From contig BPHJ01000001.1 in the NCBI GenBank assembly GCA_026003475.1, forward strand, positions 256,545-320,544: DNA of 64,000 bases, written 5' to 3'. The notes beneath the pieces were generated by a model. That model did no database searches and was not told the origin of the DNA. It saw nothing but the letters and a program-made list of their open reading frames with translations. Below are positions 1-64,000 of this stretch, piece after piece. Position numbers and translations under genes: made by a program. Positions within the stretch are counted from its first letter, which is position 1. Each line of letters opens with the position of its first letter. This DNA is from Candidatus Kapaibacterium sp. Lineage in GTDB: Bacteria > Bacteroidota > Ignavibacteria > Kapaibacteriales > NICIL-2.

Positions 1-1
1 C

Positions 2-2326
2 AATCCCAATTTGGGGGGAATCTTCAAGAGCACCGATGGCGGTCGTTCCTGGCGCGAAATCACGCCCATCATCCCGCTCAATGGTGTTCTCCAGCGTGCA
101 CCGCTGTGGGGTTGCTACTTCCTCGACGAGAATATCGGCATGGTTGTCGGTGGCGGTTGTGAGGGTCTTCCTCAATTGTTTTTCCGCACGACCGATGGAG
201 GCAACTCGTGGGAGCTATTCGTTGCCTACGAGCCGCAAACAGGCATGTCGCATGTGCTCATGTACGACGCAAATGGTTTGTGTTATGCTTCCAGTAGCGG
301 CAGGCTTTGGCGTTCTTTCGATGGGGGGCGCAGTTGGCAAGTGTTTGCGATCACTGGCCCAGCGTATTGGCAAGAAAACCTTGCTAACAAAGGCAGCACA
401 TTTCTGCTTGGAACCGCAGGCAATACGTGCACGGGCGGTACTGGCACGATAGGGGATATTCGCTGGTCGTGGGATGGGGGGGCGACGTGGTCGCGCTATC
501 AAACGGGCGCCTCGATATTTGGCACCTTCTTGGTTGATGATACCAGTGGGTGGGCAGCCGGATGGAATCGCGCCGTCTATCGCATTGCCCGCGATCGGAT
601 AACCGGCCATGAGACCCTGACACCGTACCGCTGTGGGTTGGAACCGGGCAGTAACTTCGACGACATCTGGTTTGTCAACGACACGCTCGGATACCTTGTG
701 GGTGATGGTATCTACCGCACCACGCTGCGTGACTTGTTGGAGCCGCTTATTGTCTCGAACACCGGTCAGCTTGTCGTCTGTGATGGTCAGCCGATCACGC
801 TGAGCGTCGTCAAAGGTGATCGCATTCGCCAGCCCTACACCGAGTATCGCTGGTCAACCGGTGAGCAGACACCGACAATCACCGTCTCGCGGGCGGGGAC
901 GTACTGGGTCGAGGTGCGCGATCCCGATGCATGCTATGGGAAAGCAGTGCCCGTGGTGGTCGAGGGAGCAGCATCGCCGGGGGTGATGGTACGTGCACTT
1001 GCACCAACACCGCTCTGTGAGGGCGACACGATTCGCCTCGAGATGATTCTCGATAGTTCGAGGGTGCAGGTCGCCGAGTACCAGTGGATAGGTGATACCA
1101 CGCGCTCAACTGTCCGCACTGTTATTGCCAGGGCTGGGACGATGGGATTTCGTGCTAGCGTCCGCGGGGTCAATGGATGCGAAGCGCTCTCGAACGAAGT
1201 GCTCTTGAGCGTCGGACAGCGGCCAGTACCAGTGGTCACGCTCGGCAAGGAGCTTATCCGCCGTGCCGATGGGAGCTATGTACTCTGCCCAGGTGATCGC
1301 GTCGAACTTCGAGCATCGGACGGGTTCGCTGCATACCAGTGGAACACGGGTGCAACAACGCAGACGATCGTTGTGGATGCGGCGGGAACCTACACAGTCA
1401 CCGTTCGTGCGCCAGGTCAAGAGTGCGAAGGTCGCTCTGCTCCCATTGTGATTGCTCTTGGGGATACGGTCAAGCCGGAAATTCGTTCTGCCAGTGGATT
1501 TCGCTTTTGTGAGGGTGATGTGATTACGCTCAGCACGGAGCGTCCATACCGCCAATACCGTTGGTCGACCGGCGAACAAACTCCCAGCATTACCGTCTCG
1601 AGCAGTGGGGACTATTGGGTGGAAGTCACCGATGAGTTCAACTGTACGGGTCGCTCTGCGGTCGTCGGGGTAGTCGTTGATCCGAACCCGATCGAAATCG
1701 TTGGTCGTGCGGGGAGTCTGTGGTGGTTCGATACGACTGCGGCGATGGCGATGCGGTGTGATAGTCTGTTGGTGCGAAATAGTTCAGCGGTGCCGATTCA
1801 GATTGGCAGTGCTGTCTTGGCAAGGAACATCGAATTTTCGGTGCCACTGTCGCAACTACCAGTGATTGTACCGCCTGGGGAAGAGCGATGGGTTCGGGTG
1901 TGTTTTTTGCCGACTGTGCTTGGAGAACAGCGAGATACGCTCCGGCTCAGCGATGCAGCCAACTATTGCAAGCGGCAACTTGTGTTAGTGGGTGTATGTG
2001 CTGCCAACGCGTATGCAGCTTCCTCGAGCTGCAACGTTGGCGTGCGCGGAGAAACCGCCACCTTTGCGCATGCAGGGCTTGTTGTGGTATCGCCGTATCC
2101 CAATCCAGCCAGCGACAACGTTGCCCTGGTTGTGCATGGAGCAGAGCCTGCTGCTGAAGTGCTCGCTCTCAATGGCGATCGTGTTCGGGAATGTCGAACG
2201 ATGGAACGCATGGGACAGCGCATTACTCTTGGCTGCGACGTTGCCGATCTGCCAAGCGGCTCCTATATGCTCGTCGTCCGCAACGGATCAAGCGTCGTCA
2301 TCATGCCAATCATCGTTGCACGGTGA
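2..2326 (+). CDS. Secreted cell-surface protein, 5'-truncated by window edge: N-terminal BNR/Asp-box repeats, three SprB-type Ig-like repeats, T9SS C-terminal sorting domain
   Basis: ORF is open to the first base of the window. Four Asp-box motifs: STDGGRSW, TDGGNSW, SFDGGRSW, SWDGGATW. Three ~60-aa repeats with signature 'Y(R/Q)W(S/N)TG..T..I.V...G.Y.V.V.D' (e.g. YRWSTGEQTPTITVSRAGTYWVEVRD), matching the SprB-repeat pattern from memory. C-terminal ~80 aa (…SGSYMLVVRNGSSVVIMPIIVAR) resembles a T9SS type-A CTD. Confidence 0.65.
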   Translation, partial: NPNLGGIFKSTDGGRSWREITPIIPLNGVLQRAPLWGCYFLDENIGMVVGGGCEGLPQLFFRTTDGGNSWELFVAYEPQTGMSHVLMYDANGLCYASSSGRLWRSFDGGRSWQVFAITGPAYWQENLANKGSTFLLGTAGNTCTGGTGTIGDIRWSWDGGATWSRYQTGASIFGTFLVDDTSGWAAGWNRAVYRIARDRITGHETLTPYRCGLEPGSNFDDIWFVNDTLGYLVGDGIYRTTLRDLLEPLIVSNTGQLVVCDGQPITLSVVKGDRIRQPYTEYRWSTGEQTPTITVSRAGTYWVEVRDPDACYGKAVPVVVEGAASPGVMVRALAPTPLCEGDTIRLEMILDSSRVQVAEYQWIGDTTRSTVRTVIARAGTMGFRASVRGVNGCEALSNEVLLSVGQRPVPVVTLGKELIRRADGSYVLCPGDRVELRASDGFAAYQWNTGATTQTIVVDAAGTYTVTVRAPGQECEGRSAPIVIALGDTVKPEIRSASGFRFCEGDVITLSTERPYRQYRWSTGEQTPSITVSSSGDYWVEVTDEFNCTGRSAVVGVVVDPNPIEIVGRAGSLWWFDTTAAMAMRCDSLLVRNSSAVPIQIGSAVLARNIEFSVPLSQLPVIVPPGEERWVRVCFLPTVLGEQRDTLRLSDAANYCKRQLVLVGVCAANAYAASSSCNVGVRGETATFAHAGLVVVSPYPNPASDNVALVVHGAEPAAEVLALNGDRVRECRTMERMGQRITLGCDVADLPSGSYMLVVRNGSSVVIMPIIVAR

Positions 2327-2403
2327 TTTGTATTTTGCATCCCCTTGCGAAGGCAAACGAACGGTACACTTACCAAATGTTCAACTATTTCGGAGTACGT
2401 TTC

Positions 2404-4437
2404 ATGATCCGCATTCTTCCCATGATGATGGTCCTGGCACTTGGCAGCGCGATAGCGCAGCGTGCCATTGAGCGTAGCGTCTGGGACCGCCCACCGCTTT
2501 TGCCTGCTCGGGTGCAGCCCTCGAGCGTGGAACCATCGGTTGCGCTACCGCTGGATCAGTCCCGCAGTGACCGAACCCAAGCAGTGTCGTTTACACGACT
2601 GTTCCGTGCTGGGTTTACGAACCTCACCTATTTCTTCCCCTCGCAGTTGCCGATGGTCTACGAGCCAATCTCGGGGACACTCGGCGTCGTCGAGCACATC
2701 TACCAAGACAATCGGGCAACCGGTGGCAATCTTGGAACCCAACTTGTCTTTCGATACTCGACCAATCGTGGTACGACGTGGCTGCGTCAAACATTGGTCA
2801 ACAATCCTTCCACATTCTTCGGTGTGCCGCAGATTGCGCTGGCAAATCCCAGTAGCAGTTCGTCGGTGACGGACTTGAAAGTGTGCATGACGGGCTACCG
2901 CTATCCAAGTGAAACGGGCTATCGTCGCACCGGCACGGCGGTGTTCGTCCGCACGGAAGGGCAAATCTTCGAGTACAGCGAACAAGGTCCGGTGACGAAT
3001 AATTCGCAGAACTACGCGTTTGGTGCCGGTCGTCTTGTTGGATTCAATGGTGGCGCTGATCGGTCCGGGTTTGCATACTGTGGCATTTTATCCCCTCCCA
3101 CCGAGACGGTGCCCTACGGACAGTACGGTTCGTTGGTCATCAATGCACGATTGGCGGACCTGGAGGATTTTGTTGGCACGATCCCCAGCAGTTGGGACAA
3201 TAGCCAGTTCCGCACTGCACCCCAGCCAACCTCGACCTACAACTCGCCGATGTACGTTGATGCCGATGGAAACAGCACACTCTATGCTGTCATCAATGCA
3301 CTGTTTGCTGATGACCAAGATAATCGCGTCCTTGCGGTCTCGAAATCAACCGACATGGGGCAGTCGTGGTCAACATTCGACCGGATGCCAACCAGCGTTC
3401 TGCAAGCGTACGCCAGCAACCGCGGCGCAGCAATTGCAGTGCCCTATCGCGTCTACGACCAGAGCACACTCGTCGTTACAGGCGAGAACCGCTTCTCCTA
3501 CATTGGCCGCATCGGGCTCTTTGCCGACCAAAACACGTTCGTTGGACTTGATCTTGTCGAAACCGAATACAACAACGGCAATTGGACGATGCGGCTCATT
3601 GCGCCCATCAATGATATTCCGGTTGTCTATAGCTACAACGACTCTGCATCCCAGGCGCGGAATTACCAGCAGCTCGTTTGCGACGAAGTGATTTCTTCGC
3701 TGGGGAACGAAGTGGAAGTTGCGCGGACTGCCGATGGGAGCGACATCATCGTCAAGTGGATTGATCATGTTCCCAGTGCCATACCCATCGTGCTCAATCC
3801 GCCGCAAGTTGCCTTGCGATACGATCAGCAAACCGGCGACTTGATCGGTGAAACGCAAGTGGATACGTTGCCAGTGTTCAACATCTTCATCGCATATCGT
3901 TCCCTCAGCAGTGAAACCTGGAGCGATCCGATCAACCTCACCGGTGATAGCTACTTCAACAAGGGCACGCACATTCCGCTTGTTGTTCCCTCGCGCACGC
4001 AAATCCCCTTGCTAACGATTCGTTCCCTTGCTTCGACCGATTGGAACCAGCAGAGCGACGCAGGCCGGCTTCTGGCACAGTCACCGCAAGACTACGTCAA
4101 TCGCATCTACGACATCCCACACGATGTGAGTTTCGCGATGGTCAGTGCAACGGTGAGCGCCGAGGCAACGCCACGGATAAATCAAACGACGTTGGTTGCA
4201 TCGCCGGTTCCTGCCAGTGATGCGCTCGAGGTTGCCTGGAGCGGTTTGCTGCGCGGTGGTGAATTGGTCATCGTGAATATGCTCGGGCAGACGGTACTCA
4301 GCAAAACCGTTGCTGCCAGCGATGGAGTACAGGGTGCAATGCTCGATGTTCGCATGCTCCCGGTGGGAACATATTCGCTCCAGCTTCGCACCAGCCAAGG
4401 TGTGGTCGCAACAACACCGGTTGTTGTGGTGCGCTGA
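2404..4437 (+). CDS. Secreted BNR-repeat (sialidase-like beta-propeller) protein with T9SS C-terminal sorting domain
   Basis: Signal peptide MIRILPMMMVLALGSAIAQ; an alternative start is at 2377. Asp-box-like motifs YSTNRGTTW and SKSTDMGQSW. C-terminal …VGTYSLQLRTSQGVVATTPVVVVR is T9SS-CTD-like. Confidence 0.6.
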   Translation: MIRILPMMMVLALGSAIAQRAIERSVWDRPPLLPARVQPSSVEPSVALPLDQSRSDRTQAVSFTRLFRAGFTNLTYFFPSQLPMVYEPISGTLGVVEHIYQDNRATGGNLGTQLVFRYSTNRGTTWLRQTLVNNPSTFFGVPQIALANPSSSSSVTDLKVCMTGYRYPSETGYRRTGTAVFVRTEGQIFEYSEQGPVTNNSQNYAFGAGRLVGFNGGADRSGFAYCGILSPPTETVPYGQYGSLVINARLADLEDFVGTIPSSWDNSQFRTAPQPTSTYNSPMYVDADGNSTLYAVINALFADDQDNRVLAVSKSTDMGQSWSTFDRMPTSVLQAYASNRGAAIAVPYRVYDQSTLVVTGENRFSYIGRIGLFADQNTFVGLDLVETEYNNGNWTMRLIAPINDIPVVYSYNDSASQARNYQQLVCDEVISSLGNEVEVARTADGSDIIVKWIDHVPSAIPIVLNPPQVALRYDQQTGDLIGETQVDTLPVFNIFIAYRSLSSETWSDPINLTGDSYFNKGTHIPLVVPSRTQIPLLTIRSLASTDWNQQSDAGRLLAQSPQDYVNRIYDIPHDVSFAMVSATVSAEATPRINQTTLVASPVPASDALEVAWSGLLRGGELVIVNMLGQTVLSKTVAASDGVQGAMLDVRMLPVGTYSLQLRTSQGVVATTPVVVVR

Positions 4438-4459
4438 GACGTTGGTGCCATTAGCGTTG

Positions 4460-4501
4460 CGGGGCAGGCAAGGGAATCGCTTCCTGCCCCGTGCTGTTTT
4501 T
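4460..4501 (+). terminator. Rho-independent terminator candidate after the BNR/T9SS gene
   Basis: 9-bp GC stem CGGGGCAGG…CCTGCCCCG followed by TGCTGTTTTTA. Confidence 0.5.
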
Positions 4502-4533
4502 AGTGTGGTGTTCAATCAAGGATTGAGTGTGCG

Positions 4534-5634
4534 GTGGAAAACCTTGACCTGCTTCGTACTCAGATCGGTGCTGTGATTGACCCCGACGTGGGTAAATCCC
4601 TGCAGGAACTTGGTGCACTTCATCGCATCGAACCAAGTGATGATGGGCATGTTCAGGTGTATGTGGAACTGATACCACCAATCTACCGGACGTTGGCACA
4701 GCACCTTGACCAAGCAATCGCATCCGCAGTGCAGGGCGTGGATGCCTCGATGTCGGTCACAGTGCATGTGCGTCCGTTAGTGGTTGAGCGAGCCGTACCA
4801 AGTGCGGTGCTACCGCAGGTGCAAGACACGATTGCTGTAGCCTCGGGTAAGGGTGGAGTTGGCAAGTCCACCGTCGCTGCAAATCTTGCGGCAACATTTT
4901 TGCTGGAAGGCTTGCACGTTGGGTTGCTCGATGCTGATATCTACGGTCCCAGCGCGCCGACACTGTTTGGTCTCGAGGGCGCAACGCTGCCGGCGGAAAA
5001 GCACGAGGATGGGCGCGTGGTCGGCTACCCGATTGAGCAATATGGCATCAAGGTTGCTTCAATGGGTTTCATCATGCAACGGGATCAGGCAGCGATCTTC
5101 CGCGGTCCGATGCTGGCTGGATACTTCCGCACACTGGTTGAGCAGATCCAGTGGGGGCAGCTCGATGCATTGGTGTTCGACCTGCCACCGGGAACAGGCG
5201 ACGTTCAACTCACGCTTGCACAGCAAGTCCCGCTCAGCGGCGCAGTGATTGTGACGACGCCCCAGCAACTATCGCTGGCCGACGTGCGCCGCAGTATTGC
5301 GATGTTCCGGCGGGTCAACGTCGAAATCATCGGTATCATCGAGAACATGAGCTACTTTGTTCCCCCCGATGCTCCAGACCGGTGCTACTACGTGTTCGGT
5401 CAGGGAGGTGGTGCCGAGCTTGCGCGGGAGGTTGGCGTTCCATTCTTGGGCGAGATTCCGTTGCACGACCACATCCGAACCGCTTGTGAGACCGGGTTAC
5501 CGGCAATGCTCAATCCGGAGCTTGCATCCACAGTCGCCGATGCATATCGGCATATCGCACAGGCTATCCTGGTCCGGTTGCGGCAGCTCAATGCCGAACG
5601 TCGCACGTCGCCGCACGTGGAGATTCGGCTATGA
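4534..5634 (+). CDS. apbC: Mrp/ApbC/NBP35-family Fe-S cluster carrier ATPase with N-terminal DUF59-like domain
   Basis: GTG start. P-loop VASGKGGVGKSTVAANLA. MinD/ParA-like deviant Walker A with conserved CxxC-region architecture. 366 aa. Confidence 0.9.
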   Translation: MENLDLLRTQIGAVIDPDVGKSLQELGALHRIEPSDDGHVQVYVELIPPIYRTLAQHLDQAIASAVQGVDASMSVTVHVRPLVVERAVPSAVLPQVQDTIAVASGKGGVGKSTVAANLAATFLLEGLHVGLLDADIYGPSAPTLFGLEGATLPAEKHEDGRVVGYPIEQYGIKVASMGFIMQRDQAAIFRGPMLAGYFRTLVEQIQWGQLDALVFDLPPGTGDVQLTLAQQVPLSGAVIVTTPQQLSLADVRRSIAMFRRVNVEIIGIIENMSYFVPPDAPDRCYYVFGQGGGAELAREVGVPFLGEIPLHDHIRTACETGLPAMLNPELASTVADAYRHIAQAILVRLRQLNAERRTSPHVEIRL

Positions 5635-5909
5635 CGCAGTCGCGCATGCATCCGGAACAATTGTCGGGACAGGAGCCCGCGATTGAAGGCGCCATTCGTG
5701 CAGCGCTGGATGAATGCCGTCCCTACTTGCAGCGTGACGGCGGCGATGTCGAGCTGGTGCGATTTGAAGTGGAGACCGCAACGGTGGAGGTGCGCTTCGT
5801 GGGGGCGTGTGTGCAATGCCCGCTTGTGCAGATGACCTTGCGTGCCGGTATCGAGCGGTTAGTTCAATTGCGCGTCCCTGCGGTGCGACGTATCGAGCTG
5901 GTCAAATGA
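5631..5909 (+). CDS. NifU-like (Nfu) Fe-S cluster assembly domain protein
   Basis: ATGA start overlaps the apbC stop. CxxC motif GACVQCPLVQMTL, typical of the NifU C-terminal domain. 92 aa. Confidence 0.65.
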   Translation: MTQSRMHPEQLSGQEPAIEGAIRAALDECRPYLQRDGGDVELVRFEVETATVEVRFVGACVQCPLVQMTLRAGIERLVQLRVPAVRRIELVK

Positions 5910-5962
5910 GTGTGATTGGAGCGACAAGTGCGCCGCACCGTATTTTTGCAGCCCGCGTCGGC

Positions 5963-6037
5963 GGGTGGTTAGCTCAGGTGGTTTAGAGCGTCTGCCTTAC
6001 AAGCAGAAGGTCGGGAGTTCGACTCTCTCACCACCCA
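5963..6037 (+). tRNA. tRNA-Val (anticodon TAC)
   Basis: Hand-folded cloverleaf. Acceptor GGGTGGT/ACCACCC, anticodon loop CTTACAA, T-loop GGTC-GGGAGTTCGACTCTCTC-. 75 nt, CCA not encoded. Confidence 0.8.
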
Positions 6038-6069
6038 CACGCTTGTTCCATTACCTGTGTACGCATGCA

Positions 6070-6252
6070 ATGGCAAAGAAACAGCAATCGTTTGCCGATA
6101 AGGTCAAAAAGCTTCACCGCGACGAGGGTAAGCTCAACGTCCGCGTGATCAAAGCCTACCGTTCACCGAGCGGCAGCGTCAAATTTTTCGAGCGCTTTGT
6201 CAAGGTGGACGATCAATCGCAGTTGGATAAAGTGGACATATCACGGTCGTAA
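6070..6252 (+). CDS. Small basic protein (61 aa), possibly DUF4295-like and ribosome-associated
   Basis: MAKKQQSFADKVKKLHRDEGKLNVRVIK… is Lys/Arg-rich and sits immediately upstream of rpmE. The longer ORF from 5965 would overlap the tRNA and is rejected. Confidence 0.4.
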   Translation: MAKKQQSFADKVKKLHRDEGKLNVRVIKAYRSPSGSVKFFERFVKVDDQSQLDKVDISRS

Positions 6253-6254
6253 CG

Positions 6255-6494
6255 ATGAAAAAAGGTATTCACCCGGCATATCGCCCCATTACGGTTGTCA
6301 TGACCGACGGCACGACCTTCCAGACGCGGTCGTGCTATGCAAAATCCGATCGGATGGTGCTGGAAATTGACTCCAAGTCCCACCCATTTTTCACCGGCAA
6401 ACAGACGCTGGTGGATACGACCGGTCGGGTTGATCGCTTCAACAAGCGGTTGCAAAAGTCTGAGCAGTTACGGAAACACCATCACGGAGCATAA
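6255..6494 (+). CDS. rpmE: 50S ribosomal protein L31, Zn-independent (type B / C-) form
   Basis: MKKGIHP…SKSHPFFTGKQTLVDTTGRVDRFNKR. Only one Cys, so it lacks the CxxC pairs of Zn-binding L31. Confidence 0.9.
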   Translation: MKKGIHPAYRPITVVMTDGTTFQTRSCYAKSDRMVLEIDSKSHPFFTGKQTLVDTTGRVDRFNKRLQKSEQLRKHHHGA

Positions 6495-6500
6495 GCAGCT

Positions 6501-6797
6501 ATGCGTCGTCGTCGAGAACAACTGAGCGACCCCGACAGCGACGGGATGTCGGCGATTGTATCGCCGTTTCGTGGGCGGAACCAAACCTTCCGCAAGCGGA
6601 AATCGCCCATTGGAGATTCGAAGGTCATTGACTACCTGGATCCAAAATTTCTCCAGCAATTTGTCAACGACCAAGGGCGAATCCTTCCCCGTCGCGTAAC
6701 CGGCCTAACGGCCTACCAACAGCGACAAGTTGCCCGAGCGATCAAGTATGCGCGGCATCTTGCGCTGATGCCATTTGTGGCACAGGATTTGAAATAA
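6501..6797 (+). CDS. rpsR: 30S ribosomal protein S18 (Cys-free C- form)
   Basis: [32 protein letters not shown] is the S18 signature. No Cys residues. Confidence 0.85.
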
Positions 6798-6816
6798 GCA
6801 ACCGTTGCGTCGGATT

Positions 6817-6848
6817 GATGCTCTTCCCTGATGTCAGGGAAGAGCATC
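6817..6848 (+). terminator. Strong hairpin, terminator candidate, 20 nt after the rpsR stop
   Basis: Perfect inverted repeat GATGCTCTTCCCT-(GATGTC)-AGGGAAGAGCATC. The trailing T-tract is weak (CATCTTTG). Confidence 0.45.
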
Positions 6849-7180
6849 GCCATCTTTGAAACCCGCATCACATCACGCTGTCTGGGCGTTTGTCTCGGGT
6901 GCGCAATTTTTTTTTCGGATGTCCGAACATTTTCCTTGCAATCACAGGGGTTGACAACCGAATTTTGCGCCCGCTCCCTTGTTGGTGTTTGGTGGTAAGA
7001 TCAGCAGGCACCGTTGCTGCATGCGCAGTGCAGGTGTACCCAGGGCGGGTTGTGTCCTCTCCGAAATACGTTCAGCATGGCAGGCATGTCCTGGCAAGCT
7101 GAACATCTTTCGAGGGTCTGCGACGCTACACCACAAGCGAGCCGGGTGGTGAGTCGTTCCATCGTCGTGCGAAAGGTCCT

Positions 7181-8668
7181 GTGCCGAAGAAACAATCCAT
7201 GCTCAGCTTGTTCGGAAGTGCGGAGTTGGAGCGCGTCAAACTCGACCAGCCTCCTGCTCCAGCGACGGAGTCGTCCGGTGATGCTACAACGGTCTGGCAG
7301 CGGTGTCTTGCCATCATTGGCGACAACGTTTCGCCCCAGCACTATCGGACGTGGTTCGAGCCAATCAAGCCGCTCCGGTGTGAGGGCCGTGAATTGGTCC
7401 TCCAAGTTCCCAGTCAGTTTTTCTACGAGTGGCTCGAGGAGCACTACTACGGTTTGCTGCAGAAGACGCTCTACCAGGTGCTCGGCAGTGGCGCACGACT
7501 CCGGTACGAAGTAGTCGTCGAAAACAGTAGTGAAACGCTCGAGCAGCGCACCATTCGCTTGCCGGCATTTCGGCAATCGGGGTCTGCACCTGTCCAAGCG
7601 GCGTTACCATTTACACCGACTGCGCCCGATGTGGCTGATTTTACCGGCTTCCTCAACCGGCGCTACACGTTCGCAAACTTCATCGCTGGCGAAAGCAATC
7701 AGCTTGCGCATTCGGCTGCGCAAGCCGTCGCCGAACAGCCCGGTCGAACACGCTTCAATCCGTTGGTCATCTACGGTGCGACGGGGCTGGGGAAAACGCA
7801 CCTTGTTCAAGCTATCGGCAATCGTATCCTTGAACGAAACCGCACTCTGCGCGTGCTCTATACTACCAGCGAACGCTTCACGATTGAGTACGTCAACGCA
7901 ATTCAGAACAACAAGACTAACGAGTTCACTGCTTTCTACCGCAGTGTTGATGTGCTGATTGTTGACGACATACAATTTTTCGAGGGGAAGGAGAAAACAC
8001 AAGACAACTTTTTTCACACCTTCAACGCGCTCCATCAACTGGGCAAGCAGATCATCTTGACCAGCGACCGCCCACCCAAAGAGCTACGCGACGTTGACGA
8101 GCGGCTCATCTCGCGCTTTCAGTGGGGGCTGACCGCCGACATCCAACCGCCAGACTACGAAATGCGGCTTGCCATTCTGCAGCGCAAAAGCCAAGACGAA
8201 GGCGTTGATGTTCCCCGCGAGGTACTCGAGTACATCGCGCGGCATGTTACGACCAGTGTCCGCGAACTCGAAGGATGCCTCATTAGCTTGATTGCCAAAG
8301 TCTCGCTCGATGGAAGGCTGCCAAGCGTCGAGCTTGCAAAAGAAGTTCTACGGAGCATTCTCGGTCCACTCGATTCGCTGGCCGTAACGATGGACGACAT
8401 CAAGAGCGCTGTTGCTGCATACTTCAACATCAGCACCGAGCTGCTGGAAAGCAAGACACGAAAGCACGAAGTCGTCCTCCCGCGACAAGTGGCGATGTAT
8501 TTGGCAAAGCAACTGACGACTCTTTCGCTCAAGTCCATCGGCCTTCATTTTGGCGGACGGGACCATACGACCGTGCTCCACTCCATTCAAATGGTTGAAG
8601 GTTACCTGGCAACCGATCCAACGGTGGCACAAGCAGTCGAGCAGCTCCAGCGGAAGCTGAAAGCATAA
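7181..8668 (+). CDS. dnaA: Chromosomal replication initiator protein DnaA
   Basis: Walker A GATGLGKTHL, IILTSDRPPKEL, and C-terminal DNA-binding helix region …KSIGLHFGGRDHTTVLHS. 495 aa. Confidence 0.95.
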   Translation: MPKKQSMLSLFGSAELERVKLDQPPAPATESSGDATTVWQRCLAIIGDNVSPQHYRTWFEPIKPLRCEGRELVLQVPSQFFYEWLEEHYYGLLQKTLYQVLGSGARLRYEVVVENSSETLEQRTIRLPAFRQSGSAPVQAALPFTPTAPDVADFTGFLNRRYTFANFIAGESNQLAHSAAQAVAEQPGRTRFNPLVIYGATGLGKTHLVQAIGNRILERNRTLRVLYTTSERFTIEYVNAIQNNKTNEFTAFYRSVDVLIVDDIQFFEGKEKTQDNFFHTFNALHQLGKQIILTSDRPPKELRDVDERLISRFQWGLTADIQPPDYEMRLAILQRKSQDEGVDVPREVLEYIARHVTTSVRELEGCLISLIAKVSLDGRLPSVELAKEVLRSILGPLDSLAVTMDDIKSAVAAYFNISTELLESKTRKHEVVLPRQVAMYLAKQLTTLSLKSIGLHFGGRDHTTVLHSIQMVEGYLATDPTVAQAVEQLQRKLKA

Positions 8669-8860
8669 GCTCTGCCAGCACTGTTTCTGCTGCTCCGAGA
8701 ACATTCTCTCAAAAAATCTATCCTCGGGCTTGGATGGGGCAGGCGGTGGCATTATTTTTGCACCGGCGTGAACATGGTAGTGGGATGGTGACGTTATTCC
8801 CAGGAATACCGCCGCTCTTCCACGTTGCGGTGATAGCAACAACTAATCCTGGAGGTACGA

Positions 8861-9343
8861 ATGAAACGTGTGCTACTTCTGGTTTGGCTGATCGCCTCTG
8901 GCATCGCCATTGCCCAGACCGTTCAGCGGAGCGTGGTTTCCAGCGGTGCAGTGCGTGCATCGAGCGGTTCGGTCGTGATGCAGGGGACCATCGGGCAACC
9001 TATCATCGGTAGTGGGGTCAATACCGAGCATCGCGCTGGTCACGGATTTTGGCACACCCTTGTTTCCAGTGTGAGCAGTGTGGAGCGCACCGATCCATTT
9101 CAGGTGCGGATCACGCCGCAGCCAGCGGTCACGGTTGCCACCATTGAGGTTGGTTGCACGCATGCAGTTAGTGCAGAGGTGCTGACACTGCAGGGGCAAC
9201 AGGTGGGCGCGGTTCGCTTTTCGTCCGATGCTGCCATGCAGCGTGGACAGCTTGATTGCAGCACCCTTGCCAGCGGGCTGTACTTGGTCCGCCTGCGGTG
9301 TGGGGAGCAGCAGCTATTCCTTCCGTTGATGATTGCAAAGTAA
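8861..9343 (+). CDS. Small secreted protein with T9SS C-terminal sorting domain
   Basis: Signal peptide MKRVLLLVWLIASGIAIAQ. C-terminal …LASGLYLVRLRCGEQQLFLPLMIAK is type-A-CTD-like. Confidence 0.5.
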   Translation: MKRVLLLVWLIASGIAIAQTVQRSVVSSGAVRASSGSVVMQGTIGQPIIGSGVNTEHRAGHGFWHTLVSSVSSVERTDPFQVRITPQPAVTVATIEVGCTHAVSAEVLTLQGQQVGAVRFSSDAAMQRGQLDCSTLASGLYLVRLRCGEQQLFLPLMIAK

Positions 9344-9382
9344 CCTACGTTGACATGTTTCACAAAAGCACGGAGTAGTCTC

Positions 9383-12300
9383 ATGAAGCGGTTGGTCCTG
9401 GTTTGTTTGCTGGTCTTGAGTGTGACCAGCGTGTTTGCGCAGATTCCGCGCGTGTTGTCGTACCAAGGGATATTGACTGATCCCGATGGGCGCATTCTGC
9501 CGGACGGGGAGTACACCCTAACGGTTCGACTCTACGATCGAGTGGATGCTACCGAGCCGATCTACGTGGAGGAGCATCGAGCCGTTGCGGTTCGAGGAGT
9601 CGTCAATCTGTTGATCGGGACGGTGGAGCCACTTCCGTGGAAGCTTTCCTTCGATCGGGTGTACTACGTGGGTCTGAGCATCAACGGTGGTGAGGAGCTT
9701 CGCCCGCGGACGATGCTGACAGCAGTGCCGTATGCGTTGCGCTCGGAGAGCGCGGCGGTGGCAGATGTGGCGAAGGGCTTGACGCCTGATGCCCTCAAAG
9801 GGGTCACTGTGCAGGCCACTCCAAGCGGTCCAGCCGGCGGTGACTTGATGGGGACCTATCCGAACCCCTACATTGGCAACAGCAAGGTGACTACACTCAA
9901 GATTGCCAGTTCTGCGGTGACGACCGACAAGTTAGCGCCTGGGGCCGTGACCGCGCCGAAACTCAACCAGATGGGAGCAGCTACTGGCGAATATCTTCGG
10001 TGGAATGGATCGCAGTGGGACCCTTCGCCGGTATCAACCGATGCATGGGCGTTGACGGGGAATACTATTAGCGGTACGCATTTTTTGGGCACCACGAATG
10101 CGCAGCCACTGGTGATACGGACCAGCAACACCGAACGGCTGCGGATTACCAGCAGTGGGAACGTTGGGATTGGCACCACCAGCCCATCGAATCTTCTGCA
10201 CATCGTGGGCTCGAGTGATCCTGTTCGAGTTCAGGGATTGAGTACCGATAACACGATCGATAATATCCTGGTTGTGGATGCCAATGGTGTGATGAAAATC
10301 CGCACCGCAACCAGTTTGTCTGGCTCGCTCGGCTGGAGCTTGACCGGGAATGGAAGCACAAATCCAGCAACTAATTTCCTTGGCACAACCGATGCAGTCG
10401 ACCTAGTCGTTCGCACCAACAACACAGAACGGCTTCGCGTTTCCAGCAGTGGGTTTGTCGGGATTGGAACATCCTCGCCAAGTGCTACCCTTGATGTCAA
10501 TGGCAGTGCACGGATGACCGGAAACCTCAGCGTCAACGGCGATGCAACGCTTGGGACATCGTCGAGCAATCAGCTTACAGTCAATGCACAAGTTGCGTCG
10601 GACCTGATTCCCACTACAACAAATACCTACGATCTTGGCATTACAAGCCTTCGTTGGCGGAATGGGTGGTTCGCAGGTACGGTAACAGCCGGCGGATTGA
10701 CACTCGACGGCTTTACCTCGGGATCTGTCCTGTTCGTTGGCAGTGGTGGTGCCCTGAGCGAAAACAATGCGACCTTTTTCTGGGATGATGTCAACATGCG
10801 GCTTGGGATTGGGACGAACGCACCGACGGCAAGGTTACACGTTGCAGGTACCGGCCGATTCGACGGGCAACTGACAGTAACTACGGGAGGGGCAGCAATC
10901 ACGGGCAATAGCACGGTGACGGGGACACTGGGTGTCAGCAGTGATGTCGGTGTCGGAGGAAATTTGACCGTGCAAGGTAACACTACACTTGGCGATGCCT
11001 CAAGCGACAACGTGACATTTACAGCCCGTGTGAATTCGAACATTCATCCTTCTGCTGATGCGAGCTACGATCTTGGCAGCAGCACTTTGCGGTGGAGGAA
11101 TGGTTGGTTCAGCGGGACGGTGACAGGGCAGAATGCGACGGTGACGAGTTTGACGCCTGGCTCAGTGGTGTTTGCTGGTACTGGAGGAGCATTGAGCCAG
11201 AACAATGCAAACTTTTTCTGGGACAACACCAACACGCGGCTTGGGATTGGGACGAACGCGCCGAGCCATCGGTTGCATGTGCATGCTCCGAGCTACAACG
11301 CAATCAATGTTACTAGTGCCGATAACACAGGTGCTGGTATTCGTTTCGATGCCAGCGGTAGTAGTGGGGGGCAGACATTTACCGTCTTATCAACAGGAAC
11401 AGGTGCTGGCGCAGGTGCTGGTAAACTCGGTTTTTTTGATGAAACAGGTAGCTTGTACAGAATGGTCATCGAGGGTACTACCGGCCACGTCGGCATCGGT
11501 ACAACAGCACCAAGCCAGCGATTGCACGTAGACGGCGGGCAGATTGCTGTAACGGGGAGCAGCGCTCCACCAGGCCCAGGTCCAGGACTCCAGCTTGGAA
11601 GCATCAATGGCAGTTATCGTTGGATCCAAAGCTATGATAACCAGCCACTGGCAATCAATCCACTCGGCAATAACGTCGGCATCGGTACGACCACCCCATC
11701 TACCGCGCTCCATGTTGCCCAAGACAATGCAACACCAGGAGGTGGTCAGCTCACCGTTTCTGGGAAGACTAACCAGAACAAACAAATCATTGTTGGGTTC
11801 AATACGACTGGTGACTACGGTCAAATTCAAGCAGTTGAACAAAGCGTCGCAACACGTCCTCTGGCGCTCAATCCTGTTGGGGGGAATGTTGGCATTGGTT
11901 TGACAGCACCCTCAGAGATGCTCCACGTTGCTGGGAATACCCGCGTGGATGGAAATTTGAGTGTGCTTGGCAATACCCAACTTGGCGATGCCACGAGCGA
12001 CAACGTGACATTTACAGCCCGTGTGAATTCGAACATTGATCCTGCTACCGATGCGAGCTACGATCTTGGCAGCAGCAGTTTGCGGTGGAAGGATGGCTGG
12101 TTCAGCGGGACGGTCACCTCGCAGAATGCCACGGTAACGAGTCTCTCGCCGGGGTCGGTGGTGTTTGCGGGCACCGGCGGGGCGTTGAGCCAGAACAATG
12201 CGAACTTTTTCTGGGACAACACCAACACACGGCTTGGGATTGGGACGAACGCACCGACGGCTGCGCTCGACCTTCGATTGGAGAACAACGAGCGCGGATT

Positions 12301-15300
12301 AGTCATTCGTGGTGGTGCCGCGCCAGCAGATAACTTCTTCCGAATTGAAGAAAACAGTGGGCAGTATCGGTGGCGCATTGATCAGAACTATGATCTCTTT
12401 GTGACTGATGGCACTGGGAATGATCTTGCTGTGTGGCGGAACAATGGCTACATCGGCATTGGAACGACTAGCCCAGCAGTACAACTTCACCTTAACGATG
12501 CGGGGAGTAATCCGGTCTCTTTGCGCTTGACAAATGTTACCGCTGCATCCGGCTTCGATGTTGGTATTACAACGTCGGGTACAGCTGAACTCCGTCACCA
12601 AGACGATTTCCCGGTTGAGGTGTATGTCAACAATACGCGAGCACTGCGTATCGAGCCAACAAGCGGTACTGCAAATCAGGTCCCGAACATTATTGGGGGA
12701 GATGCTGGTAATGCTGTTGGATCTGGCAACGAAGGTTCTGTCATTGGCGGTGGGCGCGGGCATAGTATTGATGCAGACAATTCTGTCATTGCCAGTGGAC
12801 TCAATCACGCTATCTCTGGTCCAAGCTCAGGGATCGTAGCTGGTGTTGCAAATTCGATTGAAAGTGAAAGTGCATTCATTGGTGCCGGAGCAGAAAATAT
12901 GATCGCGAACACCGCTGATTTTTCTGCAGTTGTCGCCGGGTCTCAAAATGGTGTGAGTGGATCGTATGCGTTCATCGGTTCTGGTTCCTTGAATAGTGCA
13001 TCTGGTGCCTATTCCGGTATCCTGGCAGGTGCCGAGAACGGTGTCAGTGGAGATGCTGCAATGGCAATTGGAATGGGCTTGTCTGCGAATTCCTACCGCG
13101 AAGTTGTGGTCGGATCGTACAATACCAACTATTCTGCGTTGAGCGAGACAACATGGAATGCTTCGGACCGACTTTTCGTTGTCGGAAATGGACAGAACAG
13201 CGGAACGCGTTCAGATGCTCTTATCATTTGGAAAAGTGGTAATGCACAGTTCTATTACGATGTCATGCTTGGCGATGCCTCAAGCGACAACGTTACGTTC
13301 GCTGCGCGGGTGAATTCGAACATTGATCCTGCTACCGATGCGAGCTACGATCTTGGCAGCAGCAGTTTGCGGTGGAAGGATGGTTGGTTCAGTGGGACGG
13401 TCACCTCGCAGAATGCAACGGTAACGAGTCTCTCGCCGGGGTCGGTGGTGTTTGCGGGCACCGGCGGAGCATTGAGCCAGAACAATGCAAACTTGTTCTG
13501 GGATGATGTAAACACGCGGCTTGGGATTGGAACGAACACACCCTCAACGACGCTGCATGTCGCTGGTGTGGCAACAATCACAAGCGATGCCTCGGTTGGT
13601 GGGAATTTGAGTGTTACTGGGAGCGCAACTATTGGTACCGGTTTGACTGTCTCCAACGGGGGTGCCACGATTACCGGAAATACCAGCACGACAGGGGATC
13701 TGTCTGCCGGTGGTAACTTGACGATCAATGGTAACGCCACGCTCGGTGATGCAGGAGGCGATCAGGTTACCATTAATGCTGCAACAGTCTCGGTACCCAA
13801 TATCCCAAGCAGTTCGACGGCAACCGACTTGGTCGTGTGGAATGCCAATAACCTTGAGCGTCGTGCGGCCAGTGGTTTGATTTCTACCTACGCGTGGATG
13901 CTTGGCGGTAATGCGATTACCAATCCAGCGACGGAGTGGATCGGCACAAGTTCGGCGCAACCATTCGTAGTCCGTGCAGGTGGTACGCAGACGCTTCAAT
14001 TCAACACCAACGGCAGCATCCAGCGAGACAATGGTGGCAATACACGCGGCACAAATGCGATTGATCTCCAAATCAGCCGGAGTAGTGCAAGTCAAGTTGC
14101 CAGCGGAAGTGCCGCAGTCATCGTTGGCGGGACTAATAACACAGCAAGCGGTGTGCAGAGCTTTGTCGGTGCAGGCGATAACAACACCGCTTCGCAGCAG
14201 TATGCAGCGGTAGTTGCTGGGATAAGCAATAGTGCAAGTGGTGCGCAGAGCTTCGTCGGTGGCGGGCAGAGCAATCAAGCAAACGGCAGCTACAGCACTG
14301 TCGCCGGTGGGCAAGGCAATGTCGCGCAAGGACAGTATTCGGCTATCCCTGGCGGGTTCAACATGAAGGTGGGTGACCGCAGCTTTGGCTTCAGTGGGCA
14401 GACGTCCGGGACAACGACCGATTTGAGCGGCTCCAGTCAGATTGCTGCCTTTGTGGATGTTGACCTGTGGCTCTACAACGTGCGCAACCAGGCATCGCAA
14501 TTGCGGCTCTACGAGCCCTCGGGTTCTGGGATCAACTACACTGCATTCCAAGCGCAGGCGCAAAGCGCTGATATCGTCTATACTCTTCCGGCAAGTATTC
14601 CCGCTGGTGGAGGGCTCTTGCAGACGGATGCTTCGGGGAATTTGAGCTGGATTAGCAGCACAGGCACCTTCTGGTCCTTGACGGGCAACGCTGCAACAAA
14701 TCCGGCAACGCAGTTCCTCGGCACAAGCGATGCGCAGCCGCTTGTAGTTCGCACCAATAACCTTGAGCGCATGCGTGTGACCAGCAGTGGCATTGTGCAA
14801 ATCCAAAATCAGGCCAGCGGCACCCCAACGACTCAGTTCCATGTTCTTGGCGGTAACAATGGTGCGGGGGCTACGGAGGTTGTCGTGCAAGCGGGACAAA
14901 ATCAGCTGAATACGAATCTCATTGAGTGGCGTGACCAGTATGGGACCCCACTCGGTGCAATCGATCCCAGTGGCTTTGTCGGGATAGGCATTAGTACATC
15001 GCTTGGGGCGGCACTGCACGTCATGAGCAATGGAGCACAGCCGGCAGCATTGTTCGAAAACGGTACCGTTCAGGTCGGCACCACTGGAACACCGATGAAT
15101 GCGATAATGCACGGGACGATTACTGTTGATCCTCCCTCGATCGGTGCAAATTCCTCGGCGACTGTGAGTGTTACAATTACTGGAGTCGAACCTGGCGATC
15201 GCATATTTCTGACTCCACCAGATACGTTCGAAGATGATCTGATTTTCCAAGGTGCTGCAGTCACAGCGTCTGATACTGTTACAATTAAGATCCGCAACAT

Positions 15301-15361
15301 ACTTGGCATTTCAGTTGATGGAAATGCACTCGATTGGAACTACCTTGTCATCAAACCATAA
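9383..15361 (+). CDS. Giant (approx. 1990 aa) secreted phage-tail-fibre-like / beta-roll surface fibre protein; no recognisable T9SS CTD and no S74 domain
   Basis: Signal peptide MKRLVLVCLLVLSVTSVFAQ. At least eight occurrences of the motif (N/F/H)VGIGT(T/S)xPSxxLH(V/I). YadA-head/Hep_Hag-like 14-residue Gly/Ser/Asn repeats (e.g. SFVGAGDNNTASQQ / YAAVVAGISNSASGAQ / SFVGGGQSNQANGSY). Three near-identical ~93-aa internal modules. The N-terminal part, …PSGPAGGDLMGTYPNPYIGNSKVTTLKIASSAVTTDKLAPGAVT, is homologous to the repeat unit of the downstream 1247-aa fibre protein. Confidence 0.7.
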   Translation: MKRLVLVCLLVLSVTSVFAQIPRVLSYQGILTDPDGRILPDGEYTLTVRLYDRVDATEPIYVEEHRAVAVRGVVNLLIGTVEPLPWKLSFDRVYYVGLSINGGEELRPRTMLTAVPYALRSESAAVADVAKGLTPDALKGVTVQATPSGPAGGDLMGTYPNPYIGNSKVTTLKIASSAVTTDKLAPGAVTAPKLNQMGAATGEYLRWNGSQWDPSPVSTDAWALTGNTISGTHFLGTTNAQPLVIRTSNTERLRITSSGNVGIGTTSPSNLLHIVGSSDPVRVQGLSTDNTIDNILVVDANGVMKIRTATSLSGSLGWSLTGNGSTNPATNFLGTTDAVDLVVRTNNTERLRVSSSGFVGIGTSSPSATLDVNGSARMTGNLSVNGDATLGTSSSNQLTVNAQVASDLIPTTTNTYDLGITSLRWRNGWFAGTVTAGGLTLDGFTSGSVLFVGSGGALSENNATFFWDDVNMRLGIGTNAPTARLHVAGTGRFDGQLTVTTGGAAITGNSTVTGTLGVSSDVGVGGNLTVQGNTTLGDASSDNVTFTARVNSNIHPSADASYDLGSSTLRWRNGWFSGTVTGQNATVTSLTPGSVVFAGTGGALSQNNANFFWDNTNTRLGIGTNAPSHRLHVHAPSYNAINVTSADNTGAGIRFDASGSSGGQTFTVLSTGTGAGAGAGKLGFFDETGSLYRMVIEGTTGHVGIGTTAPSQRLHVDGGQIAVTGSSAPPGPGPGLQLGSINGSYRWIQSYDNQPLAINPLGNNVGIGTTTPSTALHVAQDNATPGGGQLTVSGKTNQNKQIIVGFNTTGDYGQIQAVEQSVATRPLALNPVGGNVGIGLTAPSEMLHVAGNTRVDGNLSVLGNTQLGDATSDNVTFTARVNSNIDPATDASYDLGSSSLRWKDGWFSGTVTSQNATVTSLSPGSVVFAGTGGALSQNNANFFWDNTNTRLGIGTNAPTAALDLRLENNERGLVIRGGAAPADNFFRIEENSGQYRWRIDQNYDLFVTDGTGNDLAVWRNNGYIGIGTTSPAVQLHLNDAGSNPVSLRLTNVTAASGFDVGITTSGTAELRHQDDFPVEVYVNNTRALRIEPTSGTANQVPNIIGGDAGNAVGSGNEGSVIGGGRGHSIDADNSVIASGLNHAISGPSSGIVAGVANSIESESAFIGAGAENMIANTADFSAVVAGSQNGVSGSYAFIGSGSLNSASGAYSGILAGAENGVSGDAAMAIGMGLSANSYREVVVGSYNTNYSALSETTWNASDRLFVVGNGQNSGTRSDALIIWKSGNAQFYYDVMLGDASSDNVTFAARVNSNIDPATDASYDLGSSSLRWKDGWFSGTVTSQNATVTSLSPGSVVFAGTGGALSQNNANLFWDDVNTRLGIGTNTPSTTLHVAGVATITSDASVGGNLSVTGSATIGTGLTVSNGGATITGNTSTTGDLSAGGNLTINGNATLGDAGGDQVTINAATVSVPNIPSSSTATDLVVWNANNLERRAASGLISTYAWMLGGNAITNPATEWIGTSSAQPFVVRAGGTQTLQFNTNGSIQRDNGGNTRGTNAIDLQISRSSASQVASGSAAVIVGGTNNTASGVQSFVGAGDNNTASQQYAAVVAGISNSASGAQSFVGGGQSNQANGSYSTVAGGQGNVAQGQYSAIPGGFNMKVGDRSFGFSGQTSGTTTDLSGSSQIAAFVDVDLWLYNVRNQASQLRLYEPSGSGINYTAFQAQAQSADIVYTLPASIPAGGGLLQTDASGNLSWISSTGTFWSLTGNAATNPATQFLGTSDAQPLVVRTNNLERMRVTSSGIVQIQNQASGTPTTQFHVLGGNNGAGATEVVVQAGQNQLNTNLIEWRDQYGTPLGAIDPSGFVGIGISTSLGAALHVMSNGAQPAALFENGTVQVGTTGTPMNAIMHGTITVDPPSIGANSSATVSVTITGVEPGDRIFLTPPDTFEDDLIFQGAAVTASDTVTIKIRNILGISVDGNALDWNYLVIKP
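10988..11268 (+). repeat. Intragenic dispersed repeat module, copy 1 (~280 bp; encodes LGDASSDNVTFTARVNSNI…RLGIGTNAPS)
   Basis: Direct nucleotide comparison with copies at 11981 and 13268. Roughly 88–95% identity by eye. Confidence 0.8.
11981..12260 (+). repeat. Intragenic dispersed repeat module, copy 2
   Basis: Encodes LGDATSDNVTFTARVNSNIDPATDASYDLGSSSLRWKDGWFSGTVTSQNATVTSLSPGSVVFAGTGGALSQNNANFFWDNTNTRLGIGTNAPT. The central ~200 nt are nearly identical to copy 3. Confidence 0.8.
13268..13548 (+). repeat. Intragenic dispersed repeat module, copy 3
   Basis: Encodes LGDASSDNVTFAARVNSNIDPATDASYDLGSSSLRWKDGWFSGTVTSQNATVTSLSPGSVVFAGTGGALSQNNANLFWDDVNTRLGIGTNTPS. Confidence 0.8.
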
Positions 15362-15405
15362 GCGATGTCGCTATGGGCAGCGATCGCTCAATGTCATCTG
15401 GTGGG

Positions 15406-16110
15406 ATGAGGCGATGGATACAGATTCTCGGCTTGGCCTTAGTGCTCGTTGCGAGTGCAGTAGGACAGGATCGCGTTCCTAATGGCTGGTGGCAACAAGA
15501 GGACTCCCGTACTCGAACGGGAGTCCAGCCACTTGGCTATGGCCTGGAAACAATCCTCCAGCTTTCTCCCAAGCAGTTCGAGGAACTTCTCTGCGATGGC
15601 AGGCGCATCCCGAACATCGGTCTGATGGCGCAGGAGGTGTTTCCCCTTGTTCCTGAAGCAGTCCGCCCACCATCAAAACAATGCCAACACTGGGCAATAG
15701 ATTACTCACGGCTCGTGCCGATTCTCATCGCTGCAATCCAACAGCAACAGCAGCAAATTGCGCAGCTCCGCCAAACTGTCGAACAGTTGCAGGCGATGGT
15801 ACAAGTGCCCACCGCAGGGACAAGCTCCCAGCATGTCCGCCTTGATGGCAATTGGCTGGGTGATAACATCCCTAATCCACACGATGGAACAACGGTGATT
15901 CCGTACTACGTGCCTGCGGGCGTTGGGCGTGCCCAGCTCGAAGTCAGCGATGCAACGGGACGGACCGTTCGCACCGTCGAGCTGGTGGCGCGCGAGCAAT
16001 GGGCTCAAGTGACACTCGATATGAGCTTGCTCAGTTCGGGCACGTATGAGTACCGCTTGCTCTTCGATGGACGTGTTGTTGCCACCAAACAGATGCAATT
16101 GGTCAAGTGA
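15406..16110 (+). CDS. Stand-alone secreted Peptidase-S74-like (phage-fibre intramolecular chaperone) domain protein with Gln-rich coiled coil and T9SS C-terminal sorting domain
   Basis: Signal peptide MRRWIQILGLALVLVASAVGQ; the ORF is also open from 15334. The S74-like segment RRIPNIGLMAQEVFPLVPEAV…IDYSRLVPILIAAIQQQQQQIAQLRQ is homologous to the C-terminal region of the 16280..20023 protein. C-terminal NIPNPHDGTTVIPYYVPAGVGRAQLEVSDATGRTVRTVELV…SGTYEYRLLFDGRVVATKQMQLVK is a type-A CTD. Confidence 0.6.
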   Translation: MRRWIQILGLALVLVASAVGQDRVPNGWWQQEDSRTRTGVQPLGYGLETILQLSPKQFEELLCDGRRIPNIGLMAQEVFPLVPEAVRPPSKQCQHWAIDYSRLVPILIAAIQQQQQQIAQLRQTVEQLQAMVQVPTAGTSSQHVRLDGNWLGDNIPNPHDGTTVIPYYVPAGVGRAQLEVSDATGRTVRTVELVAREQWAQVTLDMSLLSSGTYEYRLLFDGRVVATKQMQLVK

Positions 16111-16279
16111 TGCGGATGCAGAGTGGTGTGTGTGCCCTACAAAAGAGAAGGTGGCGTTCGACAAGTCTGTAGCAAGGCAATAAGTTACGCAAAGCACGAA
16201 TATTTTGGCACGGTTATTTCTTCTGATGTGAAGCAGCCACACTCGTGGTTAGTATGTTTCACATCTCAACCGTGCAGCG

Positions 16280-19200
16280 ATGAAACATGTGTCGTTTTTC
16301 TGTGCAGCCGTTCTTGGGGTTATCTTCACCGTTACGACCCCATCTTCCGCGCAGGTGGGCAGCCTGATCAACTACGGCGCTATCATCAAAGATTCTCTGC
16401 GCCTGGAAAATGCGGCTTCTTTTGTTCGCCTTCCATCGGACGGGTCACTCCGCTGGGGTGAGGACATGGTTGGAATGCTGGTAAGCGCTGGCTTGACAGT
16501 TTCTCGTACATGGACACTACCCGACGAAAGCGGTATCATCCTAACATCGGCGAGAACGTTCAGCGGCGACGTCAGTGGTGTGTACAACAACTTGCAGCTT
16601 GGCAGTGGCGTGGTCGGTACGGCCGAGCTTGCCGATGGTGCGGTGACGGATGCGAAGGTGAACGACGTTTCGTGGACGAAGATCACGGGAGCGCCGACGA
16701 GTTTTCCGCCGAGTGGGAGTGCTGGTGGTGATTTGACGGGGACGTATCCGAACCCGACGATAGCCAACGATGCGGTGACCAGTGCGAAGATTGCCGACGG
16801 GACGATCACCGATGCTGACATCAGCAGCAGTGCGGCGATAGCGGTTAGCAAGCTGGCACCGGGCAGCAATGGGCAAGTGTTGACGACGGTTGGTGGAGTG
16901 CCGACGTGGTCGAGTGTGAGCATCACGGAGACTGATCCGGTGTGGACGGCAGCGGAGCCCAGCTATGGGAACTTGACGCAGAACGATACGGTTTCGGGAA
17001 CGTGGACGTTTAGCAACGCAATCAACGGCAGCATCACAGGTAATGCGGCGACAGCGACGGCGTTGCAGACAGCGCGCAACTTTTCGCTATCGGGCGATGT
17101 GACGGCGCCGGCGGTGTCGTTTGATGGGACGGGGAACGTGACGTTGACGACGACGCTTGCCGATGGTTCAGTGAGCACGGCCAAGCTTGCCGATGGTGCG
17201 GTGACGGATGCGAAGGTGAACGACGTTTCGTGGACGAAGATCACGGGAGCGCCGACGAGTTTTCCGCCGAGTGGGAGTGCTGGTGGTGATTTGACGGGGA
17301 CGTATCCGAACCCGACGATAGCCAACGATGCGGTGACGAGTGCGAAGATTGCCGACGGGACGATCACCGATGCTGACATCAGCAGCAGTGCAGCGATAGC
17401 GGTCAGCAAGCTGGCGGCGGGCAGTGATGGGCAAGTGTTGACGACAGTGGGAGGAGTGCCGACGTGGTCGAGCGTGAGCATCACGGAGACTGATCCGGTG
17501 TGGACGGCGGCGGAGCCGAGTTATGGTAACTTGACGCAGAACGAGACGGTTTCGGGAACGTGGACGTTTAGCAACGCAATCAACGGCAGCATCACAGGTA
17601 ATGCGGCGACAGCGACGGCGTTGCAGACAGCGCGCAACTTTTCGCTATCGGGCGATGTGACGGCGCCGGCGGTGTCGTTTGATGGGACGGGGAACGTGAC
17701 GTTGACGACGACGCTTGCCGATGGTTCAGTGAGCACGGCCAAGCTTGCCGATGGTGCGGTGACGGATGCGAAGGTGAGCGATGTATCGTGGACGAAGATC
17801 ACGGGAGCGCCGACGAGTTTTCCGCCGAGTGGGAGTGCTGGTGGTGATTTGACGGGGACGTATCCGAACCCGACGATAGCCAACGATGCGGTGACGAGTG
17901 CGAAGATTGCCGACGGGACGATCACCGATGCTGACATCAGCAGCAGTGCAGCGATAGCAGTTAGCAAGCTGGCACCGGGCAGCAATGGGCAAGTGTTGAC
18001 GACAGTGGGAGGAGTGCCGACGTGGTCGAGCGTGAGCATCACGGAGACTGATCCGGTGTGGACGGCAGCGGAGCCCAGCTATGGGAACTTGACGCAGAAC
18101 GATACGGTTTCGGGAACGTGGACGTTTAGCAACGCAATCAACGGCAGCATCACAGGTAATGCGGCGACGGCGACGGCATTGCAGACAGCGCGCAACTTTT
18201 CGCTATCGGGCGATGTGACGTCGCCGGCGGTGTCGTTTGATGGGACGGGGAACGTGACGTTGACGACGACGCTTGCCAATGGTTCAGTGAGCACGGCCAA
18301 GCTTGCCGATGGTGCGGTGACGGATGCGAAGGTGAGCGATGTTTCGTGGACGAAGATCACGGGAGCGCCGACGAGTTTTCCGCCGAGTGGGAGTGCTGGT
18401 GGTGATTTGACGGGGACGTATCCGAACCCGACGATTGCCAACGATGCGGTGACGAGTGCGAAGATTGCCGACGGGACGATCACCGATGCTGACATCAGCA
18501 GCAGTGCAGCGATAGCGGTTAGCAAGCTGGCACCGGGCAGCAATGGGCAAGTGTTGACGACGGTGGGAGGAGTGCCGACGTGGTCGAGCGTGAGCATCAC
18601 GGAGACTGATCCGGTGTGGACGGCGGCGGAGCCGAGTTATGGTAACTTGACGCAGAACGAGACGGTTTCGGGAACGTGGACGTTTAGCAACGCAATCAAC
18701 GGCAGCATCACAGGTAATGCGGCGACAGCGACGGCGTTGCAGACAGCGCGCAACTTTTCGCTATCGGGCGATGTGACGGCGCCGGCGGTGTCGTTTGATG
18801 GGACGGGGAACGTGACGTTGACGACGACGCTTGCCAATGGTTCAGTGAGCACGGCCAAGCTTGCCGACGGTGCGGTGACGGATGCGAAGGTGAGCGATGT
18901 ATCGTGGGGGAAGATCACGGGAGCGCCGACGAGTTTTCCGCCGAGTGGGAGTGCTGGTGGTGATTTGACGGGGACGTATCCGAACCCGACGATAGCCAAC
19001 GATGCGGTGACCAGTGCGAAGATTGCCGATGGGACGATCACCGATGCTGACATCAGCAGCAGTGCGGCGATCGCGGTCAGCAAGCTTGCGGCGGGCAGTG
19101 ATGGGCAAATTCTCGTCACAAGTAGCGGTTCACCGCAATGGGCAAATGCAAGCACGCTCAGCGGTAGTTTCTGGGCACTCGGGGGCAATAGTGCTACTGC

Positions 19201-20023
19201 AGACCTGTCCCTGGGGACCACGAGCGATGACGATGTTGTATTCCTCCGGAACAATACTGAGGCGTTCCGTATCGGCTCTGTCAGTGGTAACCCTGTGCTC
19301 AACCTTGGTTCAGCAACTCCAGCGTATCGGATAGACTTGCCGAACAACTCGAACATTGCGATCGGGCGGATACGCGCGCAGGGGTACGCGACGTACTCAT
19401 CACGAGCGTGGAAGGAGGACATTCGTCCCATCGAGGGTGCCCTTGAGAAAGCACTTCGGCTGACGGGGGTACAATACCAGTGGAAGCCGGAGTATGGCGG
19501 CACGCGCGATATTGGGTTTGTGATGGAGGAGGTAGCGGAGGTAGTACCGGAGGTAGTAGACCGGGATCCGAAGACAGGCGAGTATCTTGGGATGGAGTAC
19601 AGTCGGTTGACGGCGTTGCTTGTGGAAGCGCTCAAGGAGGAACACCGCCGCAACGAGGAACTGCGTGCCGAGCTTGTGCAGTTGCGGCAGATGGTCGAGC
19701 AGCTCGCCACACGGCAGCAGGTAACCGCTGGCACATCACATATCACCGTTCGCGTTGAAGGTGACTGGCTTGGGCAAAACGTTCCCAACCCGCACGACGG
19801 AACGACGACGATACCGTGCTACGTTCCTGCAGGAGTTGGAAGCGCGGAGCTTGCCATCAGCGATGCAGCTGGGCGTCTGGTTCGTCGTGTTGTGCTCAGC
19901 GCACGTGATACGTGGACGAACGTAACGGTAGACATGTCACTCCTTGCGTCGGGGACGTACGAATACCAGCTCGTCTTCGACGGTCGTGTCGTTGCCAGCA
20001 AGCAGATGCAGCTGGTCAAGTAG
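16280..20023 (+). CDS. Phage-tail-fibre-like secreted protein (1247 aa): 4.4 tandem 186-aa repeats, then Peptidase-S74 intramolecular chaperone domain, then T9SS C-terminal sorting domain
   Basis: Signal peptide MKHVSFFCAAVLGVIFTVTTPSSAQ. The repeat unit contains …AKLADGAVTDAKVNDVSWTKITG…TSAKIADGTITDADISSSAAIAVSKL…, reminiscent of tail-fibre motifs. The S74 region is SSRAWKEDIRPIEGALEKALRLTGVQYQWKPEYGGTRDIGFVMEEVAEVVPEVV…YLGMEYSRLTALLVEALKEE. The CTD is NVPNPHDGTTTIPCYVPAGVGSAELAISDAAGRLVRRVVLS…SGTYEYQLVFDGRVVASKQMQLVK. Confidence 0.8.
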   Translation: MKHVSFFCAAVLGVIFTVTTPSSAQVGSLINYGAIIKDSLRLENAASFVRLPSDGSLRWGEDMVGMLVSAGLTVSRTWTLPDESGIILTSARTFSGDVSGVYNNLQLGSGVVGTAELADGAVTDAKVNDVSWTKITGAPTSFPPSGSAGGDLTGTYPNPTIANDAVTSAKIADGTITDADISSSAAIAVSKLAPGSNGQVLTTVGGVPTWSSVSITETDPVWTAAEPSYGNLTQNDTVSGTWTFSNAINGSITGNAATATALQTARNFSLSGDVTAPAVSFDGTGNVTLTTTLADGSVSTAKLADGAVTDAKVNDVSWTKITGAPTSFPPSGSAGGDLTGTYPNPTIANDAVTSAKIADGTITDADISSSAAIAVSKLAAGSDGQVLTTVGGVPTWSSVSITETDPVWTAAEPSYGNLTQNETVSGTWTFSNAINGSITGNAATATALQTARNFSLSGDVTAPAVSFDGTGNVTLTTTLADGSVSTAKLADGAVTDAKVSDVSWTKITGAPTSFPPSGSAGGDLTGTYPNPTIANDAVTSAKIADGTITDADISSSAAIAVSKLAPGSNGQVLTTVGGVPTWSSVSITETDPVWTAAEPSYGNLTQNDTVSGTWTFSNAINGSITGNAATATALQTARNFSLSGDVTSPAVSFDGTGNVTLTTTLANGSVSTAKLADGAVTDAKVSDVSWTKITGAPTSFPPSGSAGGDLTGTYPNPTIANDAVTSAKIADGTITDADISSSAAIAVSKLAPGSNGQVLTTVGGVPTWSSVSITETDPVWTAAEPSYGNLTQNETVSGTWTFSNAINGSITGNAATATALQTARNFSLSGDVTAPAVSFDGTGNVTLTTTLANGSVSTAKLADGAVTDAKVSDVSWGKITGAPTSFPPSGSAGGDLTGTYPNPTIANDAVTSAKIADGTITDADISSSAAIAVSKLAAGSDGQILVTSSGSPQWANASTLSGSFWALGGNSATADLSLGTTSDDDVVFLRNNTEAFRIGSVSGNPVLNLGSATPAYRIDLPNNSNIAIGRIRAQGYATYSSRAWKEDIRPIEGALEKALRLTGVQYQWKPEYGGTRDIGFVMEEVAEVVPEVVDRDPKTGEYLGMEYSRLTALLVEALKEEHRRNEELRAELVQLRQMVEQLATRQQVTAGTSHITVRVEGDWLGQNVPNPHDGTTTIPCYVPAGVGSAELAISDAAGRLVRRVVLSARDTWTNVTVDMSLLASGTYEYQLVFDGRVVASKQMQLVK
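16627..19095 (+). repeat. Tandem in-frame repeat array, period 558 bp (186 aa), ~4.4 copies, ~97% nucleotide identity
   Basis: The anchor 'gcttgccgatggtgcggtgacgg' recurs at 16627, 17185, 17743, 18301 and 18859, each exactly 558 nt apart. A few SNPs are distributed mosaically: N/S in AKV(N/S)DVSW, APGSNGQ/AAGSDGQ, QNDTVSG/QNETVSG, TAPAVSF/TSPAVSF. Confidence 0.95.
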
Positions 20024-20048
20024 CATCCGCTGTTGGCAAACCGATGGT

Positions 20049-20086
20049 GGGGCAGGCCTTGTAGGTCTGCCCCCTGTGTTTTGTGG
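20049..20086 (+). terminator. Rho-independent terminator candidate after the fibre gene cluster
   Basis: GGGGCAGG…(loop)…CTGCCCCC hairpin followed by TGTGTTTTGTGG. Confidence 0.45.
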
Positions 20087-20190
20087 CGATCACAGTAGAG
20101 TTGTCCCCCAGAAGTGGCAATTTCCCGTAGTGCATTCCGTCTTGTGCAGCAACTGCTTCTGTTCCACCGTTCTACCGTAGGAGAGTTCGA

Positions 20191-22449
20191 ATGGCATTCG
20201 ATTTTTCGACGATTCGCCGCGTCTATGAACAATTGCCGGAGCGTCTTGCTGATGCACGTGGCATCCTCGGTCGGCCGATGACGCTTGCGGAAAAAATCCT
20301 CTATGCCCACATGGCGGCGTTGCCATCAGCACCGCCGATACGCGGACAGGATTACGTCGAGTTCTACCCCGACCGCGTTGCGATGCAGGATGCTACGGCA
20401 CAGATGGCGTTGCTGCAGTTCATGAGTGCGGGTATCCCGCGGGTTGCGGTTCCTACGACGGTACACTGCGACCACCTCATCCGAGCCGAGCGCGGAGCCA
20501 AAGAGGATCTTCAAACGGCGCTGATCGAAAACGATGAGGTCTTCAACTTCCTCGCTTCGGTTTCGAAAAAGTATGGCATTGGGTTCTGGAAGCCTGGTGC
20601 AGGTATCATCCATCAAGTGGTGCTCGAAAACTATGCCTTCCCCGGTGGCATGATGATTGGCACCGACTCTCACACACCCAATGCTGGCGGCTTGGGAATG
20701 CTTGCGATTGGTGTTGGGGGAGCCGATGCCGTGGACGTGATGGCGGGCATGCCATGGGAATTGCTCATGCCAAAGCATATCGGCGTACGCTTGACCGGAC
20801 GCATGAGTGGATGGACTGCACCAAAGGATGTGATTCTCAAGCTGGCTGGAATTCTCACGGTCAAAGGTGGGACCGGCGCGATCATCGAGTACTTCGGTGA
20901 TGGATGCGCAACCATCAGCGCGACGGGCAAAGCAACCATTTGCAACATGGGCGCTGAAGTTGGTGCGACAACCTCGATCTTCCCCTACGACGAGGCAATG
21001 GATCGCTACCTGCGCGCGACCGGCCGTTCTGACGTCGCCGATGCAGCACGCCCACTGGCAGAGTACCTCCGCCACGATGACGACGTCGAACGCAATCCGG
21101 AGAAGTACTTCGATCGCATCATCGAGATTGATCTTTCCACACTCGAACCGCACATCAACGGACCCTTCACGCCCGACCGTGCAATGCCAATCAGCGAGTT
21201 TGTCAAGGCTGTCGAGCAGAACGGATGGCCAGCCGATTTGCGAGTAGCGCTGATTGGCTCGTGTACGAACTCCTCGTATGAGGACATGACGCGCGTGGCC
21301 GAGATCGCCGACTATGCTGCTAAACACGGACTCAAAGCTAAGTGTGAGCTTACGATCACGCCGGGCTCTGAACAAATCCGCGCAACGATGGAACGCGATG
21401 GAATCCTGGAAAAACTCGAAGCAATTGGTGCAACCGTCCTCGCGAACGCATGCGGTCCGTGTATCGGGCAGTGGAAACGACACGACGTCAAAAAAGGCGA
21501 CAAAAACTCGATCATCACGTCCTTCAATCGGAACTTCAGCGGTCGTAACGACGGCAATCCCGATACGCATGCTTTCGTTGCATCACCTGAAACGGTCCTC
21601 GGGTTTGCCCTGACCGGTGATTTGCGCGTTGACTTCACCACGCAGCCGATCAACGGTTCGGTGCTCAATCCACCGCGAGGAGAAGAACTTCCAGCCCGTG
21701 GATTCGTGCCGGATCCCGAAGGGTACGTCCCCCCTGCCGAGGATGGCAGCACCATCGAAGTGATCATCAAACCCGATTCTCAGCGCTTGCAACGCCTGGA
21801 GCCATTTCCGCCACCCAGACCAGAAGAATTTATCGACATGGTGCTTTTGCTCAAAGTCAAGGGCAAGTGCACGACCGACCACATCTCCCCGGCGGGTCCG
21901 TGGCTTCGCTTCCGCGGACATTTGGACAACATCTCCAACAACATGTTCACCGGCGCAACCAATGCCTTCAATGGCAAGCTCAACTCAGCAAAGAACGTCT
22001 TTACCGGTGAGTATGCCGAAGTACCGCAGGTTGCGCGGGACTACAAAGCGCGTGGCGTCTCGTGGATCGTCGTTGGTGAGGAAAACTACGGCGAAGGTTC
22101 CTCGCGCGAACATGCCGCGATGGAACCGCGCTATTTGGGCGGGAAGGTGATTTTGGTCAAGTCGTTTGCGCGTATTCACGAGACCAACCTCAAAAAGCAG
22201 GGCATGCTACCGCTGGTATTCGACAATCCTGCCGACTACGACCTCATCGGCGAGGATGACCGTTTCACGCTCGATGTACGGCAGCTCCGTCCAGCAGAGC
22301 CGATGGAGTTGCTCATTCGAAAACCCGATGGAAGCGAGCATCGCATTCTCGTTCGGCATTCGATGAATGAGCACCAAATCGAGTGGTTCTGGGCGGGCAG
22401 CGCACTCAACCTGATGGCACGCCGCCTGCGCCAATCGTCGAATGCATAA
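20191..22449 (+). CDS. acnA: Aconitate hydratase (mitochondrial-type ~750-aa aconitase family)
   Basis: Aconitase signatures [12 protein letters not shown] and [11 protein letters not shown]; 4Fe-4S ligand cysteines. 752 aa. Confidence 0.85.
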
Positions 22450-22491
22450 GCAGTGGTTGTGTGCGTGCTGTAGGGCGTCGGACGGGTGCAG

Positions 22492-23430
22492 TTACCAGAG
22501 GGTAAGAGTGCTCCGCACCTCTGCAAACATTCCCCAGCTTGGTGCCAGTTGGACGCCGTTGGTCCGCTCGTAGATCGGCAGTTGAGCGCCGATGCGGAGC
22601 ACCAAGGGTTCCCATGCTGTCATGGCCAGCGATGGCAAAAGCTCGATGCGGAACGTTCCCGTTGCCGTTAGCGTGCGGTCGTCGATACGGTCGGGACCGG
22701 TCCACCGCCATCGGCTCAGTAAGACGGGGAGAATCGGCAATTCCCACTCTGTCGGGCTGAGGGCTACCAGTGCTTGCAGGTCGGTGCCCATCGTGCGCCC
22801 GTTGATGTTGGCGCCTGGCTGGCGAAATAACACTGAGAGTGTGGTCATCAGTGCGGGAGTTTCAGCACGATAACACCCCAAAAGCCACGCGAGCACATCC
22901 CAGCTACTTGTGCCTGGCTGCACGTCAATGGGCAGTTCGACCCCGTTTTCCTGTACACGATACTGGCCTGTTGGCATTTTGAGTCCACCTCCAACAGCCA
23001 AGCTCCAGGGCGATAGTGGTGAAGGTGGAAGAACGGAGAACTTGACTATTCCAAAGGCATCGCTCAGACCGGTGGCATGATACTGGGTCGAAAGTGTCGT
23101 CGTACCGTTGGAGATGTTGACTGTTCGCATCTTGTCGCTGAACGGTAGCACAGCCAGTACACTCCACCGTTCGGCAGGGGCGAACTCGAATTCCAGATTG
23201 AATGCGTGCGCATAGGCAACGCTCCCGTTGGGATTGGGTACACGCTTGGTGCCATCGAGCGTGCGATCCATGGCAGTGTAATTATAGACTGCTCCTACTG
23301 TTAGCGTGCCAGCTCCCAAACCCGCGCGTTCCATCCCACCAAGGAATGTGCCAGTACCACCACAGCAGCTCTGCGCATGCGCCCATACTCCACTAATCGC
23401 TACCAGCACAAAAAACAGTCGCATCACCAA
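22492..23430 (-). CDS. Outer-membrane beta-barrel protein of unknown function (possibly MetA/phenol-degradation-like transporter family)
   Basis: Signal peptide MVMRLFFVLVAISGVWAHAQ. Alternating amphipathic beta-strand pattern. 4-nt overlap with the upstream lipoprotein gene. Confidence 0.45.
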   Translation of the reverse strand: MVMRLFFVLVAISGVWAHAQSCCGGTGTFLGGMERAGLGAGTLTVGAVYNYTAMDRTLDGTKRVPNPNGSVAYAHAFNLEFEFAPAERWSVLAVLPFSDKMRTVNISNGTTTLSTQYHATGLSDAFGIVKFSVLPPSPLSPWSLAVGGGLKMPTGQYRVQENGVELPIDVQPGTSSWDVLAWLLGCYRAETPALMTTLSVLFRQPGANINGRTMGTDLQALVALSPTEWELPILPVLLSRWRWTGPDRIDDRTLTATGTFRIELLPSLAMTAWEPLVLRIGAQLPIYERTNGVQLAPSWGMFAEVRSTLTLW

Positions 23431-23774
23431 ACGTACACCTGAAACTCACGGGAATCACTTGCTTGGTACTGGTCGCGCACGATGACCTGCATTGTTGTCG
23501 AATTACCCGTGCAGCACGGTGCTGCAACGAGCTGCACACGATGGCCGCTGCCAACGATGCTCCCATCAGCTACTCGCCAGAAGTACTGCAACGTATCCTC
23601 ATCGGGGTCGCGTGCATAGCAAACAACGTCAACCGGTGTGCCGACCGAGACAATACCGCCGATGACAACACTATCAATCACCGGTGCCCGGTTCGTTGGT
23701 GGTGCAATAAGCGATGGAGAGTCTTGGGAGCAGGACAGCAGCACAACAGCTAAAAGGAGCAGCCCAACACGCAT
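23424..23774 (-). CDS. Small lipoprotein with Ig-like fold, co-transcribed with the downstream OMP
   Basis: Lipobox-like MRVGLLLLAVVLLSCSQ (the Cys follows LLS). The ORF extends upstream to 23867 without a convincing earlier start. Confidence 0.4.
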   Translation of the reverse strand: MRVGLLLLAVVLLSCSQDSPSLIAPPTNRAPVIDSVVIGGIVSVGTPVDVVCYARDPDEDTLQYFWRVADGSIVGSGHRVQLVAAPCCTGNSTTMQVIVRDQYQASDSREFQVYVW

Positions 23775-23892
23775 CGGTGATACGCTCCAGGTGTGGAACA
23801 TATGTAATGATACACTCAAAAATATGTAATTTTGTCGGTGAATCCTCCGCAGGGGGATTCTGGGCAAAGTTCAACTCACTTGAAGGTGTCCT

Positions 23893-24288
23893 ATGCGTTA
23901 CTTTCCGTTGTTGGGGCGAGTGTTGTTGTGCCTACTCTTTCTTGTTAGCGGGATAACCTTCCACTTTACCAGCGATGCGATCCAGTATGCCGAGGCGCAG
24001 GGTGTGCCGGCAGCATCGTTGCTGGTGCCGCTCAGCGGTGTGCTTGCAATTGTTGGAGCGCTCAGCGTGATGCTGGGGTACCGTGCAAAACTTGGTGCAT
24101 GGTTGCTGGTGATCTTTCTCGTGCCAGTAACGCTGATGATGCACAACTTCTGGGCAATCGCTGATCCGATGCAGCGGCAAGTCCAGATGATCATGTTCAT
24201 GAAAAATCTTGGGCTCCTTGGTGGAGTGCTGCTGATTGCTTACTGGGGAGCAGGGCCTATCAGCATGGACAACCGCCAGAGTCAGTAG
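23893..24288 (+). CDS. DoxX-family membrane protein
   Basis: Four predicted TM helices; LLGRVLLCLLFLVSGI…LGLLGGVLLIAYWG is typical of DoxX. 131 aa. Confidence 0.65.
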   Translation: MRYFPLLGRVLLCLLFLVSGITFHFTSDAIQYAEAQGVPAASLLVPLSGVLAIVGALSVMLGYRAKLGAWLLVIFLVPVTLMMHNFWAIADPMQRQVQMIMFMKNLGLLGGVLLIAYWGAGPISMDNRQSQ

Positions 24289-24422
24289 CGGCTCTCGGCG
24301 GTGATCATCACTGGCTTGAGTGCCCCACATCGTGATTCAAGAGTGTGGGGGAGAACCTTCTTTGCTTGTTGTCAGCCTATGTGCAAACAGGGTTTGGTGC
24401 GTAGGTTCGCAATTGGCCGTCG

Positions 24423-26126
24423 GTGACTGCCGATGGATGTTGGACGATAGTGTATGCCTCCGGTATGTCCGGCGTGGAGAAAATCGAGCGTATTCTTGCC
24501 GAACTTCGGCAGCAGGTGCAGCAGCATCCGTTGCTACGAAGTATGGTCGAACTGGTCGTTGCCGTTGGGGAAGAGCTCCTCCGGTCGAGTGAGGATGCAT
24601 CGGCTGCTGCTGAGTCGAATCACAAGCAGGATGCTGGTGGTCACTCCACAGCTCCGGCTACTGACAGCAGGAATGAGACGGGGGGAGCATCTCCGGAACA
24701 CAATCCACCCGCCGATGCAATTCGTGAGGAGGACCTTCGACGCCTCATCGAGCATTTTCAGGGTGGCAGTGTACCTGAACGGAACAACAAAAAGCAGACG
24801 CCAGCGACTGTCTCCGAACAGAGTCCTCCCATGTCGGAATATCCAAAGGAGCCTGCCTTTGATGTTGAGCTGGTCACCACACGTGCGCGGCTCAAAGCGG
24901 AAGTTGCGCGGTGGCGGGCCGATTGTCTCCGCGGTGAGGTGTCTGCCGAGGCAGAAACGCGGTACTACGAACGTGCGGTCCAACGCGCGCAAGCGCTACC
25001 CCAATGCTACCTGTGGATGCTGAACTTTACGGATCCGCCAACGCTCCTCGATTTTGTCGCCGACTGCTACGATGCGCTGGCTGAGGTCGCCGAGGTTATC
25101 CCCTTGATCCCGTGGGACCAATACCGCCCAGCGTGGGCAGAGCAGGTACTCGAGCTGACAGCCGCCGCACAGTCCGCACTGCATCGCGTTCTGCTGGATG
25201 CTGGGCTGGACCTTCAACGCTATCCAGACCCCGACCAGTACGCTGTTTACAACTGGCTTCAGTGGTACACCAAAACCTACCACAAGTACATCGCGCGGCA
25301 CATGACGCTCCGCGATCCAGCAGACTACACCCACATCACGGAGATCGTCGAGAAACTCGACGCACTCCGCGAACAGATGCCATCGAGTGCCTCGGCGCAG
25401 GGTGAGCAGCCATCGGCCCAACTCTCGGCAGAACGACCCACGGAACATCTGCCGACCGTCGAAGCGAAAAAGCATCTTCGCACGTTGCGGTACCATGTTG
25501 GCCAGATTCTGCGCCAACGGATCGATCCAGAGCACCACTGGTTACGCATCCGTCAAGAGATCGAAGCGCTCGTTACGCTGGGTGTTCCGCCGAGCAACGT
25601 TGAGTTGCGAGCTGTTCTCCTTCCGATCGTCGAAGATTTTCCCATCGATACCCATTACCGAACCACAGCAGTACAGCTTGTCCTCCGGGAGATTGCTCGC
25701 TACCGGATGCAACAATCTGGAACGGTTCCCGTTGTGGAAGAACCATCGCAACCAAGCGAGGAAGTTCTTGCTGTTCGGGCAGCACTCGAGGGGAAGTGCA
25801 TGGTGCTCGTCGGTGGGGATGAACGCCCTGCTATGCGAGAGGCAATTGAAGGAGCGTTCGGTTGTCGCCTTGAGTGGGTTCCCACTCGTCCGCATGAATC
25901 ACTGGAGCTGTTTGAGCCGTACATCAAACGCAGCGATGTTGCTGTTGTTCTGTTGGCGATACGCTGGGCCAGCCACAGTTACGCTGATGTTGCTGACCTC
26001 TGCAAACGGTATGGCCGGCCATTTGTGCGCCTCCCCGGTGGCTACAACCCCAATCAAATCGCCGCCCAAATACTCCAACAAGCGGGAGACACCCTCGGAT
26101 TGAATGGCTCCGGCGGCAGGACTTGA
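24423..26126 (+). CDS. Hypothetical protein with C-terminal DUF2325-like domain
   Basis: 567-aa ORF with protein-like composition. The C-terminal ~100 aa, KCMVLVGGDERPAMREAIEGAFGCRLEWVP…SDVAVVLLAIRWASHSYADVADLCKRYGRPFVRLPGG, matches my recollection of DUF2325. The N-terminal 450 aa are unrecognised. The 3' end overlaps tRNA-Asn on the opposite strand by 22 nt. Confidence 0.45.
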   Translation: MTADGCWTIVYASGMSGVEKIERILAELRQQVQQHPLLRSMVELVVAVGEELLRSSEDASAAAESNHKQDAGGHSTAPATDSRNETGGASPEHNPPADAIREEDLRRLIEHFQGGSVPERNNKKQTPATVSEQSPPMSEYPKEPAFDVELVTTRARLKAEVARWRADCLRGEVSAEAETRYYERAVQRAQALPQCYLWMLNFTDPPTLLDFVADCYDALAEVAEVIPLIPWDQYRPAWAEQVLELTAAAQSALHRVLLDAGLDLQRYPDPDQYAVYNWLQWYTKTYHKYIARHMTLRDPADYTHITEIVEKLDALREQMPSSASAQGEQPSAQLSAERPTEHLPTVEAKKHLRTLRYHVGQILRQRIDPEHHWLRIRQEIEALVTLGVPPSNVELRAVLLPIVEDFPIDTHYRTTAVQLVLREIARYRMQQSGTVPVVEEPSQPSEEVLAVRAALEGKCMVLVGGDERPAMREAIEGAFGCRLEWVPTRPHESLELFEPYIKRSDVAVVLLAIRWASHSYADVADLCKRYGRPFVRLPGGYNPNQIAAQILQQAGDTLGLNGSGGRT

Positions 26127-26181
26127 ACCTGCGACCCTCTGATTAACAGTCAGATGCTCTAACCAACTGAGCTACGCCGGA
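26105..26181 (-). tRNA. tRNA-Asn (anticodon GTT), CCA encoded
   Basis: Reverse complement folds as TCCGGCG-TA-GCTCAGTTGGTTAGAGC-A-TCTGA-CTGTTAA-TCAGA-GGGTC-GCAGGTTCAAGTCCTGC-CGCCGGA-G-CCA. Confidence 0.85.
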
Positions 26182-26241
26182 AGACGGGTTGCAAAAATAC
26201 AGCAGTATTGCCCCACTGTGCAAGAGCTGCGTGGAGTAGCC

Positions 26242-26937
26242 CTACTGTTCACGAAAGGGGGAGGTCTGCAGATGCTGCTTGATAGCGCGAATGCTCAACC
26301 ACGTGGCAATGCCTAATACCACCAGTGCGCCCAGCGTGATGAGTCCCGGATTTTCGTAGAACAAAAACACATCGTACAGGCCATGCGCAGTGACTGCGGA
26401 TGCCAGAGCTGCCAGGTGATACCCCCAGCGGCGCGAGGCAAATTTTGCATTGCCGAGAAAATAACCCATCAGCACGCCGTTGGCTGCGTGTGCCGGAACG
26501 GCGGTCACCATTCGCACCAAAGCCAGACCCACTGGTTCGGACTCTGCGCCGAACACATACAGGAGGTTCTCCAGCGTAGCAAAGCCCATTCCGACCATCA
26601 CGCAGTAGGTGATGCCGTCGTAGGGTTCATCGAAATCTGAGCGAGGGTACACATAGAGTCGGGCAACTAGATACTTTGCCGCCTCTTCGGTGAAAGCGAC
26701 GATGCCAAACGCACTCAGTACTGCCGAACCGAACACACTGCGATTGAGCGGTGCTATCGCACCCAATCCGATTTCGATCACGGCAACAGGCACAATAATC
26801 ACCGCACCCCAGAGAAAACACCCAATCACAAGGTCATGTGGCTCGCGGTCGAAGCGATCAAGCCACCAGACGACCCCAGCGATGACGATGCCCGGAGCAA
26901 CAGCTAACACAACAAGCCACGCCGCATCAACGTTCAT
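26242..26937 (-). CDS. PrsW-family intramembrane glutamic protease
   Basis: Motifs FTEEAAKY and GMGFATLEN (EExxK … FxxxE), multiple TM segments. Start chosen at MNVDAAW to avoid overlapping the divergent M16 gene; the ORF is open to 27177. Confidence 0.6.
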   Translation of the reverse strand: MNVDAAWLVVLAVAPGIVIAGVVWWLDRFDREPHDLVIGCFLWGAVIIVPVAVIEIGLGAIAPLNRSVFGSAVLSAFGIVAFTEEAAKYLVARLYVYPRSDFDEPYDGITYCVMVGMGFATLENLLYVFGAESEPVGLALVRMVTAVPAHAANGVLMGYFLGNAKFASRRWGYHLAALASAVTAHGLYDVFLFYENPGLITLGALVVLGIATWLSIRAIKQHLQTSPFREQ

Positions 26938-26958
26938 TGCCAATGTTCGGTAATTTCG

Positions 26959-28263
26959 ATGGTGTGCAAAAATGAACGTTCGCCGATGAACCGCCGCTCC
27001 TCCGAGCGCCAGCAAACCACTCAGGTGCTTGCCATGCCCTCGTGCACAGTGTTGCCATCGGGCGTGACAGTGGTCAGCGATTGTGTCGAGCATGTTCGCA
27101 CGGTGGCCGTTGGCATCTGGGTTGACTGTGGAAGCCGCAACGATACCATCCCTGGCATTGCTCACATGCTCGAGCATGTTCTCTTTCGCCGCTCAGCGCG
27201 GTATGCGGGAACCGAGCGGTCACGCGTAGCAGAAATGCTTGGGGCGTACCTGAATGCTTCGACGTCGAAGGAAGTCACAAGCTACTACGCTCGTGGACTT
27301 GCCGAGCACACCGAGCGCTTGATGGATTTGCTGGCCGAGCTGGTTTTCGCGCCAGCCTTTACACCGCAGGACGTGGAGAAAGAACGCAGCGTGATCATCG
27401 AGGAATTGCACAGCTACGACGACGACCCCGAAGAAGTCGTCTGCGACGAGCTTGATCGAGTACTCTTTGGCAATCATCCGTTGGGGCATCCCATCGCTGG
27501 CAGTCGCGAGAGTGTCAGCAGCATCACCGCAGACGATTTGATGGAGTTCTACCGCCGATGGTACACCGCTGCCAACTGCGCTATCATCATCAGCGGACCG
27601 ATTCAGCACAGCGACGCAGTTGCCATGGTTGAGCGGGTCCTTTCCCGCTGGAGGCCGCTGCGAGGGTCCGTGCCCATCGCTCCCGAACGGTCACCACGGC
27701 GGCTGGCTGCACGTCGAGGTATGCGCAAAACGATTGCTCGCTCGTTCCAACAGGCGCACTGTGCAGTGGGAATTCAAACTCCAGGTGCACGAAGTCCGCA
27801 GCGCTATGGACTTGCGCTGCTGAATATTCTCTTTGGTGACAGCGCAAGCTCCCGGTTGTACCGTCGCTTACGCGAGCATCGTGCCCTTGCGTATACGGTG
27901 TATTCGTCGTTGCAGTTACTGAGCGATTGTGGGCAACTGGTGATTTATGCCGGATTGCGTCCGGATCGTGTTGACAGTGCGCTGGCTGCCCTCGAAGCAG
28001 AGATCGAGCGACTGGGAACGCACCCTCCGACGCCAACGGAATTTCGGCGTGCACGGCAGCAGCTACGGACATCGCTCCTGATGAGCACCGAGAGCTTGTC
28101 GGCGCGGATGCATGCAATCGCGCGCATGCTCTTCGAGGAAGGGAAGCTCGAGCCGCTTGACGCAATTGCAACGGCGATCGAGCAAACAACGCTGGAAGAG
28201 GTCTGCTCCTTAGCTGTACAGCTTGCTAATTGGCGCACGTGGTCGCTGGTGCTCTGCCGATAG
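26959..28263 (+). CDS. M16-family (pitrilysin/insulinase-like) zinc peptidase
   Basis: Inverted zinc motif HMLEHVLF (HxxEH), and N-terminal …TTQVLAMPSCTVLPSGVTVVS, typical of M16. Start may be at 26986 or 27034. Confidence 0.8.
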   Translation: MVCKNERSPMNRRSSERQQTTQVLAMPSCTVLPSGVTVVSDCVEHVRTVAVGIWVDCGSRNDTIPGIAHMLEHVLFRRSARYAGTERSRVAEMLGAYLNASTSKEVTSYYARGLAEHTERLMDLLAELVFAPAFTPQDVEKERSVIIEELHSYDDDPEEVVCDELDRVLFGNHPLGHPIAGSRESVSSITADDLMEFYRRWYTAANCAIIISGPIQHSDAVAMVERVLSRWRPLRGSVPIAPERSPRRLAARRGMRKTIARSFQQAHCAVGIQTPGARSPQRYGLALLNILFGDSASSRLYRRLREHRALAYTVYSSLQLLSDCGQLVIYAGLRPDRVDSALAALEAEIERLGTHPPTPTEFRRARQQLRTSLLMSTESLSARMHAIARMLFEEGKLEPLDAIATAIEQTTLEEVCSLAVQLANWRTWSLVLCR

Positions 28264-28266
28264 CGC

Positions 28267-29154
28267 TTAGTGCGCGCGGGGAATCGCTGCATCAGCGCTC
28301 CAGAGCAGCTTCTGCCGAAGCACGTCGAAGTAGGTTGTGTCGGCACGCTTGATCAAGCGTGCAGTGCACTGCGATCGGCGAATCGTGCAGCGCATATTGG
28401 GTTCGAAGGGTGCGAGCTGCTGCCCATCGGCAACGAGCGATGCAGCATGGCTTTCAGGATCGAGCAGGAGAGTAATCTCCGATGTATCGCTCACAACTAA
28501 GGGGCGGAGCGTCAGCATATGCGGGCAAATCGGGACCACCGCGAGAACCTGCGCTGAGGGTGCAATGATTGGTCCGCCACACGAAAGCGAATACGCCGTC
28601 GAACCGGTCGGTGTTGTAACAATCAGTCCATCGGCGCGGTAGCGGGCGATGTAGTGTTCGTCCACCCAAGCGTGGATGGTGATCATGCGGGACGAATCGC
28701 GCTTTTCAATGGCAAATTCGTTGAGAGCGTAGAGCATTGTTGGCTTGTCGTCGAGCTCGATGGTGGTTTCAACCAGCGCTCGATCCACGATGCGATACCG
28801 TCCGCCGAGGATGTCGGCGATGGTAGAGCGGAGATTGTCGGCGGGGAACTCAGCTAAGAAACCCAGCTTGCCAAGGTTGACGCCCAGCAATGGCAGATCG
28901 CTATCGGCAAGGCGACGCGCGCATGCGAGCATGGTGCCATCACCCCCAAAGCACATGACCACATCAGCAAAGCGGCCGAATTCTTCCAGCGGCAGCGCTT
29001 CGACGCGCTCTGCGATCGCCGGGACCATCCGCGCTTTGACTTCTGGCTCGACACACACCTCGGCACCCTGTTCGAGCAATACTTCCACTGCTTCAACAAC
29101 GCGGCGAAGGGCATCAGTCTTGCCTAAGTTCACGTAGAGTCCGATGCGGTTCAT
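28267..29154 (-). CDS. nadK: NAD(+) kinase
   Basis: GGDGTML motif (CFGGDGTMLACARRL) and NLGKLGFL. 295 aa. Confidence 0.9.
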   Translation of the reverse strand: MNRIGLYVNLGKTDALRRVVEAVEVLLEQGAEVCVEPEVKARMVPAIAERVEALPLEEFGRFADVVMCFGGDGTMLACARRLADSDLPLLGVNLGKLGFLAEFPADNLRSTIADILGGRYRIVDRALVETTIELDDKPTMLYALNEFAIEKRDSSRMITIHAWVDEHYIARYRADGLIVTTPTGSTAYSLSCGGPIIAPSAQVLAVVPICPHMLTLRPLVVSDTSEITLLLDPESHAASLVADGQQLAPFEPNMRCTIRRSQCTARLIKRADTTYFDVLRQKLLWSADAAIPRAH

Positions 29155-29444
29155 GTCAGGCGCTCCTCCGATGGCGGGGCAGATTGGGTAGTGGCAGCAT
29201 CCCGCACCCGAACATAGGCAAGCCGAAGCTGGGTCAGCGACTGGAGGAGGAACTGTTCTTCGTCCTGGTTGCGGGCAGCACGCGTGCGCTCTTCGATCAC
29301 CTCCAATAGTTCAATGGCAGCCCGTGCAGCATCGAGTTCCACCGTGGGTTGGTTGGTCAAGGGATTGGGAAGCTCGCCCAAGGCAATCAACGCTTGATGC
29401 ACAAACAGCGCTCCAACATCGCGTAGGTCCGGACGCCGGCTCAT
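29151..29444 (-). CDS. DUF1844-like small protein
   Basis: FVHQALIALGELPNPLTNQPTVELDAARAAIELLEVIEERTRAARNQDEEQFLLQSLTQLRLAYV fits my recollection of the DUF1844 pattern. Translationally coupled on both sides: ATGA overlap with nadK and TAATG with pntA-II. Confidence 0.4.
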   Translation of the reverse strand: MSRRPDLRDVGALFVHQALIALGELPNPLTNQPTVELDAARAAIELLEVIEERTRAARNQDEEQFLLQSLTQLRLAYVRVRDAATTQSAPPSEERLT

Positions 29445-29761
29445 TATTTGGTCGTTGGACGATGACGAAACATTTCCAGCATGCGATCAGTGACGACAAA
29501 TCCACCGACGACGTTGAGCGTGCCCAAAACGACTGCGATAAAACCCAATGCTTGAGCAAACAGGTTTTCTGGCGATGCATGCCCGAGCACGATAATCGCG
29601 CCGATGAGTACGACTCCATGAATGGCATTGGCTCCCGACATCAACGGCGTATGGAGTACCGATGGCACTTTCGCAATTACCTCGACACCCACGAAGATCG
29701 AAAGAATCAGCACGTACACCATCTCGATGTTCGCGCCGATGAAGGTCACAAGTGATTCCAT
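29444..29761 (-). CDS. pntAB: Proton-translocating NAD(P) transhydrogenase subunit alpha part 2 (PntA-II, membrane segment) — orphan
   Basis: …LHTPLMSGANAIHGVVLIGAIIVLG…ALGFIAVVLGTLNVVGGFVVTDRMLEMFRHR aligns convincingly with the E. coli PntA C-terminal TM domain ([25 protein letters not shown]…GGFTVTQRMLKMF). No pntAA or pntB is adjacent. Confidence 0.75.
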   Translation of the reverse strand: MESLVTFIGANIEMVYVLILSIFVGVEVIAKVPSVLHTPLMSGANAIHGVVLIGAIIVLGHASPENLFAQALGFIAVVLGTLNVVGGFVVTDRMLEMFRHRPTTK

Positions 29762-29821
29762 CCTCATCATCAACGGGTCGTTCGACGGCAGCGAAACTAC
29801 GAAGGCTGCTCCCATCGCGAG

Positions 29822-30406
29822 TTGGAACTCTATCAGCGGCTGGCATGGTTAGAGCCTGTGGTATTTTCGATGTGCATGTTGGACGTTTCCGATACTGTCA
29901 TGATCGTGTTTCCTGCGGTGATTGCCACCGCGATGGTCCTCAGTGGTGGTGGAAGTGCACCGAACGTTGGATCGAAAGCGCCTGATTTCCGCGCTGCATC
30001 TACTGCTGGGACGCTGCAACTGAGCAGCTTGCGTGGCAAGTGGGTCGTGTTGTACTTCTATCCCAAGTCATTCACCCCAGGCTGCACGGCTGAGTCGTGT
30101 TCGTTGCGGGATGGATTCGATTCGCTGCGCACGCTCAATGCTACCATTCTGGGGGTGAGCACCGATGACCTGGAGACGCAGCAACGGTTCAAGAAAGAGT
30201 ATGCCTTGCCCTTCGAGCTGGTTGCCGATACCGATAAGCGCGTCGTCGAAGCCTTCGGCACCAGCGGAATGCTGGGTTTTGCCAAGCGGCGAACCTTTAT
30301 CATTGATCCGGAAGGCACCATTCGCGCTATTATCGAGGATGTGGACACCCGCCACCACGCCGAGCAAGTGCACGCGATGCTTGCACAGTTGCAGCAAGCC
30401 AAATAG
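29822..30406 (+). CDS. bcp: Peroxiredoxin, Bcp-type (AhpC/TSA family thiol peroxidase)
   Basis: GSKAPDFRAAS…GKWVVLYFYPKSFTPGCTAESCSLRD contains the peroxidatic Cys motif. Exact start uncertain (29822, 29873 or 29897). Confidence 0.8.
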   Translation: MELYQRLAWLEPVVFSMCMLDVSDTVMIVFPAVIATAMVLSGGGSAPNVGSKAPDFRAASTAGTLQLSSLRGKWVVLYFYPKSFTPGCTAESCSLRDGFDSLRTLNATILGVSTDDLETQQRFKKEYALPFELVADTDKRVVEAFGTSGMLGFAKRRTFIIDPEGTIRAIIEDVDTRHHAEQVHAMLAQLQQAK

Positions 30407-30410
30407 CCGA

Positions 30411-31139
30411 CTACAACAGCCGACCGAGCGATGCAATACCGAGCGGTTCAAGGCAGAGAAGCCCTTCGGCATACTGTGTACCGATCAAGCTTCCCCAGTA
30501 GCGAGCACGGGCTTGAACCGCATTGAGAAAATCCGGACGTGAGAGCACTGTTTCTGGTTCGTCGCTCTGGTAGCGGTCGGGGACGTACACTTGCGATGCA
30601 TAGGCTCGGATAGCAGCCATTTTTTTGTCAAACGTGGGGGTAATATCCACCAGCAAGTCGGGCTCGTGGTGGTAGGCTTGGATGTAGCAGAAAAGCCGTT
30701 CGGGACGGAATGGTGCCTGTTCTGAGCCATCGGGTGCGAACGTCCGCACCTTAGCCATGCCACTTTTGAAGTACGCAGTGCGAACGATGCGGTGCACAGC
30801 CTCGTGATCGGGATGCCGCTCAAATGCAGGAGGGAAGAGGACAATGCGTGGTTGGTATGCACGAAAGCGCTGCACAATGTGGAGAACCGCATCCTCCGTC
30901 GGCGTGATCATGCTATCGGGGAATTCCAGCCACTCGCGAACGTGGACACCGAGAATTTTCTGCGCAGCCTGTGCTTCTTGGATGCGACGCTCGGCACTGC
31001 CGCGGGTGCCTTGCTCGCCACGCGTGCAGTCCACGATGCCGACGCGGAAACCTTCCTCGACCAATGCTGCTACGATGCCACCAACACAGAGTTCGACATC
31101 GTCGGGGTGAGCGCCAATAGCCAGAACATCGAGTTTCAT
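30411..31139 (-). CDS. PIG-L/LmbE-family N-acetylglucosaminyl deacetylase, BshB1-like (bacillithiol biosynthesis)
   Basis: MKLDVLAIGAHPDDVELCVGGIVAALVEEG is the AHPDDxE zinc-binding signature. Confidence 0.65.
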   Translation of the reverse strand: MKLDVLAIGAHPDDVELCVGGIVAALVEEGFRVGIVDCTRGEQGTRGSAERRIQEAQAAQKILGVHVREWLEFPDSMITPTEDAVLHIVQRFRAYQPRIVLFPPAFERHPDHEAVHRIVRTAYFKSGMAKVRTFAPDGSEQAPFRPERLFCYIQAYHHEPDLLVDITPTFDKKMAAIRAYASQVYVPDRYQSDEPETVLSRPDFLNAVQARARYWGSLIGTQYAEGLLCLEPLGIASLGRLL

Positions 31140-31198
31140 TGTGCCAGAATCATCCATTCGTGATACATCGTGGGAAGTGTCCACTGCAGCGCCCGAGC

Positions 31199-33616
31199 TT
31201 AGAAGCTGTAGCGCAGTCCGAGTGCAAGCTGGAGCCGCTCGACGGTCCAGGTCGCATCACGGAGAACACTCCCGAGCGGGAGGACGTACTGAACTGCCAG
31301 CGTTGCTGTCCACTGTTGGGTGTGAGGTATCGGTGCCGCAAAACCGAATCCGCCGTAGAGTTCGGGAATGAATGCGGCTGTTGCTGCGTCGCGTTGTGCG
31401 GTCATGGTGCCAGGTACGATGGCATCGGCAAGTGGTGAAGGGAGAACAAACCGTCGCTCCAGGTCAAATGCCGAGGATAGCGGGATTGCTCCTTGCAGGC
31501 CACCGCTCAGGTACAGCTCGTAGATACGCGAGCCACTTTGCTTGGTCAAAAGCACCCACTCTGCACCAATTCCGATTGCCAGCATCGGTGCGCGGGGGAT
31601 CAGTCGCGTTTCTGCTTGAACAACAACTAGGGAATCGTTTGCAAGCCGAATGTGTGTGGTGCTGGTATCCGGTGCCGCCAGATACTGTGCAAAAGGTTGC
31701 AAGCTCAGTCGGGCGGTCAAGCGGAGAGCATCGCTTATCGAGTACCCGCCGCTCACACTAATGCCGATCGCTCCACCGTAAGCGTTCGATGTCGGACGGG
31801 GCAGGCGGATTTCGCCGGTTGCACTCAACGAGCTGGTGTGGTAGACAGCATTGGCGGTCCCCCATAGGCCAAGATGCCAAGGTGTCCGTGGTGGGCAAGA
31901 AAATCCGCTGGTGAATTCGAAGCTGCGGCGCTGGTGGTTGTAGCAGTACGTGTAGGTAACCACCGAACGATTCCCCGCGGCATCAATAAGTGCCAGTACA
32001 AGCTGGCCATCCTGTTCCAGATCGAGGGGATGAACGTTGAATTCTGCTTGTGGCTGTCCGCGCTCGATACGGGGGAGATATGCACGCAAGTTCCGCGCCT
32101 GGAGTGGTGTGATGCTATCGAGACCGCTATCGGTGGGGCGATCGTCGCGAACGATCACACGGAGCGCCTTCCCCTGGGATGTGATTTGAAATGCACTCTG
32201 CGGTGGCAGTCGGTCGCGGAGAGTGTCGAGAACAAAAAATGTCTGCCCACCCATCGTGCCATAGGCATCGTAGGCATCGCTACGGTAGCCGAAGCCATAG
32301 GAATACAGTCCGAACGGCTCATCACCGGTGATGGTGTGTGTACCGTAGCTGAGCCGAACATGTGCCACAAAATAGCTGCTGATACCGATGCGCTCAAAGC
32401 TGGTTGCGGGAATGGGGCGGCCGTCCAAGCGGATTGTGCCAATAGCTTCCTCACGCGCGACGATGTTGACGTAATGATCCCATGAACCCTGTACGGGTGT
32501 TGCAATGCGGTAGCGGTCAACGAACTGCTGTGTTGGGGAAATCAGAATCATCATCGGATCACCGACTTCGTCACCATTGCCGAAGCCTTGGGAGTACTGC
32601 GCAACCAGGATTGGCTTATCTGCCGATAGTTGGACGTGGTCTGTGGCATTGGGTTCTTCGTAGTACTCCCCAGCGTTGAGGATAGCAATGAGTGTTTGGT
32701 CTTTGAATACGCGTGTCCGGTCCTGGCTGGCAAGGATGCGATACGTGTAGCGTGAACGTCCGCGGAGCTTGCCGATGTAGTACTGCTTGCCCCAGGCGCT
32801 GATGGGCGGGAGCTGCTCGACAAGGTGGTTGCAGGCTTTGGTGCCCGGCGGGACGTAGGCACAGGTATGCCCGCTGAAGACGGCGATGGGTTTGGTGGCT
32901 TTGATGAGCGTGCCGGTCAGATCGCCCGTGCCTGTGGCGAAGTATTGCGCACGGACTTGATAGACTTGTCCCCGATCGAGGGTGATGGTGTAGCGCTCGT
33001 AGGCGCCGTGCCTATCGGTGGTCGGAGTCGTTGGGGTGATCTCCACTTGCGTATCATCCTCCGTGGCAATGATCGCAAACAGTGGTGCCAAGACTGCCGA
33101 CAACTTGCTGTAACAGAACGCGCGGTATTCAGTGCCAAGCACACTGACGGGAAGGGCAAGGTAGGTGTCGGTTGTCTGGATGCGATGATTGAGTGCATAG
33201 ACGGAGATGGGTGCAGTGCTTTGGATGTGGAGCGCTCGGTTCTTGATGCGGGGGAAGGTATCGAGCTCGGCTTCAGGCGTGATCGGGACGCTACCGATGG
33301 TGCCTCCCTTGATCCGCAACGAATGGCGGAAACCGAGCGCTGGAATTTCGAGCAGCACATCAGCATCGTCTTCGGCCGTGATGAACACCTCCAGCGAGGC
33401 GGGCTCGTAGCTGCCAGGTTTGTTGGGGTCTTCTTCGCGGAAGTTCTTCATGAAGCAGAGCCAAAACTCCGTGCCTTCGGAGTTCAGAATACGATACCGC
33501 GCTGCTGTGTCGGCTCCCTGGGCCCAAAGTCGAGCGCTTACCCCGGAGACAACAACAAGAGTGCAGCCAATCCACGCCAGGATACGGAGTGCGTTTTTCA
33601 CTTCCCAACCACGCAT
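31199..33616 (-). CDS. Secreted protein: IgGFc-binding-protein-N-terminal-like domain (~480 aa) fused to a C-terminal outer-membrane beta-barrel (~300 aa, ends …LGLRYSF)
   Basis: Signal peptide-like N-terminus. Motif GTEFWLCFMKN and ~450-aa homology to the N-terminal half of the 41453..44416 protein. The C-terminal region has alternating hydrophobic beta-strands (AIGISVSGGYSIS, LAIGIGAEWVLL, WTATLAVQYVLPL) and a terminal Phe. Confidence 0.55.
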   Translation of the reverse strand: MRGWEVKNALRILAWIGCTLVVVSGVSARLWAQGADTAARYRILNSEGTEFWLCFMKNFREEDPNKPGSYEPASLEVFITAEDDADVLLEIPALGFRHSLRIKGGTIGSVPITPEAELDTFPRIKNRALHIQSTAPISVYALNHRIQTTDTYLALPVSVLGTEYRAFCYSKLSAVLAPLFAIIATEDDTQVEITPTTPTTDRHGAYERYTITLDRGQVYQVRAQYFATGTGDLTGTLIKATKPIAVFSGHTCAYVPPGTKACNHLVEQLPPISAWGKQYYIGKLRGRSRYTYRILASQDRTRVFKDQTLIAILNAGEYYEEPNATDHVQLSADKPILVAQYSQGFGNGDEVGDPMMILISPTQQFVDRYRIATPVQGSWDHYVNIVAREEAIGTIRLDGRPIPATSFERIGISSYFVAHVRLSYGTHTITGDEPFGLYSYGFGYRSDAYDAYGTMGGQTFFVLDTLRDRLPPQSAFQITSQGKALRVIVRDDRPTDSGLDSITPLQARNLRAYLPRIERGQPQAEFNVHPLDLEQDGQLVLALIDAAGNRSVVTYTYCYNHQRRSFEFTSGFSCPPRTPWHLGLWGTANAVYHTSSLSATGEIRLPRPTSNAYGGAIGISVSGGYSISDALRLTARLSLQPFAQYLAAPDTSTTHIRLANDSLVVVQAETRLIPRAPMLAIGIGAEWVLLTKQSGSRIYELYLSGGLQGAIPLSSAFDLERRFVLPSPLADAIVPGTMTAQRDAATAAFIPELYGGFGFAAPIPHTQQWTATLAVQYVLPLGSVLRDATWTVERLQLALGLRYSF

Positions 33617-34374
33617 GGTGCGATGAAAACGCGGCTATCGGTGCGGAACCAGAGGTGATACACTCCCGCTCCTGTTGCTGTGCGTTCAATCGGCAGTGCG
33701 ATCGTGTGCGAACCTACCGGTGTCGGGGGAAGTTGCCAGCGCCCAACTTCTCGGCCGAGGGGATCGAACAACGCTACTTCTGGTGCTGCTTCGCGATCGA
33801 GCCAGAACGTCGCATTGATGCGGTCTCCGTCAACGGGGTTTGGGAAGACTGGACCAAATGCCTGCTCCTGGCTCAGTTTCAGGGGTGTTGCTGGTTCCAA
33901 AACGAGCGTTCCGCCCTGCGATTGGACTGCGCGCTGGAGACCATTGGCCGTAAGGTCCACGACGGCAAGCACCGCAGGCGAAGTGCCACTCCAAAGGGCA
34001 GTACAGTGTAGGAGCAGTTCGGCTGAATCAAGAGCACCAGTGACAAGAACACGAATGCGAAGTACACCATCGGAGCCGCTGGTGTCGTCGGCGATGATCG
34101 TTGTAACCATGCGTTGCGGAAACCTTGCCGCAACCGAATCTATACTAAGCGCTGCGCGAGTATAGCGCAACTGGACTTGCAGGACGTCGCCCCGCTGCAG
34201 TGGCAGAGCGAGCACGACCGGCGCAACGGCAAGCGTACCGCGAGCAAGTGTGGTGTCGGGTAACCGAACATGCACTTGTGCCTGCAGCAGCAGCGGTGCA
34301 GTGCACAATCCGAAGAGCAGGTAACGCAGCACTATCGGTTGCAAATGGTGAGTGCAAGCAAAAATACGCCCCAC
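33598..34374 (-). CDS. Secreted protein with T9SS C-terminal sorting domain, co-transcribed upstream of the IgGFc/beta-barrel gene
   Basis: C-terminal FPNPVDGDRINATFWLDREAAPEVALFDPLGREVGRWQLP…GAGVYHLWFRTDSRVFI is a type-A CTD. 19-nt overlap with the downstream gene. Confidence 0.5.
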   Translation of the reverse strand: MGRIFACTHHLQPIVLRYLLFGLCTAPLLLQAQVHVRLPDTTLARGTLAVAPVVLALPLQRGDVLQVQLRYTRAALSIDSVAARFPQRMVTTIIADDTSGSDGVLRIRVLVTGALDSAELLLHCTALWSGTSPAVLAVVDLTANGLQRAVQSQGGTLVLEPATPLKLSQEQAFGPVFPNPVDGDRINATFWLDREAAPEVALFDPLGREVGRWQLPPTPVGSHTIALPIERTATGAGVYHLWFRTDSRVFIAPCVVGK

Positions 34375-34527
34375 ACTCGAGGCAGACGCGACACCAATGC
34401 CTCCTGGTGCAAGAATCGTTCCTGGTACTCTATCCCCGCTGCGGCACGGCGTGTCACAACCAAAAACATGACCGCTGGTTTAGGTGTCTCGATCACGATT
34501 TTTGTTTCACCATGGCATTCAGCGACG

Positions 34528-36153
34528 ATGAGAGTGATGGTGGTTGGTCTTCTGCTTGTGGTTGTCCTGGCTGCACCGGTGGGTGCGCAGTGGATACGTG
34601 CGACTGGATCTCTGGGTACGTCGGCGGAGGTGTATCGCGCGTTTGGCTCACCGGCCCGACTACCGTCGGAAACCTACCGTGCTGTTGGGCGACTCAGCAT
34701 CATTCTTGCTGACCAGGTCGAGCTTCCCTGCGAGCTGTACCTCAACAGCGGGCAGATTGGTTTTCAGCAGCCATTCAACCAGTTCGGCGTTACACCGCGT
34801 ATCGGAAGCTGGCTTCAACTGTTCGGTGGATGGTATTCGACCAGGGTTTCCGATTACACGTTCGGCGATTTGCGTATTCTCGGTGGCGGTATCGAGCTGA
34901 GCCCCGGTGCATTTCGGCTGGCGATCCATTACGGCTACACCAGACAGGGTCGCGATCCGGATACGATGCAAGCACTCGTTGGTGAATATCGCCGCCGTGT
35001 CATTGTTGGCAAATTTGGCTACGAAGGGCAAGACGGCAACTTTATTACAGTCCAAGCGATGGCTTCCCAAGACGAGCCTGGCAGTATTGGCCGTGATAGC
35101 CTGACGCCGCAACCGCAGGCTAATGCGGTTTTTTCGATTGCCGCTGGTCTTGGGGCGCTCGATGGTGCAATCGGCTTTCGTGGCGAAGCTGCGGCAGGAC
35201 TGTTTACCAACAACACGCGAGCAGGGCTCGATAGCGCTCTTGCCGAGAATATTCCTTCTTGGTTCCAGCAGCTTATACCGACCAACGCAACCTCTAACCT
35301 CGATGCTGCAGCACGGCTCAATCTCAGCATTACCCCTTCGGCAACATGGGGACTTGTCCTCGATGGACAGTGGGTCGGACCGGGATTTGTCACGCTGGGG
35401 TATGCCCAGCTTCTCAACGATGTGTTCGATCTCAATGCTTCTCCCTACGTGCGATTGTTCGATGGCAAGCTTTCGCTCCGTGCAACTGTTGGGCGACGGA
35501 CGAACAACCTCCGCCGTACCCGAATTGCGACGCTCGAACGCTGGATGACCAATGCTGGCGCCAATTGGCAACTGAGCAATGCTGTCGGGCTTGATGTGCA
35601 GTTCGGTCAGTACACGATGCGTTCGGACCACACCAATGATAGCCTCCGTGCAGACAACACGACTCAGACAGTGACAGTCTCGCCCACCTGGCGACTGGGA
35701 ACCGGCAGTGGGGAGCATTTTTTCACAGCATCGTTGACCTACCAGCGCACCCAGGACAATAACCGTGTCTCCGGTCAGTACGGGAACAACTCCATGGCCA
35801 GTGCAACAGTATCTCATAGCGTGCAATTGCCCTCAAAGCTTGGGCTCAGCACTGCCCTCAACTATAGTCGTGTGCAAACATACCTGCAGAACATCAGCAT
35901 GGGCACATTGAGCGAATCGGTAACCTATCCCTTCGCGCAGCAATGGAATGCCAGAGCTACTCTGGGGTTGAACGTTACCAACTCGACGGTAACTACACTG
36001 CAACTCCTGTTCCGCGCTGCATTGACCTATACCTTCGAGCAATGGGGCAGCCTCACACTTCAGCTCATGAACAACACCTTCGACCTGACCGGACAGCAGG
36101 GCAACCGATACACTGAGCTTTTCGGCAGCCTGCAGTATGCTCTAAATTTCTAA
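34528..36153 (+). CDS. Outer-membrane beta-barrel protein (porin-like), unknown family
   Basis: Signal peptide MRVMVVGLLLVVVLAAPVGAQ. Ends …SLQYALNF, the C-terminal Phe OMP signature. Alternating beta-strand pattern throughout. Divergent from the 34374 gene. Confidence 0.5.
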   Translation: MRVMVVGLLLVVVLAAPVGAQWIRATGSLGTSAEVYRAFGSPARLPSETYRAVGRLSIILADQVELPCELYLNSGQIGFQQPFNQFGVTPRIGSWLQLFGGWYSTRVSDYTFGDLRILGGGIELSPGAFRLAIHYGYTRQGRDPDTMQALVGEYRRRVIVGKFGYEGQDGNFITVQAMASQDEPGSIGRDSLTPQPQANAVFSIAAGLGALDGAIGFRGEAAAGLFTNNTRAGLDSALAENIPSWFQQLIPTNATSNLDAAARLNLSITPSATWGLVLDGQWVGPGFVTLGYAQLLNDVFDLNASPYVRLFDGKLSLRATVGRRTNNLRRTRIATLERWMTNAGANWQLSNAVGLDVQFGQYTMRSDHTNDSLRADNTTQTVTVSPTWRLGTGSGEHFFTASLTYQRTQDNNRVSGQYGNNSMASATVSHSVQLPSKLGLSTALNYSRVQTYLQNISMGTLSESVTYPFAQQWNARATLGLNVTNSTVTTLQLLFRAALTYTFEQWGSLTLQLMNNTFDLTGQQGNRYTELFGSLQYALNF

Positions 36154-36379
36154 CGGTTGCTTAATTCGAGCTGGACTAAGGGCAGAGCATTCCTGGTGAC
36201 CGTGGATTTGCAGTCGTGTCGGCAGTTATGCATACCCCGATGTTCCCTCCATAAAGGATGTTGCGTGTTGGTAATCCTTCCGTAACTGTTCGATAACTGC
36301 CCAGCAATGCCCGCCTAACGTTGGAGGGGGAGTTTCGCACCTGGTTCGTGTGTGGTTGTTTCATCTCAATCAGGTTGCG

Positions 36380-39232
36380 ATGACGCTCAGAATACTTATG
36401 TGTGTGGTTGCTGCATGGAGTGTTGCGATTGGTGCTACTAACGACGGCATCATTACCGGATCGGTCCGCGAGACGGCCTCGGGGGAGCCGTTGCGAGGTG
36501 CAACGATCTTGGTTGATGGGACAAAGCGTGGTGCGATCAGCGATCCCAAAGGCAATTTTACGATCAAGAACATTGCTGCAGGGACCTACGCACTGACAGT
36601 TCGCTACATCGGCTACGAAACCAAGCGTATCGCTGGTGTGGTGGTCGAGCCTGGGAAGACGACGCGCGTGTCGGTGGTTCTCGATCGGGATCGGCAGCTC
36701 GTTGCGCGCGATGTCGTCGTGGAAGCGCGGCGGACCAACGAAACACAAGCGGCACTGCTTGCCCAACGGAAAAACAGTGCACAGGTCACCGATGGAATCA
36801 GCACGGAGGAGATTACCAAACTGCCCGACAACGATGCTGGTCAAGCGCTCCGACGCGTGTCGGGGGTGACGCTGGCAAGTGACAAATTCTTAGTCGTCCG
36901 CGGCACGGGTGACCGCTACAACAATGCGATGCTCAATGGAATTCCGTTGACCTCAACCGAACCGGATAAAAAAGCCTTCAGCTACGATCTGTTCCCCTCC
37001 AGCCTCCTTGAAAGCGCAACGATTACCAAGACGTTCACGCCAGACCTACCGGGCAACTTCACCGGCGGGCTGGTGCAACTGAGCACGATCGAGTTTCCCT
37101 CCCAGTCGTCGCTAAAGGTAAGCTTTTCCTCCTCGATCAACGATAACGCATTTCTGCAGCCGAACCGCTACATCAGTGCTCCAGGAGGGCGATGGGATTG
37201 GCTTGGCTTCGACGACGGAACGCGATCGTCCCTTCCCGCAGGTATGCCCACCGATCGGCGCCAGATGAGCGCATTGCTCAGTGCTGTTCGGAATCCATAC
37301 GACACAACAGGCGCACGCCAGCGTTGGACGCAGCTGAGCAAATCCTTCAATAACCAAAATTGGCAGCAGCGCCAACGAACGCTTGCAATGCCGAATAGCT
37401 CGATTTCACTGGCCTATACCGACGTTGCCAGTATTGCCGGAACCGAGCTCGGAATCGTTGCCAGTTTGGTTTATTCCAATTCCTGGAGTATCTCCACGCT
37501 GGAGCGCAACGGTATTCTCGCCGATCGTTCGACCTGGTTTCGTACCAGTGGCTACAATCCATCCCGCACGACGACACTCGGCGGAATGCTCAGTCTTTCG
37601 CTGCGGGCCAGCCAGTACTCAACGCTGAGCGTGCAAACAGTCTTCAACCACAGTGCCGACGAGGATGTTGTCGTTCTCAACGGGCAGGATTACGTGCGGA
37701 TCTTCGATACCAAGCAGCTTTCGATGCAGTATGTCGAAAAGCGGTTGCTGTCGGTAATGGTGTCGGGAGACCACACATTGCCCATGCTCAGTAATGCAGC
37801 GCTCGATTGGAAGGTTGGATACACCTCGACCGGGCGAGAAGAGCCCGACTTTCGTCGCTTCCGTTTTGCACGTCAGACCCCAAATGACGAGTCCTACGTG
37901 GAGCCCTACGCGTCCGACATCATCAGCTTTACTCCTCTTGGTCAAGGAGACGGCGTTCGAGCAGGACGGTTTTTCTCCCAGCTCGATGAACGTGCCTACA
38001 CTGGAGCATTCAATCTCCAGCTTCCGTTGGGTAGCGTCAAACTCAAAACCGGAATGCTCACCGAGCATCGGCAGCGGCAGTTTACGGCACGGTCGTTTAC
38101 GTACGTCCCCGGTCCAGAATTTTCGCTCGACTACGCAGTCTTTACTCTTCCCGATTCGGTGCAGTGGGCTGATCCATCGGGAATCTTTCGCCCTGAGAAC
38201 TTTGGACCGCAGGGGATCGGCATATCGGAGGATTCACGGCTTGCTGATGCGTACTCAGCGCGTGAACGGCTCTATGCCGGGTACATTATGGCTGACTACT
38301 CGTTCGACCAGCTTGGCCTGCCGCTGCGCATTATCGGCGGTGTGCGCTACGAGGACAACCGTCAGCAGCTAAACAGCTACGACTTGAGCGATCGGCCCGT
38401 TACCGTGGATGTCTATACGCGCGACTGGTTGCCAGCATTGTCGGTCGTGGTGGGCCTGACGCCAACAATGAACCTGCGCTTGGCGGCATCACAGACAGTT
38501 GCGCGCCCATCCCTCCGAGAGTTTGCACCATTCGCGTTCTACGATTTTTCGACGCAATCGCAGGTAATGGGCAATCCGAATTTGACACGCGCACTCATTG
38601 CCAATGGGGATGTGCGGTGGGAGTGGTTCCCATCTCCAGGCGAGGTGCTCTCGGCAGGGGTGTTCGTCAAGCGCTTCCTGCATGCGATTGAAGAGACCAT
38701 CTACCTGGAACAGCAGGAAATTGCCCGAACTTTCCGTAACGCCGAAGGTCCGGCGCTCAACTATGGCGCAGAAATCGAGCTCCGCAAGCGATTGGATGTT
38801 CTGGGATCGTGGGGACAGCATCTGACGCTCTCGCTCAACTATGCACGTATCATTTCGCAAGTGGAGGTGACGCAAGGTGGGCAGCTCGATCGCCGCCCAA
38901 TGTGGGGGCAGTCCCCGTACACATTCAACGCACTACTGACAGCAGCTATTCCAGAGTTGGATGCAACCGTGAGCATTGGCTATAACGTGTTCGGTCGGCG
39001 AATTGTGCTCGTCGGGCTGCGCAATGCCTACCAGTTCGACGATCCACACACGTATGAACTGCCGCGGGATGTGGTGGACCTCACGGTGACCAAAGCTTTC
39101 GGCGCATTCCAAGTGCGACTTTCCATTCGCGACCTGCTCAACCAACCCCTGCGGTGGGAGCAGGGTGGAACGATTGTGCAATCAACTATTCGTGGACGTT
39201 CCCTCGGAATTGGTCTGAGCTATCGGCTCTGA
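36380..39232 (+). CDS. TonB-dependent receptor with N-terminal carboxypeptidase-regulatory-like (CarbopepD_reg) domain
   Basis: GIITGSVRE…GNFTIKNIAAGTYALTVRYIGYET is the CarbopepD_reg domain. Plug domain …LVVRGTGDRYNNAMLNGIPL…. C-terminal beta-barrel ending GIGLSYRL. Confidence 0.85.
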   Translation: MTLRILMCVVAAWSVAIGATNDGIITGSVRETASGEPLRGATILVDGTKRGAISDPKGNFTIKNIAAGTYALTVRYIGYETKRIAGVVVEPGKTTRVSVVLDRDRQLVARDVVVEARRTNETQAALLAQRKNSAQVTDGISTEEITKLPDNDAGQALRRVSGVTLASDKFLVVRGTGDRYNNAMLNGIPLTSTEPDKKAFSYDLFPSSLLESATITKTFTPDLPGNFTGGLVQLSTIEFPSQSSLKVSFSSSINDNAFLQPNRYISAPGGRWDWLGFDDGTRSSLPAGMPTDRRQMSALLSAVRNPYDTTGARQRWTQLSKSFNNQNWQQRQRTLAMPNSSISLAYTDVASIAGTELGIVASLVYSNSWSISTLERNGILADRSTWFRTSGYNPSRTTTLGGMLSLSLRASQYSTLSVQTVFNHSADEDVVVLNGQDYVRIFDTKQLSMQYVEKRLLSVMVSGDHTLPMLSNAALDWKVGYTSTGREEPDFRRFRFARQTPNDESYVEPYASDIISFTPLGQGDGVRAGRFFSQLDERAYTGAFNLQLPLGSVKLKTGMLTEHRQRQFTARSFTYVPGPEFSLDYAVFTLPDSVQWADPSGIFRPENFGPQGIGISEDSRLADAYSARERLYAGYIMADYSFDQLGLPLRIIGGVRYEDNRQQLNSYDLSDRPVTVDVYTRDWLPALSVVVGLTPTMNLRLAASQTVARPSLREFAPFAFYDFSTQSQVMGNPNLTRALIANGDVRWEWFPSPGEVLSAGVFVKRFLHAIEETIYLEQQEIARTFRNAEGPALNYGAEIELRKRLDVLGSWGQHLTLSLNYARIISQVEVTQGGQLDRRPMWGQSPYTFNALLTAAIPELDATVSIGYNVFGRRIVLVGLRNAYQFDDPHTYELPRDVVDLTVTKAFGAFQVRLSIRDLLNQPLRWEQGGTIVQSTIRGRSLGIGLSYRL

Positions 39233-39259
39233 GCTTGTTCAACTATCTTGGTGCGAGTT

Positions 39260-41278
39260 ATGCATCGTTTGCTTGTGTTTGCATGTATTGTCTCGGTGAT
39301 TGCCTCGGCGCAGCAGATCAGCGTCGTCCTGACAAAGCCTGCTGGCGGCGAAACCTTTCGTCCGGGACGCTCTGAAGACTTTGTCTGGGATACCAGTGCC
39401 TACCCTGGCGTGTATCCAACTTGGCGCTTCCAGTTTGCAACCTCACCGACGGGACCGTGGACGGACCTGCCGGGTGCAACAGCCGTCAAAGATTCCGCTT
39501 CGCGTCGTGGCCGTTTTACCGGTGGCTTTCGCGTGCCAGCGGTTGCAACAACCAACGGTTATGTGCGCATGGTGCTCGTCAAGCCCGATGGTACGCTCGA
39601 CGAGACTGTCACCAGCCGGAACCAACAACCCTTTACCATTGTGCAGCCGCAAGCAATACAGCCCGATTCAGTTCTGCGCACGCCAATCACAGGGCGCGTG
39701 CAGCTTTCGGCACGCAAAATCTATGGCCTCGATGGATATGTGTTTGTTGATGATGGTGGTGTGTTGGTCATCGAGCCAGGCACGCGAATCGTTGGCGATA
39801 CGGTAGGCCAAAATTCTGCGTTATGTGTCAATCGCGGGGGCAAAATCATCGCCGAGGGCACGCGCCAGCGTCCCATCGTGATGACCTCGTCGGCACCGCC
39901 AGGGCAGCGTGCACCGGGAGATTGGGGTGGCTTGCTCATTTGCGGCCGAGCACGCACCAATCACCCGGGCGGTCAGGCAGCACTCGAAGGTGGCATCGCC
40001 GATGCAAACCAAGTGCGTGGATGGTTCGGTGGCACCGATGACGATGATTCCAGCGGCGTTGTTCGGTACGTGCGGATTGAATTTGCTGGCATTGCGGCAG
40101 CACCAAACAGCGAACTCAATTCGCTCACGCTCGCGGGAGTTGGGCGCCGAACGGTCATTGAATATGTTCAGTGCAGCTATGGCAACGATGATTCCTTCGA
40201 ATGGTTCGGCGGGAGTGTTGGCGGTCGGTATTTGATTTCGACTGGCGGCCTCGACGATGACTTCGACACGGACAACGGTTGGAGTGGGCGTGTGCAATTT
40301 GGTCTTGCCCACCGATTCCGAGCGCGCGCGGATCAATCCATCTCCCAAGCCTTCGAATCCGACAACGACGCCAGTGGATCGTTCAATCAGCCCCTCACCA
40401 GCGGGGTCTTCAGCAACATGACCTTGATCGGTCCGGTGCAGGATACTGCCTGGACGCCAGGCACCGGTACATCACCGAACTCATACAACACCCGATTTGG
40501 TGCTGCTGCCCAGATTCGACGGAATTCGCGTTTGAGCATCATCAACAGTGTCTTCATCGGATGGCCGCGCGGAGTTGAAATTGCTGGCAGCAACACCATG
40601 CTTGCTGCTGCTGGTGATTCGCTGCTGGTTCGGAACAACTCGTTCTATGGCATCAAGGGAACACTGCTCAACTTTGCTGGAGGAAATCCTCCCCAGGGCA
40701 TGACAACCTCGTGGATCGAGCAACCGCAGTTTGCGAACATCTTCGACAAACGCTCACCGGATTTAGCACTGCTGACCAATCCGTTCGCGACCGATCCGAG
40801 CTTCAATCCACAGCCGATGGCAAACTCACCACTGGCATCGCAGCAAACAAGCTACACAAGCACGGCACTGGTTGACTTGAGTGGATTTGTTCAAGTCAAC
40901 TATCGAGGCGCGTTTGCACCATATCCAACCGAGCGATGGGATTTGCCCTGGGCGGAATATGATCCGGTCAACGCCGACTACACCCTCTCGGTTCGCAATG
41001 CCGATGCAGAGCCACAACTGTTGCTGCAGGTGCTCCCCAATCCAGTGAGTGCGTCTGCAGTGCTTCGGTACACGCTACCTACAGACGACGTGGTCACACT
41101 GCGAGTGACCGATCTTGCTGGCCGTGAAGTTGTGCGCTACCTGGTTTCGCTTCCGCAGCACGCCAGTGTGTACGAAGTTCCGTTCACCTCCGAATGGCTT
41201 CCCAGTGGGACGTACCTGGTGCAGCTTATCACGCAGCGCAGTGGGAGTGTTGGCGCGCCGGTCATAGTTGTGCATTGA
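39260..41278 (+). CDS. Secreted beta-helix-like protein with T9SS C-terminal sorting domain, downstream of the TonB-dependent receptor
   Basis: Signal peptide MHRLLVFACIVSVIASAQQ. Asp-rich segments GTDDDDSSGV and GGLDDDFDTDNGWSG. C-terminal LPNPVSASAVLRYTLPTDDVVTLRVTDLAGREVV…SGTYLVQLITQRSG is a CTD. Confidence 0.5.
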   Translation: MHRLLVFACIVSVIASAQQISVVLTKPAGGETFRPGRSEDFVWDTSAYPGVYPTWRFQFATSPTGPWTDLPGATAVKDSASRRGRFTGGFRVPAVATTNGYVRMVLVKPDGTLDETVTSRNQQPFTIVQPQAIQPDSVLRTPITGRVQLSARKIYGLDGYVFVDDGGVLVIEPGTRIVGDTVGQNSALCVNRGGKIIAEGTRQRPIVMTSSAPPGQRAPGDWGGLLICGRARTNHPGGQAALEGGIADANQVRGWFGGTDDDDSSGVVRYVRIEFAGIAAAPNSELNSLTLAGVGRRTVIEYVQCSYGNDDSFEWFGGSVGGRYLISTGGLDDDFDTDNGWSGRVQFGLAHRFRARADQSISQAFESDNDASGSFNQPLTSGVFSNMTLIGPVQDTAWTPGTGTSPNSYNTRFGAAAQIRRNSRLSIINSVFIGWPRGVEIAGSNTMLAAAGDSLLVRNNSFYGIKGTLLNFAGGNPPQGMTTSWIEQPQFANIFDKRSPDLALLTNPFATDPSFNPQPMANSPLASQQTSYTSTALVDLSGFVQVNYRGAFAPYPTERWDLPWAEYDPVNADYTLSVRNADAEPQLLLQVLPNPVSASAVLRYTLPTDDVVTLRVTDLAGREVVRYLVSLPQHASVYEVPFTSEWLPSGTYLVQLITQRSGSVGAPVIVVH

Positions 41279-41336
41279 TCAGGCATCACGGTTTGAGACA
41301 ATCTCCGCCGTGCGGAGAACCACACACACGCAGCAG

Positions 41337-41370
41337 GGCGCTTCCGGTGGGGAGCGCCTTGTTGGCTTTG
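41337..41370 (+). terminator. Possible terminator hairpin
   Basis: GGCGC(T)TCC-GGTGG-GGAGCGCC followed by TTGTTGGCTTTG. Confidence 0.3.
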
Positions 41371-41452
41371 ATGCGAAACCATCGGTACTGGTACTGTGTT
41401 ACTGTCGTGAGCTGGTATTTTTACATCCGTCTGCTCCATGATGGAGGCTGTA

Positions 41453-44416
41453 ATGAAAAGAGTGCTTCTTCTCATAGTTCTTGCGGTGGCGCTGGCAGCG
41501 CAAGAAGTCCCCGACAGCAAAGGGAGAGATTTTTGGTTCTGCTTCATGCCGAATTACCACAACGACGGGATGAACAGTAGCAATGCACGTCAGAGAGACT
41601 CACTCTACATTTACATCGCTGCTGACGAGCCAACAAATGTTCGGCTGGAGTTTACTCCCTACGATGGCCGGCCGCCGCAGGTTATCAATGCACGGATTGA
41701 CAATCCAGCCCAGATGCTTACCATCCCCCTGTCGTATGCTGGAGTCGAGCTCATCGGGGTAAACATGGGTGCCGGAGATGTTTCGATGCCATGGGAGCGT
41801 CACACGCAGCGCCCTGTTCGGTACACCTTCCACCTCGTCAGTGATCACGATGTGACGGTGTACGCGCTCAACCGAGCCGAAACGACCAGTGATGCATTCT
41901 TGGTGTTGCCAACCGATGCGCTCGGGAGAGACTACTATGTTATGAGCTACAACACCGATGCCTATCCTAACGGAGACAACACACCCTCTCAGTTTGCAGT
42001 TGTTGCGACGGAGGATTCGACCGTTGTCGAATTTGTGCGCGTTACCTCGCCGACCACCGATGGACCCATCAGTCGCATTCTGCTCAATCGTGGTGAAGCA
42101 TACCTTGTTCAATCAAGGACGACCAGTGAGCAGTACGACCTGACGGGAACGCGGATCAAGTCGAACCGTCCGATTGCAGTCTTCGGCGGGCATCAGCGAG
42201 CACGGGTACCGCTGTCAACACGAGAATACATGGCTTCCCGCGATTGCTTGATTGAACAAATTCCTCCGTCTGCAACATGGGGACGCTCAGCTTTTCTGGT
42301 GCCATACATGAATCCAGATGATGGGAGCGATCCAGAGGGCGGCCAAGGTGATCGGTACCGCATCCTCGCAGCACGCGACAGCACGGTGATCTACATTGAT
42401 AGCATACCGATTGTGACGCTCAATGCTGGTCAGTACTACGAAGGACCGCTTTCATCGGCGCATACTGTCCATGCAAATCGCCCCATTCTGGTTGCGCAGT
42501 TTCGGGAGACCTCAACGCCTCTACCGGGCAGTATTCTGCTCGTTGGCGATCCTTTCATGATGATCATGCCACCGGCAGAGCAGTTCATGTCGGGATACCG
42601 CTTCATCTGTCCGCTATCCTACCAGCGCTCGGTCAACGAGCCCCGCGGCAGGATTGAAGAAGTGTACCTGTACCACTACGTCACTATTGTCGTGCACGAT
42701 ACCGCCAAGGCATCGCTCGTGCTCGATGGCAGACCGGTGACGACAACATTTTGGCCAATACCCAAAAGCAAGTACGTCTATACGCAAGTCCGCCTCGAAG
42801 CTGGTGTGCACACAGTCTCGGCCAATGCTCCCATCGGCATTTCGGTGTACGGGTACGGCTATGCTGATTCCTACGGCTACGTTGGTGGCATGAGTTTCCG
42901 GCGATACGATTTCGAGCCGCCGAAAATTTCGTCGCTGCCACAATGTCCACCTTACCGCTTGGTTGTCTACGACACGTTGCCCAGCGATAGCCGTGTGGAC
43001 GTCGTGCGCATCATCGAGGATTCGACCGAGAACGTTGTCTGGGAAATTGTCCGACAAACGATGCTCCCACAAGATTCGGTTGAAGTACGGATTGCACTCC
43101 GCGATCCCTATTCTGATGGGGTGATTACGATTGTTGCCCAGGATGCCGAACAGTTTATCACCCGCGCCAGAGTGCCCATTCCTGGCATGACACTCCGCGT
43201 GGTTGACAGCGATGGCACCACCAACCGATTCCCGCGTGTGTATTCGTTCGTGAGCGCAACCCAGCGCAACTCTTGCTTTCGAGTGCCGATCACGAATGTG
43301 GGGAACTATCCGCAGACTATTCTTCGGGCTTGGTGCCGCATTGGCGACGTTGTTGCCCAGATACAGCCCCCGTTGACGGTTGTGCCAAGGGATACAGCCG
43401 AATTCCAGGTCTGCTACCGTACCACACGTCCAGCCACCATTGCCGATACCCTCTGGCTGGAAACTCCCTGCGGACAATATGCCGCTGCGATCTTCCACGT
43501 TGAGTTTATCTACGACACACTCCCACCGCGAATCCTCCGGAATCGTCAGCCCTGCCCATCAGTGGACATCATCACCGCCCAAGAGCACGGCTATTCGCAG
43601 ACGGGCATTGCTGGGGTTACGGTGCTCGATTCGTTCAATATTGTGTTGACGGTCGCTTCGTCGCCGGAAAACATTGCCCTTGCAGAAGAGCAGACCATTC
43701 GTGTTGCGCAGCGTGACTGGCGGCTCGATGGTTGGTACACGATCGAAGTCGCTGACTCGGTGGGGAATCGCTCGCTCGTGGAGGGCGTTTTCCTGGGGCA
43801 TACGGTCATGATTGCCAATCGCGATTCGCTCGAGGCGCGCCAATCCTTTGTCGGCAGAAGCAACCAGTTTCTGTGCGACACCATCGAGCTCTACAACTTC
43901 GGACGGTTTCCGAAGACCTTTGAGCGGTTAGTCAGTCGAGGCGTTGAGATGGCTGTTCCGCCAGCGTTTGTGCCGCTGATGCTTGGTCCGGGTGAGCGGG
44001 TACGTGTACCGGTTTGCGCGTTGATGCCGTTTTATAGCGCAGGTACTGCCAACATCTATCGCGATACGCTGGAACTGCTGGTTGGTTGCTACCGCCGTGC
44101 TCTGCCGGTTGAGGTGCACGTGCTTGCTACCGCGTACGCTGCGGAAAGCTCCTGCGGCGTCCTGGTCAGCAGCGGTGGCGATACGACGACGGTTCGCCTG
44201 GAGCAGCAGGGAAGCAGTGTTCGCGCCGATCTTGGTGTTGCTGCCGATTGGCAGGGTGCACTCTATTCGATGGCCGGGCAATGCATGATGAACTTTCGCC
44301 AGCAAGGGACGGTGCTCTCCTTCGATCTTGGCGCAGTCCCAGCAGGAGCATATTGGCTGGTGGTGCACAGCACTGTTGGGCTTGTGCGTGTGCCAATCCT
44401 TTGGACTGGTCAGTAA
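41453..44416 (+). CDS. Large secreted protein with IgGFc-binding-protein-N-terminal-like domain and T9SS C-terminal sorting domain
   Basis: Signal peptide MKRVLLLIVLAVALAAQ. Motif GRDFWFCFMPN. Paralogous over ~450 aa to the 31199..33616 protein. C-terminal …LYSMAGQCMMNFRQQGTVLSFDLGAVPAGAYWLVVHSTVGLVRVPI is CTD-like. Confidence 0.55.
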   Translation: MKRVLLLIVLAVALAAQEVPDSKGRDFWFCFMPNYHNDGMNSSNARQRDSLYIYIAADEPTNVRLEFTPYDGRPPQVINARIDNPAQMLTIPLSYAGVELIGVNMGAGDVSMPWERHTQRPVRYTFHLVSDHDVTVYALNRAETTSDAFLVLPTDALGRDYYVMSYNTDAYPNGDNTPSQFAVVATEDSTVVEFVRVTSPTTDGPISRILLNRGEAYLVQSRTTSEQYDLTGTRIKSNRPIAVFGGHQRARVPLSTREYMASRDCLIEQIPPSATWGRSAFLVPYMNPDDGSDPEGGQGDRYRILAARDSTVIYIDSIPIVTLNAGQYYEGPLSSAHTVHANRPILVAQFRETSTPLPGSILLVGDPFMMIMPPAEQFMSGYRFICPLSYQRSVNEPRGRIEEVYLYHYVTIVVHDTAKASLVLDGRPVTTTFWPIPKSKYVYTQVRLEAGVHTVSANAPIGISVYGYGYADSYGYVGGMSFRRYDFEPPKISSLPQCPPYRLVVYDTLPSDSRVDVVRIIEDSTENVVWEIVRQTMLPQDSVEVRIALRDPYSDGVITIVAQDAEQFITRARVPIPGMTLRVVDSDGTTNRFPRVYSFVSATQRNSCFRVPITNVGNYPQTILRAWCRIGDVVAQIQPPLTVVPRDTAEFQVCYRTTRPATIADTLWLETPCGQYAAAIFHVEFIYDTLPPRILRNRQPCPSVDIITAQEHGYSQTGIAGVTVLDSFNIVLTVASSPENIALAEEQTIRVAQRDWRLDGWYTIEVADSVGNRSLVEGVFLGHTVMIANRDSLEARQSFVGRSNQFLCDTIELYNFGRFPKTFERLVSRGVEMAVPPAFVPLMLGPGERVRVPVCALMPFYSAGTANIYRDTLELLVGCYRRALPVEVHVLATAYAAESSCGVLVSSGGDTTTVRLEQQGSSVRADLGVAADWQGALYSMAGQCMMNFRQQGTVLSFDLGAVPAGAYWLVVHSTVGLVRVPILWTGQ

Positions 44417-44452
44417 TTTTGCTTCCAGGTTGAACGATTTCTGGCTACTGCC

Positions 44453-45118
44453 ATGCAACTGTTCGTTGATTCTGCCAACATCGCTGAAATCCGGCATGCT
44501 GCCGAGCTGGGTATCATCACGGGAGTGACGACAAATCCCAGCCTTCTTGCCAAAGAAGACCCAACGCAGCCAGTGGAGAAAATCATTGCAACGATTTACG
44601 ACATCGTCGGCGGGCATCTATCGGTCGAGGTTGTTTCGACAGATACCGATGGAATGATCCGCGAAGCTGAAGAAATTCTCTCCTGGCTCCCGGAGGCAAC
44701 AATCAAAATCCCGATGATCCCAACCGGGCTTGCTGCTGTCCGTGAATTGAGTCGCCGGGAAATTCCGACCAACGTTACGCTGGTGTTTTCTCCGACGCAA
44801 GCACTGGCAGCGGCAAATGCGGGTGCAACCTACGTGAGCATCTTTCTTGGACGGCTCGATGACGTCGGGCACGATGGGATTGGTGTCCTCCGCCAGGTCA
44901 TGGAAATTTGGGACGTCCAGGGTATCGAAAGCGAGATCATTGCTGCATCGGTGCGCCATCCAATGCACATTGTCGAGGCAGCACGGGCTGGGGCACACAT
45001 TGCGACGGTGCCATACAAAGTGCTCATGCAATCGCTCAAGCATCCGCTCACGGATGCAGGGCTGGAGGCATTCCTCCGCGACGCTGCAAAACGCCGCCAG
45101 CAAACGCTGAGTGTCTGA
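44453..45118 (+). CDS. tal: Transaldolase, short (~220 aa) TalC/MipB/FSA-type
   Basis: Near-collinear match to B. subtilis Tal: MQLFVDSANIAEIR…GVTTNPSL…IKIPM…TNVTLVFS…GATYVSIFLGRLDD…IIAASVRHP. Confidence 0.85.
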   Translation: MQLFVDSANIAEIRHAAELGIITGVTTNPSLLAKEDPTQPVEKIIATIYDIVGGHLSVEVVSTDTDGMIREAEEILSWLPEATIKIPMIPTGLAAVRELSRREIPTNVTLVFSPTQALAAANAGATYVSIFLGRLDDVGHDGIGVLRQVMEIWDVQGIESEIIAASVRHPMHIVEAARAGAHIATVPYKVLMQSLKHPLTDAGLEAFLRDAAKRRQQTLSV

Positions 45119-45594
45119 TGGTTGTTCTCGTTGCGCTGCTGGTACATGCTGCCATTGCTGCAGCGGAGCAGTCCACGCTTGTATTCGCGCTCGAGGATCA
45201 GTGGGGGAAGACATGGTCTTCATCCTCGCTGCGCGGCAAACCGTACGTGCTCGTGCTTGCCGATCGCGATGGTGCCGAGGCAGCAGTAACATGGGGCGAA
45301 CAACTCGGTAAGCGATTGAAGGACACCGTGCGAGTACTCGGCTGTGCGCATCTGGATGGGGTGCCATCATTTGTTCGATGGCTTGTGCGGAGCAGCATAC
45401 GCAGTCGTGTGCAAGACGCACCGCTACTGCTGGATTGGGATGGGGAGCTTTGCCGGACCGTCCGATGCGTCGCCCGCGTGCCAACAGTTCTGGTGGTGGG
45501 ACCAGACGGGCAAATCCGCTTCCGGTACGAGGGACTGCCCCACGGAAATGCAATCGAACAAGTGATCGCCGCTGTTTATCCATTCATGCGTTGA
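45118..45594 (+). CDS. Hypothetical secreted protein, thioredoxin-fold-like without CxxC
   Basis: ATG overlaps the tal stop. Hydrophobic N-terminus MVVLVALLVHAAIAAA. Weak TlpA/redoxin-like layout (…KPYVLVLADRDG…). Confidence 0.35.
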   Translation: MVVLVALLVHAAIAAAEQSTLVFALEDQWGKTWSSSSLRGKPYVLVLADRDGAEAAVTWGEQLGKRLKDTVRVLGCAHLDGVPSFVRWLVRSSIRSRVQDAPLLLDWDGELCRTVRCVARVPTVLVVGPDGQIRFRYEGLPHGNAIEQVIAAVYPFMR

Positions 45595-45598
45595 TGGT

Positions 45599-46249
45599 AT
45601 GAAGCAAGCCCAGTACCTCATCTACAGTGACGGTGCATGCATTGGCAACCCCGGACCGGGAGGCTGGGCTGCAATTATTCGTGAGCCGGATGGTACCGAG
45701 CGGGTGCTTACCGGCAGCGCCACGCAGACAACCAATAGCCGCATGGAATTACGTGCAGCCTTGGAAGCGTTGCGCAGCGTGCCCGAAGGCAAGCATGTGC
45801 ATGTTCTCCTGCGCACCGATTCTCGGTACTTGGCCGACGCGATCGGCAAGGGATGGGCGCTCCGATGGCGCCAGCAAGGATGGCGACGCAATCGCTATGA
45901 ACGTGCCGAGAACGTGGACCTCTGGGAGCAACTTCTGGCCGAACTCGACCGCCGCACCGTCCAAACCGAATGGGTGAAAGCACACAATGGGGACCCACTC
46001 AACGAGCGCTGCGACGCACTTGCGCGCAAGAGTGCTGAGCATGCAACGGGAACAGATGAAGGCTACCTCCAACGCACAACGCTCCCTCGGCAGGAGCAAA
46101 GCGTGTCCTCCATAGGCGCGGCGGTGCAGTGCACCCAGCTCCTCGATGGACGCATTGCGATTAGCGATGGAACTGCGACCGTGACAGTTGACCGAGCCGA
46201 TATCCCGACGCTAGTTAGTCAACTTGTACGCATGCTCGAAAACCGATGA
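45599..46249 (+). CDS. rnhA: Ribonuclease HI with ~70-aa C-terminal extension
   Basis: YSDGACIGNPGPGGWAAII, TTNSRMELRAALEAL, RTDSRYLADAI…WVKAHNGDPLNERCDALA carry the catalytic DEDD residues. 216 aa versus ~150 typical. Confidence 0.85.
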   Translation: MKQAQYLIYSDGACIGNPGPGGWAAIIREPDGTERVLTGSATQTTNSRMELRAALEALRSVPEGKHVHVLLRTDSRYLADAIGKGWALRWRQQGWRRNRYERAENVDLWEQLLAELDRRTVQTEWVKAHNGDPLNERCDALARKSAEHATGTDEGYLQRTTLPRQEQSVSSIGAAVQCTQLLDGRIAISDGTATVTVDRADIPTLVSQLVRMLENR

Positions 46250-46986
46250 GGTGGACAATTATCGCACTGCCCGTATTGACATCAGCGCAGACGCTCTCCA
46301 TCTTCATTGCCGATACGTTGCCTTCGGCATTGCAGCGCTGGCAAGATAGCTCCTGGCGTATCACCATTGCATCACCTGTTCCGATTGCAGTGCGGATGCT
46401 TCCCTGCATCGAGGGGGAGCAGTTTCGGCTCTGTGCTCGGTTCGCCCAACAACCGGTTATTGTTGTCGAGGGATCGGTGAGTTTTCCGTTATCGGCTGTG
46501 CTTGCCGAGCTGCTGCTAACAGCCGAGCCGCTCTATCGGCGCAACCTGCTTCCTGCTGGTCGGTATCGTTTCTGTGTCGAGGTGGTTGAGCCTACCGATT
46601 CGCTGCACCGGTTAGAACGGCAGTGCAGAGAATTCACCGTTGTTGGCATACCACCGATTGAGCTGCTCAGCATCCCAACAACGATCCATCACAACAGCTC
46701 GGAATTGGTTCGCTTTGCATGGCAAGCATCGGCGCCTGTGGGGAATGATGTTCGCTTCGAGTTACGTGTTGTCGAACAAGCCGAGGGACAGAGCGCCTGG
46801 CATGCTCTCATGACTGCTCGCCCCGTCACACAGTGCCAGCGTGCTGGTGGCGGCAGCACCATGTGGGAGTGCTCACTGGCGCCGACAGTATTCCGTCCCG
46901 GCAATCGTTACCTCTGGGGTATCACGGTCCAGCACGAGGGGCAGCTCGAGCTCATTTCACCGATCGCGGAGTTTAGCGTTGAATAG
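46246..46986 (+). CDS. Hypothetical secreted protein (two Ig/FN3-like halves)
   Basis: ATGA overlap with rnhA. N-terminal MRWTIIALPVLTSAQT. No recognisable motif. Confidence 0.4.
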   Translation: MRWTIIALPVLTSAQTLSIFIADTLPSALQRWQDSSWRITIASPVPIAVRMLPCIEGEQFRLCARFAQQPVIVVEGSVSFPLSAVLAELLLTAEPLYRRNLLPAGRYRFCVEVVEPTDSLHRLERQCREFTVVGIPPIELLSIPTTIHHNSSELVRFAWQASAPVGNDVRFELRVVEQAEGQSAWHALMTARPVTQCQRAGGGSTMWECSLAPTVFRPGNRYLWGITVQHEGQLELISPIAEFSVE

Positions 46987-47119
46987 CACCAGGCAGAAAA
47001 TAGTGACGGCGTATTTTCGTGGCGTGCATACCTGATGCCGCTCCACGGTTGCAACAGGCAGCCTGACACTGCGGCAGCGTGGACTTCTGGACAACTGCTT
47101 CACCCTTTCTCGGACTCCT

Positions 47120-47788
47120 TTGGTGAACCAACAGCGCAGCGCTGTGGCAGCGATCCTTCGCAAGGAAATCCTCCTGCTTTTACGCAGCCGTGAAGCAGTC
47201 GCGGCTGAGCTGTACTTTCTTGTTGGTGCTGCACTGGTACTGACGTTTGCATTTCCGCAGCAGTTCGACGCTACGATTCAAGCAGGGGCGATCTGGGTTG
47301 TGTTCTATTTTGCTGCAATGCTAACGGTCGCGCGGTCGTACGTGATCGAACAGGAGCGGGGAACGCTTCGCTACCTGATGCACGTTGCACCGGGGGATGC
47401 AGTGTACTGGGGAAAATTACTTGCTGGTGTACTGTGGCTGGTCATTGTCGGGCTCATCGAGTATGCAGTATTGATGCTGGTTGGGTTGGTACCGTTTCGG
47501 TTGGGTGTTGCCGTTGTGCTTGTCGCTGGGTGTATCGCGATTGGCGGGGCGACGTCGTTGCTTGCTGCAATTGTTGCAGCGGCACAGCTCCGTGGATGGG
47601 TGTTCGCAGCAATTGCATTCCCCGTTGTGATGCCCGTGTTTTTTGTCGGGGTTGATGCAACTGCAACGGTCCTTGCTGGGAGCACCGCCACTGCAGCAGC
47701 GTCGGAAGTTGCTGTGATGCTGCTCTACGTTACAATTGTTGCGATTGTTGCCTGGTGGCTCTTCCCGTTCATTTGGAGTGAGGCGTAG
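47120..47788 (+). CDS. Polytopic membrane protein, possibly CcmB/heme-exporter-B-like ABC-2 permease
   Basis: Six predicted TM segments. FPQQFDATIQAGAIWVVFYFAAMLTVARSYVIEQERGTLRYLM loosely resembles the CcmB FxxDxxxGSLE region. No ccmA or ccmC is adjacent. Confidence 0.3.
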   Translation: MVNQQRSAVAAILRKEILLLLRSREAVAAELYFLVGAALVLTFAFPQQFDATIQAGAIWVVFYFAAMLTVARSYVIEQERGTLRYLMHVAPGDAVYWGKLLAGVLWLVIVGLIEYAVLMLVGLVPFRLGVAVVLVAGCIAIGGATSLLAAIVAAAQLRGWVFAAIAFPVVMPVFFVGVDATATVLAGSTATAAASEVAVMLLYVTIVAIVAWWLFPFIWSEA

Positions 47789-49137
47789 TGGAACTGCAAC
47801 GGCGGCTCGGATTGCTCCAGGCGACAGCACTCAACACCATTGATATGGTCGGCATTGGTCCGTTCATCGTTATGTCGTCGGTAATGGCAGCGATGCAGGG
47901 GCCGCACTGTGTGTTAGCGTGGGTGGTGGGAGCGATTCTGGCGGCAACCGATGCGATGGTTTGGGCAGAACTCGGCACCGCATTCCCCGAAGCCGGCGGA
48001 AGCTATGCGTTCTTGCGGCACCTGTATGGCGAGCCACGGTGGGGACGCGTGATGGCGTTCTTGTTCATCTGGCAGACGGTGTTCCAATCTTCGTTCGTCG
48101 TTGCATCGGGGGCGATTGGTTTCACGAACTACGTGCAGTATCTGGTTCCCCTTGCCTCGGGCTGGGAACGAAAAGCTGTAGCTGTTGGAGTTATTGTGCT
48201 CATCGTTGCTGCCCTCTATCGGCGTATCGAGACAATTGGTCGCATCTCGGTTGTGCTTGGGGGCATCGTTATCGGTACGTTGCTCTGGATTATCGCTGCA
48301 GGCGTTGTTGGTGGTGATTGGTTGCTCATCACCAACGCTCCGAGTTCCCTGTGGCGATTTGATGGTCTCCACGAAGCGATCCAAAGCAGCGTGTATGCAA
48401 TTCTGGGGTATTACAACGTGTGCCATCTGGGTGCCGAAGTCCGCCAGCCGGAGCGTGTGATCCCGCGCAGTATGTTCTACTCGATTGCCATAGTCGCTAC
48501 GCTGTATGTGTGCATGCAACTGTCGGTACTGAGCGTTGTTCCCTGGCAGGAAGCGCGTCCCGATCAATTCATTGCGAGCACTGTGGTCGAGCGAGTCTTC
48601 GGCAGTGGTGCTGCAGTGGTTGCTACCGTCCTGGTGTTGGTTGTAGCGCTTAGCTCGCTCTACTCGGTTGTGCTCGGATACTCGAGGATTCCCTATGCCG
48701 CAGCACGCGATGGTAATTTCTTTCGCATTTTCGCTCGGCTGCATCCGACAAAGAATTTTCCCCACTTGTCGTTGCTGGCTATCGGTGGCATTTCGATTGT
48801 GATCGCAGTTGTGTTCGACGGGCTGCGCCTTGTTGTTGCCAGTATTCTCACTCTGCGGATTTTGGTGCAGTTTGTCGGGCAAGCGGTGGGGTTGCTTTAC
48901 TACCATCGGAAGCACCCAAGGGCGGCGTTTCCCTTTCGCATGTGGTTCTATCCACTACCAGCGTTGATCGCGATCGCCCTGTGGCTATGGCTGTTTGTGT
49001 CGCGACCGGCGGCTGCAGTTGTCAATGGGTTGGGTGTACTGGCAATTGGGTGCATCGTGTACCTGCTGCTTGCGCGGCGAAACCAGTGGTTCCCTTTTGC
49101 TCAAATGTCCCACATCGCCCCCCGGAACCAGCAGTGA
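47788..49137 (+). CDS. APC-family amino acid/polyamine permease
   Basis: 12-TM layout. N-terminal LLQATALNTIDMVGIGPFIVMSS is typical of APC permeases. Confidence 0.75.
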   Translation: MELQRRLGLLQATALNTIDMVGIGPFIVMSSVMAAMQGPHCVLAWVVGAILAATDAMVWAELGTAFPEAGGSYAFLRHLYGEPRWGRVMAFLFIWQTVFQSSFVVASGAIGFTNYVQYLVPLASGWERKAVAVGVIVLIVAALYRRIETIGRISVVLGGIVIGTLLWIIAAGVVGGDWLLITNAPSSLWRFDGLHEAIQSSVYAILGYYNVCHLGAEVRQPERVIPRSMFYSIAIVATLYVCMQLSVLSVVPWQEARPDQFIASTVVERVFGSGAAVVATVLVLVVALSSLYSVVLGYSRIPYAAARDGNFFRIFARLHPTKNFPHLSLLAIGGISIVIAVVFDGLRLVVASILTLRILVQFVGQAVGLLYYHRKHPRAAFPFRMWFYPLPALIAIALWLWLFVSRPAAAVVNGLGVLAIGCIVYLLLARRNQWFPFAQMSHIAPRNQQ

Positions 49138-50459
49138 CGGTCATCAAAGTTGGCGGCTCGACACTCCGCACACCGATTGACTTCGAGCGATTAGCACAGC
49201 GAATTGGCACCGACCATGCATCACCGATGGTGGTCGTTGTGTCAGCGCTGCCCCAAGTGACGCGCCAGCTTGAGCAGGCTGCACTGCTCGCCGAGAATGG
49301 GCAACAAGAGCAAGCGCAGTCGCTCATTGCAACAGTTGTCACGCACCACCGCAACGTTGCCCGCCAAGTGCTCCACGATCGCCACGTCATCGAAGCCCTC
49401 GAGATGCTCTTCGATGAACTCTACCAGCAGCTTCTTCGCTTGGTGCGGGGCACTGCGTTGACCAGAGAGCTCACACCACGTACACGCGACCGCATCACAA
49501 GCTGTGGTGAGCGCATGGCACTGCACCTTATCCATCACGTCTTAGTCGAAGAGGGAGTAGAGGTCACCAGTGTTCCCGCAACGGGGGTGATCGTAACCGA
49601 TGCCACCTACGGTAATGCCGAACCGCTCTATGAGCAAACCGCTGAGCGTGTGCAACAGCGTATTCTGCCGATTCTCCAGCGTGGGTGTTCAGTGCTTACC
49701 GAAGGTTTTGTTGGCACTACCCGCGATGGGGATGTGACCACCATGGGGAAAGAAAGCTCCAACCTTACTGCTGCGCTGCTTGCGCGGGTTATCGGTGCGG
49801 AAAACTTGGTGCTCTACACTCCGGTTGCTGGAATCTACACTGCTGACCCACTCCTGGTCCCGACCGCACGACCGATCGCATGCCTTTCGTACCAGCACGC
49901 CGAACACCTTGCCCATGCTGGGTTGAAGCTGCTCTATCCCACGATGATTGCGCCGTTACGCGAGCAGAGCATCCAGCTTCGGATTGCGGCTCTCGATCCA
50001 TCGGAATCCCATGCCACCTGCATCGGAAACGATGGTGAAGAAGTGGAGATGTTTGTTCTGCTTGCAGAGCGGTTGTGCGGTGTCGAGCTGACGCGGAGCA
50101 GCTATCGAAGCGCCCTCGAACGGGGGTGGCATGCAAGTGGCATCATTGCCGAGCATGGGATGCGCGTCATTGCAGCAGCGACGGCAGTCGAGCTTGCTGC
50201 GTTGGAACATCTCGGTATTGCGGCTTACCAGCGTGGTGAATGCTGGCAAATCCGCGTCTGGGCCTATGCGTCGCGCCCAGCGGTGCATCGCCGCATTGCC
50301 GCGACACTATCGCAGCTACCCTCGCTGGCAGCGTTGACGGCAGCACACAGCGATGACATCAGTACAACGACCGCGCTTACTTGGTCGGCTGCGCTGCCGC
50401 CGCTGGTTGCATTGCACGAACAGATCGCAGAGGATTTTCCCCATTTGCAAGGCGGTTAG
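49134..50459 (+). CDS. Aspartate kinase (amino-acid kinase family with C-terminal ACT-like region)
   Basis: GTG start overlaps the permease stop (GTGA). VTVIKVGGSTLRTP (KxGG motif), …SALPQVT…, …LTEGFVGTTRDGDVTTMGKESSNLTAALLA…. Confidence 0.65.
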   Translation: MTVIKVGGSTLRTPIDFERLAQRIGTDHASPMVVVVSALPQVTRQLEQAALLAENGQQEQAQSLIATVVTHHRNVARQVLHDRHVIEALEMLFDELYQQLLRLVRGTALTRELTPRTRDRITSCGERMALHLIHHVLVEEGVEVTSVPATGVIVTDATYGNAEPLYEQTAERVQQRILPILQRGCSVLTEGFVGTTRDGDVTTMGKESSNLTAALLARVIGAENLVLYTPVAGIYTADPLLVPTARPIACLSYQHAEHLAHAGLKLLYPTMIAPLREQSIQLRIAALDPSESHATCIGNDGEEVEMFVLLAERLCGVELTRSSYRSALERGWHASGIIAEHGMRVIAAATAVELAALEHLGIAAYQRGECWQIRVWAYASRPAVHRRIAATLSQLPSLAALTAAHSDDISTTTALTWSAALPPLVALHEQIAEDFPHLQGG

Positions 50460-51918
50460 CTTCCAGCCAGTGCGCAAGCGATAAGTATCCGATGCCGCCA
50501 AACCCAACAAAGAACATGAACTGGAAGGGAATTGCTGCCAGCTCGCCGAAGTAGAGCGACACAGCCATCCCGATCAAAAAGTACGCGCCGAGCGCAAGCT
50601 CAATAATGGCGGACATCCCCAAGCGTGTGCGAGCATATTTGCGCGTTCGCCAGTCGTCCTGCTGCGACAGGATGCGGTACTTCGGCGTCCGTGTGAACTC
50701 CGACCGTTTTCCCAGAAGCGCTTCGAGAACGGCTTTAGTGTTGTTGATGGCAAGCCCCATACTTCCTGCCATGAACAGCGGGAAGAGCAAGATCCGCTGC
50801 TGCCAGTCTTCGTGGATGCTTCGCTGGGAATAGAGGTAGAACAAAAACGTGCTCACCGATGCCAGCACGAAAATGGACATGAGTGTAAAGAGCTCCTGGT
50901 AGTCGCCCGTCAGATTTTTAATGAGCACCATCGGCAGGTTCAGCAGCGCAACAAGCACGATGAAGGGAAAGACAATGTTGCTGGTCAGATGCACCGTGCA
51001 TTCGAGTTTTGTAGCAAGCGGAAGCTTAGCACGCCACACCGCCGGAAGCAATTTCTTGGCAACTTCGATCGCACCTTTGGTCCAGCGAAATTGCTGCGAC
51101 TTGAGCGCATTGATGTCAGCGGGGAGTTCTGCTGGCGAGGTGACGTCGTTGACAAACACGAACCGCCATCCGCGAAGTTGGGCGCGGTAGCTTAGGTCCA
51201 AATCTTCGGCAAGGGTGTCCGAGTGCCAGTTGCCTGCGTCCTCGATGCACGTCCGACGCCAGATGCCGGCAGTACCATTGAAGTTGATGAAGAAGCCGGC
51301 TCGATTGCGCACCTGCTGCTCGACGACGAAGTGGCCATCGAGCGCCAATGCTTGGGCTCGGGTAAGGAAGGAATATTCTTCGTTGAGGTGCTCCCATCGC
51401 GACTGGACCATCCCGACGCGCGGATCGGCAAAGTATGGCAGCAATGCCCGTAAGAACTCTGGCCTGGGGATGAAGTCCGCATCGAAGATGGCGATGAATT
51501 CGCCCCGTGCATGGGCCAGACCGTGCCGCAATGCTCCCGCCTTATAGCCCTGGCGGTCGGTGCGGTGAATGTAGTGAATGTCGTAGCCCAAGGTGCGGTA
51601 GTACTCGACGCGCTCGCGGGCGACGGTCTGAGTCTCGTCGGTTGAATCATCGAGCACTTGAATCTCGAGTTTATCCTTCGGGTAGTCCATCCGCACGACA
51701 GCGTCAATAAGCCGCTCGACGACGTACACCTCGTTGTAGATGGGGAGCTGGACGGTGACCACCGGCAGCGGATCGAGTGTTGCTGTCGGTGGTTGATGGG
51801 AGGTATTCTGGGTGCGATGGTATAGGTACACCATCACCAGACTATGCACGCCAAAGGCAAACAGAACCACCAGCGCTCCAACATAGAGCGCAACGATTAC
51901 ATCGGGAAAGGATAACAT
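50377..51918 (-). CDS. Family-2 processive beta-glycosyltransferase (cellulose/hyaluronan-synthase-like) with C-terminal TM domain
   Basis: DDSTDET, FDADF, and Q(Q)xRW as QQFRWTKGAIE. N- and C-terminal TM helices. Confidence 0.8.
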   Translation of the reverse strand: MLSFPDVIVALYVGALVVLFAFGVHSLVMVYLYHRTQNTSHQPPTATLDPLPVVTVQLPIYNEVYVVERLIDAVVRMDYPKDKLEIQVLDDSTDETQTVARERVEYYRTLGYDIHYIHRTDRQGYKAGALRHGLAHARGEFIAIFDADFIPRPEFLRALLPYFADPRVGMVQSRWEHLNEEYSFLTRAQALALDGHFVVEQQVRNRAGFFINFNGTAGIWRRTCIEDAGNWHSDTLAEDLDLSYRAQLRGWRFVFVNDVTSPAELPADINALKSQQFRWTKGAIEVAKKLLPAVWRAKLPLATKLECTVHLTSNIVFPFIVLVALLNLPMVLIKNLTGDYQELFTLMSIFVLASVSTFLFYLYSQRSIHEDWQQRILLFPLFMAGSMGLAINNTKAVLEALLGKRSEFTRTPKYRILSQQDDWRTRKYARTRLGMSAIIELALGAYFLIGMAVSLYFGELAAIPFQFMFFVGFGGIGYLSLAHWLEANRLANGENPLRSVRAMQPAAAAQPTK

Positions 51919-51936
51919 TGCACATGGCTCAAGAGG

Positions 51937-52464
51937 TTACCAATCGCTGATGACCGCCAGCAGAACATCGCCGGCGATCTGTTCGAGTGCAGTGCGGATT
52001 GCCTGGTCCCGTGCGGTTGCTGCTTGGGCGATGGGGAAAAATTGCTCGCTGGTGAATGTCCGTCGGAAAATGGTTCGCTGCTTGACCGCATCGAAGTATT
52101 CCACGTCGAGAGCAACGCGGATTTTGCGTTCTCGCTCAACTTCGCCGGCACGCAGGGTGACTGGCTCTTCGGTGATCGTTGTGATTGCCGCGCGCAGTTC
52201 TGCATCGCCGTTGCGATCAACCAACTGCAGCGTATTGTCGTTCCGGAACCGTTCCACCAGGAACTGCGTGGCAACTTCTCGCCACACGGGCTGCCCAAAG
52301 CTGCTCCGATCCGCAACCGTGGCAATGGCGATCGTTTTCAGGTGCGGGGGAACGCTTCCCCCAGTGAATGAATAGCACCCAACAAAAACGGCCACCACAC
52401 TCAGCAGCAAACTTAGGGCGATAATCCTAAGCGGGCAGTGACCAAAAAATGACAGTTTATTCAT
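51937..52464 (-). CDS. Lipoprotein, possibly LptE-like
   Basis: Lipobox …AVFVGCYSFTG. 175 aa. Weak resemblance to LptE (LPS-assembly lipoprotein). Confidence 0.35.
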   Translation of the reverse strand: MNKLSFFGHCPLRIIALSLLLSVVAVFVGCYSFTGGSVPPHLKTIAIATVADRSSFGQPVWREVATQFLVERFRNDNTLQLVDRNGDAELRAAITTITEEPVTLRAGEVERERKIRVALDVEYFDAVKQRTIFRRTFTSEQFFPIAQAATARDQAIRTALEQIAGDVLLAVISDW

Positions 52465-53129
52465 TGTCTTTCCCAGCGGTTGCCGTACAGATCACTTGGC
52501 TGTAGAAATGGATTGGTCCGGCGTTCCTGTCCGATGGTTGTCGGCTCCATGTGCCCCGGATAGCAGATGTAATCATCCGGTAGGGAGAGCAATTCGCGGT
52601 GGATGGATGCCAGCAGTTGCTCATAGTCGCCGCCGGGAAGATCGGTCCGTCCGATGCTGCCAGCAAAGAGCGTATCACCGCAGAAGACAACACGTGCGGC
52701 ATGCTCGACGAAGACGACGCTGCCTTCGGTGTGCCCGGGGACGTGTCGCACTTGGAACGAGAGCGATCCAACGGTGAGCTGCTGGCCATGGTGCAAGTAG
52801 CCGCCGATTTCGACTGCTTCGAGTGGCAGTGGCAGCGGAATAACTGTTTGGGCGTTGGGATCCCGAAGGCGATAGGCATCGAGCGGGTGAACAAGTACCG
52901 GTATGGCGTATTGCTCGGCGATTGCAGCGGCGTCGGCCGTGTGGTCCCAGTGAGAATGCGTCAGCCATAGCGCCAGCGGTGTCAGACCCAATGCAGCAAT
53001 GCGCTCAGCGTACCACCAGTGCGACTCCATCGGTGCATCTATCAGCACAGCCATGCGTGTTGCTTGGTCGGCGACAAGGTAGGCATTCGTTGCAACAGGT
53101 CCAGCGGCAATTGCTTCAAGCACAAGCAT
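52461..53129 (-). CDS. MBL-fold metallo-hydrolase (glyoxalase-II-like)
   Basis: THSHWDHT (HxHxDH) plus downstream His/Asp ligands. 222 aa. Confidence 0.8.
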   Translation of the reverse strand: MLVLEAIAAGPVATNAYLVADQATRMAVLIDAPMESHWWYAERIAALGLTPLALWLTHSHWDHTADAAAIAEQYAIPVLVHPLDAYRLRDPNAQTVIPLPLPLEAVEIGGYLHHGQQLTVGSLSFQVRHVPGHTEGSVVFVEHAARVVFCGDTLFAGSIGRTDLPGGDYEQLLASIHRELLSLPDDYICYPGHMEPTTIGQERRTNPFLQPSDLYGNRWERQ

Positions 53130-53132
53130 CGG

Positions 53133-55397
53133 TTAGGCAATGGCATAATGAGTGAGACTGTCTTTGCGGTCGAGAACGTAGCGGCGGAGCAGCGAATGTT
53201 CGGAGGCGCGCAAGTGCGGATCGCGATTGATGAGCGAAAATGCCTCCGCACGCGCGGTAGCAATTGTTGTCGTATCATGCACCAAATCCAAGTAGCGGAA
53301 ATCGGGCATGCCCGATTGGCGGGTGCCGAGCATATCGCCTGGTCCGCGCAGACGCATATCAACCTCTGCGATGAGAAAGCCATCGGTCGTTTCTGCCATT
53401 GTGCGGAGCCTGGTGACTGCTGGTGGTTCGTCCTCTTGCGCTGGCATTCGGGCGCGGTGTGCCAGGAATGGCTCGGTGATCAGCAGGCAGGTGGCCGGAG
53501 CAGTGCCGCGCCCAACCCGTCCCCGGAGCTGGTGTAATTGTGCCAGTCCGAACCGTTCGGCGTGGTTGATAAGCATCACGGTTGCGTTCGGCACGTCAAT
53601 GCCTACCTCGATGACGGTTGTTGCAACCAGGATGTCGAAGTCCCCAGCAGCAAAACGCTGCATGATCTCTTCCTTGGTGCTCCAACTCATCTGACCGTGC
53701 AGAAGTCCCACGCGAACATCGGGGAAATGCTCGTTGGCGATGGACTCGAACTCGGTGGTTGCTGCTTTGAGCTGCATGCTTTCGGACTCTTCGACCAGCG
53801 GATAGACGATGAATGCCTGGTGTCCAGCCCGAATCTGCGAACGGATTACCTGGTATGCTGCTGGCAGTTGGTCGGTGCTAAGAACCTTGGTTGTTACGGG
53901 CTGGCGTCCTGGCGGCATTTGATCCAACAGGGAAACATCCAGATCGCCGTAGAGCGTCATGGTCAAGGTGCGTGGAATAGGGGTGGCGCTCATGACCAGC
54001 AGGTGTGGCGCCAGTCGCTCCGGGTGCGATGCCATCGCAAGGTCGCGCAGGGCTGCACGCTGCAGGACACCGAAGCGGTGCTGCTCGTCAATAACCACTA
54101 ACCCGACGCGGTGGTACGTATGCGATGGGCGTGCTGATGACTCTGCAAACAGTGCATGCGTGCCGACGACAATCTGAGCATGTCCGGTGGCAATGTCTGT
54201 TGCCATGGTCTCGCGCTGGCGTGCGCTCTGGCTACCGACCAGCTTGGCCACGCGAACATCGAGCGGTGCACAGAGCCGGCAAATGGTGCGGTAGTGCTGT
54301 TCAGCAAGAACCTCGGTCGGTGCTGCAAGCAGCGCTTGATAGCCAGCATCCACGGCCGTCAGCATTGCTGCCAGTGCGACCAGTGTTTTACCGGCGCCAA
54401 CATCACCTTGCAGCAGACGGTGCATGGGTTCACTACGAGCCAGATCCTGCTGGATTTCGGCGATGACAAATTCTTGCGCGCTGGTCAGAGCAAAGGGCAA
54501 GGATTGGCGGAGCTGCTCCCATCGCGGGCTCGGCGAGGGCAGACGTGGTGCGGCGCCGCGAAGCTGGTCCTGACGCTGGAGTGCCAACAGGAGCTCGAAC
54601 AGAAAGATTTCCTCGAACTTCATCCGCTCGAGTGCTCGTTCGATGGCGTGGTGGTCCGGTGGGAAGTGCAAGTGCTCGAGTGCATCCCCTTTCGAGAGCA
54701 AGCGATGCCGCTCCAAGAGTGCTGGTGGTAGCAGATCGGGGATATTCCCTTTGACTTGATCGAGAGCGGTGCGTACCAAGCGGCGGATCAGTGCAGCAGT
54801 AATTCCCCGCGAACGCATGGCTTCGGTCAGGGGGTACACCGGCAATATCCCGTGTTCAAGCATGGCCTGCTCTTCTTCCTCGATGCGTTCGAGCTGCGGA
54901 TGGGTAAACGTGATGCGACCGTACCGATCCAGCGCGGGAACGCCTGTGACGATGTACTGCGCACCTTCGACCAGCACGCGCGTGTAGTACTGGTGGGCAT
55001 TCCAGAACAGCAGCGCGCCCTTCATCTGGTCAGCATCGGCGATAATTGCCTCCAGCAGGACGCGATTGTTGCGGAACTGCCGCAGACGAATCTGTTCGAC
55101 GGTAGCAAGGATGCTCACCTCCTGCCGCAGGACGCTGACCGATTCCCGGTCGGAAGAAAAAATGTCGGGCATCTGCAGTCGGCGAGCAATGCCGCGCAGC
55201 GAGCGGTGCGCTGACCGTTCGATATAGGCACGCGGGGTGTAGCCGAGTAAATCTTCCACAGTCTGTATGCCCACCGAAGCAAAAGCTTCTGCACGCCGAG
55301 GACCGACGCCCTTGAGATACTGCACTGGCGTCGAAAGTACCGAACCAGACTCAGCCATGGTGCTTGCTCGACTGTTCGCACTCAGATGGCACAACAA
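53133..55397 (-). CDS. recG: ATP-dependent DNA helicase RecG
   Basis: N-terminal wedge domain. [16 protein letters not shown] (Walker A), [11 protein letters not shown] (DEQH box), helicase C motifs. 754 aa. Confidence 0.9.
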
Positions 55398-55435
55398 TCG
55401 TCATAGCGCCTTCGTTCGACGTTCTCCATACCCGT

Positions 55436-57277
55436 ATGCAGCAACGCATAGACATCCGCAACATTGCCATCATTGCCCATGTTGACCACGGCAAGACCAC
55501 GCTCGTGGACCAAATTCTGCGGCAAGCCGGAATCTTCCGCGACGGGCAAGTGCTTGCCGACCGCATGCTCGATTCCAACGCGATCGAGCGTGAAAAAGGG
55601 ATTACCATCATGGCGAAAAATACCGCAGTGCGCTGGAAAGGCGTCACGATCAACATCGTGGACACACCCGGACACGCCGACTTTGGCGGCGAGGTCGAAC
55701 GCGCACTTTCGATGGCTGATGGGGTCTTGGTGCTCGTTGATGCTGCCGAGGGACCACTACCCCAAACAAAATTTGTCGTGCGGAAAGCCATTGAGCGCGC
55801 GCTGCCAGCCATTGTGGTCATCAACAAAATTGACCGCAGCGATGCCCGCCCGCAACAGGTGCTCGACGAAGTCTATGAGCTGTTTTTAGCGCTCGGCGCA
55901 GGACTGGAAGCGCTCGATATGCCGGTGCTCTATGCCGTCGGTCGGGATGGTATCGCATCGCGTTCGCTCGATGAACCGGGCACGAACCTTGTGCCACTTT
56001 TCGATGCAATTATTGAACATATCCCAGCACCAGCCTATGAGCCCGATGCACCGTTCCAAATGATTGTTGCAGCGCTCGACTGGAACGACTACGTCGGCCG
56101 TCTTGCAATCGGTCGCATCCATCGTGGACGCGTGCGGCTTGGCGATGAAGCAGTGCTTCTTGCTACCGACGGTAGTAGCCAATCGCTCCGCATTACGAAA
56201 CTATTTGCCTTCCAGGGTCTCGACCGCGTCGAGATCGAGTATGCTGAATCGGGCGACATTATCTGCCTTGCTGGTATCGAGCAGGTTCGCATCGGCGATA
56301 CGATTGCCTCGCCACTCCAACCGGAGCGTCTGCCTCCAGTGGTGGTCGAAGAACCCACCGTTGCTATGCAATTCATGGTCAATACCTCGCCGCTGGCAGG
56401 CAAGGAAGGAAAGTTCGTGACTACTCCCAAACTGCGCGATCGTCTCTGGCGTGAGCTCCGGACAAACGTCTCGCTCCGCATCGAAGAAACCGATCAACCC
56501 GATGTGTTCCGCGTGCTCGGGCGTGGCGAGCTCCAAATGGCGGTGTTGATCGAGACGATGCGCCGCGAGGGCTACGAGCTTGCGGTTTCCCAGCCCGAAA
56601 TTCTGTTCCATCGCGATGCCGAGGGGCGGCTGCTGGAGCCCATCGAGCATGTCGTCATTGATGTCCCCGCCGAGTTCAGTGGCAATGTCATCGAGTCGCT
56701 TGGTCGCCGCCGTGGGGAGATGCTTTCTATGCTTCCAGTTGGAACGACAGTACGAATCGAATTCAGTGTGCCTGCGCGTGGCTTGCTCGGTTTTCGGACA
56801 GAGTTCATGACACTCACGCGTGGAGAAGGAATTCTGCACCACACCTTTGCTGGCTACGAACCGTACCGTGGCGATGTTGCTCGACGCACACGTGGCAGCT
56901 TGGTCGCGCTCGAAGATGGCATTGCTACTGCGTATGCGCTCGAAAGCATTCAGGAACGCGGCGTGCTCTTCATTGCTCCCGGCGAGCGGGTCTATGAAGG
57001 AATGGTTATCGGGGAGCATGCACGCGAAAACGACCTGGTGGTCAATCCTTGCAAGACAAAGCATCTAACGAACATGCGCTCGAGCGGTTCGGATGGATTG
57101 GTGCGGCTTGCGCCTCCACGCGTGATGACACTCGAACAGTACCTGGAGTTCTTGAACGACGATGAATTGCTCGAGGTTACTCCCTTGTCGCTGCGCATTC
57201 GCAAACGAATCCTGAACACCAATGAACGCCAACGTCACGAGAAGCGGTCGCGCGCTGTTGCTGAGAACGTGGCGTAA
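55436..57277 (+). CDS. typA: Translational GTPase TypA/BipA
   Basis: [38 protein letters not shown]. Confidence 0.9.
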
Positions 57278-57311
57278 ATTGCCGGTGAATGTACACATCC
57301 TGGATTGACCT

Positions 57312-58214
57312 ATGCGGATAGTTCTTGCTGCTGCTGTTGCGGTGGTTGCGCTCGCAGCCCAGCCAAAAGGAAGAACGCAATCACCGGTTGTCGCCAAGCA
57401 GACTTTTCACTACCGTCTGCAGCCGCGTGCTCATGCCCTCTACACCTACAGCAATGCGGTCAACCTTGCACAGACCATCCACGTAATGGGCATGGAGCAA
57501 GCGATTACCTCCAGCGTTACCTTCGAACAGGATATTCGCACCGAACGCCTTGATACGCTGGTTGAGCTTGCCATTGGTCAGCGGAATGTGCGCATCGAGC
57601 TCAAAGGGCTGGAGCAGCTTGGGCGCAGCGATTCGGTCATTACTTTTCCAGAGCTGGAAGACTATCAATTGCGCATGCGTTGTGCACGCAGTGGGAAGCT
57701 GATCAGTCAAGAGTTTGTCCCACTCGATAGCGGCGCTGGATCGGCGGCCCAGTCCATTCGGCGACAAGTTATCGAACAGTTCACCAGTGGTGGTGTTCGC
57801 ATGCGGTTTATTGTGGAGTTCCCCGATAAGCCGCTCACACCAGGGACGCAGTGGACACAAACACTGACCGATACTGTACAAATGCCATTGGGCTCGCAGC
57901 AGGTGGTCACGACGATGGACTTGAGCTACACCTTCGAAGGAATGCTTGACACGCTCGGCAAACGTTGTGCAGTGGTGCGCGTCGAATCCACGCGGTATCT
58001 GATCAGCGGTACGGCAGAACAAATGGGAACAAGCGTCAGCATCAGCGGTGATGGTGCGCTCACTGCGCGGTACCTTATCGAGGTGGAAAGCGGAATGCCG
58101 CTCCTGATCGAAACATCTGCGCAACTGGATCAACGCATGACGCTCTTCGACCAGGGCAACACGGTCATTCCCATCAGCATTGATGTTCGCGGACGAATGC
58201 AGCGACGGCTCTGA
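57312..58214 (+). CDS. Hypothetical secreted protein
   Basis: Signal peptide MRIVLAAAVAVVALAAQP. No recognisable motifs. Stop overlaps the start of the next gene. Confidence 0.4.
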   Translation: MRIVLAAAVAVVALAAQPKGRTQSPVVAKQTFHYRLQPRAHALYTYSNAVNLAQTIHVMGMEQAITSSVTFEQDIRTERLDTLVELAIGQRNVRIELKGLEQLGRSDSVITFPELEDYQLRMRCARSGKLISQEFVPLDSGAGSAAQSIRRQVIEQFTSGGVRMRFIVEFPDKPLTPGTQWTQTLTDTVQMPLGSQQVVTTMDLSYTFEGMLDTLGKRCAVVRVESTRYLISGTAEQMGTSVSISGDGALTARYLIEVESGMPLLIETSAQLDQRMTLFDQGNTVIPISIDVRGRMQRRL

Positions 58215-59044
58215 TGGCGCTGCGGGGTTTGCTGCTGCTTGGGTGCTGCTGCCTGCTTGTGGCGGGAGAACCTGATTGCTTCGAGTGGGGACTGCGTGCC
58301 GGCATGCGCTTGGTCTATCACGTGGATGCCGACGATACGCTCGCTATGGCTGGTGACCCAGTACTTATTCGCCACCGGCAAGAACAGTGGGAGATCGTCT
58401 GCGATCGTGTCGATGGTGATACGATTTTCCTTCGGCAGACGCTCCTCCATTACCGAGCCAATGAAGCAACCAGCACGGGCGATAGCAGTATTCGCCGGAC
58501 AATTCCCTGGGTTGGGCACTCTACCCGAATCGTTATGACGCGACGCGGTTGGCGCATACACACACAACTTCCTCAAACCGACACATTCAGCGTTGTGCCC
58601 GGGGGTGTGTTTGGTCCGGTGTTGTTTGTGCCCCTTGATTCGGTGTGTGTGCGCTGCGGCGGAACACAATGGCTCATCGAAAGTCGGGATACCCTCGTTG
58701 AGTATGCTTGTCCACCAGCGATGCTCGAACGCATGTTTCTGGCATCGGTAGATTCCTGTCCATCGGGCAAAGTACCGCACCGTATTTCCATTGCAGAGAC
58801 CTCCCGAGGAGTTCACCGTGTGCGAACGCCTGACCTGATGCTTGAAACAACCGCGTGGATACTTGCACACAGCATCGTTGAACTCGACACGCAATACCAC
58901 GTGCCTGCCAGGGTACTGACGACACAACAAATCCGGCTCGCTATCGAAAGCGCTGGGGGCAAACCACGTCGAGGCGAACAGCGGACAGGCTTTCGAGCAC
59001 AGCTGAAGACTATCACCACGCCCAAGCGGCGTCCCCAACGCTGA
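58214..59044 (+). CDS. Hypothetical secreted protein
   Basis: N-terminal MALRGLLLLGCCCLLVAG. The competing antisense ORF 58130..59365 is Arg/Cys/His-rich, so the plus strand is preferred. Confidence 0.35.
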   Translation: MALRGLLLLGCCCLLVAGEPDCFEWGLRAGMRLVYHVDADDTLAMAGDPVLIRHRQEQWEIVCDRVDGDTIFLRQTLLHYRANEATSTGDSSIRRTIPWVGHSTRIVMTRRGWRIHTQLPQTDTFSVVPGGVFGPVLFVPLDSVCVRCGGTQWLIESRDTLVEYACPPAMLERMFLASVDSCPSGKVPHRISIAETSRGVHRVRTPDLMLETTAWILAHSIVELDTQYHVPARVLTTQQIRLAIESAGGKPRRGEQRTGFRAQLKTITTPKRRPQR

Positions 59045-59162
59045 GGGGTGTCTGGTTGTAGGTTCGATCGGTAGCAACACGTTTCCACCACGTGCAGTGC
59101 AACTTTTTCGGAAGGCATGCGTTTTTTGCCGTTGCCGCTGTTGAACTAACTTTCTCTCTGTT

Positions 59163-60500
59163 ATGCACCGTTTGTTCCTTGCTGCGATCGCTGCAGCGGT
59201 CAGCATCGCGCAGACGCCGGGCGATCCGGTTCGGACCTTTACGCTCGAGGATTGCATTGCCATTGCACTGCGCCAAAATCCAACCCTCCAGCGGGAGCAG
59301 AAAAATGTCGAGATCGGCCAAGCATCACTGACGCGGGCATTTGGTGCATACTTGCCGAGCATCAACGCATCGGCAGGGTATTCGCGTCAACTGAATGTGG
59401 AAGGTGGACGCGCTGTCAACATTGGTGGGCAGGTATTCGTGCTTGGTCCACCAGAGCCGAATTCCTACTCGATGAATGCTGTTGCCTCGTACACACTGTT
59501 CAATGGCTTTGCCCGTGAAGCGACCTACAGCCAAGCACGGAACGAACTCGATGCAGCAGGTCTTGCCTATGAGCGCACCCGCCAACAAATCATCCTGAAC
59601 GTTCGGACACAGTACCTCGATGTGCTTCGTGCCCTGCAGACTGTTCGCGTGCGTCGCGATAACTTGGAGCTTGGCAGGCAGGAATTAGCACGCGTGCGTG
59701 CGCTCTACGATGCCGGTAGAGTCCCCGTCACGACCGTGTACACCCAGGAAGCCGATCTCGGCACGCGTGAGTTGGATTTGCTGACGGCCGAAAATGCCCT
59801 CCTGCAAGCAAAGGCAGTGCTCCTTGCAACGATGGGCCTACCACCAGACCAGGAAGCCGACTTCTCCGAAGCCTCGGTGGCAACAACCATCAGCGACGAC
59901 GAGATTGCTGCATTCCGCAAAGAAATTGGGTCTCCTGCTGCTGTCGTTGCCACAGCACTTGCGCGCCGGGGCGATGTTCGTGCACTCGATGCCCGTGTCC
60001 GTGCTGCCGACAATGCCATTACCGTCGCGCAGGCAGCATTTATGCCCCAGCTCAGTCTTGCCGGTGGGTGGTCGTGGTCGAATACGCGCTTTGATCAGTT
60101 CAGCGAGTTTGGCCGGTACTTTGTCAGCATGAATGTGCAGGTGCCAATCTTCGACAATTTTAGCGCCGCAACCCAACGCCAGCAAGCAGTCCTGCAGATG
60201 GAGCAACGACAGTTTGAGCAACGCCAGCTCGAACAGCAAGTGCGTACCGAGGTTCGGCAAGCGCTGCTCGAACTCGATGCAGCCGAAAAACAGTTGGATA
60301 TTACCGCTCGTGCGCTCAAGGCTGCCGAGCAGAGCTATGCTGCATCGAATGAACGGTTCCGGCTTGGTGCTGGAACGCAGCTTGAGTATCTGACTGCATC
60401 CAATCAGCTCGTTGCCGCGCGCATCAATCGCATTGCAGCGATCTATGGCTACCGTGCTGCCCAAGCGCGCGTTCGTTTTGCCATGGGCATTCTTCAGTAA
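59163..60500 (+). CDS. TolC-family outer-membrane efflux channel
   Basis: Signal peptide. Two internally repeated halves with long coiled-coil segments (…LDAAEKQLDITARALKAAEQSYAASNERFRLGAGTQLEYL…). 445 aa. Confidence 0.8.
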   Translation: MHRLFLAAIAAAVSIAQTPGDPVRTFTLEDCIAIALRQNPTLQREQKNVEIGQASLTRAFGAYLPSINASAGYSRQLNVEGGRAVNIGGQVFVLGPPEPNSYSMNAVASYTLFNGFAREATYSQARNELDAAGLAYERTRQQIILNVRTQYLDVLRALQTVRVRRDNLELGRQELARVRALYDAGRVPVTTVYTQEADLGTRELDLLTAENALLQAKAVLLATMGLPPDQEADFSEASVATTISDDEIAAFRKEIGSPAAVVATALARRGDVRALDARVRAADNAITVAQAAFMPQLSLAGGWSWSNTRFDQFSEFGRYFVSMNVQVPIFDNFSAATQRQQAVLQMEQRQFEQRQLEQQVRTEVRQALLELDAAEKQLDITARALKAAEQSYAASNERFRLGAGTQLEYLTASNQLVAARINRIAAIYGYRAAQARVRFAMGILQ

Positions 60501-60512
60501 CACTCTCCAATC

Positions 60513-61772
60513 GTGCATATGCAACAGAAATCAAAACGTCGGTTGGCTATTATTGTCGGTGGAACGGCTCTTGTCGTTGTCCTGGCGGTTGTGCTCTCGC
60601 AGAGTGGTAATCGGAATGCTATCGAGGTACGCGTTGATACAGCTTCGTACCGCACGATTGTCCAGGAGGTCTCTGCAACTGGAAAAATTCAGCCGGAATC
60701 AGAAGTCAAAATTTCCTCCGAAGTCAGCGGGGAAATCATTGCGCTGACGGTCAAGGAAGGCGATCGTGTGCAACGCGGACAACTTCTGCTGCGCATACGT
60801 CCGGACTTGCTCGAAACGCAGATGGAGCAGTACCGTGCAGCAGTGCGCGCTGCCGATGTTGGCATCGAGATAGCCAAGGTTGAACTCGACCGCACCGAAC
60901 GGGAGCTGCGTCGTGCCGCTGAGTTGTACGACAAAGGCTACCTCTCCAAGCAAGAGTTTGAAACAGCCAAAGCCGCCTACGACCGCGCTGCTGGTCAATA
61001 CCAATCGGCACTTGCAGAAAAATCCCGTGCGCAAGCAACGCTCCGGCAAGCAGAACTGTCCATCAGTCGAACGGCGATCTATGCGCCTATGAGTGGCGTT
61101 GTCACCAAACTCAACGTCGAGGTTGGCGAGAAGGTTGTTGGTACTGCACAAATGCAAGGGACCGAACTGCTCCGCATCGCCGATCTCGATACGATGAATG
61201 CTATCGTCGAAGTCAATGAAAACGACGTTGTCCAACTACACTTGGGCGATTCTGCGTTCGTGCGCGTGGACGCCTTCCGGGATAGTGTTCTCCTTGGGCG
61301 CGTGGTGGAAATATCCCATTCGCCACTGGAGAAAGCCGTTGGCACACAAGACGAGGTGGTGAACTTCCAGGTCAAGGTTCGCTTGCATTCACGCGATGAT
61401 CGGTTGCGACCGGGCATGACGTGCGTTGCCGACATCCGCACTGCTCGCCGTGATCGTGCATTGGCGGTACCGATTCAGTCGGTCACTGTCCGCTACGACG
61501 ATGAACGACCCAACGGGGAGAATGCCACTGCACAACAGCAATCAAAGACGCCTCCGCAGATCGTGTTCACCATCAAAGGGGATCGTGTTCATCGGCGGCA
61601 GGTGCGAACAGGTATCAGCGATCGCGGCTACATTGAGATTGCCGAAGGACTCTCGGCGGGAGAAGTGGTTGTATCTGGTCCCTACAGCGCTATTAGCCGA
61701 ACTCTCCGCGATGGAATGCGGGTAACTATCAAGACGCCTGCCCGTACCACGACGGCATCGTCGAGCAAATGA
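60513..61772 (+). CDS. Efflux periplasmic adaptor (HlyD/MacA-type membrane fusion protein)
   Basis: N-terminal TM anchor, lipoyl/biotinyl-like hairpin flanking a long coiled coil, C-terminal beta-barrel domain. 419 aa. Confidence 0.8.
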
Positions 61773-62497
61773 CCACCCAACCATTGATCGTGCTGGAAGG
61801 AATTACCAAGCACTACCGCATGGGCGACGAGATCGTCCAAGCGCTGCGCGGCATTGACCTGCAGATCAACCCGAATGAATACGTTGCTATCATGGGACCA
61901 TCGGGTTCAGGCAAGTCAACGCTCATGAACATTCTCGGCTGCTTGGATTGGCCAACCAGCGGACGCTATGTGCTCGACGGTGTGGATGTATCCCAACTCG
62001 ATGATGCTGCACTGGCAGCGATTCGCAATCGGAAGATTGGATTTGTCTTTCAAACCTTCAACCTGCTTCCGCGTGCAACGGCGCTAAAGAATGTCGAATT
62101 GCCGCTGATCTATGCGGGCGTTCCCCCGCAGCAGCGGCGCCAGCGTGCGATCGCCGCACTCGAGAGCGTTGGCTTGGGGGATCGGCTCCGCCATAAGCCA
62201 CCGGAACTATCAGGAGGCCAGCGGCAGCGTGTGGCGATTGCGCGTGCACTGGTCACCGAACCTTCGTTGATTCTTGCTGACGAGCCAACGGGCAATCTCG
62301 ATTCAAAGACGGGGGAAGAGATCATGCAACTGTTCGAACGCATCTGGCGCGAGGGCAATACGGTGCTCCTGGTTACCCACGAAGACGATATCGCACGGCA
62401 TGCTCGGCGGATTATCCGTATTCGAGATGGGCGCGTCGAGTCGGACCACATCAACCCGACGCCGCACGTCGTTGAACCGATCGAGCAGCAACAATGA
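61769..62497 (+). CDS. ABC transporter ATP-binding protein (MacB/LolD-type)
   Basis: GPSGSGKST (Walker A), [15 protein letters not shown] (signature), [11 protein letters not shown] (Walker B). Confidence 0.9.
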
Positions 62498-63747
62498 AGC
62501 GCTGGGCAACCGAGTACGTAGAAGTGCTCCAAAGTGCGGTGGAATCACTCCGTGCCAATCCGCTTCGGTCGTTGCTGACTAGTTTGGGTGTGATGATTGG
62601 TGTTGCTTTTGTCTCGCTGATGGGCTGGGCGTTGCGCAGTCTGGATGCAGCGTGGGAAGCAACGCTCTCGTCACTCGGATCAGATATGCTCTACGTGGAC
62701 AAATGGAACTGGGCAGGCGGTGGAAACTGGCGCTTGCTGATGAATCGAAAGAATATCACCATTGATCAAGCAGAAGAAGTTGCCCGTCGGCTTCAATCAG
62801 CCGACATGGTCTATATCAGCGCGGATTCGTGGGGACGGACCATCGTCCATGCCGATCAACGTGCCAGCGGTGTCGTTATCGAGGGAACGATGGCAATCTT
62901 CGGAATGCTCCCGAGCACCAATGTTGCCGAGGGGCGTTTTTTTACCGAGATGGAGGAGCGTAACGCGACTGCTGTTGCGGTTATCGGTGACGGTATTCGC
63001 TCGACCCTGTTCGGGAACCGCTCACCAATTGGCCAGGTGATTCGGATTGAAGGGCGACCCTTCCGCATCGTGGGTGTGATGGAAAAACGCGGCACGCTCT
63101 TTACCGATTTTCTCGATCGGATGGTGTACATTCCCTTGCCGGCATTCTTCGGACTCTATGGGCGATACTCCCGGAGCATGACAATCGCTGCAAAAGCACA
63201 GTCGCCCGATCAACTCGATGCGCTCCGCGATGAGCTCACGGGCATCATGCGCGCAGTCCGCAAGCTCGCCCCTAATGCGGAGAATGACTTCTCCATCAAC
63301 GAAGCGCAAGTCTTCCGCGATCAGGTGGCAAATATTCGTGCGGTTATCTGGGGAGTCGGTATTGGCCTGACAGCGCTGTCGTTTTTGGTCGGGGTTATTG
63401 GCATTACGAACGTGATGTTCGTTGCGGTCGTCGAGCGCACCAAGGAAATTGGTATCCGCCGTGCCGTTGGTGCGCGGCGCAGTTCGATTTTGGTGCAGTT
63501 TCTCTGCGAAGCCATGATGCTGTGTGTGGCAGGTGCTGTCGTCGGAGTGATTGTCTGCAGCGCACTCGTCGCGGTGTTGGCATTGGCCTTGCGCGAATCG
63601 GCAGCGTTTCTGCTTCCACTCTTGCCTGCCGAAATCGTCCTTGTTGCTGTGGTGATTTCCATTGCCGTCGGCATCATCGCTGGGTTTGTGCCTGCATTGC
63701 GGGCGGCAAGACTCGATCCAGTCGAAGCCTTACGCTACGAAGCATGA
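62494..63747 (+). CDS. ABC transporter permease, FtsX/MacB family (MacB_PCD + FtsX domains)
   Basis: N-terminal TM, large periplasmic domain, and three C-terminal TM helices with [15 protein letters not shown]…. 417 aa. Confidence 0.8.
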
Positions 63748-64000
63748 GAGCAGCCGAGTACATTGTCTCCGCCTTCGATACGTTCCGCTCTCAGCCTGTG
63801 CGGACAGCGCTGACATTGATTAGCATTGCCATTGGGATTGTCGCCATTGTCGGGGCTGGCGGCGCAGCCTCGGCGCTGGAACGCTCGCTGAGCGATGAGC
63901 TGACTGCCTCGGGTGCGTACACGTTCATGATCCAACGCCAACCGAGCATCATCACCAGCGGGGAGCAATGGCGCCGCTACATGCGCCGCCGACCGATTTC
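63744..64000 (+). CDS. Second FtsX/MacB-family ABC permease, 3'-truncated by the window end
   Basis: ATGA overlap with the previous stop. [36 protein letters not shown] is the typical MacB permease N-terminus. Confidence 0.5.
   Translation, partial: MRAAEYIVSAFDTFRSQPVRTALTLISIAIGIVAIVGAGGAASALERSLSDELTASGAYTFMIQRQPSIITSGEQWRRYMRRRPI

Follow-up and report, generated by a model that had tools for sequence, protein, structure and literature searches.

[quoted passage not shown] This question is raised by the gene at 31199..33616 on the (-) strand of the window, that is, of the whole 64,000-nucleotide stretch of DNA that was analyzed. The ORF of this gene, which we will call the target, is real and encodes 805 aa plus a stop, and the public database holds an identical sequence (protein P0001) under the name 'hypothetical protein KatS3mg039_0257' from Candidatus Kapaibacterium sp. 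The genome scan left 80 loci, and the full-length architecture recurs in every one of them, which rules out a gene fusion or an assembly artefact as its origin. A relative is encoded in about 262 species-level genomes (MAGs), and the target represents a real and widely conserved family of outer-membrane proteins of the Ignavibacteria/Kapabacteria.

All the parts of the target are given here on the (-) strand. The protein begins with a Sec signal peptide (residues ~1-32, 33521..33616, with ...ARLWA followed by QG), which was read from the sequence and which corresponds to a helix at residues 2-33 in the AF2 model; hydrophobic N-termini are found at the equivalent place in the alignment of the homologues. 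It looks like a substrate of signal peptidase I, and a usable lipobox is absent. An all-beta module follows (residues ~43-457, 32246..33490), which is delimited by Pfam, the homologue alignment and AF2. It contains a match to the full profile (1-297) of the Pfam family PF17517, IgGFc_binding, at residues 150-441 (32294..33169), with an E-value of 8e-81 and 272 bits for a gathering cut-off of 25.6 bits. Next comes an Ig-like beta-sandwich domain (residues ~466-560, 31937..32221; BLASTP against the paralogue described below, alignment and AF2), then a short linker (residues 561-579, 31880..31936; alignment and AF2) that carries the invariant Cys574. Another cysteine, Cys558, is found where the Ig-like domain ends, immediately N-terminal of the linker, and the two probably form a disulfide. 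Residues 560-580 have no predicted helix in the AF2 model, merely a short strand and coil, and only about 6 residues separate Cys574 from the first strand of the barrel.

The PF17517 module is matched in all 36 aligned homologues, and its alignment reveals a set of invariant polar and cysteine residues (H250, C252, C262, N263, E267, Q268, D349, D353, H381, H427 and D450). In some genomes, a copy of this module of 446-476 aa, with only a signal peptide, is located within the operon. No related solved structure was found for the module by searching the PDB with the protein and family profiles, and a Foldseek search of the PDB with the full target model returned matches to the barrel alone. Our literature search found no paper discussing the bacterial PF17517 domain, nor any on the target and its neighbor in Ignavibacteria. 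The family owes its name to the N-terminal domain of the animal protein FCGBP, which shares the Pfam family with the target (the 272 bits given above), but FCGBP is a protein that eukaryotes secrete into mucus, and the functional inference does not transfer. The public name 'IgGFc-binding protein' is therefore misleading for the target family.

The same module is found a second time in the window, in a paralogue of 992 aa at 41438..44416 on the (+) strand, where Ig-like domains come after it and the C-terminus is a divergent T9SS CTD of type A (BLASTP, Pfam, TIGR04183). A reading made from the sequence alone had proposed this paralogy, and it holds: both proteins share 33% identity over about 516 columns (BLASTP, E 4e-66), including the Ig-like domain of the target, and the motif quoted in support is present in both of them (EGTEFWLCFMKN vs KGRDFWFCFMPN). 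The CTD that it assigned to the paralogue is borne out for the family, since PF18962 is found in about half of the 120 paralogue homologues, among the matches listed, but the paralogue's own CTD stays below the threshold (TIGR04183, 15.2 bits, E 0.016). Thus, judging from these profiles, members of this family of ~1000-aa proteins are often T9SS type A cargo. They are present in the same lineages as the target family, and their N-terminal module and the next Ig-like domain are homologous to those of the target. They differ in their C-terminus, which consists of further Ig-like domains and a CTD where the target has a membrane barrel, so that the predicted destinations of the two proteins differ.

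The C-terminus of the target had been taken for an outer-membrane barrel of about 300 aa. The barrel is there, but it is shorter, about 230 aa with extended hairpins (residues ~575-805; delimited as a feature at residues 580-805, 31202..31879); residues ~466-560 belong to the Ig-like domain. The target protein itself has no direct Pfam barrel match, and the assignment, which we consider real, comes from homologues, profile search and the structure model; the AF2 model of the barrel has a pLDDT of 91.9. PF13568 is matched by 8 of the 36 family members (best E 5.8e-8), and three of the eight family C-termini tested score above its gathering cut-off of 27 bits (30.9, 36.5 and 27.4 bits). The barrel profile retrieves the identical 227-position domain at residues ~20-250 of OmpA-family proteins (~650-730 aa, PF13568 plus PF00691), as well as stand-alone proteins of ~250 aa, with E-values as low as ~1e-22, and an exhaustive search with this profile collected 1030 relatives. 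Homology to the OmpA-like small barrels (PF13568/PF13505) is in this way established transitively, at the level of sequence. A word-indexed homologue search with the 246-aa C-terminus gave zero matches, though the database contains the full protein; this is a limit of the prefilter and not the sign of an orphan domain. Sequence searches of the PDB, with the protein as well as with profiles of the family, gave no significant match for the barrel.

The domain is predicted to be a closed antiparallel barrel of 8 strands. The 11 DSSP strands of the AF2 model reduce to 8 long ones after merging by a rough covariation analysis, a mean-field calculation that lends weak support since gap artefacts dominated the single-pair scores and only the anti-diagonal sums were usable. 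All 8 strands are contiguous within the C-terminal 230 aa and align end to end with the stand-alone barrels. In Hop, or 'type Vf', proteins, the 8-stranded barrel is interrupted, with the first strand at the N-terminus and the passenger between strands 1 and 2; the contiguous strands of the target set it apart from them. The protein ends in ...LQLALGLRYSF, so the terminal LGLRYSF that had been pointed out is indeed present, and the last strand combines alternating hydrophobic residues with a terminal aromatic, as expected of a BAM signal. Among the 36 homologues, the last residue is F or W in most; the remainder have L, Y or I in this place, or 1-2 extra residues. An APD650...Q667-E motif lies on the long hairpin that joins strands 3 and 4. 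Its D, Q and E have a conservation of 80% or more among the fused proteins, and the barrels of the OmpA family and the stand-alone ones lack it. That the C-terminus might be a mere divergent CTD was looked at and is ruled out by its length, its fold and its Pfam matches. Searches of the TIGR04183/PF18962 type found no CTD in the target protein, which implies that its N-terminal module is not itself T9SS cargo.

There is nevertheless a genuine T9SS link at this locus, as far as profiles can tell, but it resides in a separate gene that the sequence-only reading, although right to suspect a T9SS connection, did not mention. This partner gene (33598..34374, (-) strand) encodes a protein of 258 aa that has a signal peptide, a putative cohesin-like domain and a probable type A CTD of the T9SS (ORF, TIGR04183, profiles), and its stop overlaps the start of the target by 19 nt. 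A partner homologue is found upstream, on the same strand, in 81 of 81 evaluable locus rows, mostly abutting or overlapping the start of the target homologue, and its size across loci is ~260 aa; the four rows without the partner start within ~330 nt of a contig end and lie outside these 81. The CTD of the window's partner (residues 176-248, 33631..33849, (-) strand) scores 18.7 bits (E 1.2e-3), vs a TIGR04183 cut-off of 23 bits. Its orthologues at loci L001 and L003 exceed this cut-off, and 59 of the 76 partner copies match TIGR04183 at E <= 1e-3 (best E 5e-9); by these profile matches, the partner carries a T9SS type A CTD at the level of the family. The N-terminal domain appears cohesin-like: the partner profile matches several CipA and ScaB cohesins of the PDB (E 2e-4 to 4e-2), those of C. 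thermocellum having E-values of 2e-4 to 2e-3, and the cohesin family PF00963 is matched by 1 of the 76 partner members (E 1.4e-4).

We can now return to the side of the membrane. The known OmpA-type 8-stranded barrels are anchors at the N-terminus, with periplasmic domains after them. The OmpA-family proteins of Ignavibacteria/Bacteroidota (e.g., P0168) have the same 227-position, 8-stranded barrel with a terminal aromatic as the target, but in the reverse order: their PF13568/PF13505 barrel is N-terminal and is followed by a C-terminal PF00691 peptidoglycan-binding domain, whereas the target has its soluble PF17517 and Ig-like part first and its barrel at the C-terminus. They also lack the APD...QE motif of the long hairpin, which belongs to the fused family. 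Since the same barrel sits at the N-terminus of these proteins, both of its ends should be periplasmic, and the PF17517 module is accordingly predicted, from homology and strand parity, to face the periplasm. We therefore favor, with a probability of about 0.55, a barrel-anchored target with an obligate T9SS partner, in which the PF17517 module is periplasmic and the barrel anchors the protein instead of forming an export pore. The target would be exported by Sec, as its signal peptide suggests, and its barrel would be inserted by BAM through the C-terminal aromatic signal, by homology. The 570-aa PF17517 and Ig-like module would then be held right beneath the outer membrane on the periplasmic side, as barrels of this type have periplasmic ends and an 8-stranded lumen is unable to carry a polypeptide. 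The target and the product of the upstream gene would form an obligate pair, the pairing being observed for the genes and a joint function being probable for their products, and the partner would leave the cell via the type IX system, as its CTD indicates.

Two side observations touch on this topology: the copies of the module that have only a signal peptide, inside some operons, speak for a periplasmic module, and the paralogue family, in which the module is T9SS cargo and thus extracellular, is a counterpoint, since by analogy the module of the target might be extracellular too.

The same topology is shared by another explanation, in which the target is an outer-membrane-tethered periplasmic protein, enzyme-like or envelope-binding, and the adjacency of the partner reflects co-regulation or a shared pathway with no trans-membrane complex. 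The many invariant polar residues of PF17517, from H250 to D450, suit it well, as they suggest a putative catalytic or ligand-binding site. It would however have to explain the conserved, family-specific motif on a predicted extracellular hairpin, and the stop/start overlap or near-abutment in most loci, which suggests a stoichiometric co-production of partner and target; we regard it as unlikely.

The sequence-only reading had put the module outside, as one passenger anchored on the surface by two different strategies, a CTD in the paralogue and an autotransporter-like fused barrel in the target. Indeed, the target shares with the type Va autotransporters (NalP, EspP) the order of a signal peptide, a large soluble N-terminus and a C-terminal barrel in one polypeptide. 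Stalks made of Ig-like domains are a typical trait of surface proteins, and the target has an Ig-like domain; the paralogous module, being T9SS cargo, is extracellular. But the type Va barrel (PF03797) has 12 strands and a helical linker in its pore, whereas the target has 8 strands, no predicted helical linker and hardly any room between Cys574 and the first strand. There is also no sequence match and no strong fold match: the Pfam matches of the 36 members include no autotransporter family, and NalP and EspP are merely weak Foldseek matches (TMq 0.14-0.29; NalP at rank 34, TMq 0.29). With the periplasmic termini of the homologous OmpA-family barrels and the signal-peptide-only copies of the module also against it, export and surface display of the PF17517 module by its own barrel seems doubtful, and the notion of two surface-anchoring strategies gives way to a module predicted to be periplasmic.

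Its other suggestion, which reads the barrel as a T9SS anchor of the PorP/SprF type with the cargo fused to it, could draw on the T9SS cargo gene that always adjoins the target gene and on the anchoring of cognate cargo by PorP-like barrels (PMC9143113), but it is very improbable, because, at E <= 0.1, none of the 36 members matches PF11751, the fold is OmpA-like and 8-stranded, the CTD of the adjacent cargo is type A and not type B, and the N-terminal module of the target has no CTD.

A precedent for the barrel-anchored target with its T9SS partner comes from the T9SS of P. gingivalis, with its PorE-PorP-PG1035 complex, and SprF-SprB is likewise close (PMC9143113). The likeness lies in the logic: a barrel in the outer membrane acts jointly with a module on its periplasmic side and with a surface protein secreted by the T9SS, barrel and cargo being cognate (PMC9143113), and for the target pair this interaction is a prediction. 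The differences from PorE-PorP-PG1035 are that the target barrel is 8-stranded and OmpA-like without a PF11751 match, that its predicted periplasmic module shares one polypeptide with the barrel and has no relation to PorE, and that the cargo CTD is type A rather than type B. The mechanism that we favor, as a speculation, is that the secreted partner docks on the long extracellular hairpins that bear the family-specific motif, and that the periplasmic module, the barrel and the surface cargo may in this way form one assembly across the outer membrane, similar to PorE-PorP-PG1035. More tentatively still, this could be a novel envelope module, common to the Ignavibacteria/Kapabacteria, in which the extended hairpins of a dedicated 8-stranded barrel hold a T9SS-secreted cohesin-like protein and the fused PF17517 module couples the complex to a partner or an activity in the periplasm. 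In a more radical variant, the partner and the T9SS might help to bring the PF17517 module to the surface despite the 8-stranded barrel.

A barrel placed C-terminal to a 570-aa module seems, to our knowledge, not to have been described before; it is a new domain arrangement that is kept as a family across the Ignavibacteria/Kapabacteria, and it means that a large domain with a C-terminal barrel is not necessarily an autotransporter. The pairing of target and partner offers a first functional handle on the bacterial PF17517 domains, and a more apt name for the family would say that these are PF17517 proteins anchored in the outer membrane and paired with T9SS cargo. If the tentative envelope module is true, a cohesin-like cargo would be held at the surface without A-LPS or a PorP-like protein, and this would amount to a T9SS cargo anchor of a new kind, or to a connector across the outer membrane. 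Finally, the pairing, which is invariant, hints at a way in which some type A cargo may come to its place on the cell surface in lineages other than the Bacteroidia.

The gene considered here (31199..33616, (-)) encodes an 805-aa protein that ends in ...LGLRYSF and is identical to the public protein KatS3mg039_0257 of Candidatus Kapaibacterium sp. (2.16-Mb contig). It belongs to PF17517 (IgGFc_binding), which covers residues 150-441 (E 8e-81) and is the sole match in a Pfam search; an NCBIfam search gave nothing meaningful. Its architecture is that of a conserved family and not an accident. The 120 homologues listed are all about 750-841 aa long with a query coverage of 87-100%, and 36 aligned homologues are conserved over their full length (mean column identity 51%), the last residue being aromatic or hydrophobic in nearly all of them. 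When each species was represented by one genome in a scan, 262 genomes encoded a relative, and at the best 80 loci the match always reaches into the C-terminal region (80/80), nearly always up to residue about 800-805. The labels on the listed homologues include Kapabacteria, Ignavibacteria, Chlorobi and Bacteroidota; the related genomes are all MAGs, and their labels are unreliable. Within PF17517 of this family, the alignment displays many invariant polar and Cys residues, which hint at a putative ligand-binding or catalytic site. A near-invariant (V/I)GDPMM motif (residues 348-356, window about 32549..32575) holds an Asp-Pro bond and recalls GDPH, the autocatalytic cleavage motif in the VWD domains of FCGBP and mucins.

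The sequence-only reading had placed an outer-membrane beta-barrel at the C-terminus, and modelling together with sequence comparison bears this out, identifying the domain as a predicted OmpA-type 8-stranded outer-membrane barrel. AF2 gave a pLDDT of 82.8 for the full-length protein and of 91.9 (pTM 0.82) for residues 572-805 alone. In structural comparisons, this barrel model scored 17.2 against the OprF N-terminal domain (129/135 aa, 2.0 Å), 17.0 against NspA (147/155 aa, 2.1 Å), 16.6 against OmpA (132/137 aa, 2.4 Å), 17.4 against a designed 8-stranded barrel (115/120 aa, 1.6 Å) and 17.7 against Legionella porin III (181/224 aa, 3.0 Å), then 8.8 against the 10-stranded OmpT and OpcA (165 and 149 aa, 4.4 and 3.9 Å) and 8.4 against the 12-stranded KdgM (92 aa, 6.2 Å). 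Foldseek concurs with the 8-stranded fold. No Pfam family matches the C-terminus of the protein itself; among the 36 family members, PF13568 (OMP_b-brl_2) is matched by 8 (best E 5.8e-8), PF13505 by 5 and OmpA_membrane by 2, and of 8 C-termini tested, 3 score above the gathering cut-off of PF13568. Fold and transitive homology group the barrel with the OmpA-like PF13568/PF13505 barrels. The autotransporter-like barrel that had been proposed does not agree with this fold, autotransporter barrels being marginal in Foldseek (NalP at rank 34, TMq 0.29; EspP, TMq 0.14) and no autotransporter family being matched by the 36 members, and the protein is not an autotransporter. Nor is it a PorP/SprF protein, the other anchor suggested, as PorP_SprF is absent from the Pfam families matched by these members; it is not itself a T9SS cargo either. 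Searched against 1.84 billion representative proteins, the barrel profile found 1030 relatives, which place this 227-position domain in three contexts. PF17517 proteins, most of them about 780-810 aa long, have it at the C-terminus; PF13568 proteins of about 650-730 aa that end in a peptidoglycan-binding OmpA domain have it at residues about 20-250; and some proteins, about 250-280 aa long, consist of it alone. No other ORF of the window carries it.

The gene forms an invariant operon with that of a T9SS type A cargo. In the window, this partner (33598..34374, (-), 258 aa) lies directly upstream and overlaps the start of the barrel gene by 19 nt. Among 85 fetched loci, a partner homologue was found upstream on the same strand in 81 of the 81 with enough upstream sequence; the 4 without a partner start within about 330 nt of a contig end. 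The usual spacing is a 4-nt overlap or within about 40 nt, the exceptions being L041 (338-nt gap) and loci L001, L002, L024 and L019, where the partner is about 1.4-1.5 kb upstream; in the first three of these, an extra PF17517-only gene fills the interval. An OmpA-family protein (PF13568 or PF13505 barrel plus OmpA domain) adjoins the operon in two related genomes (L001:3495-5477 (-), L005:8467-10410 (+)). The window partner matches the T9SS CTD model TIGR04183 weakly (18.7 bits, E 1.2e-3); four other genomes have a gene of about 260-300 aa at the same place, of which 2 copies exceed the CTD cut-off, and among 76 partners TIGR04183 is matched by 59 (best E 5e-9) and PF18962 by 23. The partner profile matches a solved T9SS CTD and, at E 2e-4 to 4e-2, several cohesin structures, those of C. 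thermocellum among them. Together, these CTD and cohesin matches identify the partner as a small protein, a predicted T9SS type A cargo whose interaction domain is cohesin-like.

The window is rich in T9SS cargo. A second PF17517 protein (41438..44416, (+), 992 aa) is indeed paralogous to the N-terminal part of the first, as had been noticed from a shared motif: the two align with 33% identity over about 516 columns (E 4e-66), the motif included (EGTEFWLCFMKN versus KGRDFWFCFMPN). Its own C-terminus scores below the T9SS CTD threshold (15.2 bits, E 0.016) and gave no significant hhalign match to the partner CTDs; in its family of about 1000-aa proteins, PF18962 is found in about half of the 120 homologues listed and several bear the name 'T9SS type A sorting domain-containing protein', so that its earlier description as a T9SS-CTD protein is supported by homology. 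Cargos with an above-threshold CTD are encoded at 11..2326, at 39248..41278 ((+), 676 aa, type A) and at 16280..20023 ((+), 1247 aa, with DUF5907 repeats and Peptidase_S74). The 676-aa cargo directly follows a TonB-dependent-receptor-like protein (36350..39232, (+), CarboxypepD_reg and Plug), both just upstream of the paralogue. The 1247-aa cargo comes after a 2003-aa ORF without Pfam match (9350..15361, (+)) and a Peptidase_S74 (endosialidase chaperone) domain protein of 258 aa (15334..16110, (+)), and the three products are tail-fibre-like surface proteins routed via the T9SS. Divergent from the operon, a 627-aa ORF (34270..36153, (+)) has no significant Pfam or NCBIfam match (only DUF2490 at E 0.21); because of its internal signal-peptide-like start (MRVMVVGLLLVVVLAAPVGAQ) and its ...LQYALNF end, its product is probably another, larger outer-membrane barrel. 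The window also holds dnaA (7181..8668, (+); Bac_DnaA, DnaA_N and C-terminal HTH domain) and a ParA/Mrp-like ATPase (4534..5634), and it probably adjoins the chromosomal replication origin.

The OmpA_C domain binds peptidoglycan, so the barrel C-terminus of OmpA-family proteins must be periplasmic and, the strand number being even, the barrel N-terminus too. By homology, the first barrel strand of the 805-aa protein would thus begin on the periplasmic side. The invariant Cys574 stands only about 6 residues before this strand in the alignment and the AF2 model, which predicts no helix between them, and side chains pack the lumen of OmpA-like barrels that have 8 strands; both features argue against a linker crossing the lumen. 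From the periplasmic N-terminus and the lack of such a linker, we infer that it is the periplasmic face that carries the 570-aa module. The extra gene of 446-476 aa that lies between partner and barrel protein in some Kapaibacterium genomes (L001:6642-7982, L002:6074-7504) fits a periplasmic module, since its product consists only of a signal peptide and the N-terminal PF17517 module, has neither CTD nor barrel, and so has no known route over the outer membrane. Against a periplasmic module stands its paralogous counterpart, which is T9SS cargo and as such extracellular.

In the mechanism that we propose, the 805-aa protein would undergo Sec export and then BAM insertion, its PF17517 module oriented to the periplasm, and the partner would be exported by the T9SS. 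More speculatively, the partner might dock on the long extracellular hairpins of the barrel. This docking is proposed because of a polar motif (APD650 ... Q667-E) specific to PF17517 proteins with a C-terminal barrel, in which it is at least 80% conserved; the homologous barrels of the OmpA family and those that stand alone lack it, and the assigned topology puts it close to the tip of the hairpin between strands 3 and 4. If docked, the assembly of periplasmic part, barrel and surface cargo would resemble that of PorE-PorP-PG1035 (PMC9143113), where a periplasmic protein and a surface cargo are joined with an outer-membrane barrel, but its parts would be unrelated and the partner CTD is of type A.

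No paper on bacterial PF17517 or on this gene pair was found in the literature searched. The anchor barrel of the protein is of a known kind; its place, C-terminal to a large module, is unusual, and the obligate partner of the protein is a T9SS cargo. As it stands, the protein holds no mechanistic surprise; the pair that it forms with its partner provides a clean testable hypothesis on how the surface is organised in a lineage that has been little studied.
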